Made by a program: the position numbers and the translations under genes. From Candidatus Woesearchaeota archaeon (GTDB lineage: Archaea; Nanobdellota; Nanobdellia; Woesearchaeales; JAWAQC01), in NCBI GenBank assembly GCA_046704905.1, contig JBJKRA010000061.1, positions 1-44,637 of the forward strand: a stretch of 44,637 bases of DNA, given 5' to 3'. Positions 1 to 44,637 of the stretch are shown piece by piece. Each line of letters begins with the position of its first letter. Within the stretch, counting starts at the first letter, position 1. The notes beneath the pieces are model-generated. The model searched no databases and had not been told where the DNA came from. It worked only from the letters and a program-made list of their open reading frames with translations.

Positions 1-46
1 CCCTCGCCGAGTAGTTCTCGCTGAGGTCTGCGGCGAACGCCGAGAG

Positions 47-286
47 CTACTCTATCCACGCGGCGTCGAGCATGTACCCCTTCCCTGCCTTCGCTGCCAC
101 TCCCTCAGAAACGAGCTCGCCGAGGATGAAGCGTACCCCCTGGTAGCTGATGGCATGGCTGTATTTCCTCGTCAGGAGGCCGTGGATGGCGGCGATGCTC
201 ATCGGCCAGTCCGTGCAGAGGATCTCGAAGACCAGCTGCTTCGCCGTGCTCCCGGAGATCCCCGGATAGAGGAGCTTTGGCGCCAT
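47..286 (-). CDS. small winged-helix DNA-binding protein
   Basis: 79-aa ORF with an HTH-plus-wing pattern (ISYQGVRFILGELVSEGVAAKAGKGYML). It has its own TATA-like box about 27 nt upstream. It ends at TAG 47-49, but the frame stays open to the window edge. Confidence 0.55.
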   Translation of the reverse strand: MAPKLLYPGISGSTAKQLVFEILCTDWPMSIAAIHGLLTRKYSHAISYQGVRFILGELVSEGVAAKAGKGYMLDAAWIE

Positions 287-308
287 AAGGGAAAGAAAGC
301 GTCGATCT

Positions 309-317
309 ATTTTAAAG
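309..317 (-). promoter_or_regulatory. TATA-like box for the 79-aa wHTH gene
   Basis: The minus strand reads CTTTAAAAT, centred about 27 nt upstream of the ATG at 286. Confidence 0.4.
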
Positions 318-358
318 TTATTGCTTCAGGAGGGAAATGAGATTGAAGGAAAGAGCGG

Positions 359-1042
359 TTAGACCTTCTTCTGGCTCGTGCTCACCTTCTGGCTCCAGAA
401 CGTCGGGAGGTCGGCGCGCACCATGCCCTCGAAATCATCGTCCATGATATAGCAATAGGGAGAGAGATTCTCCTTCTTCTTCGCCGCGAACGCCGGTGTC
501 ACTTTCTCGTACAGGTCCTTGATGGCCTTCCTCTCGAACTTCGTCTGGAGGAACGAGGGCTCCTTGAAGATGAGAGAGTCGGCCAGGCGGAGCACGTTCA
601 GGTCGATCATGGCGGAGTTCTGCGTCGCGAGCAGCAGGGTCAGGTTCTTGTGCCGCGCAATCGCCATCAGCTTCCCGAGATACTTGTTCGCGTCCTTCAT
701 CGCCTCCCTCGACGAGAAGGTGACCGCGCCCTCATCGATCATGAGGACGGTGTCCTGCGGAAGGCTCTCGATATCGGTCGTCTTCTTGACCCAGAGCGGG
801 AGCTTCGTCTTCTCATAGCCGTACACGTAGCAGCGGCGTTTCGTATGATGATGGATAAGCTCGAGAAGCGTCATGCCTAGGGCCGTCTTTCCCGAGCCGC
901 GCTTGCCCATGATGAGGAGGATCACGCTCGAGCGCAGGAGCTTCTTCTCGAACCGGTCGTACGAGCCGCGCGCGGTCGACTGCACGTCGAGAGGCGTGAA
1001 CGGCGCTTCAGGCTTCCTCTTCATGAAATCGAACCAGCCCAT
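359..1042 (-). CDS. small P-loop NTPase, FtsK/HerA- or Zot-like
   Basis: Walker A is LIMGKRGSGKT and Walker B is TVLMIDEG. They are followed by ARHKNLTLLLATQNSAMIDLNVLRLADSLIF, which resembles an FtsK-type ATQ segment. I moved the start to ATG 1042 (MGWFDFMKRK) because the longer ORF to 1255 would overlap aspS and its promoter. Confidence 0.7.
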   Translation of the reverse strand: MGWFDFMKRKPEAPFTPLDVQSTARGSYDRFEKKLLRSSVILLIMGKRGSGKTALGMTLLELIHHHTKRRCYVYGYEKTKLPLWVKKTTDIESLPQDTVLMIDEGAVTFSSREAMKDANKYLGKLMAIARHKNLTLLLATQNSAMIDLNVLRLADSLIFKEPSFLQTKFERKAIKDLYEKVTPAFAAKKKENLSPYCYIMDDDFEGMVRADLPTFWSQKVSTSQKKV

Positions 1043-1065
1043 GGGGAAGGAGACGGGTCCCGTAG

Positions 1066-1074
1066 ATATATAAA
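1066..1074 (-). promoter_or_regulatory. TATA box for the P-loop ATPase gene
   Basis: ATATATAAA lies 24 nt from the ATG at 1042, in a divergent intergenic region. Confidence 0.45.
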
Positions 1075-1100
1075 GGTTTCCCGCGTCATGCGATAGCAAA

Positions 1101-1110
1101 ATATATAAAA
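1101..1110 (+). promoter_or_regulatory. TATA box for aspS
   Basis: ATATATAAAA lies 33 nt upstream of the ATG at 1143. Confidence 0.45.
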
Positions 1111-1142
1111 GCCCGAGCCAATGACCGGAACAGGGAAAGACT

Positions 1143-2855
1143 ATGGCATACAGGACGCACACATGCGGGGAACTGCGGAAAGGCGATGCCGGGAAGAGCG
1201 TCACGCTTGCCGGTTGGGTACATAAGATCCGCCTGCACGGCGCGCTCTGCTTCATCGATCTGCGCGACCGCTACGGCATCACGCAGGCGACCGTGGACAG
1301 CACGAGGTTCCCTGCCGTCCAGCAGCTCAGGAAGGAGTCCGTCATAACGATCACAGGGAAGGTGGCGGAGAAGCCCGATCCGAACAAGAAGCTCGCGACC
1401 GGCGGGATCGAGGTCAAGGCGACCGACGTCAAGGTGCTGGCGGAGGCAGAACCCCTCCCCATCGAGATGGAGGACCCGAACACCTCCGAGGACATGCGCC
1501 TGCAGTACCGCTTCCTCGACCTCCGGCGTGATGCCCTGAAGGAGAACATCATCCTCCGCCACAGGATAAAGCACGCCGTGAGCAGCTTCCTCTCCGAGGA
1601 GGGCTTCCTCGACCTCGAGACCCCGATCCTCGCACGCTCTACCCCGGAAGGCGCACGCGACTTCCTCGTCCCGAGCAGGAGGAAGAAGGGCGAGTTCTAC
1701 GCTCTCCCGCAGTCCCCCCAGCTCTTCAAGCAGCTCTTCATGGTCAGCGGCATGGACAAGTACTTCCAGATAGCGCGTTGCTTCCGCGACGAGGACCTCC
1801 GCGCCGACCGTCAGCTCGAGTTCGCCCAGATCGACATCGAGATGAGCTTCATCGACCAGGAGGACGTCATCGCTCTGAACGAGCGCATGATGCAGCGCCT
1901 TTTCAAGGAGGTGCTCGGGAAGGACCTCAGGATCCCCTTCCCCAGGCTCACCTTCCCCGAGGCCATGGAGAGATACGGCAGCGACAAGCCCGACATCAGG
2001 AACCCGATAGAGATGCGCGACCTCACCGCTATCCTCAAGAAGAGCGACTTCGCAATCTTCAGGGAGGCCGAGTACATCACCGGTCTTAAGGTCGAGGGCG
2101 AGTTCACGCGGAAGAAGATCGACGGATACACCAATCACGTCAAGGACTTCCATGCCAAGGGCCTCGTCTGGCTCAAAGGCGGCAAGCCCATGGAAGGCCC
2201 TGCCGCGAAGTATCTCTCCGACGGCACCCAGGAAGAGCTGAAGAAGGCGCTCTGCCTCAAGGAAGGCGAGTACGCCTTCATCATCGCCGACGAGAAGCTG
2301 AAGGCAGAGACGGCTCTCGGCGCGCTCCGGAAAAAGCTCGGCGAGGAGCTCGGCCTCATAAAGGAGGATTTCGCGTTCGTCTGGGTCGTCGATTTCCCCC
2401 TCTTCGAGTACAGCGAGGAGGAGAAGCGCTACGTCTCCCAGCACCACCCCTTCACCATGCCCCATCCCGAGGATTGGGAGAAGATCGAGAAGGATCCGGG
2501 AAGCGTGCGCTCGGTCGCCTACGACCTCGCCCTGAACGGCTCCGAGGTGGCGGGCGGCTCCATCAGGATCCACGACGCGAAGCTGCAGGAGCGGGTATTC
2601 CACGCTTTGGGCCTTTCGGAGGAGCAGATCCGGAACAAGTTCGGTTTCCTCTTGAACGCCTTCAGGTACGGCGTCCCGCCGCACGGCGGCATCGCCTACG
2701 GACTGGACAGGCTGGTCGCAATCATGGCAGGCGCGTCCACCATACGGGACGTGATCCCCTTCCCGAGGAACAAGCAGGGCACGAACCCGCTCGACCAGAG
2801 CCCGAACACGGTGGACGAAGGCCAGCTCGACGAGCTCCATATCAAGGTGAAATGA
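1143..2855 (+). CDS. aspS: aspartyl-tRNA synthetase, bacterial-type long form
   Basis: 570 aa. The N-terminal OB fold reads VTLAGWVHKIRLHGALCFIDLRDRYG. Class II motifs are FYALPQSPQLFKQ, CFRDEDLRADRQ and GLDRLV. A large insertion sits between motifs 2 and 3, as in bacterial AspRS. Confidence 0.95.
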   Translation: MAYRTHTCGELRKGDAGKSVTLAGWVHKIRLHGALCFIDLRDRYGITQATVDSTRFPAVQQLRKESVITITGKVAEKPDPNKKLATGGIEVKATDVKVLAEAEPLPIEMEDPNTSEDMRLQYRFLDLRRDALKENIILRHRIKHAVSSFLSEEGFLDLETPILARSTPEGARDFLVPSRRKKGEFYALPQSPQLFKQLFMVSGMDKYFQIARCFRDEDLRADRQLEFAQIDIEMSFIDQEDVIALNERMMQRLFKEVLGKDLRIPFPRLTFPEAMERYGSDKPDIRNPIEMRDLTAILKKSDFAIFREAEYITGLKVEGEFTRKKIDGYTNHVKDFHAKGLVWLKGGKPMEGPAAKYLSDGTQEELKKALCLKEGEYAFIIADEKLKAETALGALRKKLGEELGLIKEDFAFVWVVDFPLFEYSEEEKRYVSQHHPFTMPHPEDWEKIEKDPGSVRSVAYDLALNGSEVAGGSIRIHDAKLQERVFHALGLSEEQIRNKFGFLLNAFRYGVPPHGGIAYGLDRLVAIMAGASTIRDVIPFPRNKQGTNPLDQSPNTVDEGQLDELHIKVK

Positions 2856-2856
2856 G

Positions 2857-3663
2857 ATGGACGACAAGGACCTGATAAAAGAGGCGATCGAAGAGTACTA
2901 TCGCAGGCAGAAAGAGGAAGCAGAGGATTTCCTTAAGACGATCGGGAAGAAGAACATACTGGAGAAGAAGATATTCGAAGACGTCAACGGGAAGCTTGTC
3001 CAGGGCAAGGTAGGTCCGGTAACCCGCCACAGGATGGGGGAAGTGATAAAGCTTCTGGACGAGATAACAGGGCAGATCTCCAGGATGATAGGCCACGTCC
3101 GCAACCTCACGAAGGACACGTTCGGGATGGACGACGATCTCCTGCGCAGCGCCTGGCATTCGCTGGGATATGACCAGCACCAGGCGCTGAGAATATTGAG
3201 GAACGAGGAGAAAGGGGAGAAGCAGGTCAGGGACATCATAGCCGATGAGATCATAACGCTCGAGGAGATATTCAAGAAACGAAAGGACCTCTACATAGAG
3301 ATGGAGAGGCAATACAGCCAGAAGGACTACAAGGGATTGCAAGAGAGCTACGACCAGGAGAAGAGGGCATTGTCTGAACTGAGGTACCAACTCGGCCTGC
3401 ATGGGACTGAATTCAACAGGGACCTGTCCCGCATGAGCAGGTTCGTCAATACGCCGCTGGGCCGGGTAATCGTTGCGGAGTCCAGCATGGGGATGATACT
3501 CCTGGGGGTTCTCATGGAGATATGGTCGAAAAACGATCCCCAGGACATGAGGACAGGCCTCGGCGCGCTTGCGCTTGGCCTTGTAACGATGATCAGCATG
3601 ACCAGAGGCAGCGACGGCAACGTACGCCTGAGCAGATGGATAAGAAGGCTGGTGAAAGACTGA
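2857..3663 (+). CDS. hypothetical protein with a helical N-terminal region and two C-terminal hydrophobic segments
   Basis: 268-aa ORF that starts 2 nt after the aspS stop and shares one base with the gpmI start (TGATG at 3661-3665). Hydrophobic stretches are VIVAESSMGMILLGVLMEIW and GLGALALGLVTMISM. I recognise no family. Confidence 0.6.
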   Translation: MDDKDLIKEAIEEYYRRQKEEAEDFLKTIGKKNILEKKIFEDVNGKLVQGKVGPVTRHRMGEVIKLLDEITGQISRMIGHVRNLTKDTFGMDDDLLRSAWHSLGYDQHQALRILRNEEKGEKQVRDIIADEIITLEEIFKKRKDLYIEMERQYSQKDYKGLQESYDQEKRALSELRYQLGLHGTEFNRDLSRMSRFVNTPLGRVIVAESSMGMILLGVLMEIWSKNDPQDMRTGLGALALGLVTMISMTRGSDGNVRLSRWIRRLVKD

Positions 3664-5165
3664 TGGGACCCCTCGTGCTCATCATCCGCGACGGCTGGGG
3701 CTACCGCAAGGCGACGGACAGGAACGCCATCGCGAAGGGAAAAGACCCCTACACCGACCATCTCATGCGCACCAATCCCAACATCCTCATAGAGGCGGCA
3801 GGAGAGGCAGCAGGCGTACCGAAAGGCTACCAGGGCAATTCCGAGGTGGGCCATCTCACCATCGGCGCAGGGAGGATCATAGACCAGCCGCTCCAGCGCA
3901 TCAACAAGTCCATAAGGACCGGCACGTTCTTCAGGAATCCCGCCTTCACGCATGTCGTCGACCATTGCAGGAGCAAGAAAAAGACCCTGCACATCATGGG
4001 CCTCCTCCAGACCGAGGGCGTGCATGCCCATAGAGACCATCTCTTCGCACTCTTAGACCTCTGCAAGAAGAGAAGGTTCCATGACGTCAAGCTGCATGTC
4101 TTCACCGACGGCAGGGACTCGCCCACGCACCACGCGATCGACAACATGCGCGTCCTCGCAAGGAAGCTCAAGCAGCTCGGGTTCGGCGAGATCGCGACGA
4201 TCTCCGGGCGCTACTACGCCATGGACCGCGACCACAGGTGGGACCGGACGGAAAAGGCCTACGACGCGATCATGCATGCGAAAGCCGACGCGACATTCGC
4301 CGACCCGATAAAGGCAATGAAAGTCTCCTATGACGCGGACATGACCGACGAGTTCATCGTCCCGCGCATCAAGGAAGGCTACGCGGGCGTGAAGGCGGGC
4401 GACGGCATGATCTTCTACAACTTCCGCACCGACAGGACCCGTCAGCTGACCATGGCCATAGCAGAGAAGAGATTCGACGGATTCCAAAGGAAGAGAGTGC
4501 CCGTCGAGTACGTTGCCATGACAGAATTCTACCGGCCTATGGCGGCGAAGGTCGCGTTCATGCCCGAAATTCCTAAGAACACCCTCGGTGAGGTGCTCGC
4601 CAAGCACCACAAGAAGCAGCTCCGTCTCGCAGAGACCGAGAAGTACGCCCACGTCACGTTCTTTTTCAGCGGCCAGCGCGAGAAGCCCTTCGAAGGAGAG
4701 GACCGCAAGGTCATCCCGAGCCCGCGGGTCGCGACCTACGATCTCAAACCGGAGATGTCTGCCGACGCCGTCGGCGCCTACGCGAAGGACGCCATAGAGA
4801 AAGGGAAATACGATGTCATCATCATGAACTTCGCCAACGGTGACATGGTCGGGCACACCGGCTCCTGGAAGGCGACCCTCGCAGCGGTCAACGCCGTAGA
4901 TAGGAACCTCAAGCTCGTCGTGGAAGCGACCCTGAAAAAAGGAGGCACGGCGCTGGTCTTCGCCGACCACGGCAACTGCGAGGACATGACGGCGAAGTGG
5001 GAGACATCGCACACCATAAACAGGGTGCCCTTCATCCTCGTCTCCGAACGATACAAGAACGCGAAGCTCAGGAGAGGCAAGGGCCTCAAGGACATCGCGC
5101 CGACGGCGTTGAAGCTCCTCGGGATGGACAAGCCGAAAGAGATGACCGGAAGCTCCATCCTCTGA
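3663..5165 (+). CDS. gpmI: 2,3-bisphosphoglycerate-independent phosphoglycerate mutase (GpmI type)
   Basis: 500 aa from ATG 3663 (MGPLVLIIRDGWG). Motifs include GNSEVGHLTIGAGRI and ADHGNCE. The upstream extension of the ORF to 3522 overlaps the preceding gene. Confidence 0.93.
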   Translation: MGPLVLIIRDGWGYRKATDRNAIAKGKDPYTDHLMRTNPNILIEAAGEAAGVPKGYQGNSEVGHLTIGAGRIIDQPLQRINKSIRTGTFFRNPAFTHVVDHCRSKKKTLHIMGLLQTEGVHAHRDHLFALLDLCKKRRFHDVKLHVFTDGRDSPTHHAIDNMRVLARKLKQLGFGEIATISGRYYAMDRDHRWDRTEKAYDAIMHAKADATFADPIKAMKVSYDADMTDEFIVPRIKEGYAGVKAGDGMIFYNFRTDRTRQLTMAIAEKRFDGFQRKRVPVEYVAMTEFYRPMAAKVAFMPEIPKNTLGEVLAKHHKKQLRLAETEKYAHVTFFFSGQREKPFEGEDRKVIPSPRVATYDLKPEMSADAVGAYAKDAIEKGKYDVIIMNFANGDMVGHTGSWKATLAAVNAVDRNLKLVVEATLKKGGTALVFADHGNCEDMTAKWETSHTINRVPFILVSERYKNAKLRRGKGLKDIAPTALKLLGMDKPKEMTGSSIL

Positions 5166-5181
5166 GCGGAGAAGGACAATC

Positions 5182-5382
5182 ATGGATACGCAAAGGAAAA
5201 GGCTCGTCGCCATCGCCGGGACCGTCGGCGTGGTGCTGGTGCTCGTCGTGGCCGCTGCGCTCTTCGCGGCGCTGGCAGGCTTCGGGTACAGGGGATGGGC
5301 CTCAGCGGCATGGCTGGCAGGGGGCATCGTCGTCCTCTATATCGCCCTGCGTCTCATACGCGACCTCTCCAGGCGGGCCTGA
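5182..5382 (+). CDS. small membrane protein (two predicted TM helices)
   Basis: 66-aa ORF with hydrophobic segments IAGTVGVVLVLVVAAALFAALAG and AAWLAGGIVVLYIALRL. A GGAG lies about 10 nt upstream of the ATG. Confidence 0.45.
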   Translation: MDTQRKRLVAIAGTVGVVLVLVVAAALFAALAGFGYRGWASAAWLAGGIVVLYIALRLIRDLSRRA

Positions 5383-5437
5383 AGGCGCTGCGAGACGACA
5401 GGAAAACTTCTTATAGCCGTAGGGCTTCCCCGCTCCC

Positions 5438-6131
5438 ATGACGAGGACGGTACTCATCAGCGGCGGCACGGACGGCGTAGGGAAGGCGGCAGTGAAGCTC
5501 TTTCTCGCGAACGGCAACAACGTTGTGACCTTCTCCAGGAGCAGGGAGAAGTGCGATGCGCTCGGCAAAGAGCTCGGCAGCAGGAAAAATCTCCTCATCG
5601 AGACGGGAGACGTCGCAGAGAAAGCGGACCTGCAGCGCATCCTCAAAGGCGCGAAGGAGCGCTTCGGCAGAATCGACGTCCTCGTCAACAACGCGGGCTT
5701 TGGCTACTTCTCCTATGCCGACGAGGTCGACATGGAGAAGGTCGAGCCTATGCTGCGCACGAACGTCCTGGGGCTTGAGCTGCTGACCGCGCTCGTGCTT
5801 CCGGAGATGAAAGAGAGGAAAAAAGGCACCATCATCAACATCTCCTCGATTTCAGGAAAGACCAGCTTTCCCCGCAGCTCTTTCTATTCCGCGACGAAGT
5901 TCGCGGTCATGGGCTTTTCCGAAGGACTGCGGCATCAGGGTAGCGACCGTCTGTCCGGGCATGATAGAGACGGGATTCTTCGACGACGAGGAATTCGAGA
6001 CGAGGAAGAGGCAGTGGAAGGGGGGCATCCCTGCCATGCTCAAGCCGGAGGACATCGCCCGCGTCATCGTCTTCATCGCCGACCAGCCGGAGCATTGCGA
6101 CATCCAGGATATCACTGTCATGCCGCACTGA
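5438..6131 (+). pseudogene. short-chain dehydrogenase/reductase, reading frame broken near 5931-5940
   Basis: The N-terminal part is a classical SDR: ISGGTDGVGK, NNAG, and S...YSATKFAV. After EGLRH the annotated frame turns into Arg/Gly/His-rich nonsense. The +1 frame from about 5931 reads GIRVATVCPGMIETGFFDDEEFETRKRQWKGGIPAMLKPEDIARVIVFIADQPEHCDIQDITVMPH and stops at 6129-6131, which is a typical SDR C-terminus. Confidence 0.8.
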
Positions 6132-6189
6132 GGAGGAGAGGATTTCCGAGGGAGATATAGAAAAACTTAAATATAAGGATATCAATATA

Positions 6190-6205
6190 AGATATAACTA
6201 TATCT
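6190..6205. promoter_or_regulatory. inverted repeat AGATATA-AC-TATATCT overlapping the TATA region of the TA operon
   Basis: Perfect 7-bp arms lie 16-31 nt upstream of the ATG at 6221. A third AGATATA half-site is at 6153-6159. Confidence 0.4.
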
Positions 6206-6220
6206 CTAAAAAGAACATAG

Positions 6221-6496
6221 ATGGTAACTCCTAAAATCGTGGAAAAGGTAGGCCATTCCCCCACCCTGAATACGGTACTGATGGTAGAGGATACGCTCAG
6301 GAACGCGGAAGAGGTCATAACTGTTGCGGAACTCAAGCGAAGAATTCCGAAAAAGATCATGCACAATACTTTAATCACCATTCTCGATTATCTCCAGATG
6401 AGCGGCAAGATTGTCATCGGGACAAAGGGTATCCTCTGGGTCTATACGGACAAAGAGGAACTTGATGCGCTTATCAGGAGAGGCACAGAGATGTGA
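6221..6496 (+). CDS. small wHTH protein, candidate antitoxin/regulator
   Basis: 91-aa ORF. Its stop overlaps the GTG start of the downstream RelE-like ORF by 4 nt (GTGA). It shows an HTH-wing pattern (ITVAELKRRIPKKIMHNTLITILDYLQMSGKIVIGTKGILWV). Confidence 0.55.
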   Translation: MVTPKIVEKVGHSPTLNTVLMVEDTLRNAEEVITVAELKRRIPKKIMHNTLITILDYLQMSGKIVIGTKGILWVYTDKEELDALIRRGTEM

Positions 6497-6783
6497 AAAG
6501 ACAGGTCAGGATCGTACTTCTCGATGATGCGGAAACGGAATACAAGAGGCTTTTCCGCACTGTCCGCGAGCAGGAAAGAGATGGGAAGGATAACACCGAC
6601 GAGATGCGGTTGCTGCGCTCCATAGACCAGAAGAAAGAGGTTATCAAAAGGGATCCCTTCTACGGCGACAACATAGAGAAAAGAAGGATACCGAAGGTCC
6701 GCTACAATGTGCAGAACCTTTGGAGAGTGGAACTCACAGGCTACTGGCGCATGCTCTACACAATCAAAGGCAACGAAGCATAG
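6493..6783 (+). CDS. RelE/ParE-superfamily toxin-like protein, terminated prematurely by TAG
   Basis: 96 aa with a GTG start. The core reads NLWRVELTGYWRMLYTIKGNEA. The in-frame TAG at 6781 is followed by 23 sense codons, IVCFILDILDHRNYDKVFGYRKR, ending at TGA 6853-6855. These look like the missing conserved C-terminus. Confidence 0.6.
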   Translation: MKRQVRIVLLDDAETEYKRLFRTVREQERDGKDNTDEMRLLRSIDQKKEVIKRDPFYGDNIEKRRIPKVRYNVQNLWRVELTGYWRMLYTIKGNEA

Positions 6784-6864
6784 ATAGTCTGCTTCATTCT
6801 GGATATCCTTGATCACAGGAACTACGACAAGGTCTTCGGCTACAGAAAAAGATGAGAAAAGAAT

Positions 6865-7617
6865 CTACTGCACGTAGTAGTCCTCTTTCAGTATCCGCTC
6901 GACGACGTGGTGATAGTCCTTCGCGCCCGGAGCGCTCTTCATGTACTCGAAGATCGACTTGCCGTGCTTGGGCGCCTCCTTGAGTTTCGTGTTCATCCGG
7001 ATCGGATCGGTCACCTCGCCGGAGAACCCCTTCCTGATGTCGGCGAGCGTGTCCTTGGCCATCCGGCTCCTCCCGTCGAACAGCGTCGGGATCACCGCCG
7101 TGACCCTGATCTTGTGCTCGAAGACGTCCTCCATCTGCCGGATGATGTCGAGCATCTTGCGCAGGGCGTCGAAGCCCAGGTAATCGGTGGAGACAGGTAT
7201 GATCGCCTCGTTCGCGTAGATCAGCGCGTTGTAGTTGAGCAGGTTGAGCGTCGGCGGGCAGTCTATGAACACGAAGTCGTAGTCATGGACCCTCGAGAGG
7301 ACGCGCTTGAGCACCATCTCCCTGTTCGGCTGGCCGGCGAGGATCAGCTCTGCCTTGTGCAGCGAGCTGTCGCTCGGGATGACGTCGAGCCTGGGTTCGG
7401 CAGAGACCATGCAGTCGTAGGGGTCGGCGCCGTCGATGAGGAGGTCGTAGACCGTGCAGGGGGATTTCAGCCAGAGGCTGGATGCCACGTTCCCCTGCGG
7501 GTCGAAATCGATGACCAGCACCTTCTTGCCGGCTTTCGCCAGGCCGCTCGCGAGACTGATGGTGGTCGTGGTCTTGCCCACGCCACCCTTCTGGTTGATG
7601 ACGCATATCTTCCTCAT
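6865..7617 (-). CDS. parA: ParA/MinD-family ATPase
   Basis: 250 aa with a deviant Walker A, INQKGGVGKTTT, followed by VLVIDFDPQGN. Confidence 0.9.
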   Translation of the reverse strand: MRKICVINQKGGVGKTTTTISLASGLAKAGKKVLVIDFDPQGNVASSLWLKSPCTVYDLLIDGADPYDCMVSAEPRLDVIPSDSSLHKAELILAGQPNREMVLKRVLSRVHDYDFVFIDCPPTLNLLNYNALIYANEAIIPVSTDYLGFDALRKMLDIIRQMEDVFEHKIRVTAVIPTLFDGRSRMAKDTLADIRKGFSGEVTDPIRMNTKLKEAPKHGKSIFEYMKSAPGAKDYHHVVERILKEDYYVQ

Positions 7618-7846
7618 GGGATAACACCTGTAGACAGCACCTTAAAAGGAGGTCTTCTGGAGCGGGCCCTCTTTTTTAAATCTTTCGAAAACCTACACTG
7701 GTGTGGATTTTCGGTGCAAAAAGAGAGGAGGAATCCCACCTGGGAAGTGGCACAAAAAGGGCAGGAAAGCGCTGCCATGCCGGAAAAAGCAACATTTAAA
7801 TAGTACGGGCCGCTATGGGTGGACCAGGAAATAGGGTGCATCCACT

Positions 7847-8110
7847 ATGGCTGATGAAGACAAGATTTTTTCACGCGAGCTGATTGGCAAGATCGTCGTC
7901 TCCAAGAGCGGTAAGAAGTTCGGGGAGGTCGGCGACATCATCTTCGAGACCCGCTCCGGCGAGCTCATCAACATCGTGCTGGTCAACCCTACCTCTTATG
8001 CCCAGAAGCTCGAGCTCGAGAAGGAGAAGGACAACAGCTACATGATCCCCTTCTCTTCGGTCATCGCCGTCGGCGATTTCCTCGTCGTCGCGGAAGAGGA
8101 CATCATCTAA
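7847..8110 (+). CDS. PRC-barrel domain protein
   Basis: 87 aa. LIGKIVVSKSGKKFGEVGDIIFETRSGELINIVL is typical of small archaeal PRC-barrel proteins. Confidence 0.8.
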   Translation: MADEDKIFSRELIGKIVVSKSGKKFGEVGDIIFETRSGELINIVLVNPTSYAQKLELEKEKDNSYMIPFSSVIAVGDFLVVAEEDII

Positions 8111-8817
8111 CGCCTTTCTCTCATACTTTTCGCCAGTTCTTCAGATGTCTTCGGGAGGTTGAGCCTAAGCTTTGCGAAGAAGCGCTGTACGTTGCCGATG
8201 TCGCGCACCAGAAGTTCTTTTGCCCGGTAGCTCGTCGTCGGCACGGCCTGCGACCAGTCGATGATGACCGGGCCGCCGTGGTAGAGGATATTGAACTCGG
8301 AGAGGTCCCCGTGCACGAGCCCTGCCCGATAGAGCCTTCCCACCGCCTTTACGATATCCTCGTACGCCTTCCGCTTCCCCCTGAATGAAGCGTCCTTGAG
8401 CTTGGGCGCAGGGTACTCGTCCCCTATGAACTCCTCCAAGAGCAGGTTGTCCTGGAAATGGATAGGCACCGGGACACGGATGCCGGCCTCTCTCGCCTTG
8501 AGGAGATTGCGGAACTCCCGCTGCGTCCATGCGAAGATGACCTTGCGCTTGTTCTTCGCGACGCCGCTGTAGCGTGCGTCCTCCGCGAGGAAATCGTACA
8601 TCTTGTTGAAATCGCACGTCTCCAGGCGGTATATCTTGATCGCGATCCTGCCTTCGCCTTTCCTGGCGCTGAACACCTGCGCTTCCTTTCCCAGGGCGAT
8701 CGGGCTTTCCAGCTCGTCGAAGAAGCCCCTGCCGGACAGTTCGAAGAGATTCCTGAGCGTGAACCCGTCGAACACCCCTTCATAGGTCTTGAACTTCTCT
8801 TTCGTGATACGCGGCAT
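8107..8817 (-). CDS. rio1: RIO-type serine protein kinase (Rio1-like, no N-terminal wHTH)
   Basis: 236 aa. Motifs are GKEAQVF, IAIKIYR, the catalytic loop LVHGDLSEFNIL, and IIDWSQAV. Confidence 0.9.
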   Translation of the reverse strand: MPRITKEKFKTYEGVFDGFTLRNLFELSGRGFFDELESPIALGKEAQVFSARKGEGRIAIKIYRLETCDFNKMYDFLAEDARYSGVAKNKRKVIFAWTQREFRNLLKAREAGIRVPVPIHFQDNLLLEEFIGDEYPAPKLKDASFRGKRKAYEDIVKAVGRLYRAGLVHGDLSEFNILYHGGPVIIDWSQAVPTTSYRAKELLVRDIGNVQRFFAKLRLNLPKTSEELAKSMRERR

Positions 8818-8842
8818 CCGGCTCCTAGGCTAGCCGGGTGGG

Positions 8843-8850
8843 TATATTAA
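8843..8850 (-). promoter_or_regulatory. TATA box for rio1
   Basis: The minus strand reads TTAATATA, 26 nt from the ATG at 8817. Confidence 0.45.
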
Positions 8851-8880
8851 GATTGCGGGAATGGAACTTAATGTAACAAG

Positions 8881-8889
8881 TTTTATATA
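8881..8889 (+). promoter_or_regulatory. TATA box for the Lrp/AsnC gene
   Basis: TTTTATATA lies 25 nt upstream of the ATG at 8914, which suggests a leaderless mRNA. Confidence 0.5.
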
Positions 8890-8913
8890 CCCCTTTTCCT
8901 GCCATCGGAGCAT

Positions 8914-9375
8914 ATGGTTCACGAAGGAAGCCTCGACGAAAAGGACCTCAAGATCCTCGACATCGTCCAGGAGAACAGCAAGCTCTCGACGCAGCAGATC
9001 TCGAAGAAGACCGGCATCCCCATCACCACGGTCCACAACCGCTTGAAGAAGATGGAGCGCGACGGCGTGATCACCAAGTTCACGGTCCAGGTCAACAGGA
9101 AGATGCTCGGCATCAAGATCACGGCCTTCATCCTCGTCACGATCGACTTCGAGGCCCTGCACGGCGCGAACAAGGACCAGCGCTACCTCTTCAAGGAGCT
9201 GGCCAAGATGCACGACATCGAGTCGGTCAACAGCCTCGCCGGCCAGATCGACCTCATCGTCAAGGTCAACGTCGCCGACATGGAAGGCCTCAACAACTTC
9301 ATCCTCAACAAGCTGCGCACCGTCGTCGGGATAGACAAGACCCAGACCCTCATCGTCCTCGAGAACGTCAAGTAG
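8914..9375 (+). CDS. lrp: Lrp/AsnC-family transcriptional regulator
   Basis: 153 aa. The N-terminal HTH reads LDEKDLKILDIVQENSKLSTQQISKKTGIPITTVHNRLKKMERDGVI. The C-terminal part is an AsnC-type ligand domain. Confidence 0.92.
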   Translation: MVHEGSLDEKDLKILDIVQENSKLSTQQISKKTGIPITTVHNRLKKMERDGVITKFTVQVNRKMLGIKITAFILVTIDFEALHGANKDQRYLFKELAKMHDIESVNSLAGQIDLIVKVNVADMEGLNNFILNKLRTVVGIDKTQTLIVLENVK

Positions 9376-9463
9376 GGCGAAACCGCAAAGCTTAAAAAGC
9401 GCCTGCCTTCTGTCATCCCTGCCCCTCTCAGTATAAGGGAGCACCAGGATAAAGGGATATGGG

Positions 9464-10372
9464 ATGATCTGCCTCTTAGCATTGATAGTCTTCGGGATAC
9501 TCGGCATCTTCAGCGCGACGAACCGTCGCATCGCCAGGGAGGCGTTCGACTGCGTCTTCCGAAAGATCACCCTGCGCAAGTGCCAGACGGGCCTGGACAG
9601 CCGGCTCAAAGGCCAGGTCACGGGCAGGCTCCTCAGGCGCTGGCCGAGGATAGGGAAGTTCGTCTACAGGTACTTCGAGATCATCTCCTGGGCCTTCACC
9701 ATCCTCCTCCTCGTCAGCCTCGTCTACACAGGGATAGCCGGCTACAACTACTACCGCTACGGCAACTGCAACGGCCCGAACAGCGGCTCGTTCTGCATCT
9801 TCGACCCGACGGGCGCGAACGACGCAGTCTCGCACATGGCAAGCGACACCTGCGCGTCGCCTGCCCAGATGAACGCGGCGCTCAACATGGACAGCCTCAA
9901 CCTCTCGCTCTTCCCGACATTGCACCCTGACGCGAAGAACACCGTCGTCTTCATAGGGTGCTACGAGTGCCCCTACACGAGGGAGCTCTACCCGACCATG
10001 CGCGCCCTCTCCGAAAGGGCGGACGTGAAGATGGTCTTCGCCCACTACCCGATCAACAACGACAGCAGGAACCTCACCGATGCCGCGAACTGCATCGCCG
10101 ACCACGGCGTGGACAAGCTCTGGGAGTTCAACGACAAGGTCTTCAAGGCGGACCCAAGGAAGGAGGACGTCGACGCGATCATCGCCAGCCTCAACCTCTC
10201 CGTATCCGGGATCCATGCCTGCATGAAGAGCCCCGCCGAGCAGGCGAGGAAGGATGCGCAGCTCGCATCCCTCAACACGACCGGCATCTACGGCACGCCG
10301 CTCGTCTTCGTCAACGGCCAGCCTCTCGTGGGCCCGAAACCCGCGCGGGTCTATGGCCAGTTCCTCAGATGA
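9464..10372 (+). CDS. membrane-anchored DsbA-like thiol:disulfide oxidoreductase
   Basis: 302 aa. Two N-terminal TM helices precede a thioredoxin-fold domain with a CxxC motif (FIGCYECPY) and a cis-Pro loop (YGTPLVFVNG). Additional Cys pairs are CVFRKITLRKC and GNCNGPNSGSFC. Confidence 0.75.
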   Translation: MICLLALIVFGILGIFSATNRRIAREAFDCVFRKITLRKCQTGLDSRLKGQVTGRLLRRWPRIGKFVYRYFEIISWAFTILLLVSLVYTGIAGYNYYRYGNCNGPNSGSFCIFDPTGANDAVSHMASDTCASPAQMNAALNMDSLNLSLFPTLHPDAKNTVVFIGCYECPYTRELYPTMRALSERADVKMVFAHYPINNDSRNLTDAANCIADHGVDKLWEFNDKVFKADPRKEDVDAIIASLNLSVSGIHACMKSPAEQARKDAQLASLNTTGIYGTPLVFVNGQPLVGPKPARVYGQFLR

Positions 10373-11571
10373 ACGTAGATAAGCTCCGTGAGGACTTCGC
10401 CGTCCTCCAGGGAAAGGACGCTCCGGTCTACTTCGATTCGGCCTGCGTGAGCCTCAAGCCCCGGCAGGTCGTTGAGGCCATCAGGCGCTACTATGACGTC
10501 TTCCCCGCCTGCGCCGGAAGGAGCAACCACCGCCTCGCAGAGGAGGTCACCACGAAGGTCGAGGAGGCCCGGCATGTCCTCTCGAGGCATTTCAACGCGA
10601 AGAAGGATGAGGAGATCGTCTTCACCAGGAACACGACGGAGGCGATCAACCTCGTCGCCAACTGCCTGGACCTCAAAGGGAGGACCGTGCTCACGACCGA
10701 CAAGGAGCACAACTCCAACCTCCTGCCGTGGCTTCGCCTGCAGGAGCAGGGGAGAGCAAGACACGAGGTCCTCCGGTCCGACAGGAACAACGGTTTCGAC
10801 CTCGACGCCTACGGGAAGAGGATGGCGGGAGGCGATGTCGGCCTGGTCGCCGTCCAGCAGACCTCGAATCTCGACGGCATGACGACACCGGTCAGGGATA
10901 TCGTGAGGATCGCGCACGATGCCGGCGCGCTCGTCCTCGTGGACGCCGCGCAGTCTGCGGGCCACCAGGAGATAGACGTAAAGAGGCTGGACGCCGACTT
11001 CATGGCCTGCTCCGGCCACAAGATGCTCGGGCCCTCTGGCATCGGCATGCTCTACGGGAAGAAGGTACGCATGGAGATGCTCAGGCCTTTCATGCTCGGC
11101 GGCGACACCGTGAAAGACACCCGCTACGACGGCTACGAGCTCGAGGACCTGCCGCACCGTTTCGAGGCGGGCCTGCAGGACTATGCCGGCGAGATCGGTT
11201 TCGGCCGCGCCGTGCAGTACCTGGAGAAAGTCGGCCTCCCTGCGATACGCAAGGCCGAAGAGCGGATGAACGCCGTCCTCACCGCGGCCGTGGAGGAGCT
11301 TCCGGCGACGGTCATCGGCGACCCGGACCCGAAGGGACGCGGGAGCATCGTGAGCTTCTACAACGGGAAGATGAACGTCCACGAGATGAACCTCATGCTG
11401 AACGCGAACAACATCATGGCGCGCTCCGGCGCGTTCTGCGTGCACAGCTGGTTCAACGCCCATGGCGTGGCGGGCGCGCTGCGGCTCTCCAGCTATCTGT
11501 ACAACACGGAAGAGGAGGCAGAGACCGTCGCGCGTTTCCTGAAGGGATCGATAGCGCCGCTCCTGAGGTGA
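10369..11571 (+). CDS. cysteine desulfurase / class V aminotransferase (SufS/Csd-like)
   Basis: 400 aa from ATG 10369, which forms an ATGA overlap with the upstream stop. The N-terminus reads MNVDKLREDFAVLQGKDAPVYFDSA. The PLP-Lys motif is SGHKMLGPSGIGMLYG, and a late Cys sits in RSGAFCVHSW. Confidence 0.9.
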   Translation: MNVDKLREDFAVLQGKDAPVYFDSACVSLKPRQVVEAIRRYYDVFPACAGRSNHRLAEEVTTKVEEARHVLSRHFNAKKDEEIVFTRNTTEAINLVANCLDLKGRTVLTTDKEHNSNLLPWLRLQEQGRARHEVLRSDRNNGFDLDAYGKRMAGGDVGLVAVQQTSNLDGMTTPVRDIVRIAHDAGALVLVDAAQSAGHQEIDVKRLDADFMACSGHKMLGPSGIGMLYGKKVRMEMLRPFMLGGDTVKDTRYDGYELEDLPHRFEAGLQDYAGEIGFGRAVQYLEKVGLPAIRKAEERMNAVLTAAVEELPATVIGDPDPKGRGSIVSFYNGKMNVHEMNLMLNANNIMARSGAFCVHSWFNAHGVAGALRLSSYLYNTEEEAETVARFLKGSIAPLLR

Positions 11572-11573
11572 CC

Positions 11574-11732
11574 ATGCAAGACGCCATCCTCATCACCCTC
11601 TCGGTCCTGAGCATCCTCATCATCTACTGGGTCGCCTGGGGCCAGAGGAAGTACAACGATACCTTCCGCACCTATTTCAACCCCTGGCTCGAGCAGGAGA
11701 AGAAAGAGGGCAAGAAAGGGGGGAAGCCCTGA
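11574..11732 (+). CDS. 52-aa membrane peptide
   Basis: The sequence is MQDAILITLSVLSILIIYWVAWGQRKYNDTFRTYFNPWLEQEKKEGKKGGKP. It starts 2 nt after the desulfurase stop, and its TGA shares one base with the ROK ATG (TGATG). It falls below the ORF-track cutoff in its own right. Confidence 0.4.
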   Translation: MQDAILITLSVLSILIIYWVAWGQRKYNDTFRTYFNPWLEQEKKEGKKGGKP

Positions 11733-12547
11733 TGGCGACCCTCTGCCTCGACATCGGCGGCACGCACATCAAGTCCGGGCTCTACGACGGCGGATGGCTC
11801 GCGACCAAGGAGGTGCCGACCTTCCTCTCCGCGAGGCGCACGGGAAAGGAGTTCCTCGACCAGGTCGACGCGCTCTTCACCTCCTACAGGAAGGCCAACA
11901 GGAAAAGGATCGGCGCGATCCACGCCGGCTTCCCCGGCGTCTTCGAGGACAGGGGCAAGGGCATCGTCTCAACGGCCAACATGCCCCTCAAGGGCTATCC
12001 CCTCAAGGGCTATCTCGAGAAGCGCTACAAGGTGCGTGTCCTCCTGGAGAACGACGCGAACTGCTTCGCCCTCGGCGAGCAGGCGGTCGGCGCGGCAAAG
12101 GGCTTCTCCCACGTCGTCGGCATCACGCTCGGCACGGGCATCGGCATCGGCATCGTCATCGACGGCAGGATCTACCACGGCAAGGCGAACGCCGGCGAGA
12201 TGGGCCACAGCACGTACCTGGACGCCACCTTCGAGGACTACGTCAGCAGGCGCGCGCTCCTGCGCTACGCGAAAGACGCAGGGATAGGCGCGTCCGACCC
12301 CAAAGAGCTCGCGCACCCGCGCTACAGGAAGGTCTGGCAGACGTACGGCGCGCACCTGGGGAACATCGTCCTCATCATCGCACGGCTGCTCGACCCCGAG
12401 ATCGTCGTGATAGGCGGGCAGATGGCGCGCGCGCATGCGCTCTTCTCCCCTGCCATGCGTAAGGCCTGCAGGGGCTATCCGGTCAGGGTCGCCTTCTCGT
12501 CGCAGAACCTCGCCCTCGACGGCGCGGCGAGGCTGCGTGCTGATTGA
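11732..12547 (+). CDS. ROK-family sugar kinase
   Basis: 271 aa. Motifs are LCLDIGGTHIKSG, ENDANCFALGE, and GITLGTGIGIGIVIDGRIYHGKANAGEMGH. Confidence 0.85.
   Translation: MATLCLDIGGTHIKSGLYDGGWLATKEVPTFLSARRTGKEFLDQVDALFTSYRKANRKRIGAIHAGFPGVFEDRGKGIVSTANMPLKGYPLKGYLEKRYKVRVLLENDANCFALGEQAVGAAKGFSHVVGITLGTGIGIGIVIDGRIYHGKANAGEMGHSTYLDATFEDYVSRRALLRYAKDAGIGASDPKELAHPRYRKVWQTYGAHLGNIVLIIARLLDPEIVVIGGQMARAHALFSPAMRKACRGYPVRVAFSSQNLALDGAARLRAD
11984..12013 (+). repeat. perfect 15-bp tandem duplication (2 x CCCCTCAAGGGCTAT) inside the ROK gene
   Basis: Bases 11984-11998 are identical to 11999-12013. Together they encode PLKGY-PLKGY. Confidence 0.95.
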
Positions 12548-12551
12548 GGAA

Positions 12552-12563
12552 AAAGTTTAAAAA
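12552..12563 (+). promoter_or_regulatory. TATA box for the GT4 / GT-C operon
   Basis: AAAGTTTAAAAA ends 24 nt upstream of the ATG at 12587. Confidence 0.45.
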
Positions 12564-12586
12564 CGCACCCCTCGTTCTGAAAGAGC

Positions 12587-13702
12587 ATGCCGACCCTCCT
12601 CCTCGTAGCGCCGAACTTCCTGGAACCGACCGCATGGATGGTCTCGGCCTACAAGACCGCGGTCAATCTCCGCAAGTACGCAGGATGGAGGGTCGTCGTC
12701 CTGACCTCGCGCACGCAAGGCAGCAAGGCGCAAGAGACGATAGAAGGCGTCGAGGTCCACCGCACCCCTGCCTGGTACGTCCCCGACCCCTTCAACTACA
12801 CGGTGACCCCGCGCATATTCTCCGACGCGGCAAGGCTCATCAGGCAGGAGCATCCGGACGCGATCCTCGTCAGCAAGTACATGTTCTTCTCCTCGCTCGT
12901 CGGCCTCCAGTGCAGGCTCAGGCGCATCCCCTATTCCGTCCAGACCGACACCTTCCCCGGCTACGACTGGTTCGCGCCTTCGAGGGTGCTCAACGCCTTC
13001 CTCTGGATATATACGCGCACCCTCGGAAAACTCGTGCTCAGGGGGGCGAAGAAGGTCTTCCTGCTCCACGACGGCCTCATCCCGACGGCGAAGCGCCTGC
13101 ACCTTCCCTATAAGGTGATCCCTAACGGCATCGATCCGGAAGCCTTCGCAAAGGCAGGACCGGCGAAGGACCTGGTCTCCTACAAGAAGGACGCGCTCCT
13201 CGTCACCTACCTCGGCAGGCTCGACGAGGTCAAAGGCTACAAGGCAGTGCTCGACGCCGCGGAGAGGCTCAAGGCAAGGCATGACATCCGCTTCCTCTTC
13301 GTCTGCGGCGACAAGTATCCGGAGAAGAGGAAGGGACTCGAAAAGGAGTACCCCTACATCAGGTTCGAGGGCTTCAGGAAGGACATCCCCGCGGTCTTCG
13401 CAGCGTCCGACATCCATGTGCTCGCGTCCTACGCGGAAGGCCTGCCCAACTCCGTGCTCGAGGCCATGGCCGCAGGCTGCGCGGTGATGGCGACATCCGT
13501 CGGCGCGGTGCCCTATCTCATAAAGGACGGGAGGACCGGCGTGATCATCAGGGATAGGGGCAGGATCTCGGACAGCATAGAGAGGCTCGCCAGGGACAGG
13601 GAACGCCTCAGGGCGGTCGCGAAGGCAGGTCAGGAGAAGGTGCTGCAGGACTACAGCTGGCGGCGTCTCGCAGGAAGGCTCGCCGGGGAGCTCGCCAGAT
13701 GA
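12587..13702 (+). CDS. glycosyltransferase family 4 (GT-B)
   Basis: 371 aa. The C-terminal motif is EGLPNSVLEAMAAGCAVMATSVGAVPYLIKDGRTGVII. Confidence 0.88.
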   Translation: MPTLLLVAPNFLEPTAWMVSAYKTAVNLRKYAGWRVVVLTSRTQGSKAQETIEGVEVHRTPAWYVPDPFNYTVTPRIFSDAARLIRQEHPDAILVSKYMFFSSLVGLQCRLRRIPYSVQTDTFPGYDWFAPSRVLNAFLWIYTRTLGKLVLRGAKKVFLLHDGLIPTAKRLHLPYKVIPNGIDPEAFAKAGPAKDLVSYKKDALLVTYLGRLDEVKGYKAVLDAAERLKARHDIRFLFVCGDKYPEKRKGLEKEYPYIRFEGFRKDIPAVFAASDIHVLASYAEGLPNSVLEAMAAGCAVMATSVGAVPYLIKDGRTGVIIRDRGRISDSIERLARDRERLRAVAKAGQEKVLQDYSWRRLAGRLAGELAR

Positions 13703-15198
13703 GGAAGGCCCTCGTCTGGACGCTGCTCGCCCTCATCATCCTGGGCGGCCTTGCGGCGAGGCTCGCCACGGTGGGCGGAACGTTCGACACCGACACCAGC
13801 TATTTCCATCTGCGATGGATCGAGCAGATCAGCACCACCGGGAAGTTCAGCTACTACGACACGCTCAGCTACGGGGGCAGGCCCTACTACTACCCGCCCT
13901 TCTTCTACGGCTTCATGGCGCTCGCCACGAGGCTGACCGGGCAGGGCGCGCGCTACATCCCGCTGCTATTCGCCGCGCTGCTCCCCCTCATCGTCTTCCT
14001 GCTCATCAGGCACTTCAAGGCCGGCGACTGGGCCGCGCTCGCCGGCGGCGCGATCACCGCCACCGTCCCGGTCCTGTTCACCTATCTCAACTTCACGATC
14101 GAGCCGGTCAGCTTCGCGCTGCCGCTCTTCTTCCTCTGCCTCTACGCGTTCCTCAGGGTGCGCAGCGACAGCAGGGTGGTCAACTGGTACCTCGCCCTCT
14201 TCATCCTCTTCACGCTCACCTCGGCGTTCTCGCTGCTCTACGTGCTCACGCTCTTCATCTACCTCATCCTCACGAGGATAGAGGGCAAGCGCATCGCCAA
14301 GAAGGAGCTCGAGCTCTTCCTCTTCTCGCTGTTCTTCTCCTCATGGTTCTACAGCCTGGTCTACCAGAAGCTCCTGCTCTCCGAAGGGTTCGGCATCCTC
14401 TGGAGGAACATCCCTGCCTCGCTCTTCGCCTCCGTCTTCAAGGACTTCACGCTCGCGACGCTCCTGCCGAGCATAGGGGTCCTGGTCTTCCTCGTCGGCA
14501 TCTACATGTGGTACAAGACCGTCTTCTCCTACAACGAGAAAGGGTTCTTCCTCCTCGCCTCGGGCATCCTCCTCATCCTGGTCGGCATGGTGACCAAGGT
14601 GCTCACGCCCCTCGAGGGCCTGCTCTTCGGAGGTGTCTATTTCGCCGTGCTCTCCGGCATCTTCCTCGCGAAGCTCCGGGAGAAGATCATGACGACGAAG
14701 TTCGGGAAGTACGCCTCATGGATCGCCGTGGCGGCTTTCCTCGTGATAATGGCGACGAACGTCGTGGCGATACAGTACGCCCTGGCGAACAGGACCGTCC
14801 CCCTGACCGCTAGCGAGGAGAGGGCTTTCTCGCTGATGCGCGAGTTCTCGAAAGGCCAGTCGACGGTGTTCGCGCCCTGGTTCTACGGGAACGCCATCAC
14901 CTATTTCGCGGGCCACAAGGACGTCATGGACGACGTCTTCCTCGGCATCACCGATGCGGACATGAGGCTAGCGGACATCAGGGAGGCGTACACCACTCCC
15001 TTCGAGACCGAGGCGCTGCAGATCTTCTCCAAGTACCAGGCGAAATACCTCGTGGTCTCGGACCGCATACTCGCCGCGTACCGCATCAGCGGCGTCTCCT
15101 ACGTCAACGACAAGAATTGCTTCAGGCCGGAGTTCGAATACCATGGTGTGGAGGTCTACCAGATAACATGCACGCTGGAGAACTACAGGACAGGCTGA
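13699..15198 (+). CDS. polytopic GT-C membrane glycosyltransferase, short STT3/AglB-like
   Basis: 499 aa with about 11-13 hydrophobic helices, followed by a soluble tail of roughly 100 aa. The first loop reads FDTDTSYFHLR (13786-13815), which resembles the STT3/AglB D-x-D...YxHxR motif. PWFYG (14875-14889) sits where WWDYG would be. An ATGA overlap joins it to the upstream GT4. Confidence 0.6.
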   Translation: MRKALVWTLLALIILGGLAARLATVGGTFDTDTSYFHLRWIEQISTTGKFSYYDTLSYGGRPYYYPPFFYGFMALATRLTGQGARYIPLLFAALLPLIVFLLIRHFKAGDWAALAGGAITATVPVLFTYLNFTIEPVSFALPLFFLCLYAFLRVRSDSRVVNWYLALFILFTLTSAFSLLYVLTLFIYLILTRIEGKRIAKKELELFLFSLFFSSWFYSLVYQKLLLSEGFGILWRNIPASLFASVFKDFTLATLLPSIGVLVFLVGIYMWYKTVFSYNEKGFFLLASGILLILVGMVTKVLTPLEGLLFGGVYFAVLSGIFLAKLREKIMTTKFGKYASWIAVAAFLVIMATNVVAIQYALANRTVPLTASEERAFSLMREFSKGQSTVFAPWFYGNAITYFAGHKDVMDDVFLGITDADMRLADIREAYTTPFETEALQIFSKYQAKYLVVSDRILAAYRISGVSYVNDKNCFRPEFEYHGVEVYQITCTLENYRTG

Positions 15199-16544
15199 AG
15201 AAGGCATTGCGGCAGAGCTGGACCGCAGGCATAGCGGCGGCGCTCCTCCTCGCCTCCGTTCCCCTGATACGATGGAAGGAAGGCCTGCCCTTGCTGACAG
15301 GACGCTGGCCGTACTACCACGAGTACGTGGCCCTGCATTTCATGGGGTTCTTCGAGCAGGGCCAGGTCAGCGCCTACCATTTCCTCGTCTATATCGGCTC
15401 TTACGTCCTCCCCGTCCGTTATGTCGAGGCCCTGCTGCCCTGGATGTTCGGCGTCGCCGCCATCCTCCTGTTCGGCGCCCTGCTCAGGCGCCATACGGGC
15501 GCGGAGGAGCGGATCACGATCCTGCTCGTGACGGCAGCCTCGCCGCTGTTCCTCTATGCCTTCATCTACGCGACGCCATTCTCGGTCAGCGTGTTCCTCC
15601 TCCTGCTCTTCGTGTACTCGCTGGACCGGGCCTCGCATTGGAGCTACCTGCTCGCGCTGCTCATAGGCCTGGCAGGCGTCGTTGACAGCGCGATCGCGTT
15701 GCTCGTCGTCTATCTCTTCTACCGCACGGACAGGAAAGGCTACAGGACGGGAGCCCGCATCATAACGGCGCTGCTCGTCCTCGCGAACGCCACGTATGCG
15801 CTCCTCTTCTGGAGGCTGAACATCGGGAGCCAGCTGATGGTCGTCCCAGGCCTCAACCAGATGCTCATCGGCATAGGGGTCATCGTCGTGCCGCTCGCGG
15901 TCATCGGCATGATGGAGAGGGCGAGGAGGAAGGAGACGGCCATGATCGTCGCGACCCTTGCCGCCGCGGCCATAGGCATCGCGCTGCTCCAGACGCTCCT
16001 CCTCTACGCGGTCTTCGCGGTCATGTACTACGCCGGCATCGGCGCCGACCGGCTGATCAGGCGGCACTGGTCCTTCGCGGAGGTGCGCACGATCACCCTC
16101 ATCGCCTTCGGCTGTGGCATCCTCTTCTCCGGCCTCGTCTTCCTCACGGCCGCGGTGCACGCCGGTCCCACGACCGCCATGGCCGACGGGCTCTCCTGGC
16201 TGCGCGCCCAGCCGGATGGCACGGTCCTGAGCGCCCCCATGTACGGGTTCTGGATACAGGACATCGCAGGCAAGGAACCCTTCTGCAGCGACCTCTCCTG
16301 CGACAGTGCGCTCTTCGCGAACATGACAGAAACGAGGGACCTCTCGAAGGCGAAGGCCCTCCTCTCGCAGGCCGGCATACGCTACCTGCTCATCACGCCG
16401 GAGATGGAGAAGGGCCTGGTCTGGGCAGAGAAAGGGCAGGGGTTGGAGTTCCTGCTGACGAACAACGACACCTTCACGGAGATCTACGCCGGCCGCAATA
16501 TGGAGATCTACAGGGTAGATGCTACGGACGCTTCCGTACCCTGA
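15168..16544 (+). CDS. polytopic GT-C-like membrane protein, divergent paralogue of the preceding gene
   Basis: About 458 aa from ATG 15168; the start is uncertain and the ORF opens at 15117. Loop 1 reads GRWPYYHEY with no acidic pair. The C-terminal SAPMYGFWIQDIAGKEPF (MYGFW at 16239-16253) parallels FAPWFYGNAITYFAGHKDV in the upstream gene. Confidence 0.55.
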   Translation: MHAGELQDRLKKALRQSWTAGIAAALLLASVPLIRWKEGLPLLTGRWPYYHEYVALHFMGFFEQGQVSAYHFLVYIGSYVLPVRYVEALLPWMFGVAAILLFGALLRRHTGAEERITILLVTAASPLFLYAFIYATPFSVSVFLLLLFVYSLDRASHWSYLLALLIGLAGVVDSAIALLVVYLFYRTDRKGYRTGARIITALLVLANATYALLFWRLNIGSQLMVVPGLNQMLIGIGVIVVPLAVIGMMERARRKETAMIVATLAAAAIGIALLQTLLLYAVFAVMYYAGIGADRLIRRHWSFAEVRTITLIAFGCGILFSGLVFLTAAVHAGPTTAMADGLSWLRAQPDGTVLSAPMYGFWIQDIAGKEPFCSDLSCDSALFANMTETRDLSKAKALLSQAGIRYLLITPEMEKGLVWAEKGQGLEFLLTNNDTFTEIYAGRNMEIYRVDATDASVP

Positions 16545-16992
16545 TGACGTCGCCTATCGTGAGCCCCTGCGCATGGCCTTCTGTCGCCGCCGTGCGGAAG
16601 TCGTCCTCCCGCTGCGTCTCGACGAGCGCGAGGTGGTAGAATCGCTCGAGCTTCCTCGCGAGCGCGATGGACGGTTCGATATGGCCCGACTCGAGCTGGT
16701 GGATCACCGAGACCTTCTCGTTGACCGCATGCGCCACCTCCTCCTGCGTGAGGCCGCGCCTGGCGCGGGCGTCTGCCAGGAGTTCGGCATAGCCGGGCAC
16801 GACCGTCTCGACGCTCTCCGGCTTCCTCTGGCGCTGGACGGTCGGCTTCCTTCTCGTGTCGAGCCGTTCGGCAGGCGGCGGCGCGGCGACCGTGCCGAAG
16901 CGCGCGCAGGCAGGGCAGACGCGCATGACGACGCCCTCGATGGTGGCAGTGAGCAGCCGATCAGAGACCTTCCCGCAGAGTTCGCAGTTCAT
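16522..16992 (-). CDS. mbf1: multiprotein bridging factor 1 (archaeal MBF1)
   Basis: 156 aa. The N-terminal zinc ribbon reads CELCG...CPAC. The C-terminal HTH reads RRGLTQEEVAHAVNEKVSVIHQLESG. Confidence 0.88.
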   Translation of the reverse strand: MNCELCGKVSDRLLTATIEGVVMRVCPACARFGTVAAPPPAERLDTRRKPTVQRQRKPESVETVVPGYAELLADARARRGLTQEEVAHAVNEKVSVIHQLESGHIEPSIALARKLERFYHLALVETQREDDFRTAATEGHAQGLTIGDVIRVRKRP

Positions 16993-17073
16993 GGTTCCCC
17001 CTCGCTGTGCTTATGGGGGAGGGGGGAGCGCGCAGGCTATATTAACCTTATGATAGGAAGAAAGGGAAAGGTT

Positions 17074-18060
17074 TCACTGCGGCCAGATCAGGATCTTGGA
17101 CTTGCGCACGACCGCCGGCGTCTGCCCGTCCAGGTACGTGATCGCGCCGTCCTTGGGCACGAAGGAGAGCTGGAACTGCGTGTCCTCAGGGATCATGTTC
17201 GTCGAGTTGAGCTTGTAGTAGAGCACCATCGACTCCCCTGCCTCGAGGATGGGGTTGCTGTTCCCGATCTTGACCACGTAGCAGAAGAACCGGTCGGGGA
17301 TCAGGTTGTTGAAGTTGCAGATGTTCTCCCTAGGGAACTGCGTGACGTAGAACGAGTCCGCGCTTGTCGGCGAGATCTCGTTGCTCGTGTTCACGGTGAC
17401 GTTGCCTGTCACGTACCCGTAGATCTCCTGGCCGATCATGACCGGCACCTGGTCGAGCGAGAGGTTGACCGGCGTGGTCGAGGCGTTCCTGATATACGTC
17501 CCGAGGCTCGCGTTCGCTATCCCGATGCCGCTGATGTTGAAGAGCAGGTAGTCCGCCGTCGCGCCTTCCCCGACCTTGACGTAGTCGGTGATCTGGTCCT
17601 TGTTCATGTCGTCGGGAAGCGCCGTCCAGCTCGTGTTCGTGATGTTGTAGTCGGCGAACGACATGTTGAACGCGCTCACAGAGCTGTGCTGCAGCGTCGC
17701 GGAGAGCGCCACCTCGTTGGACGAGTAGGAGAGCGCCATGGTGCGCAGGTTCACTTCCGATGCGCCCGGACGCAGCCTGACGCCGATCTCGAGCTGGTCG
17801 ATGCTGCCGGTCGCGTCGCTGTTCGCGCTGATGTCGCTGTTGCCGTACACTTCGGTCACCTCGAGGCCGGTCAGGAGGCGCTGGCGGGCCTGGCCTGCGA
17901 CGGCGTACGAGCGCTCCTGCAGGACGCCCGAGGTCTGGATGATCACGCCCGCCGCGATCGCCGCGGTCAGGATGGTCGCTATGAAGACGATCAGCGTCCC
18001 TATACCGACGAATGCCTTGCGCCGTGCGCGGCTGCAGAAGAGGAAGTTACGGTGCTGCAT
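17074..18060 (-). CDS. arlB: archaellin (archaeal flagellin)
   Basis: 328 aa. The N-terminus, RKAFVGIGTLIVFIATILTAAIAAGVIIQTSGVLQ, is the conserved class III signal peptide plus hydrophobic archaellin domain. The protein contains 10 N-x-S/T sequons. Confidence 0.9.
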   Translation of the reverse strand: MQHRNFLFCSRARRKAFVGIGTLIVFIATILTAAIAAGVIIQTSGVLQERSYAVAGQARQRLLTGLEVTEVYGNSDISANSDATGSIDQLEIGVRLRPGASEVNLRTMALSYSSNEVALSATLQHSSVSAFNMSFADYNITNTSWTALPDDMNKDQITDYVKVGEGATADYLLFNISGIGIANASLGTYIRNASTTPVNLSLDQVPVMIGQEIYGYVTGNVTVNTSNEISPTSADSFYVTQFPRENICNFNNLIPDRFFCYVVKIGNSNPILEAGESMVLYYKLNSTNMIPEDTQFQLSFVPKDGAITYLDGQTPAVVRKSKILIWPQ

Positions 18061-18107
18061 AGGGATTACCTGTTTCGTATACTAATATGGCTCTTTTGGT
18101 AGGAGAG

Positions 18108-18116
18108 TTATATAAA
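18108..18116 (-). promoter_or_regulatory. TATA box for the archaellin gene
   Basis: The minus strand reads TTTATATAA, 48 nt upstream of the ATG at 18060. Confidence 0.4.
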
Positions 18117-18264
18117 TGTTTCGTTTCGTGAGAGTGCGGCGTGAAAAAAGAGGGAGCATGCATGGCTGCTCAGGGTCCATGGGATAGGATTGCGTGGGCA
18201 GTTCTTATTAAGGTTTATCTGTCACCAAGGCATGACAACAAACATTTATTAAAACCGGCCCGCT

Positions 18265-19410
18265 GTGAGAAGGCCATTCGAGTCAGGGGGGAAGTGTGTG
18301 GGATACAGCGATAGGAGGAAAGCGGCAGACCCTTTCTACCTGCAGGACGGCAGCGCGCTCTGGACGCTTCAGGACCTGCAGCAGACCATCGCCGTCATGG
18401 ATGACGGCTTCTACCGTTTCTACGCGAACGAGAGGAAGAATGACTTCGCCCACTGGATAGAGCACGCGTTCGGTCTTCACAATCTCGCCAGGGCCATCAG
18501 GTACAAGGGGAGGGCCGCGGCGGCAGAGACGCTGCAGCAGTACCTCCAGGAACCGCAGCAGGATGAGGTGGAACCATCGGACAGCGTCAGCTCCGAGCTC
18601 GCTTCGATAGAGCGCCAGATCGAGGAGGCGGAGGACGACCTCGGCGAGAAGGAGCAGCAGGGACGCAGGCAGGCGATCCCGCCCCTCATCCTCGAGGACC
18701 CTATAAGGAGGACCTCTGAGCTTGTCCGCTTCGATGAGGAGGAGGAGGCCGGGCGTCATGCGGAGGAGGCGCCCGAACCGGCGGACGACCGGTTGGGGAG
18801 AAGGCTTTCCTACTTCAACAGCAAGGTCAAGGAGATAGGTACCCAGGTCGACGCGCAGCACACGCTCCTCGAAAAGAAGGACCAGGAGATCGCCGAGATG
18901 CGCAGCGCCATGGAGCGTCAGCAAAAAGAGATAGAGAACTACAAGAGGAACCTCCAGCGCATGGTCGACGAGAACCAGCGGATCACCGAGGCCTACCTCA
19001 AGCACAGGGGCAGCGAGGAGCGGGCCGGACGGCTCGAGGAGGAGGCGCAGGAGAAGATCCGCCGCGCGTCAGGCCTCTATGATCGGCTGAGCGCGATGCT
19101 CAAGGACAGGACGATCATCGAGGAGGTCAACAGGAGCGAGCAGGAGAAGGAGCGCTCCATAGAGAGGGAGGAGAGGAGGATAGAGAGCGGCATCGGCGAG
19201 GAGACGGTCGCCGGGCACGACCGCGCAGGCAAGGAGGAGGAGCGCGACGAGATGGCCGGCATAGAGCGGGAGAACCTCAACGAGCTCGCGCGCCTCGAAG
19301 AGGAGATCACGCGCCTGAGCAGGAAGATGGACAACGACTGGGAGAAGTACGAGGGCAAGCTCTTCGCGGCGAAGCGCCATGCGCTCATGTCAGGAGGGAA
19401 GCAACGATGA
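18265..19410 (+). CDS. coiled-coil protein 1 with a small N-terminal globular domain
   Basis: 381-aa ORF that opens at GTG 18265. An in-frame GTG at 18298, preceded by a G-rich SD-like run, is an alternative start. The N-terminal domain reads DPFYLQDGSALWTLQDLQQTIAVMDDGFYRFYANERKNDFAHWIEHAFG. The remainder is E/R/Q/L-rich. Confidence 0.7.
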   Translation: MRRPFESGGKCVGYSDRRKAADPFYLQDGSALWTLQDLQQTIAVMDDGFYRFYANERKNDFAHWIEHAFGLHNLARAIRYKGRAAAAETLQQYLQEPQQDEVEPSDSVSSELASIERQIEEAEDDLGEKEQQGRRQAIPPLILEDPIRRTSELVRFDEEEEAGRHAEEAPEPADDRLGRRLSYFNSKVKEIGTQVDAQHTLLEKKDQEIAEMRSAMERQQKEIENYKRNLQRMVDENQRITEAYLKHRGSEERAGRLEEEAQEKIRRASGLYDRLSAMLKDRTIIEEVNRSEQEKERSIEREERRIESGIGEETVAGHDRAGKEEERDEMAGIERENLNELARLEEEITRLSRKMDNDWEKYEGKLFAAKRHALMSGGKQR

Positions 19411-21620
19411 GCATGCTCCAGAGGCGCGAGATCGAGACCGCTATCAAGAAGATCAGGAGACTGAACAATCACTACCAGCGCCTTGAGCTCGACCAGCAGG
19501 AGCGGCTCAAGGGGATCGAGTCGCGTGAGCAGGAGCTCGCGCAGGCGCTCGGGCAGGAGAAGCTGCTCAAGGAGGATATCGTCCGCAGAGAGACAGAGCT
19601 TGCAGCCAAGGAGCGCGAGCTCAAGGCGCTGGAAAGGACGCTCGAGAGGAGGTCCACCCATCAGGAGGAGCGGGTCATGGAGCTGCACGCCAGGGCGGAG
19701 CAGGAGAAGGCCCGCCTCGAGCAGCTGACCGCATCGATCGCCTCCCTCAAGGAGGAGCGCGACGCCCTGCGTAAGGAGAAGAGGACTGCGGACAACGAGC
19801 TCTCGGCGACGCGGACGGAGCTGCAGAAGGCGCAAGGCGCGCTTGACCGGCTGCAGGGGCAGCAGCAGGAGGTCTCATCCGCGCTCGAGGAGCAGGCAGC
19901 GCTGCTCAGGAAGACGACGGACGATCAGCAGGCCCTGCAGCGCGCCGTAGAGAAGCAGAAGGCAGTGCAGGAGAGGCTCGTTTCGAAGAAGGAGATGGAG
20001 ATCCAGGCCCTCCTCGACAGGAGGGAGCGTCTTGCCGCCGAGACGAAAGAGAAGGCTGCAGAACTGCAGGCAGGTATCGACGCCAAAGAGGCCGAGCTCG
20101 CTGAGCTGGTGAAGGCCTTCGGGGAGAAGGCGGCAGGGATGAAGGAGGAGGAGCAGGCGCTCGCCAGGAAGGAGGCAGAGACGATAGGGCTCCTCGAAAA
20201 AGAGGCCGCGCAGCTCGTGCAGACGAAGGAGAAGGACGCAGAGCTCCGGAAGCTGGTCGCGGCCAGAGAGAAGGATCTTGCAGGGATCGGGAAGGCTCTC
20301 GAAGAGAAGGTCCAGCTGCTCAAGGAGCACGAGCGCATCGCCGCGAAGAAGGAGCAGGAGATCAAGGCCCTGCTCGCGAGAAGCGAGCGGCTGCAGGAGG
20401 AGACGGAGAGGATCGCTTCAGCCGTCCGTGCAGGGGAGGAGGAGAAGAAACGGCGTTTTGCAGAGCTCGCAAAGGAGTATGACGCGAGGGTGCGCGAGAC
20501 GAAGGACCTGGAACAGGCCTTCGCAAGGCTGGATGCCGAGAAGGCGAAAGAGGCCGAGGCCCTCGGGCAGCTGCAGATGCAGAAGAAGGAGGCAGAGCAG
20601 GCGGCCGCCGAGGCGAAGTCCATGGAGCAGCGGCTCGCGGAAAAGGCCCGCGCGCGCGAGAAGGCCATGAAGGAGGCAGAGCAGGCACTCGCAAGGAGAG
20701 AGAAGGAGCAGGAAGGGATGCTCGCAGAAAAGCTCAGGGCGCACGAGAAGGCCATGAAGGAGGCAGAGCAGGAGTTCGCCAAGAGACAGAAGGAGCAGGA
20801 GCAGCTGCTTGCAGGGAAAGCGAAGGAGCAGGAGAAGGGCATAAGAGAGAGGGAGCAGGAGCTCTCGCGGCTCGGCAGGGAGGCAGAGAGGCTCAGGGCC
20901 GTCGTCGACAAGCTCCATGCAGAGGAGCAGGGGATAAAGGATGTCCTCGAGCAGCGCTACGCGCCGCTCCGTGAGAAGGAAAAGGAGCTTGCCGCGCGCG
21001 CGTCTGCGCTCGGAAAGGGGCAGGAGGCCCTCGCGAAAGAGAGGACAGGCCTTGCCGGGGAGCAGAAGAAGGCCGCCGAGGAGAGGAAGAAGCTCAAGGA
21101 GGACGCGAGGAAGTTCAAGGCGATCCACAAGCAGTACATCACGCTCATAAGGAAGAAGCAGAAGGAGCTCTCCGTCCTGACCAGGGAGATGGAGAAGCAG
21201 AAGGCCGAGGCCGGAAAGGAGATCGCGAAGAGGAAGGAGGCGGAGCAGGCAAGGCTGACCGCAGAGAAGGAGCACAAGAACCTCTCGGAGAGCATCGCAC
21301 TCCTCGCCCAGCAGCGGCGCCTCGCCGACGAGGCGCTCGCCAAACGCAAGGCAGAGGCAGATGCGCTTGCCAGACAGGCCAAGGCGAGCGTTGGAGAGAT
21401 TGAGAGGAAGGCCGAGGAGCTCGCCGCAAGGGAAGGCGAGCTGTTCAGGAAGGCGACCGATCTTGCCGAGCAGGAGCAGCGCCTCTCCGCGAAGGACAAG
21501 GAGCTGCAGCTGCGCGAGGATGAGCTCGCCGCAAAGGAGCGCGAGCAGAAGGGCATCGACGCCGAGCTCAAGAAGAAGGAGCAGGACCTCCTCGCCAGGC
21601 AGCTGGAGATGAAGTGGTGA
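19407..21620 (+). CDS. coiled-coil protein 2 (737 aa, E/K/A/L/Q/R-rich throughout)
   Basis: An ATGA overlap joins it to the upstream gene. I see no TM segment, no Walker motif and no globular domain. It contains internal repeats of 29 aa and about 120 aa. Confidence 0.8.
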   Translation: MSMLQRREIETAIKKIRRLNNHYQRLELDQQERLKGIESREQELAQALGQEKLLKEDIVRRETELAAKERELKALERTLERRSTHQEERVMELHARAEQEKARLEQLTASIASLKEERDALRKEKRTADNELSATRTELQKAQGALDRLQGQQQEVSSALEEQAALLRKTTDDQQALQRAVEKQKAVQERLVSKKEMEIQALLDRRERLAAETKEKAAELQAGIDAKEAELAELVKAFGEKAAGMKEEEQALARKEAETIGLLEKEAAQLVQTKEKDAELRKLVAAREKDLAGIGKALEEKVQLLKEHERIAAKKEQEIKALLARSERLQEETERIASAVRAGEEEKKRRFAELAKEYDARVRETKDLEQAFARLDAEKAKEAEALGQLQMQKKEAEQAAAEAKSMEQRLAEKARAREKAMKEAEQALARREKEQEGMLAEKLRAHEKAMKEAEQEFAKRQKEQEQLLAGKAKEQEKGIREREQELSRLGREAERLRAVVDKLHAEEQGIKDVLEQRYAPLREKEKELAARASALGKGQEALAKERTGLAGEQKKAAEERKKLKEDARKFKAIHKQYITLIRKKQKELSVLTREMEKQKAEAGKEIAKRKEAEQARLTAEKEHKNLSESIALLAQQRRLADEALAKRKAEADALARQAKASVGEIERKAEELAAREGELFRKATDLAEQEQRLSAKDKELQLREDELAAKEREQKGIDAELKKKEQDLLARQLEMKW
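20637..20897 (+). repeat. 3 x 87-bp (29-aa) in-frame tandem repeat within coiled-coil gene 2
   Basis: The units start at 20637, 20724 and 20811. A 28-nt block, GAGAAGGCCATGAAGGAGGCAGAGCAGG, is identical at 20658-20685 and 20745-20772. The peptides are AEKARAREKAMKEAEQALARREKEQEGML, AEKLRAHEKAMKEAEQEFAKRQKEQEQLL and AGKAKEQEKGIREREQELSRL... Confidence 0.85.
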
Positions 21621-21622
21621 TC

Positions 21623-23794
21623 ATGCCGCTCTTTGGAAAGCAGAAGGGCCCCGAAGAGCATCTCGCCGAGCTTGAGGCTTCAGGCATGCTCAGGCGTTTC
21701 GTCGAGGACCATAACGGCATCTGGAAGTACCGCGACTGGCTGGCGTTCCTCGACACCCTGCAGCAGAAGGGCTATCAGGGCATACCGGCGGACAGGATCC
21801 TCGACCGGCTCAACGCCGAAAAGGACGCATACTTCAAGGAGGTGCTCGCCTTCCCCGGCGAGCGCCCGGCAAGTGCAGAGGAGAAGAAGGAAGAGCCAAA
21901 AGAAGAGAAAGGGCAAAAGGGGAATAAGAAGACGTTCTTCGGGATATCCGTCCTTCCCGACAGGCCAAAGGAGGAGGGGAAGGACACCGCTCCCCAGAAG
22001 GAGATCATCACGCTCTTCTCCGAGAGGAAGCGCCTCCTCGCAGAGGAGGTCGCGGAGCTCGAGAGGAAGAGGAAGGAGTACAAGGTCGAGCTCCTGCGTA
22101 AGGACAAGGACCTTTCCGGGAGGGAGGAGAGGCTGCGCCGCGACCGCGAGGCCCTCGAGAAGGAGAAGGAGGCCCTCCATGTCCGCGAGGACCAGTACGC
22201 GAAGGAGCGGGGAGAGCGCCTCGATGCCATCAGGGAGCTTGACAAGAAGGTGAGCGGCCTCAAGGAGGAGAGGAAGCGCCTTGCATCGGACACTGAGGCG
22301 GCGCAGGCGGAGCTCGAGAAGCTCAAGCGCTACAACGACCTCAAGAAGAGCAAGCTCGACAACATAGACCATATCATAGAGGCGAAGATCGCGGACCTGC
22401 AGCACCAGAAGCAGGAGATCGGCAAGCAGGAGGACCTGATCAAGAAGCTCCTCGACAACATACAGACAGAGAGGAAGAAGCTGCGCGAGAAGGAGAACGA
22501 CATCGCGGGGAGGGAGCACGAGATGCACCTCGCCGAGATAAGGGAGAAGGCGGAACAGGACAGCGCCAAGCAGTTCGCGAAGCAGCTGCGCGAGGAGAAG
22601 GAGAAGATCGGGCGCGAGATGCGCGACATCGAGCTCCGCAAGCAGAGCGCGAACTACGAGCTCGACAACCTGCGCACGGTCAAGGAGACCCTCGAGAACG
22701 AGGTCAACGCCCTGCGCCAGGAGAAGTACAAGCTCCAGCAGGCGACGCTCTCCGAGGCGAACAGGAACGAGGCCGACCGCCAGGCCATATCCGAGGAGAA
22801 GGAACGCCTGACGATAAAGGGCCATGAGCTCGACCAGCGCGAGAACGCCCTCAAGAAGGAGCGCATGCTCCTCGACTACAACAAGAAGCAGCTCGAGGAG
22901 ATGAGGAGGAGCCTGGAGGAGCAGAAGCAGAGCGCGACCTACCTCCAGCACGAGGACATCAACGAGAGGGAGCGCGAGCTAGGGAGGCGCGAGTCCGACC
23001 TGAAGGCGAGGGCTGACATGCTCGAGCAGAAGAGCGAGGAGCTCGCGGCCCTCCAGCAGCGCATGCTCGACAAGGAGGATCAGCTCACCCACGCGCGCGA
23101 GGCGTTCAAGGTGCAGCAGACGAGCAGCCAGGAGACCCGCCACAACGTGCTCCTCGCCGAGCTCAAGGAACGCGAGGCGCGGATCAAGGAGCTCACCGAC
23201 CTGCTCGCGGCCAAGGAGAAGGTGCTCGCAGAGACCAGGGACGAGCTCTCCGAGAAGCATGCGCAGCTCAGGTACTTGGGCACCCGCGGCGGCGATGAGG
23301 AGGAGAAGAAGGCGCTGCAGGAGCGGATCAGCCATCAGGAGGAGCTCCTGCGCATCAAGGAGCGCGAGCTTTCGGGCCTGCGCCAGCGCCAGCAGGCGCC
23401 CGTACAGCAGGCGGACGATCGTAGGGTGGCGCTCCTCACCGGTGAGATGCGGGACCGCGAGCGCGAGCTTGCCGAGACCAAGAGGCAGCTCGAGCAGAAG
23501 GAGCAGCGGATACAGGAGCTTACGACCAGGCTCTACCGGAAGGAGCAGGCTAAGGACACCCTTATGCCGGGATCGCTCAAGGGCATAGAGGATCGGAAGA
23601 TCGAGCTCGAGCAGCGCGAGCGCAAGCTGCGGGAGAAGGAGCAGCACGTCCTCGCGACCATGAAGGAGGTCAACAAGCGCTCCCTGATCCACTACATCGA
23701 TAGCCTCATAGAGAAGGGCTACGACCAGAAGGTCATCAAGGGCAAGCTCCTCGAGGCCGGCTGGACGCCGGAGACCATACGCGAGTTCCTCTGA
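21623..23794 (+). CDS. coiled-coil protein 3 with small N- and C-terminal globular ends
   Basis: About 723 aa from ATG 21623, which lies 2 nt after the upstream TGA; the ORF opens at GTG 21614. The N-terminal end reads GIWKYRDWLAFLDTLQQKGYQGIP. A coiled coil of about 550 aa follows. The C-terminus reads SLIHYIDSLIEKGYDQKVIKGKLLEAGWTPETIREFL. Confidence 0.8.
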   Translation: MPLFGKQKGPEEHLAELEASGMLRRFVEDHNGIWKYRDWLAFLDTLQQKGYQGIPADRILDRLNAEKDAYFKEVLAFPGERPASAEEKKEEPKEEKGQKGNKKTFFGISVLPDRPKEEGKDTAPQKEIITLFSERKRLLAEEVAELERKRKEYKVELLRKDKDLSGREERLRRDREALEKEKEALHVREDQYAKERGERLDAIRELDKKVSGLKEERKRLASDTEAAQAELEKLKRYNDLKKSKLDNIDHIIEAKIADLQHQKQEIGKQEDLIKKLLDNIQTERKKLREKENDIAGREHEMHLAEIREKAEQDSAKQFAKQLREEKEKIGREMRDIELRKQSANYELDNLRTVKETLENEVNALRQEKYKLQQATLSEANRNEADRQAISEEKERLTIKGHELDQRENALKKERMLLDYNKKQLEEMRRSLEEQKQSATYLQHEDINERERELGRRESDLKARADMLEQKSEELAALQQRMLDKEDQLTHAREAFKVQQTSSQETRHNVLLAELKEREARIKELTDLLAAKEKVLAETRDELSEKHAQLRYLGTRGGDEEEKKALQERISHQEELLRIKERELSGLRQRQQAPVQQADDRRVALLTGEMRDRERELAETKRQLEQKEQRIQELTTRLYRKEQAKDTLMPGSLKGIEDRKIELEQRERKLREKEQHVLATMKEVNKRSLIHYIDSLIEKGYDQKVIKGKLLEAGWTPETIREFL

Positions 23795-23829
23795 GCACCC
23801 TGATTCTTGCCCTCATCGTAGAGAAGGGC

Positions 23830-24840
23830 TCATGCCCTGACCCGCTCGTACGACGCCTTCTCCAGGCGGTTCGTGATGGCGAGCCCTATGCCCTTGGCGG
23901 CGATGGACTCCGAGAGCACCACCTCTATCCCGTTCCTGTCGAACGAGCGCAGCGCCGCGAAGAGGTTGTGTGCGATCTCCTCCTCTGTCGCCCCGAGGTA
24001 GATGGTGAGCATGGAGTCGTACCAGCGCTCGCTCGTGGTGAGCACGCCGATACGCATGCGGCCGTACTCCTTGAGCAGCGAGTTGATCTTTTCGCCGACC
24101 TTCTCGGGGCTGCCCTCCACGATGATGACCTTGGCCTTCGGCGCGTAGTGCCGGTACTTCATGCCGGGCGAGCGCGGCGGCTCCTTGCCTTTCTGCCGGT
24201 ACTGCTCGACCGCCATGACCTCGTTGAGCATCTCGAGCGTTATGCCCCCTGGCCGCAGCAGCAGCGCGGGCCTGTGCGTGAGATCAACCACCGTCGATTC
24301 GAGACCTATCGCGCACGAGCCGCCGTCTATGATGATGTCGACCCTGCCCATCAGGTCCTCGATCACGTGCGCTGCCGATGTTGGACTGGGTCTCGTAGAG
24401 AGGTTCGCGGAAGGCGCGGCGATCGGGGCCTTCGCCGCGCGGAGCAGCGCACGCGCGACCGGATGGCTCGGCATCCGTACCGCGACAGTGTCCAGGCCTG
24501 CGGTGACGGCATCGGGCACCCCTTCCTTCCTCCTGAGCACCATGGTGAGCGGCCCCGGCCAGAAGCGTTCCGCAAGGAGCCTGGCCTCTGGCGGTATGTC
24601 CCTGGCGAGGAGGCTGAGTTCAGAGATGTCCGCGACGTGCACGATGAGCGGGTTGTCCTGCGGCCTGCCCTTCGCGGAAAAGATCTTCGCTATGGCCTTC
24701 GCGTGGAGGGCATGCGCGCCGAGGCCGTAGACGGTCTCGGTCGGGAAGGCGACGAGCCCGTCCCTGTTGATCACCTTCGCTGCCGCCCTGACGAGGGCAG
24801 GGTCAGGGGCGGAAGGGCTGATCGCAAGGATCCTGGTCAT
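23830..24840 (-). CDS. sua5: L-threonylcarbamoyladenylate synthase (Sua5/TsaC, two-domain form)
   Basis: 336 aa from ATG 24840 (MTRILAIS). YrdC motifs are FPTETVYGLGA, KGRPQDNPLIVHV and SANLS. A C-terminal Sua5 domain is present. The longer ORF to 24978 overlaps the neighbouring gene. Confidence 0.92.
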   Translation of the reverse strand: MTRILAISPSAPDPALVRAAAKVINRDGLVAFPTETVYGLGAHALHAKAIAKIFSAKGRPQDNPLIVHVADISELSLLARDIPPEARLLAERFWPGPLTMVLRRKEGVPDAVTAGLDTVAVRMPSHPVARALLRAAKAPIAAPSANLSTRPSPTSAAHVIEDLMGRVDIIIDGGSCAIGLESTVVDLTHRPALLLRPGGITLEMLNEVMAVEQYRQKGKEPPRSPGMKYRHYAPKAKVIIVEGSPEKVGEKINSLLKEYGRMRIGVLTTSERWYDSMLTIYLGATEEEIAHNLFAALRSFDRNGIEVVLSESIAAKGIGLAITNRLEKASYERVRA

Positions 24841-24884
24841 GGGAGGACGCTGGGACGTGCGATGGTTTATATGTGTTTTTCTTT

Positions 24885-25922
24885 CTAGATGTGGCGCAGC
24901 ACCTGCTTGGTGAACTCCTTCTTGTCGCTGACGTCCTTGACCTTGTTGAAGAGTTCCGGAGACGTCTCCTCGAGCCACAGGAGGATGGCGTCGCGCTGTG
25001 AATCGAACGCCTTGCCGTCCAGCGCCATCAGCGCGTCCTCGAGCTCCGTGAGGTTAGTGATCTCCTTTCCGGCCAGCGTCAGCGCCGCCTTCTTCTTCTG
25101 CTTGCCCGCATTGGCGAACGCGGCAAGGCCTTGGGCGATCTCCGGCATGGCCTTCGCCGCATCCTCGGCGCCTTCCTGCTTCTCCGGCTCGAGCTGGAAA
25201 TCGCGCAGCGACTCTCCCGACTCGACGAAGGGGTTGAACTGGTTCGTGACGACCTCGTAGAGGCCGATGAACTTCTCCATGTTCTTCTCGAACTCCGAGA
25301 GCTTCTTCTCCAGGTTCTCGTTCTTCTCGCGGATCTCCCAGACGACCTTCTCCATGCTCTCGATCCTGGGCTCGAAGCTCTTGGTCTTGACGTTGAGGTT
25401 GTTCGTGATGTTGATGAGCTCCTTGATCTGCTGCAGGATCAGGTTCATCACGGTCCGCTGTTTCTTCGCCTCCTCGCTGTCCTGGACCCTCGAAGGCGCA
25501 GGGGCGGCAGGCGCGGCCATCGCCACGGGCGCAGCCGCCTGCATAGGGGCTGCGGACGCGCCGGGGGCCGCCGCCGTCTGGCGCCTGCTGAGCGCGAGCG
25601 CCTTCTCCGTGTCGCTCATGACCAGGAGCAGCTCGTCGATCAGCTTCTTGTTGGGGTTGGGGATCGGCCTGATGAGCTGGACGAGGAGGGCCTTGGTCGT
25701 CTTCATGACCTCGTCCTTGTTGACGAGGTTGGCGGGCATCGCGGCCGTCTGGCTGATGATCGTGAGCAGCTCGTCGATGAGCCTCTGGTTCGGCTGGGAG
25801 AGAGGGGAGACGAGGTCCTCGATCAGCATCCTCGCGCGGCGGACCAGGAGCTCGCGATGGTCCTCCGGATCCAGCAGTTCAGGGTCCAGCCGTTTTTTCT
25901 TGAACAGGTCGCCTATAGCCAC
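24885..25922 (-). CDS. coiled-coil protein with a FlaC-like NPF motif, an internal N-terminal duplication and an Ala/Pro linker
   Basis: 345 aa. The duplicated segment is VSPLSQPNQRLIDELLTIISQT / IRPIPNPNKKLIDELLLVMSDT. The linker is AAAPGASAAPMQAAAPVAMAAPAAPAP. The coiled coil ends in FIGLYEVVTNQFNPFV. The C-terminal domain, LTLAGKEITNLTELEDALMALDGKAFDSQRDAILLWLEE, resembles the N-terminus of the 18265 gene. The FlaC relationship comes from memory of the motif and has not been searched. Confidence 0.65.
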   Translation of the reverse strand: MAIGDLFKKKRLDPELLDPEDHRELLVRRARMLIEDLVSPLSQPNQRLIDELLTIISQTAAMPANLVNKDEVMKTTKALLVQLIRPIPNPNKKLIDELLLVMSDTEKALALSRRQTAAAPGASAAPMQAAAPVAMAAPAAPAPSRVQDSEEAKKQRTVMNLILQQIKELINITNNLNVKTKSFEPRIESMEKVVWEIREKNENLEKKLSEFEKNMEKFIGLYEVVTNQFNPFVESGESLRDFQLEPEKQEGAEDAAKAMPEIAQGLAAFANAGKQKKKAALTLAGKEITNLTELEDALMALDGKAFDSQRDAILLWLEETSPELFNKVKDVSDKKEFTKQVLRHI

Positions 25923-26115
25923 ATCTACCCCACAGGCGAAGCCTTGGAGAGGACATTTTATATACTTTGTTTACTACTGTTAAGTTATCTTAGCGTCGGT
26001 ATCGTTTTAAGCGCGAGAGTGAAACTTTATAAACCGCAGGCGCTGCCTCCTCTACGGCGCGCGGTGATTAGGTGAACACCCTTCGAGCCAACGCTGTGAG
26101 AAGCGGAAGTAACTC

Positions 26116-27180
26116 ATGAGCGCGCCTTTCTTTTCACCGGGTGAACAGGATATGCAGGGGATGAGTGTCGCAAAGACGGACGCGGAAAGGACCAAACGGC
26201 TGCTCATGGAGAAGAAATTGCTGGCGTTCTCCCATCTGCCGCTGGTGACGGCCGACCGCGTCGTCTTCCCGTTGCTTGCTGCGCCTTCCGATGGCTTTCC
26301 TCCCCACGAGATCGTCCCGTTCTCAGGGAAAGGCAAAGAGCGTAAGACCCTACAGGAAGAGTTCGACGCCCTGCTGACGCCTGATGAGCGTCATATCCTC
26401 AAGACCTCGTTCGATGTCATCGGCTCGATCGCGATCCTCGAGATGGATGAGGGGCTTTTGCACAAGGAAAAGCAGATCGCGCAAGTAATACTGGATCATC
26501 ATAAGAACATCACGACCGTCCTCAAGAAAGCAGGTATCCATGACGGGGTCTTTCGCGCGCAGCCCATGGCCTTCCTGGCAGGGGTAGACACCAGGGAGAC
26601 CGTCCACAAGGAGAACGGCGTCCGCCTGAAGCTGGACGTGGAGAAGGTCTACTTCTCTCCCCGGCTGTCTACCGAGCGGGAGCGCATCCTCGCGCAGATA
26701 AGGGACGGGGAAAAGATCCTCTGCCTCTTCTCCGGCTGCGGTCCCTACCCGATCACCTTCGCCAAGCACAAGGCGGGCCTGTCGATAGTCTCCATCGAGA
26801 TTAACCCTTTGGGGATAACCTATCAGAAAGAGAACGTGAAGCTCAACCGCATCAGACAGGGTGTTATAGAGGTTATCGAAGGGGATGTGAAAAAGGTTCT
26901 TACGCCTGTCAAAGGTACATTCGACCGCATCGCCATGCCCCTTCCCAAGGACGCTGAGGATTTTCTGGTCGATGCTTTGCCAAAGGCGCATGCGGGAACA
27001 GTCGTCCATCTCTACGATTTCGTCCATGAGGAGAAACTCGAAGAGAAGAAGAAGCAGGTGCTCGAGAAAGTCCGCTCCCTTGGCTACGAGGGATCGTTCG
27101 ATACGGTCGTGAAATGCGGCCAGTACGCGCCCCGCGAGCACAGGATCTGCTACGATATCCGTATAACGAAAACACCATGA
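26116..27180 (+). CDS. trm5: tRNA (guanine37-N1)-methyltransferase Trm5/Taw2 family (Met-10+ like)
   Basis: 354-aa ORF. Motifs are GVRLKLDVEKVYFSPRLSTERERI and the SAM motif LCLFSGCGPYPITFAK. ATG 26161 (MSVAKTDAERTKRLL) is a plausible alternative start. Confidence 0.85.
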   Translation: MSAPFFSPGEQDMQGMSVAKTDAERTKRLLMEKKLLAFSHLPLVTADRVVFPLLAAPSDGFPPHEIVPFSGKGKERKTLQEEFDALLTPDERHILKTSFDVIGSIAILEMDEGLLHKEKQIAQVILDHHKNITTVLKKAGIHDGVFRAQPMAFLAGVDTRETVHKENGVRLKLDVEKVYFSPRLSTERERILAQIRDGEKILCLFSGCGPYPITFAKHKAGLSIVSIEINPLGITYQKENVKLNRIRQGVIEVIEGDVKKVLTPVKGTFDRIAMPLPKDAEDFLVDALPKAHAGTVVHLYDFVHEEKLEEKKKQVLEKVRSLGYEGSFDTVVKCGQYAPREHRICYDIRITKTP

Positions 27181-27875
27181 GAGCCCCCTACGGAAAACGG
27201 TACCGGAAGCCCGACGACGAGAAGAAGGACCTCTCCCTGGTGCTTTCTAAGGTGAAACGCGAGGTGCGCGACTATCAGGTACCGGTCGTGACCATGATCG
27301 CGACGAACAAGGGCGACCCGTTCAAGGTGCTTATCGCCACCGTTTTGAGTTTACGTACGCGCGACGAGACGACGCTCGCCGCATCCGACCGGCTGTTCTC
27401 TGCAGCCGATACCCCCTCCGGCATAAAGGCCCTCGGTGAGAAGAAGGTCGCAAAGCTCATCTACCCGGTCGGCTTCTACCCGACCAAGGCCAAGAACATC
27501 ATCAGGATCTGTTCGATCCTGCTCGAACAGTACGGCGGGAAGGTGCCCCGGACGATGGCAGAACTGTTGGCACTCCCGAACGTGGGCCGAAAGACCGCGA
27601 ACCTGGTGCTGACATTGGGCTACGGCATCGTCGACGGGATCGCTGTCGATACCCACTGCCACCGCATCCCGAACAGGATGGGGTTCATCCAGACCAAGGC
27701 CCCTGACCAGACCGAAAAGGTTTTAATGGAGCTCCTGCCGAAAAAGGCGTGGGGGACGTTCAACGACGCGTTCGTCGCGTTCGGGCAAGGGCGATGCAAG
27801 CCCATAGGCCCCCGGTGCGAGGGCTGCCCGGTGCGGGAATGGTGCGATTACGGCACGGAGAGGAATGCGCAATGA
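27177..27875 (+). CDS. nth: endonuclease III (DNA glycosylase/AP lyase)
   Basis: 232 aa from ATG 27177, in an ATGA overlap with trm5. The HhH motif is LLALPNVGRKTANLVL. The 4Fe-4S cluster motif is CKPIGPRCEGCPVREWC (C-x6-C-x2-C-x5-C). Confidence 0.92.
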   Translation: MRAPYGKRYRKPDDEKKDLSLVLSKVKREVRDYQVPVVTMIATNKGDPFKVLIATVLSLRTRDETTLAASDRLFSAADTPSGIKALGEKKVAKLIYPVGFYPTKAKNIIRICSILLEQYGGKVPRTMAELLALPNVGRKTANLVLTLGYGIVDGIAVDTHCHRIPNRMGFIQTKAPDQTEKVLMELLPKKAWGTFNDAFVAFGQGRCKPIGPRCEGCPVREWCDYGTERNAQ

Positions 27876-28705
27876 CGGAGCTTTACGAGGAGATATACAA
27901 GGGGGGTTTCAGTTTCGGCAAGAACTGGCAGGAATTCCTCGAGAAGCTCACCGATGAACGTATAGATCAGGCGAAGGAATCGCTCAAGGATTTTCTCAAA
28001 ACGGATTCCCTCAAAGGGAAGAGCTTCGTAGATATAGGATCAGGGAGCGGTCTTTTCTCTCTTGCAGCCTACCTGCTTGATGCGGGAAAAGTGGTAAGCG
28101 TCGACATAGACGATAACTCCCTGGCCTGCACTGAAGAGCTGAAGAGAAGGTACGCGAAGGATAGTGGAAGATGGGAGATAAAGAAAGGATCTGCGTTGGA
28201 TAAGGGGTTTATCGCAGGCCTAGGGAAATTCGACATTGTCTATTCCTGGGGAGTGCTCCATCACACAGGCGACATGTGGAACGCCATCAGAAATGTGAAC
28301 GGTATGGTCAAGAAGGACGGAAGATTCTACCTTGCCATCTACAATGACTTCAATGGGCTTCCCTTCTCGAGCGCCACATGGAGGAGGATAAAGAGATATT
28401 ATGGACATGCGGGAACGGTCCAAAAGAAGGTCATGGGATCGATGTACTCCGCGGTGCTCATCGCTGGCATGGTAGCCTATGGCAAGAATCCGATAAAATA
28501 CATCCGGGAATACCACAAGCATGCCAGACGCGGGATGAGCTTCTCGACGGACGTGACGGATTGGCTCGGAGGATACCCCTACGAGTACTCGAGCGCGGAG
28601 AAGATGGTCGATTTTCAGGAAAGGCAGGGCTTCGCTCTCAAGAACGTCAAAAGGACAAAGCGCGATGGATGCAACGAGTTCCTGTTCGTGAGGGTGAAGA
28701 AATAG
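27872..28705 (+). CDS. class I SAM-dependent methyltransferase
   Basis: 277 aa from ATG 27872, in an ATGA overlap with nth. SAM motif I is FVDIGSGSGLFSLAAYL. It is the first gene of the lower-G+C block. Confidence 0.85.
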   Translation: MTELYEEIYKGGFSFGKNWQEFLEKLTDERIDQAKESLKDFLKTDSLKGKSFVDIGSGSGLFSLAAYLLDAGKVVSVDIDDNSLACTEELKRRYAKDSGRWEIKKGSALDKGFIAGLGKFDIVYSWGVLHHTGDMWNAIRNVNGMVKKDGRFYLAIYNDFNGLPFSSATWRRIKRYYGHAGTVQKKVMGSMYSAVLIAGMVAYGKNPIKYIREYHKHARRGMSFSTDVTDWLGGYPYEYSSAEKMVDFQERQGFALKNVKRTKRDGCNEFLFVRVKK

Positions 28706-30560
28706 ATGTGCGGCATACTCGGATTCAATTGGACAGATAGAGCCCTTGCACAGAAGATAGGGAACACGCTTGCGCATCGTGGTCCCGATCAGGAGGGTTA
28801 CTATGTCGATAAGCTGCTTACCCTCGGCCAGAGAAGGCTGAGCATCCTCGATTTATCGGAGAACGGGCGCCAGCCCATGTGGGACGAGAAAGGAGAGATT
28901 GGGATAATCTTCAACGGCGAGATATTCAATTTTCAGGAGATCAAGGACGACCTAGTCAGGAAAGGCTACAGGTTCAGATCGACGTCGGACACCGAAGTCA
29001 TCATCTACGGCTACAGGGAATACGGGACTAAGATTCTCGAGAGACTCAATGGCCAGTTCGCATTCTGTATTTATGATAAGAGAGAGAGAAAACTGTTTCT
29101 GGCGCGCGATCGGATAGGGATAAACCCCCTCTACTACTACTTGAAGGAGGATAGGTTCATCTTCGGTTCCGAGATGAAGGTCATTATGGAGGCTGGCGTC
29201 GAAAAAGAAATCGACGAGTTCTCGCTCAACCATTACTTCATGTATGGTCATACGCCGAGGAAGCGGACGATCCTTAAGGACATTTACAAGCTCGAGCCCG
29301 GGCACTACTTCATATTCGATCTCGAAAAAAAGAAAATAAAGGACTACCGGAGATACTGGAGCTTTACATTCAAGGACGATATCAAGGATGAAGAGACCGC
29401 AAAGAGGCTCATCCTGGACCAGCTCGAAAAATCGGTAAAGTCGAGAATGATCTCTGATGTACCGGTAGGAGCCTTCCTTTCGGGCGGTGTCGACAGCTCG
29501 GCCGTCGTCGCTATGATGAGCAGATACACGAAAAATCTCAACACCTTCTCTATCAAGTTCGACTACGACGATTTCGACGAGAGCGAATACGCGGAGATGG
29601 TATCAAAGAGATTCAAGACAAGGCATCATGTCATAGAATTCACGGCAGAAGACGTGAGAGAGCTCATCCCTAAACTAGCCTACCATTATGACGAGCCCTT
29701 CGGCGACTCATCCATGATCGCGACGTATCTTGTCTCGAAGGTCGCGAGACAGCATGTTACGGTCTCCCTGTCAGGGGATGGCGGCGACGAGCTCTTCGGC
29801 GGATACCAGACCTACAAGAATTACCGGATGCTCAATTACGCGAAACTCGTGCCGAGGTGGCTGAGCAGACTCGCGTATAACGTCCTCAACATCTTCCCGT
29901 TAGAGGCCCTTACCCTTCCGAAGGCCTTCTTCGAGATTGCTTCCCTGAAAAGAGAGCTGCAGTACGCGAAAATAATGAGCTACCTGAGCGAGAAGGAGTT
30001 CAGGGCGATAACAGGCAAGGATCCGGAACCATACTACACGGATTACGCAGAATCCTACAGGCGTGACGCTTTTCTCAACGAGGCGATCGGATCGGACATA
30101 CAGAATTATCTTCCGGACGATATCCTGACCAAGGTTGGACAGGGCATCGCTGGGCAACAGCCTCGAATCAAGGCCCCCTATACTCGACCATGAGATGGTA
30201 GAGCTGGCGGCCAGGATAGAGCCGGGCCTGAAACTAAAGGGTAACGAGGGAAAGTATATTTTCAAACGGGCTTTGGAAGGTATCCTTCCAAAGCAGATAC
30301 TGTATCGCAAGAAGCAGGGCTTCGGCGTCCCCCTAAAGCACTACTTCAGGAACGAATTACGGAGCATGGTAGAGAAGCACGTCCTCGACTACAAGGGGCA
30401 CGGTTACATCAGGGAGGAAATCCTGGCTGAGATCAGGAAGAATCTCGACAAGAGCCATTGGGAGAAGGACTATTCGAGGATCATATGGAGCATAATGACG
30501 TTCAATATGTGGTACGAGAGATGGTTTCTCGGGAAGGAGATAGATGGGAAAACAGCCTGA
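28706..30560 (+). pseudogene. asnB: asparagine synthase (glutamine-hydrolysing)-like amidotransferase, split by a 1-nt insertion
   Basis: The N-terminus has the Ntn nucleophile (MCGILGF) and the PP-loop motif FLSGGVDSS. The frame breaks at AAGGTTGGACAGG (G at 30137/30138): frame 1 reads LTKVGQGIAG... and stops at 30193, whereas the +1 frame reads (L)DRASLGNSLESRPPILDHEMVE... through to 30560, which is the conserved AsnB C-terminus. Confidence 0.85.
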
Positions 30561-31383
30561 GATTTCTGTCCTTATGTCCGTCTACAATGAGACGGAGACG
30601 GATCTGAAGCAAGCGATAGAGAGCATCTTAGAGCAGTCGTTCGAGGATTTCGAGTTCATTATCGTGCTGGACAATCCGTCGAGCGATATGTTAGAAAGGA
30701 TTATCAGACAGTACCAGAAGAAGGACAAAAGAATCACCTTCATAAAGAACAACAAAAACAGAGGGCTGGCCGCTTCGTTGAACAGAGGATTGGCCGTAGC
30801 AAAGGGCAGGTATATCGCGCGGATGGACGCGGATGATATCGCTGTGAAGGAACGTTTTGAGAAGCAGTATGCATACATGAAGAGTCATCCCGAGATTGAT
30901 TTTCTGTTCAGCTGGAGCCATTTCAGCGACGAGTCTGGAAAAATGCTCCCCGAAAGGATCTTACCGAAAGACATCAATACTAAAGGCATCTTCGAGAAGC
31001 GAAACTATTTCATCCACCCGACACTCATGGCAAAGCGAGAAGTTCTGACGAAGGAAAGGTACGATGAGAGATTTCTCCGGTCGCAGGATTTCGAGTTGTG
31101 GATGAGGACGCTTCCAAAATACCGTTTTTGGGTTATGCGAGAAAAGTTATTGCATCATAAAATCCCCAACAGTGCTGATTACAAAGGCAGAACAAGAAAA
31201 ATGAAGATTATGACATCCTGGGCTATGAAGGGTCTTAACAAGAATATGCGTCTTTATAGGACAAGCCTTTCATATTGGGGATTCTATGCAAAAACACTCA
31301 CACTCTTTGTAGCCGTAAGACTGCCGGCGAGTGTCCTTAAAATTATACTTCTCATAAACAGAGTTGATAGAAAAAAGGCGTGA
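30544..31383 (+). CDS. glycosyltransferase family 2
   Basis: 279 aa. Motifs are ISVLMSVYNETE, FIIVLDNPSS, and the DxD motif in RMDADD. Confidence 0.9.
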   Translation: MGKQPEISVLMSVYNETETDLKQAIESILEQSFEDFEFIIVLDNPSSDMLERIIRQYQKKDKRITFIKNNKNRGLAASLNRGLAVAKGRYIARMDADDIAVKERFEKQYAYMKSHPEIDFLFSWSHFSDESGKMLPERILPKDINTKGIFEKRNYFIHPTLMAKREVLTKERYDERFLRSQDFELWMRTLPKYRFWVMREKLLHHKIPNSADYKGRTRKMKIMTSWAMKGLNKNMRLYRTSLSYWGFYAKTLTLFVAVRLPASVLKIILLINRVDRKKA

Positions 31384-31438
31384 GAATGGGATAAGGTGGG
31401 AGTTAGATGCTGATATCAAAAATGGAAAAGAAACGACC

Positions 31439-32371
31439 ATGGCAAGAATAAAAGAGAGGAAGATAAAGTACTCGAAAGAGGATATCCAAAAGATAGTGCT
31501 CGTGGTAAATGAAATCCATCATAATTATATGGACACGTATCATGCTACTAATAGTATAATGCACGGCTCCGAAAGGGAGAACTGGAAAAGCGAGCTGACA
31601 AAACATAATTTTAAAGGAAAATCTATCTTAGAGATAGGGACAGGAACAGGATTTCTCCCGTTGCTTTTTATAGAGCTGCATATCCCATTTAAGAGATACA
31701 CCTGTACAGATATCAGCAACGGGATACTAGAGCAGGCGAAAACAAAAATCGGGAAAGCGCAAGATACAGGGCATAGATTCTCATACGTAAAGCTCAATGA
31801 CAAACGTTTGCCATTCACTAAGCGGTCGTACGATTTCATAATCATGAATTCGGTGCTACATCATCTTCCGGATATCGATTTTTTCTTCTCAGAAGCATTT
31901 AATATCTTAAAAGAGGGGGGTATACTGATTATCGGTCATGAACCAAACTTATCCTTCCATCAAAATTTATTCTTACAAACAAATTATAAATTCATAGGTG
32001 GTGTATTCAGCATATTGGGGGAGGTAAAAAATCTATTGTATGGGAAGGAGGAAAAACCGAGATGGATTGAGGAGACAAATAAAGAACTGAAGAGGAAAGG
32101 CCTTATAACAGCCAACCTTTCGAGGGATGAACTAGGAGGATTCATCGATTTCCACGCCACTAAGGGAATAAACCCTAAAAAATTCCCAAGGGGAAGATTT
32201 GCCTTGACAAGCCTCAAAACGTATAACTATCTCGCGACGCTGAATTTCGCGTATAGATCGAAGGCCTGGACATACATAACAAAACTGTACGATTGGATAT
32301 TTTCGGCAGTGCTCAAGGAGAATGGCGGAATGTACTTCGCCGTATACAAAAAAATAGCGGAAAAACAATGA
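31439..32371 (+). CDS. class I SAM-dependent methyltransferase
   Basis: 310 aa from ATG 31439; the ORF opens at TTG 31364. Motifs are SILEIGTGTGFLPLLF and FIIMNSVLHHL. Confidence 0.8.
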   Translation: MARIKERKIKYSKEDIQKIVLVVNEIHHNYMDTYHATNSIMHGSERENWKSELTKHNFKGKSILEIGTGTGFLPLLFIELHIPFKRYTCTDISNGILEQAKTKIGKAQDTGHRFSYVKLNDKRLPFTKRSYDFIIMNSVLHHLPDIDFFFSEAFNILKEGGILIIGHEPNLSFHQNLFLQTNYKFIGGVFSILGEVKNLLYGKEEKPRWIEETNKELKRKGLITANLSRDELGGFIDFHATKGINPKKFPRGRFALTSLKTYNYLATLNFAYRSKAWTYITKLYDWIFSAVLKENGGMYFAVYKKIAEKQ

Positions 32372-33555
32372 GAAAACAGCTGACCATTATGGGCACCGTC
32401 TGGGATTTTTGGCCGGTCTTGAAAGTTTACGACAAGAACTTTGAGTCAAAATATATCTCATTCTACGAGCCTTGGTTGAAAGATGAGGTAGGAAAAGAAA
32501 AGATCATCAAGTTCAGCGAGAAGAAGAAAAGCATATTTTTATGGCCATTCAAAATAATAGGGAGAACGATAAGGATATTCAGCGTGATAAGGAGATTCGA
32601 GCCTGATTTAGTTATATCACACCATGACGCGACGACCATCAGCATATTGCCTACTCTGTTCATCACAAAGTACATATTACGAAAAAGAAATAGATTCATT
32701 GCTTATGTACATGCAGGAATCGAAAGCTACAATTCCAAGACGCTTTTTTCGGCAATAAGCAACCTCATAATACGGTTGTTGTATCCATCCCTGGACATGG
32801 TAATCACGGTCTCGGAAGGTAACAAAAAGGCCTTAGAGGAACGATTTGCGCTCAAAAACGTTAAGGTAATCTATAATCCCGTTGATCTCACAAAGATAGA
32901 GGAGCTCTCACATGAAAAAAATCTTGATGAGAGATTCAAAAGCAGGGGAGGAAGAACATTCCTAACGATAGGGAGATTGACAGAACAAAAAGGGCAGTGG
33001 TATCTGATAAGAGCATTTAAGGAGGTTACAGACCGCTATCCAGACGCTATACTTTATGTGATAGGAGAAGGAGAGTTGAAAAAGGAACTCGAGAATTTCA
33101 TAATAAAGCTAGGCCTTAAAGAGAACGTCATTTTACTAGGAAGAAAAGGAAATGTATACTCATACCTAAAAGGTTCCGATTTTTTCGTATTGACCTCGCT
33201 ATGGGAAAGCTTCGGGCAAGTTCTAGTTGAAGCTCTCGCATTGAACAAACCGGTCATAGCGACTGATTGCAAATTCGGGCCAAGGGAGGTATTATCCCCT
33301 TCTTTGGAAATTAAAGAAAAAATCAAATACCCCTTTTACGGAGAATACGGTATACTTACTGAGCCCTTCAAGAGAGAGATTATTTTCAAGAGCAAAGCAG
33401 AACTGCCGCTAAACAAACAAGAGAAAGCTTTGTCAGAGTTGCTCGTGGCATGCATTAACAAGAGCAAGATAAGAGAGAGATATAGTGTAGGTCTGCAAAG
33501 GGCAAGAGAATTCGATATAGGTATGATGGAGGAAAAGATCGCTGATCTGCTCTGA
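32368..33555 (+). CDS. glycosyltransferase family 4
   Basis: 395 aa from ATG 32368, in an ATGA overlap. The motif is LTSLWESFGQVLVEALALNKPVIATDCKFGPREVL. Confidence 0.88.
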   Translation: MRKQLTIMGTVWDFWPVLKVYDKNFESKYISFYEPWLKDEVGKEKIIKFSEKKKSIFLWPFKIIGRTIRIFSVIRRFEPDLVISHHDATTISILPTLFITKYILRKRNRFIAYVHAGIESYNSKTLFSAISNLIIRLLYPSLDMVITVSEGNKKALEERFALKNVKVIYNPVDLTKIEELSHEKNLDERFKSRGGRTFLTIGRLTEQKGQWYLIRAFKEVTDRYPDAILYVIGEGELKKELENFIIKLGLKENVILLGRKGNVYSYLKGSDFFVLTSLWESFGQVLVEALALNKPVIATDCKFGPREVLSPSLEIKEKIKYPFYGEYGILTEPFKREIIFKSKAELPLNKQEKALSELLVACINKSKIRERYSVGLQRAREFDIGMMEEKIADLL

Positions 33556-33559
33556 TAAA

Positions 33560-34282
33560 ATGGAAACTGAAATGGCACTAAAAGGGCTGCATAAGAAAGT
33601 CGAAGATTACATTGCGGCACAAAAACTCCAAAAGGAAGCAAAGATATTGATATTGGGAGCTGGGGAAGGAGCATTCGAAAGAAGACTCCTGAAGGGAGGC
33701 TACAAAAATATTGTATCTGTTGATTTATATAGCCGCTTCAAGTTGAAAGACCGCGTTAGGTTCATAAAGGCTGACCTCAATGAGAACACCTTTTCAGAGA
33801 GGATAAACGCGACGTTCGATCTTATCGTATGCATAGAGATTATAGAGCATATCTACTCGATCGACAACTTCCTTAAAAATATAAAGAAGCTTTTGAAAGA
33901 GGATGGTAGATGTATAATCACCACTCCGAACGTCCATGCTTTCCTTTCAAGAGTAAATTGCCTTCTCGTAGGAAGCCCGACATTCTTCATAGGGATGCCG
34001 GAAAAAGGAGGGCATGTTATGCCTGTCTATCACAATATACTCTTACATTTTCTCGAGGAGAATCGCCTGGAGCTCGTAAAGAAAGACTATTATGGAACGA
34101 TGTATACATACTTTAGGTCCTACGAGAAAAAGAGCTTCAAGAGCAAACTCTATCTTACAGTCTTGTTTCTGCTTTATTACACATTGAACCCTCTTATGGT
34201 CCTTAACAGAAAGGGATCAGGAAAAATGGTGGGAATAAACGTGATAAGGAAAAAGGCTTATAGCAAAGGCCGCTCAACGTGA
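33560..34282 (+). CDS. class I SAM-dependent methyltransferase
   Basis: 240 aa. Motifs are KILILGAGEGAFERRLL and DLIVCIEIIEHI. Confidence 0.8.
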   Translation: METEMALKGLHKKVEDYIAAQKLQKEAKILILGAGEGAFERRLLKGGYKNIVSVDLYSRFKLKDRVRFIKADLNENTFSERINATFDLIVCIEIIEHIYSIDNFLKNIKKLLKEDGRCIITTPNVHAFLSRVNCLLVGSPTFFIGMPEKGGHVMPVYHNILLHFLEENRLELVKKDYYGTMYTYFRSYEKKSFKSKLYLTVLFLLYYTLNPLMVLNRKGSGKMVGINVIRKKAYSKGRST

Positions 34283-35323
34283 GGATGAGAAGCGCAGGAA
34301 TTCCTCAGCCTTCCCCTTCATAAGCCTTTTGTTCCTGCACCAATGGGTCGACCTCACAATTTTGCGGCTTTTTTCTCCCATCCTTGTCCTAAGGTCTCTA
34401 TTTGAAAGACGCTTCAGCCTGTCTAACAGAGCATCGGCATCGCCAGAATCGATGATAAAGCCATTTTCTCCTTCCTTAATATAGCTAGAGGCTCCAACAT
34501 TTCTAGTAGTTATTATTGGGAGCGAGTGTGCCATAGCTTCCAGAACGACAGCACCGATAGGATCGATCTTTGAGGGAAGGACAAACACATTGTGTGATAG
34601 ATATATACCATCAAGCTTATCATGAGCGACAGCGCCATAGTACACAAGCCTGTCGCCTAGCAGATTCTGCCATTTTTCTAAATCAAAACCAAGGAGTCTC
34701 CCGCAAAGCCCTATTTGAAAATTCAAATTGGAGTCACGGCTAAGGGTTTCTAAAAGGAAAGTAACATTTTTTTTCCAGTCTCCGATACTGCCAACATAGA
34801 GGATTTTAAGTTTTTCCATGTTTAACGTTTTATTCGCAAACAGCGGACTATCGTAGAGCTGGGGGAAGTACAACACCTTTTTGGAAATAGCGGTAAACGT
34901 TTGGTATGATTGCTTTGTAGGGACAAGGAACTTCTTTCGACGAAAAAATGATGAAAATATGTAGAAAAAAAGCTTTCGCCATAAGCTGCGGCGAAGATGA
35001 AAATACTCGCTGTAATAGACTATGCGTCTGTCCATATGTGTCCAACAGAGGGAATTAGTGAAAATATCTCCCAGGATAATGGTACCGCCTGCCATGAGCA
35101 CTTTCTTGAGCGGAACGGGCGAGCGATATATATTGAAGAAGCTGTTCATGACCTTGAAAGACTTTTGCGCGACAAAGGATCCATGCTTCCCGAAATTTAC
35201 ATCCATATAATGATTATCGTACATCTCGAGATCGAAGTACTTGTCGAAAAGATACAGCCATCCCTGATAGACGTAATGGGACAGGGGATTGATCCAGACC
35301 AGCTTTTTACGGCCTTTGGGCAT
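34274..35323 (-). CDS. glycosyltransferase family 4
   Basis: 349 aa from ATG 35323 (MPKGRKKLVWINP). The motif is LPSKIDPIGAVVLEAMAHSLPIITTRNVGASSYIKEGENGFII. It is the only minus-strand gene in the island. Confidence 0.85.
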   Translation of the reverse strand: MPKGRKKLVWINPLSHYVYQGWLYLFDKYFDLEMYDNHYMDVNFGKHGSFVAQKSFKVMNSFFNIYRSPVPLKKVLMAGGTIILGDIFTNSLCWTHMDRRIVYYSEYFHLRRSLWRKLFFYIFSSFFRRKKFLVPTKQSYQTFTAISKKVLYFPQLYDSPLFANKTLNMEKLKILYVGSIGDWKKNVTFLLETLSRDSNLNFQIGLCGRLLGFDLEKWQNLLGDRLVYYGAVAHDKLDGIYLSHNVFVLPSKIDPIGAVVLEAMAHSLPIITTRNVGASSYIKEGENGFIIDSGDADALLDRLKRLSNRDLRTRMGEKSRKIVRSTHWCRNKRLMKGKAEEFLRFSSSR

Positions 35324-35344
35324 GGATACTGTCGGGCAAGAAGC

Positions 35345-35352
35345 TTTATAAA
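35345..35352. promoter_or_regulatory. palindromic TATA box TTTATAAA in a 52-bp divergent intergenic region
   Basis: It lies 24 nt from the plus-strand ATG at 35376 and 22 nt from the minus-strand ATG at 35323. Confidence 0.45.
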
Positions 35353-35375
35353 TACTTTGTGTTTTCTGTAGAGCC

Positions 35376-36923
35376 ATGGAGAAAGCGCCGCAGGAGGAGG
35401 CAGGACTGACCATAAACAAGATATATATATTCTATGCTCTGATGATTCTTACCCAGCCCTTAGGGTTCCTGATCAGGATACTTTATGCTCATAGTATCTC
35501 AGTCGAGGAGCTCGGCATGTTCTTTTCGGTCATCGGCTTCTACGGGTTCCTGCTTTTCTTCACGAATCTTGGCCTATCCAGCGCGCTTCGCTACTTCATC
35601 CCGAAATTTTCGGTGAGGGGCGAGTATGGCAAGATAAGGAACATCTTCTACTACACTTATGCCATACAACTTGTGATGACATTGATCATTGCTACAGGTG
35701 TCTTTCTATGGAGAGAACAAATTGCAGAAGGATACTTCCATAGCCAACAGGTCACCGGGCTGCTGGTAGTACTTCTCATATACTTCATTAGCCTGAATTT
35801 ACTGACAAGCTTAGGGGACGTTTTCGTCGCCTTCAAGCTGAATACGCATTATCAGACACTATTCATGCTCCAGATGATAGTCATTTTCGGGGCATCCGTT
35901 CTTATCTGGTGGGAGGGCGTCTCCCCTCTTTACATATACTATGGGTATGCGTGGGCAGCCGGCGCACTCATCTGCTTCATAGGGTACGCAAGTATGCTCT
36001 TCCGCAAATATCCGTTCCTGCGAAGCTTTCCCAAATTTGATAGACAGCTCTTCGTCGAGCATGCAAGCTACGCTTTCTATAACTTTTTCGGCGGCATAGG
36101 CAGTCTCATCCTGAGCAGGACAGACATCATAGTCATTACCTACTTTTTGAGTCTTAGCGACGTTGCCCTCTACAGCACATCATTTACCCTTATCAGCGCG
36201 GGAATCAGCATGTTTGGCGCCCTTGCTGTACTGTTCATGCCGATGGTAGCAGAGCTTGAGGAAAAGAAAGATTTCGAGAAGCTCAAGAGCATCTTCGGCA
36301 CCATTTACGGGATAGCGCTGTACCTTATCGTCCCGATCGTGCTCGTGCTATCACTATTTCCTGCGCAGATCCTTACTCTTCTCTACGGCAAAGAATACGC
36401 TGCCGGATATATCGTGCTTGCCCCATTCGCATTCTTTGTCATATTCCGCATATTCATGGACTACCAGGCGGCATTCCTCGGCGGTCTCGGTATGGTCAAG
36501 GAGATTATGAGGATGATGCTGCCTGCCGCCATTGCAAACCTGATTATGGACATTGTTCTCGCCAAACTCATCGGCCTCCCTGGCGTCGTGATGGCGACAA
36601 TTCTGGCCTGGCTCTACATTTTTACGCGAGGATTCTACCTGATCAAGAAAAAGATAGGATTCAGCGTCAAAGGCAGCAAGTTAGGGAAGATAGGCTTGGC
36701 AGCAATGGCTTATATCGCGACGATACTCCTGCTCAAGCTTTTCATGCCGCCCACAGACAGGCTGGTCGCTGCGGTCGTTATTACCCTCGCGGGGCTTGCC
36801 GTCTACGGGCTCCTCGGCTACCTGACCAGGATATACACGCCGCAGGAGATCTATCTTCTCCTGCCGAAAGGGTCAAGAGAGTTTGTAAAGAAGGGATATC
36901 AGACGCTATTCGGGAAAGGATAA
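35376..36923 (+). CDS. Wzx-like oligosaccharide/polysaccharide flippase (MOP superfamily)
   Basis: 515 aa. It is hydrophobic throughout, with about 14 helices, and has the typical polysaccharide-biosynthesis-protein layout. Confidence 0.85.
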   Translation: MEKAPQEEAGLTINKIYIFYALMILTQPLGFLIRILYAHSISVEELGMFFSVIGFYGFLLFFTNLGLSSALRYFIPKFSVRGEYGKIRNIFYYTYAIQLVMTLIIATGVFLWREQIAEGYFHSQQVTGLLVVLLIYFISLNLLTSLGDVFVAFKLNTHYQTLFMLQMIVIFGASVLIWWEGVSPLYIYYGYAWAAGALICFIGYASMLFRKYPFLRSFPKFDRQLFVEHASYAFYNFFGGIGSLILSRTDIIVITYFLSLSDVALYSTSFTLISAGISMFGALAVLFMPMVAELEEKKDFEKLKSIFGTIYGIALYLIVPIVLVLSLFPAQILTLLYGKEYAAGYIVLAPFAFFVIFRIFMDYQAAFLGGLGMVKEIMRMMLPAAIANLIMDIVLAKLIGLPGVVMATILAWLYIFTRGFYLIKKKIGFSVKGSKLGKIGLAAMAYIATILLLKLFMPPTDRLVAAVVITLAGLAVYGLLGYLTRIYTPQEIYLLLPKGSREFVKKGYQTLFGKG

Positions 36924-36924
36924 G

Positions 36925-38067
36925 ATGAGAATCTACTATTACAGCGGATCGAGCGAACATCCGTATTTTCGGGAAGAGTACGGGCAGCTCAAGCAAATCG
37001 CCGACTGCATCCCAAGCAATCCTTCCTACGAGAAGAAGAGGGAGGGTTCAACGCGGTTCAGGGAGGCGAAGCAGTATGGAAAGATTGTCTCATGGTTGAG
37101 GCAGAAGGCCCTGAAGGTGCTCCTATGGCTGGGTATTCCTAAGGTGAGATCGGTCAAGACAGATGCCGACCTTGTCTACAGCTGCGGCTATCTTATAGCC
37201 AACAAGCCTTACGTCGTGACTTTCGAGGACAGCAGCGTCTTCTTCTATCACAGGTTCCTACGCTGGAACAGGAAGCTTACCCAATGGTTGATAGGAAGGC
37301 AACTGGCGTCGGATAAGTGCAAGAGAATCATACCGTGGACACAGGCCGCAAAGAAAAGTCTCGCATCGCTATACGGAGAGGACAGGAGGATCATGGACAA
37401 GGTAGAGGTGGTCTACCCCGCAATCGGTCCTGGGAAGAGGAAGGTGCATGAGGGAAAAGGTAAGCATATCCTTTTCATCGGCCAGTCGTTCATGCTCAAG
37501 GGCGGCTGGGAGACCGTCAAGGCCTGCAGGCAGCTTACCTGCGATTACCATCTTCATATTGTCTCCAAGCAGATTCCGGTAGAATTCGGGGAAGATATCG
37601 AGAAGGACAGGAATATAACCGTATACGAGAACATAACCGAAGAGGAGAAAGAGCGACTCTTCTCCATGGCCGACATCTATGTCATGCCTACCCATTACGA
37701 TACCTTGGGCTTCACTTTTATGGAAGCCATGGCAAGAGGTATACCATGCATCGTTGCCGAGCACTTCGCCTCAGGAGAACTTGTGGAACACGGCAAGGAC
37801 GGTTTCGTCGTAGACAACACCGTATCCATCTTCGACAAGAATAACCTCCACTACGACGAGACCTACCAGAGCGTTATGGAGAGGCTGCACAATCCGGATA
37901 AGAAGTATATAAAGGATCTTAGCTCGGCGATAGAGAAGCTCTTGACGGACGGCGCCCTTAGGGAAGCCTTCTCGAAAGCGGCGTACGAGAAGGTGAGAAA
38001 CGGAAGATTCAGCGTGGAAGAAAAACAAAAACATTTAAAAAGGATTCTGGAAACACTCAAGGTATGA
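36925..38067 (+). CDS. glycosyltransferase family 4
   Basis: 380 aa. The motif is [43 protein letters not shown]. Confidence 0.85.
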
Positions 38068-39113
38068 AAACTGCCTTGATTACCGGCATTACGGGCCAGG
38101 ATGGCTCTTACCTTGCTGAGTTCCTCCTGAAAAAAGGATATACCGTACATGGTATTATCAGGAGAAGCTCGAGCTTCAACACCTGGCGCATCAATGACCT
38201 CTACAAGGATCCTCATGAGGCGAAACGTTTCTTTCTCCATTACGGCGATCTCACAGACAGCACAAACATCCTCCATCTGATCAAGGAAACAGCGCCGGAC
38301 GAGATATACAACCTGGGTGCGCAAAGCCATGTCAAGGTCAGCTTCGAGACCCCAGAGTACACGGCGAACGCCGATGGGATAGGCATATTGCGCGTACTCG
38401 AGGCGGTCAGGATGCTTGGCATAGAAAAGAAGGTCAAGGTCTATCAGGCCTCTACCTCTGAGCTCTACGGGAACGCAGATGAGGTGCCGCAGAGCGAAAG
38501 GACACCGTTCGCCCCTGTCAGCCCCTACGCCGCAGCCAAGCTCTATGCCTTCTATATCATCAGGGCGTATCGTGACGCCTATGGAATGTACGCATGCAAC
38601 GGGATCCTCTTCAATCACGAGAGCCCGAGAAGGGGCCAGACATTCGTCACGCGCAAGATTACCATGGGTCTGGCGAGGATTAGCCTAGGTAAACAGGAGC
38701 GACTTTATCTGGGTAATCTCGACGCAAAAAGGGATTGGGGATACGCGAAGGAATACGTCGAAGCCATGTGGCTCATGCTGCAGCAGGAGAAGCCTGAGGA
38801 CTTCGTCATCGCTACAGGAGAGACGCACAGCGTGCGCGAGTTCGTAGAAGAGGTCTGCCGGCACCTGAAGATACAGCTTGCATGGGAAGGCAATGGGACA
38901 CATGAGAAAGGCATCGACAAGAAGACGGGCGAGGCTATTATCGAGATAGATCAAAAGTATTTCAGGCCAAACGAGGTCAATGTGCTCTGCGGAGACGCGA
39001 GAAAGGCAAGAAAGAAGCTGGGCTGGCATCCGAAGACGACGTTCGCAAAGCTCGTTGAACTCATGACGAAAGAGGACCTCAAGCTGATCAAAGAGGGCAA
39101 TATCGTCTACTGA
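38064..39113 (+). CDS. gmd: GDP-mannose 4,6-dehydratase
   Basis: 349 aa. Motifs are [40 protein letters not shown] and [37 protein letters not shown]. Confidence 0.95.
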
Positions 39114-39116
39114 ACG

Positions 39117-40049
39117 ATGGAAAAGGATGCAAAGATCTATGTCGCAGGCCATAAGGGCCTCGTCGGGAGCGCGATCTGCAGGAGACTTAAGGAGAAGGGC
39201 TACGCCAATATCATTGTCCGTTCCCACGCCGAGCTCGATCTCACCGATCAGAAGGCTGTCGAAGGGTTTTTCGACGAAGAAAAGCCGGAATACGTCTTCG
39301 TGGCTGCAGCGAAAGTAGGGGGTATACTGGCCAACAGCACATACCCTGCCGATTTCATCTACAATAACCTTGTCATCGCTACGAACATCATACACGCCTC
39401 CTACAAGGGAAAGGTCAAACGCCTGCTCAATCTTGGCTCGTCCTGTATCTACCCTAAATTAGCGCCTCAACCCATAAAGGAAGAGCACCTCCTGACTGGA
39501 TCCTTGGAGCCGACGAACGAGGCGTATGCTATCGCAAAGATCGCCGCTCTCAAGCTCTGCGAATTCTACAATAGGCAGTATGGGACGGATTTCGTCTCGC
39601 TCATGCCGAGCAACCTCTACGGGCCGGGGGACAACTTCGACCTAAGGACAAGCCACGTGCTTCCTGCGCTCCTGCGCAAGTTCCATGAAGGAAAAGCAGA
39701 AGGCAAGGATGAGGTCGTGGTCTGGGGCGACGGCACGCCGTTGCGCGAGTTCCTCTATGTCGATGATCTCGCTGACGCTTGCGTCTTCATCGTGGAAAAA
39801 AATGGGCGGCTGCCTGATCTTATCAACGTAGGTACAGGGGAAGAGATCTCCATAAAGGAGCTGGCCGAGGAGATAAAGAACGCAGCAGGCTATGACGGAA
39901 GGATAGTGTGGGACAGCACGAAGCCGAATGGCACACCGCGCAAAGTCGTCGACGTCTCAAGAATCCACGCCTTAGGCTGGCGCCATAAGACGGCGCTCAA
40001 GGACGGGATAAGGAAGACATATGAATGGTACATGAGCGAGAGGACGTAA
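39117..40049 (+). CDS. fcl: GDP-L-fucose synthase (GDP-4-keto-6-deoxymannose 3,5-epimerase/4-reductase)
   Basis: 310 aa. Motifs are [38 protein letters not shown] and [20 protein letters not shown]. Confidence 0.93.
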
Positions 40050-40098
40050 ACGTAAGGATTTCTCGTAGCGAGAGGAAAAGAACAGCATCCAAAAGAAA

Positions 40099-41067
40099 AT
40101 GAGACCTATCAAAGAAATAGTCTATGAGAGGATAGCCCTCGGGCTCCCCGAAAAAAATCTTTTCCGTAGAGTCCTGAAACGTGCCTACATCACCCTCTAC
40201 AGGGATACTCCTTTCAACAAAAGGTTTCGGATAAGGCGATGGGTCGAGAAGAACAAGGCATACATGAAGCGAAACGGCATAGGCGAAGTGACCTTCGCAA
40301 AAGAGGGTGTCGTTTTCAGGTCGGATGGAATCCGCTGGGCGTACAACCCAACCCTCGCGGGTGGCGGTGGGGCCTTATGGGAAAAGCAGGAGTTCGACAA
40401 GGAGATCTTCGATTTTCTCACTGGGACAGTCAAGAGGGGAAAAAGACAGGTATTCCTGGACATAGGCGCCAACATTGGGAGCTATACCCTCAAGCTCAAG
40501 CAGATATTTCCGAAAAGTGAAATACATGCTTTCGAGCCGATACCGAGCACCTACAGGCAGCTGGAGAGGAACATCGCGGTAAACAACCCTGAGCACGTCT
40601 TCACGTATAACCTTGCCCTATCTGACCACAACGGGAAACTGATCATGCGCAACGACCTCGACACGGGAAACTACATCGAGAAGACAAAGAAAAAGAATAC
40701 CTCAGAAGTAAGGACCATGAAGCTGGACGATTTCATCAAGAAAGAGGGCATCAAGAGGATCGACGTAATGAAGTGCGACGTGGAAGGGGCGGAACTGCTG
40801 GTACTCAATGGCGCGAAAAAATCACTCCAGAAATGGATGCCAATACTCGTCCTTGAAGTGTGTGATCACCACACGCGACGCTTCGGGTACAGTCCCGAAA
40901 TACTGATCGCTGAACTGGAGAAAAGAGGTTATCAAGGTTACTATTTCAGGGGTGGAAAGGGTGTCAAGCTCGGGCCAAGAAAGGGACCTCTGACGAAGGT
41001 TCTCGAAGAAAGCCCGAATATGATATTCATGCCAAAACAAGGAAGAGGTCATCATGCCAAAAAATAA
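40099..41067 (+). CDS. FkbM-family methyltransferase
   Basis: 322 aa. Motifs are VFLDIGANIGSYTLKL, IHAFEPIPSTYRQLERNI, LALSDHNGKL and MKCDVEGAELLVLNGA. Confidence 0.85.
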   Translation: MRPIKEIVYERIALGLPEKNLFRRVLKRAYITLYRDTPFNKRFRIRRWVEKNKAYMKRNGIGEVTFAKEGVVFRSDGIRWAYNPTLAGGGGALWEKQEFDKEIFDFLTGTVKRGKRQVFLDIGANIGSYTLKLKQIFPKSEIHAFEPIPSTYRQLERNIAVNNPEHVFTYNLALSDHNGKLIMRNDLDTGNYIEKTKKKNTSEVRTMKLDDFIKKEGIKRIDVMKCDVEGAELLVLNGAKKSLQKWMPILVLEVCDHHTRRFGYSPEILIAELEKRGYQGYYFRGGKGVKLGPRKGPLTKVLEESPNMIFMPKQGRGHHAKK

Positions 41068-42106
41068 GCCCCTCGTCCTCATCACCGGCGGTGCCGGCTT
41101 CCTCGGCATCAACCTCGCGCGCCACCTAGACAAGCACGGCTACAGGATACGGGTAATTGACATAGCGAAGTTCGACTATCCCGACATGAACCGGAAGGTC
41201 GACGCTATCAGGGGCGATATCAGGAGCGCAGATGCGGTGGCCAAAGCCATGGAAGGCGTCGATTTCGTCGTGCATACGGCGGCAGCCCTCCCCCTCTACA
41301 AGAGAGAAGAGATATTCTCGACTGACATAGGAGGCACCAAGAACCTCCTTGAGCATGCCCAGAAAGCCGGCGTCCGGCGTTTCGTCCATATCTCCTCCAC
41401 CGCCGTCTACGGCATCCCGGACCACCACCCGCTCTACGAGACCGACCGGCTCTCCGGCGTCGGACCCTACGGCATCTCAAAGATCAGGGCAGAGAAGATG
41501 TGCGCGTCCTACAGGAAGAAAGGCATGACGGTCACCATCTTAAGGCCGAAATCCTTCGTCGGCCCGGAGCGCCTCGGCGTCATGGCCATCTACTACGACT
41601 GGATCAAGCGCGGCAAGAGCGTCCCGATCATAGGCAACGGCAGGAACCGCTATCAGCTCATGGACGTCGAGGACATGTGCGAAGCGATACGGCTCTCGCT
41701 CGCAAAGCCCAAGAAGAACGTCGACGACGTCTTCAACGTGGGCGCGAAGGAGTACACCACCATGAAGGAGGACTTCGGCGCGGTCATCAAGTATGCGAAG
41801 ACAGGGAAACGTATCGTCACCTTCCTGGCCTGGCCGGCGATCACGGCGCTCCGAATCCTCGAGTTCCTCCATCTCTCCCCGCTCTACAAGTGGGTCTACG
41901 AGACCGCCCCCCACGACTCCTTCGTCTCGATCGAGAAGGCCGAGAAGCAGCTCGGCTTCCGGCCGAAATACTCGAACAAGGAGGCCCTGATAAGGAACTA
42001 CAGGTGGTACCTCGACCACTACGACGAGTTCAAGGACGCTTCCGGAGTCTCGCATAGGGTCCCCTGGAAGCAGGGCATACTCAAACTGATAAGCTGGTTC
42101 TTCTGA
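41054..42106 (+). CDS. NAD-dependent epimerase/dehydratase (extended SDR) with an amphipathic C-terminal tail
   Basis: 350 aa. Motifs are LITGGAGFLGINLARHL and YGISKIRAEK (YxxxK). G+C rises again from this gene onward. Confidence 0.88.
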   Translation: MPKNKPLVLITGGAGFLGINLARHLDKHGYRIRVIDIAKFDYPDMNRKVDAIRGDIRSADAVAKAMEGVDFVVHTAAALPLYKREEIFSTDIGGTKNLLEHAQKAGVRRFVHISSTAVYGIPDHHPLYETDRLSGVGPYGISKIRAEKMCASYRKKGMTVTILRPKSFVGPERLGVMAIYYDWIKRGKSVPIIGNGRNRYQLMDVEDMCEAIRLSLAKPKKNVDDVFNVGAKEYTTMKEDFGAVIKYAKTGKRIVTFLAWPAITALRILEFLHLSPLYKWVYETAPHDSFVSIEKAEKQLGFRPKYSNKEALIRNYRWYLDHYDEFKDASGVSHRVPWKQGILKLISWFF

Positions 42107-42108
42107 AG

Positions 42109-42570
42109 ATGGACAGATACATAAGACTCGGGCTCGACACGTTCTTCGCGCAGGTCACGCACCTCGGCGACCTCATCTACTACGGCATCATATGCCTCCT
42201 CGCGCTCGCCCTCGGCGCCTACACACTCTTCCTGCAGCTGGCGGCCAGCGTCATCCTGATGATGGGTATAGCGATCGTCATCAAGGCGCTCTACAGTAAG
42301 GACCGCCCCATCCCCCAGAAGAAGGGCAACCTTATCGAGCTCCTCGACTCGAGGAGCTTCCCCTCGGTGCATGCCATGCGGATGACGGCGCTCGCCTTCT
42401 GGCTCGCCCTCTATTTCGCGCAGGCCCTTATCACGCTCTATCTCGTCCTGGTGGCGGCCATCGTCATCTACTCGCGCGTCTACCTCAAGAAGCACTACTG
42501 GACCGACGTCCTCGGCGGGATACTGCTCGCCCTCATCATCGACCTGGCCGTCTGGCTGGTGATCCCATGA
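42109..42570 (+). CDS. PAP2-family lipid phosphatase
   Basis: 153 aa and membrane-embedded. The three PAP2 motifs are KALYSKDRP, SFPSVHA and SRVYLKKHYWTDV. Confidence 0.85.
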   Translation: MDRYIRLGLDTFFAQVTHLGDLIYYGIICLLALALGAYTLFLQLAASVILMMGIAIVIKALYSKDRPIPQKKGNLIELLDSRSFPSVHAMRMTALAFWLALYFAQALITLYLVLVAAIVIYSRVYLKKHYWTDVLGGILLALIIDLAVWLVIP

Positions 42571-43445
42571 TCAGGGACTGGATGCGCCTCCTGCGCATCC
42601 GCCAGTGGTACAAGAACCTCATCATCTTCCTGCCCCTGGTCTTCGGCGAGACCCTCTTCCAGGCGGCGGCTGTCGAGAGGACGGTCCTCGGTTTCCTGGC
42701 GCTCTGCCTGGTCTCCTCCGCCAACTACGTCATCAACGACATCGCGGACAGGGAGAAGGACAGGAGGAACCCTGAGAAGGCGGGAAGACCGCTCGCCTCA
42801 GGCGCCATACGCCCCGGCGCTGCAGGCGTCATGGCGACGGTCCTTGTCATATGCTCCGTCCTCCTTGCCCTCTCCCTCTCCGGCGCGTTCCTCGCCTTCG
42901 TGCTCGGGCTCTTCCTCCTGACGCAGCTCTACACCTTCTGGCTCAAGGACGAGCCTTTCGCCGACATCCTCGCCATAGCGACCAATTTCGTCCTCAGGAC
43001 GGTCAGCGGCGCCTTCGTAATAGCCATCGGCTTTGATCCATATGTCCATATCTCCGCGTGGCTTCTCCTCTGTCCGTTCTTCCTCGCCCTGTTCCTGGCG
43101 TCGGCCAAACGTGAGGCCGAGTATGCTCTGTTAAAAGAGAAGGCTAAGGACCACAGAGCAACGCTCGGGAAGTACGCTAAGGAGACGACCAGATCCCTGC
43201 TGCTCGTCTCGACGACCCTCCTCATAGCCTCCTACGCTCTCTACACGTTCTACAGTCCCTACCCGGGACTCTGGCTAACGCTGCCCTTCGTGCTGTACGC
43301 GGTCTTCCGCTTCGCTGCCGCGGCAGAGGAGGGATCCTCCCTGGCGAGGCATCCGGAAGAGGCGATGCTCGACGCGAGATTCCTCGCTGCAGGCGCGATT
43401 ACAGGGTTGATTGTGCTGCTCGCGATCTACACGCCGGCGCTCTAG
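42567..43445 (+). CDS. UbiA-family prenyl-phosphate transferase, decaprenyl-phosphate phosphoribosyltransferase-like
   Basis: 292 aa and polytopic. An ATGA overlap joins it to the PAP2 gene. The motif NYVINDIADREKDRRNPEKAGRPLASG matches the ND-x2-D-x3-DR-x-(H/N)P-x-K-x2-RP-x-A-x-G pattern of the DPPR-synthase branch. Confidence 0.8.
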   Translation: MIRDWMRLLRIRQWYKNLIIFLPLVFGETLFQAAAVERTVLGFLALCLVSSANYVINDIADREKDRRNPEKAGRPLASGAIRPGAAGVMATVLVICSVLLALSLSGAFLAFVLGLFLLTQLYTFWLKDEPFADILAIATNFVLRTVSGAFVIAIGFDPYVHISAWLLLCPFFLALFLASAKREAEYALLKEKAKDHRATLGKYAKETTRSLLLVSTTLLIASYALYTFYSPYPGLWLTLPFVLYAVFRFAAAAEEGSSLARHPEEAMLDARFLAAGAITGLIVLLAIYTPAL

Positions 43446-44392
43446 GCCCTCGCTTTATACCAGGCGGCGAACCGGGCAAGGCCCTGCTCAAGAGAAGTCG
43501 ACGGCCTGTAGCCGAGAAGGCGCGAAGCCTTGCTGATGTCCGCGAAGGTCAGCTCGACGTCGCCAGGCTGCTTGGGGAGGTGCCTGATCTGCGCCTTTTT
43601 CCCGAGGACCTTCTCGAGGGCCGTGATGAGATCGCTCACCTTGACCGGCGTGCTGTTCCCGAGGTTGATGATCTCGTACCCTAAAGGCCTGTCCAGCGCA
43701 GAGACCACCCCTGAGACGATGTCGTCGACGAAGGTGAAATCCCGCTGTGCGGACCCGTCGCCGAACAGGGGCAACGGAGTCCCGTCGAGGATTGCCCTGG
43801 TGAAGATGAACGGTGCCATGTCGGGCCTGCCTCTCGGTCCGTACACGGTGAAGAAGCGAAGGCAGGTCACAGGAAGCCCGTGAAGGTGGTGATAGGCATA
43901 GCAGAGCTCCTCGCCTGCCTTCTTCGTCGCGGCATACGGCGAGACCGGCCTGTCGACGCGCTGCTCTTCGGAGAAGGGCCCCTTGTTCAGGTTCCCATAG
44001 ACCGAGCTCGAGGAAGCGGAGACGAACTGCTTGACCTTGTGCTTCCTGGCCTCCTCGAGGAGCGCGAGAGTGCCAATCACGTTCGTCCGGTAGTAGAGCC
44101 CAGGATCGCTGATGCTCGCCCGCACTCCTGCCCTCGCGGCAAGGTGGCAGACGGCATCGAAGCGATGGGCCGAGAAGATCTTCGCGACGAAAGCAATATC
44201 GGCGATGTCGCCGCGATAGAGATGGAAGTTCCCGTTCTCCTTCGCGGAAGTGAGATTCTGCTCCTTTTGTTCGGGCGAGTAGTAGTCGTTGAAATCGTCG
44301 ATCACGGCGACGGTGTCGCCTCGGGCGAGCAGCCTGTCGACCACATGGCTGCCGATAAAGCCGGCACCGCCGGTCACGAGGATCGTCGCCAT
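43442..44392 (-). CDS. UDP-glucuronate 4-epimerase
   Basis: 316 aa from ATG 44392 (MATILVTGGAGFIGSHV). Motifs are YAATKKAGEEL and the family hallmark LRFFTVYGPRGRPDMA. Confidence 0.85.
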   Translation of the reverse strand: MATILVTGGAGFIGSHVVDRLLARGDTVAVIDDFNDYYSPEQKEQNLTSAKENGNFHLYRGDIADIAFVAKIFSAHRFDAVCHLAARAGVRASISDPGLYYRTNVIGTLALLEEARKHKVKQFVSASSSSVYGNLNKGPFSEEQRVDRPVSPYAATKKAGEELCYAYHHLHGLPVTCLRFFTVYGPRGRPDMAPFIFTRAILDGTPLPLFGDGSAQRDFTFVDDIVSGVVSALDRPLGYEIINLGNSTPVKVSDLITALEKVLGKKAQIRHLPKQPGDVELTFADISKASRLLGYRPSTSLEQGLARFAAWYKARA

Positions 44393-44394
44393 CG

Positions 44395-44637
44395 TCACGG
44401 GCGCCCTACGGAGGCGTAGGAGAAGCCGAGCTTTCGCATCTGCGTCGGTGAGAAGACGTTGCGCCCGTCGATGACATGGAGGTTTTTCATGCGCCTCTTC
44501 ATCTGGTCGAAATCGGGCGTCCGGAAGTCGTCCCATTCCGTGACCACGATGAGCGCATCGGCGCCGTCGAGCGCATCGTACATGTCCTCGGCATAGGACA
44601 CTTTCCCCTTGAGGACCTTCCTCGCGTTCGCCATGGC
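44395..44637 (-). CDS. ugd: UDP-glucose 6-dehydrogenase, C-terminal fragment (5' end lies beyond the window)
   Basis: The sequence is the C-terminal domain of a UDP-glucose/GDP-mannose dehydrogenase (ADALIVVTEWDDFR...VIDGRNV). The stop lies 2 nt upstream of the epimerase start. Confidence 0.85.
   Translation of the reverse strand, partial: AMANARKVLKGKVSYAEDMYDALDGADALIVVTEWDDFRTPDFDQMKRRMKNLHVIDGRNVFSPTQMRKLGFSYASVGRP

Follow-up and report, generated by a model that had tools for sequence, protein, structure and literature searches.

Archaeal lineages differ in the cytosolic ring component of their archaellum, which is ArlX in the Crenarchaeota and ArlCDE in the Euryarchaeota; that of the Thaumarchaeota is unidentified (PMC8978795). 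ArlX (FlaX) is believed to encircle ArlH/ArlI as a ring, and the polar cap proteins are unknown (PMC8978795). Some archaeal type IV pilus (T4P) loci also encode coiled-coil cytoplasmic proteins (PMC4858521). Overall, no part of archaeal type IV filament motors is less conserved or less well understood than the cytosolic scaffold. In the current study, we analyzed a 44,637-nucleotide stretch of a Candidatus Woesearchaeota archaeon contig (here, the window), in which three adjacent genes encoding long coiled-coil proteins (the trio) lie beside an archaellin gene. Judging from gene neighborhood, we think it somewhat probable that the trio is a conserved operon of a sparsely sampled DPANN lineage and that it encodes cytoplasmic rod proteins serving an archaellin-type type IV filament machine.

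All three genes lie on the forward strand. ORF1 (18265..19410) encodes 381 aa from a GTG at 18265, or probably 370 aa from the GTG at 18298; a conserved TATA-like box lies upstream, at 18246-18255. ORF2 (19407..21620) encodes 737 aa, its start overlapping the ORF1 stop in an ATGA (19407-19410), and ORF3 (21623..23794, in a frame that opens at 21614) encodes 723 aa from the ATG at 21623, which follows the ORF2 TGA after 2 nt (21618-21625). Both junctions had been read in this way in the first-pass annotation. These are genuine coding frames, with GC3 values of 0.85-0.90 and GC2 values of 0.31-0.38, in line with the remaining real genes of the contig (60% GC). The residues E, K, R, Q, A, L and D together make up 62% of ORF1, 81% of ORF2 and 71% of ORF3; the contrast between heptad a/d and other positions exceeds that of shuffled sequences with a z of about 6, and 54%, 66% and 62% of residues, respectively, are strictly heptad positive (10-32% in shuffles). 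Helical rod accounts for about 1,450-1,500 of the 1,841 aa (~80%). The earlier description of the products as almost pure coiled coil therefore goes too far, given the domains and linkers of ORF1 and ORF3. None of the three has a transmembrane (TM) segment, which agrees with the first-pass annotation; the maximum 19-residue Kyte-Doolittle mean is ≤0.34 in all of them.

ORF1 consists of a globular domain of ~100 aa, an acidic, Pro-containing linker of ~70 aa and ~200 aa of coiled coil, with long helices predicted by AF2 at residues 173-376. From its sequence, we assign the N terminus as a single unit of DUF5752 (PF19027), an uncharacterized family. The unit, which carries a KNDFxxW motif, lies at 18328..18555 on the forward strand (ORF1 aa about 22-97); a profile search of the six-frame window found one unit, at aa 27-97 of the segment. 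A phmmer search returned 591 representative proteins at E ≤ 1e-3, mostly from Woesearchaeota, and the matches carry precomputed PF19027 annotation and the NCBI name "DUF5752 family protein." Four relatives (P0004, P0005, P0006 and P0007) match ORF1 with E values of 1e-13 to 1e-16 and score 28-44 bits on PF19027, for which the gathering score is 23 bits. The Pfam model spans 208 positions and two tandem units, and ORF1 itself falls below the gathering score, with 13.9 bits (E 0.034) across just 28 residues. K58, N59, D60, F61 and W64 are invariant. AF2 predicted a beta hairpin and five helices (pLDDT 92.9, 58-sequence MSA), and the best three Foldseek matches were chains of 4cso (probability up to 0.90, TMq 0.57, E 0.13), with a high rmsd because that target has two units. 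The 4cso structure is that of OrfY of Thermoproteus tenax and the sole one solved for DUF5752. DUF5752 units are promiscuous: stand-alone copies are located in glycogen gene clusters, one unit is fused to a KaiC-type ATPase outside any filament locus (P0007), and another protein (P0027) likewise combines DUF5752 with a coiled coil yet does not adjoin an archaellin gene.

The ORF2 product is essentially a single helical rod, with its sole Pro at residue 520. An 87-bp (29-aa) tandem repeat of 2.4 copies lies within the rod, at 20633..20864 on the forward strand (Tandem Repeats Finder; 79-85% matches, score 244-252). ORF3 is more elaborate, with an N-terminal domain of ~80 aa, a K/E/P linker of ~45 aa, a rod of about 550 aa and a small C-terminal helical domain. 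The N-terminal domain (21653..21847, forward strand; LEASGM...HNGIWxYxDWLxFLDTxQxKGY) is 56% identical over 65 aa to its counterpart at a related locus, L138, and showed no relationship to Pfam families, PDB structures or DUF5752. Similarly, no Pfam or PDB match was found for the C-terminal domain (23645..23791, forward strand; RSLxHYIDSLIxKG[YF]...EAGW...), which is conserved at a second locus, L144, and which may resemble UBA domains.

The archaellin-family gene (17074..18060, reverse strand) encodes 328 aa. Its product matches Arch_flagellin (PF01917) at 83 bits, the NCBIfam flagellin subfamily and arch_flag_Nterm models, and TIGR02537 at 21 bits (cutoff, 20), and, like canonical arl archaellins, it has a class III signal peptide-like N terminus. 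Alignment of four intergenic regions revealed two conserved blocks between this gene and the trio. A TATA/BRE-like block at 18108..18126 (reverse strand; TTATATAAATGTTTCGTTT on the forward strand) is a candidate archaellin-side promoter element, and a BRE/TATA-like block at 18235..18255 (forward strand; ACAACAAACATTTATTAAAAC), kept in the window, L144 and a further locus, L149, and partly in L138, is probably the promoter of the trio. The trio had also been placed between archaellin and another coiled-coil protein. Both are indeed nearby, but a Sua5 gene (23830-24978, reverse strand) intervenes before the latter, a 345-aa ArlC/FlaC-like protein (24885..25922, reverse strand; FlaC_arch, 47.4 bits against a cutoff of 27.8). 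The claim that this protein shares the ORF1 N-terminal domain type was borne out in the form of a divergent copy, a degenerate C-terminal DUF5752-type unit (hhalign against the DUF5752-unit profile, 82% probability, E 1.2e-6). Its orthologue P0046, encoded after an archaellin in locus L151, has two clear DUF5752 units, and the N terminus of the window protein is 57% identical to the product of the gene that follows archaellin in L144/L145. The position of the ArlC-like gene varies; in the window it lies past the trio and Sua5, and in L144 and L151 it lies directly after archaellin.

A survey of synteny found the pairing of the trio with archaellin in four independent loci, namely, the window, L138, L144/L145 and L149; no more were found in what is a small sample. 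Each keeps the order of archaellin on the reverse strand, a divergent region of 157-250 bp, a DUF5752-coiled-coil gene on the forward strand and a further coiled-coil gene on the forward strand, and archaellin is always head-to-head with the ORF1 orthologue. The genomes are distant from one another (only 37% identity in MBF1, and GC contents of 60% versus 38%). Identity to the window archaellin is 54% in L138, 43% in L144 and 37% in L149, and identity to the ORF1 N-domain is 44-56% in L138 and 33-37% in L144 and L149. ATGA translational coupling occurs in both the window and L149. The orthology calls rest on the N-domain of ORF1 and on the two ends of ORF3, its N-domain in L138 and its C-domain in L144. 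P0002 of L138 is a full-length ORF1 orthologue (N-domain, E 1e-30; C-terminal rod, E 3e-15). The ORF3 orthologue of L138 (7848-9335) is 38% identical over its N-terminal 190 aa (E 5e-33) and, where ORF3 has rod, carries a tail rich in Cys, Pro and Thr together with a C-terminal TM helix; that of L144 (3505-5154) is a 549-aa coiled-coil protein with a 53% identical C terminus (E 6e-15). Positional counterparts of ORF2 occur in L138 (464 aa), L144 (187 aa) and L149, and all have in common only a short N-terminal motif; the rod is barely alignable with the 464-aa protein (E 0.3). A rod-start motif, ERKxLLxEEIAELEKKRKE, is conserved between relatives. Conserved ends joined to a poorly aligning rod are what one would expect of a spacer or scaffold. 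By the terms of the first-pass annotation, its proposal would fall if the terminal domains mapped to a family with a characterized role or if the genes were not co-conserved in any relative. Neither was observed: DUF5752, a family of no known role, was the only one found, and co-conservation was seen.

Downstream of the coiled-coil genes of L144, at spacings of 12-45 bp, lie a T2SSE ATPase gene and two T2SSF genes. Among NCBIfam models, the ATPase scores best on that of the archaellum motor FlaI, reaching 277 bits against an equivalog cutoff of 550. This continuity with motor genes was seen at one locus only; ArlI, ArlJ and ArlH were found neither in the 44.6-kb window nor in L138. Searches of the called L144 ORFs and the scanned window ORFs, on contigs that are partial, gave no match to ArlH (KaiC-like) or to the ArlF/ArlG stator. 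Because ArlH and ArlF/G were not found there, the machine of L144 may be something other than a true rotary archaellum. The first-pass annotation suggested a cytoskeletal, polar-scaffold or cell-cell contact structure. The synteny of L144 points to a narrower role than a cytoskeleton or cell-cell contact, namely, that of a scaffold or other accessory component in an archaellin-type type IV filament machine, and the filament could be either rotary or an adhesive pilus.

If the trio does serve such a machine, the rods would come together under the membrane, probably in homo- or hetero-oligomeric form, to build a scaffold, ring or tether. This scaffold would be placed around or under the FlaI-like ATPase and T2SSF platform, in the position occupied by ArlX in Crenarchaeota and by ArlCDE or the polar cap in Euryarchaeota. 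In such a physical association with the motor, the DUF5752 unit of ORF1 and the helical domains at the N and C termini of ORF3 would be the docking modules, leaving the sequence and length of the rod free to drift. The presence of a DUF5752 module in the ArlC-like neighbor would suggest a docking partner in common. One more speculative version, which we regard as improbable, is that the trio and the ArlC-like/DUF5752 protein form an unrecognized DPANN cytoplasmic base (a counterpart of the polar cap or ring) that anchors an archaellin-derived host attachment filament without ArlH/F/G. The DUF5752 unit would then be a docking module of general use, through which proteins as diverse as rods, tail-anchored membrane proteins, KaiC ATPases and giant surface proteins connect to the base.

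Other explanations must be weighed against a scaffold. The trio has the architecture of intermediate filament-like proteins (a long heptad rod with a short, nonenzymatic head and tail), and it could form a general cytoskeleton that shapes or stiffens the cell, its adjacency to archaellin being inherited gene order without a functional link. Long rods, short end domains and the absence of enzymatic motifs would all suit such a cytoskeleton, as would a window without motor genes. Moreover, MBF1 and a GT4 gene, both unrelated to filaments, are also kept near the L138 locus, and part of the synteny is therefore plain ancestry. However, the head-to-head pairing persists in L144 and L149 despite different other flanking genes, the L144 coiled-coil genes lie at operon spacing between archaellin and the ATPase and platform genes, and the ArlC-like gene accompanies this gene set in a changed arrangement. 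We consequently regard a general cytoskeleton as unlikely; were inherited order the only link, the trio would be ordinary coiled-coil proteins of unknown role. The cyanobacterial protein HmpF positions or activates type IV pili, and HP0958 of H. pylori offers a model for the control of synthesis or export. A regulatory, polarity or chaperone module, which positions or activates the filament machine or controls archaellin synthesis or export, would fit the divergent promoter region common to the trio and archaellin. It would also fit the fusion of DUF5752 units to KaiC-type ATPases (P0007), a family tied to T4P regulation, although that fusion lies outside filament loci. The 187-aa L144 protein matches the HmpF model at 24.6 bits, a weak, coiled-coil-level score that is far under the cutoff of 200 and compositional. 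Makarova et al. suggested a regulatory coiled-coil protein in T4P subclade 4F loci (PMC4858521). Nevertheless, a rod of ~1,800 aa encoded by three stoichiometrically coupled genes exceeds the usual need of a regulator, and we consider a module of this kind doubtful.

Two further possibilities concern the nature of the rods themselves. Weak NCBIfam matches to SMC, Rad50 and ASRP (7-27 bits) might suggest an SMC/Rad50-like or other DNA-associated coiled-coil system, but the scores are 20-100 times under the cutoffs (567-1000 for SMC/Rad50) and involve coiled-coil arms only. In agreement with the first-pass annotation, the Walker A motif ([AG]xxxxGK[ST]) was not found in the trio; ORF2 and ORF3 contain no Cys with which to build a CxxC zinc hook, and no Pfam ATPase head domain was detected. 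The missing head motifs effectively refute this identity, to which we give almost no credence, and the original view of an operon of nonenzymatic, non-SMC coiled-coil proteins is upheld. The rods might instead reflect a lineage-specific low-complexity expansion without a conserved role, in that they cannot be aligned between relatives, vary in length (737, 464 and 187 aa) and include an internal tandem repeat. Against this, the end domains and the rod-start motif are 38-56% identical across genomes that have 37% identity in MBF1, both gene order and coupling are retained, and heptad phase is well above that of shuffles. Conservation in four loci contradicts an expansion of this sort, which we think very unlikely.

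What is new here is the DUF5752 identity of ORF1, the co-conservation with archaellin and the run into motor genes in L144. If the link to the filament machine is true, the trio provides a concrete candidate set for the cytosolic scaffold in DPANN-type archaea and, for one branch of the uncharacterized DUF5752 family, an initial functional setting. Such loci could then be found with simple sequence markers, namely, a DUF5752 unit joined to a rod and the end domains of ORF3. The link could also bear on how ultra-small symbiotic archaea build and anchor filaments that they may use to reach hosts.

The first-pass annotation could match the trio to no described archaeal system. That is correct at the level of sequence homology, as searches with Pfam and NCBIfam models detected no homology between the trio and ArlX or ArlC/D/E, and ORF1-3 gave no Pfam match to FlaC_arch (PF05377) or FlaD/E at E ≤ 1; an accessory or scaffold role, however, has known analogues in ArlX and ArlCDE. 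The ORF1 N-domain has the KNDFxxW motif in common with the DUF5752 family, and 4cso (OrfY) is its top structural match, but the Pfam model and OrfY have two units where ORF1 has one, and the classical stand-alone members lie in glycogen or trehalose gene clusters rather than in filament loci. Bacterial coiled-coil-rich proteins (CCRPs), such as FilP, Scy, crescentin and Helicobacter Ccrp, resemble the trio, as does HmpF, in having long heptad rods, short heads or tails and no enzymatic motif, and some of these proteins are linked to motility organelles. Their homology to the trio does not extend beyond composition, and assembly of the trio into filaments is a suggestion of the first-pass annotation. 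Like the trio, arCOG07564 of T4P subclade 4F is an intracellular coiled coil whose gene lies in a type IV filament locus of archaea; compared by description only, it is a single, halobacterial protein with a proposed regulatory role (PMC4858521). ArlC/D/E, the euryarchaeal switch or ring proteins, are soluble, cytoplasmic and variable, with coiled-coil segments and frequent fusions, and the trio would likewise be of an accessory coiled-coil type, although its rods are much longer and no chemotaxis genes were seen. A true FlaC_arch protein (24885-25922) is encoded in the neighborhood of the trio and has a DUF5752 module type in common with ORF1. ArlX is one protein, about 250 aa long, with an N-terminal TM helix, whereas the trio comprises three proteins totaling about 1,840 aa, with no TM helix and no sequence match to it. 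Nevertheless, ArlX is a nonenzymatic coiled coil encoded between archaellin and arlI/arlJ, and the trio-like genes of L144 occupy the same operon position. Given this gene neighborhood, the trio would be analogous in function to ArlX/ArlCDE without being homologous to them.

The three ORFs described in the first-pass annotation were recovered where it had placed them, all on the + strand (ORF1, 18265-19410; ORF2, 19407-21620; ORF3, 21614/21623-23794). Its junctions were found as well: ORF1 and ORF2 meet in an ATGA (19407-19410) that a GGAGGG precedes by 10 nt, and ORF2 passes to ORF3 through TGA, TC, and ATG at 21618-21625. Real genes in this 60% GC contig combine high GC3 with low GC2, a pattern seen in the trio (GC3, 0.85 to 0.90; GC2, 0.31 to 0.38) and mirrored in the overlapping antisense ORFs. 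Together, E, K, R, Q, A, L, and D account for 62% of ORF1, 81% of ORF2, and 71% of ORF3. In a sliding 28-residue heptad test, the a/d hydrophobic contrast stood about 6 standard deviations above shuffles; at a strict threshold, heptad-positive windows covered 54%, 66%, and 62% of the residues of ORF1, ORF2, and ORF3, respectively, versus 10 to 32% in shuffled sequences. A single-sequence AF2 model of ORF1 placed long helices at residues 173-246, 251-279, 282-311, and 321-376. ORF2 carries a tandem repeat of 29 aa (87 bp), and neither ORF2 nor ORF3 contains cysteine. The earlier description of the trio as almost pure coiled coil holds for about 80% of its 1,841 residues and fails for three end domains and two low-complexity linkers. 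As had been claimed, a motif check of the three ORFs revealed no Walker A, and hydrophobic stretches that could form a TM segment are absent from all three.

The N-terminal domain of ORF1 is of the DUF5752 (PF19027) type. ORF1 itself scores 13.9 bits against this model, below the Pfam gathering score of 23; several of its relatives pass. Exhaustive HMMER scanning with residues 1-110 of ORF1 returned 591 cluster representatives at E≤1e-3, which are labelled DUF5752 in their source databases and come nearly all from Candidatus Woesearchaeota; the closest, P0002, is 55% identical. Residues 15-100 were modelled (AF2, 58-sequence alignment; pLDDT, 92.9) as a beta hairpin and five helices, for which the top three Foldseek matches were chains of 4cso (probability, ≤0.9; E, 0.13), with no other fold near. 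Foldseek matches to the full single-sequence model of ORF1 were confined to long-helix proteins (E>3). The 4cso structure is OrfY of Thermoproteus tenax, the only solved DUF5752 member, which has two such units; our literature search for DUF5752 and OrfY found no paper. The N- and C-terminal ends of ORF3 had no match in Pfam or NCBIfam and drew nothing meaningful from a PDB sequence search. Their assignment as DUF5752-like was ruled out (hhalign probability, <1%), and the two ends have at most a weak "helix-KGY" motif in common (16 columns; E, 0.011).

The DUF5752 unit is a promiscuous module. It occurs alone, in tandem, ahead of a C-terminal membrane anchor, at the ends of giant membrane proteins, ahead of long coiled coils (P0002, P0027, P0076, and P0083), and fused to KaiC-type ATPases (P0007). 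Stand-alone copies lie within Woesearchaeota glycogen-metabolism clusters (L141, 8001-8934; L142, 8001-8375; L143, 3915-4289), alongside GT5/GT4 glycogen synthases, GH57, phosphorylase, and debranching enzyme, where their role may be sugar related; they echo OrfY of the T. tenax trehalose operon. No filament genes surround P0006 (a coiled coil with two DUF5752 units), P0209 (DUF5752-KaiC), or P0027. P0006 comes right after two ORFs without a Pfam match, one giant (≤6,753 aa) and the other of 523 aa (L146-L148, 1-7832). Given these varied arrangements and the glycogen-cluster copies, the ORF1 domain belongs to a named but uncharacterised family.

Word-indexed searches and pattern scans showed that the lineage is barely sampled. 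Exact-sequence look-up gave no record of ORF1 or ORF2. With full ORF1 as the query, word-indexed homology search recovered ORF1 alone; the ORF1 N-domain by itself gave no match, and a five-sequence N-domain profile matched small stand-alone DUF5752 proteins and no others. In GTDB genomes, pattern scans based on the ORF1 and archaellin alignments reached one contig only (L138/L139), and two metagenome scans gave nothing or a single spurious match (L140). An MBF1-anchored search yielded 57 loci (identity, ≤42%), none of which holds any window protein; a Sua5-anchored search returned mostly Firmicutes, plus one unrelated archaeon, with synteny absent. The Sua5 of the window (23830-24978, - strand) has its nearest GTDB-genome relatives in Firmicutes, at about 50% identity, and a GAD-domain AspRS of bacterial type is encoded at 1143-2855; the two fit the import of bacterial genes into a DPANN-like genome.

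Despite this sparse sampling, a comparison set of four loci was assembled (the window, L138, L144/L145, and L149). The synteny survey that the first-pass annotation had proposed found archaellin, a DUF5752-rod gene, and the next rod gene paired in all four, which have little else in common (identity between their housekeeping proteins is only about 37%). On L138, a 10.6-kb Woesearchaeota MAG contig of 38% GC, GT4, MBF1, and archaellin are followed divergently by P0002, a 464-aa coiled coil, and an ORF3 orthologue; MBF1 and archaellin are 37% and 54% identical to their window counterparts. P0002 is a full-length ORF1 orthologue (N-domain E, 1e-30; rod E, 3e-15), the pure coiled coil in the ORF2 position does not align significantly with ORF2 (E, 0.3), and the first 190 residues of the ORF3 orthologue are 38% identical to ORF3 (E, 5e-33). 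After about 205 residues, coiled coil gives way in this last protein to a Cys/Pro/Thr-rich stretch (L138, 8460-9335), and its tail ends in LPQAG and a hydrophobic C-terminal TM helix, resembling a sorting signal. The GC profile of L138 has no clear assembly break; the tail reflects either a genuine domain swap or a chimera.

On L144 (a 13-kb JGI contig; L145 repeats it in shortened form), an ArlC-like gene, represented by its N-terminal part, and archaellin are followed divergently by P0083 (a DUF5752 unit plus coiled coil), coiled coils of 187, 549, and 427 aa, a T2SSE ATPase, and two T2SSF genes, all + strand genes being spaced by 12 to 45 bp. Its archaellin is 43% identical to that of the window. 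The last 49 residues of the 549-aa protein are 53% identical to the ORF3 C terminus (E, 6e-15), and the start of its rod also aligns with ORF3 (E, 5e-11). Among NCBIfam models, the ATPase best fits that of the archaellum motor FlaI, scoring 277 bits, under the equivalog cutoff of 550 bits. The 2.3-kb contig L149 carries archaellin and, divergently, the ORF1-like P0134, then a coiled-coil ORF with a 4-nt overlap. The ArlC-like fragment of L144 is 57% identical to the window protein at 24885-25922 (- strand), a neighbour said earlier to share the ORF1 N-domain type; indeed, its C terminus aligns with the family profile over an entire DUF5752 unit (hhalign, 82%; E, 1.2e-6), with the KNDF motif lost. 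On L151, archaellin is followed by P0046, in which a FlaC_arch domain is joined to two clear DUF5752 units and which has EKNMEKFIGLYEVVTNQxNPF in common with the window protein.

The window GT4 (12587-13702) is 52% identical to the one adjoining MBF1 on L138. Two large multi-pass membrane proteins (13699-16544; 499 and 475 aa), without a Pfam match and flanked by GT4 and MBF1/archaellin, could glycosylate the archaellin, which is rich in sequons. Farther along, several same-strand ORFs of 240 to 420 aa occupy a low-GC island (30500-36000; 0.39 to 0.46, versus about 0.60 elsewhere) that follows an asparagine-synthase-like gene and precedes NAD-epimerase/dehydratase genes. The island may represent a cluster for glycan synthesis gained by horizontal transfer.

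Two BRE/TATA-like blocks are common to the archaellin/ORF1 divergent intergenic regions of four distant loci. One (18108-18126) is TATA-like and then reads TTTCGTTT; the other (18235-18255), which faces the trio, reads ACAACAAAC and then TTTAWWAAAA. The blocks may serve as promoter elements or as a site for a shared regulator. Because the trio-facing TATA-like box (18246-18255) is only about 19 nt from the GTG at 18265, ORF1 more likely starts at the GTG at 18298, which is preceded by GGGGGGAAG and would match the N-terminal length of P0002.

Pairing in four loci, placement of the rod genes between archaellin and ATPase/platform genes on L144, and an accompanying ArlC-like gene with a DUF5752-type module, in rearranged order, are, judged from gene order, the signature of a putative functional module. 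Canonical arl clusters carry, between the archaellins and arlH/I/J, the genes for a cytosolic ring/switch that varies with lineage: ArlX in Crenarchaeota, ArlCDE in Euryarchaeota, and still unknown in Thaumarchaeota (PMC8978795; PMC4858521). Taking signature and position together, we read ORF1-3 as most likely this lineage's counterpart of that ring/switch, drawing, as in all we say of their function, on gene neighbourhood in four short contigs of uncultivated organisms. An IF-like cytoskeleton with no relation to the filament is possible, because part of the synteny (MBF1 and GT4) is plainly inherited, but it leaves L144 and the travelling ArlC-like gene unexplained. Alternatively, the trio may act in regulation or polarity, in the manner of HmpF or HP0958. 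An SMC/Rad50-like identity, already dismissed in the first-pass annotation, is excluded by the missing ATPase heads, and a functionless low-complexity expansion is contradicted by the kept end domains and gene order.

As a ring/switch counterpart, the soluble rods would form a scaffold or tether on the cytoplasmic side of a type IV filament machine of the archaellin type, docking via their conserved end domains, with the rods as spacers free to drift in length and sequence (737, 464, and 187 aa in the ORF2 position). Since the window and L138 hold no ATPase/platform gene, and the L144 contig lacks ArlH and ArlF/G and has an ATPase that is only FlaI-like, the filament may be a rotary archaellum or else a pilus derived from archaellin. 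A MinD/ParA-type ATPase (6865-7617, - strand; AAA_31, 170 bits) lies about 11 kb from the trio; FleN/MinD-family ATPases are associated with archaeal T4P systems (Makarova et al., PMC4858521). At the contig edge, a 298-aa P-loop protein (359-1255, - strand) has weak Zot, nSTAND3, and archaeal ATPase_2 matches. We found no paper on the trio proteins or on DUF5752 in a filament context. The particular set and its DUF5752 link appear to be new; in kind, coiled-coil accessories of type IV filament motors that are specific to a lineage are already known.
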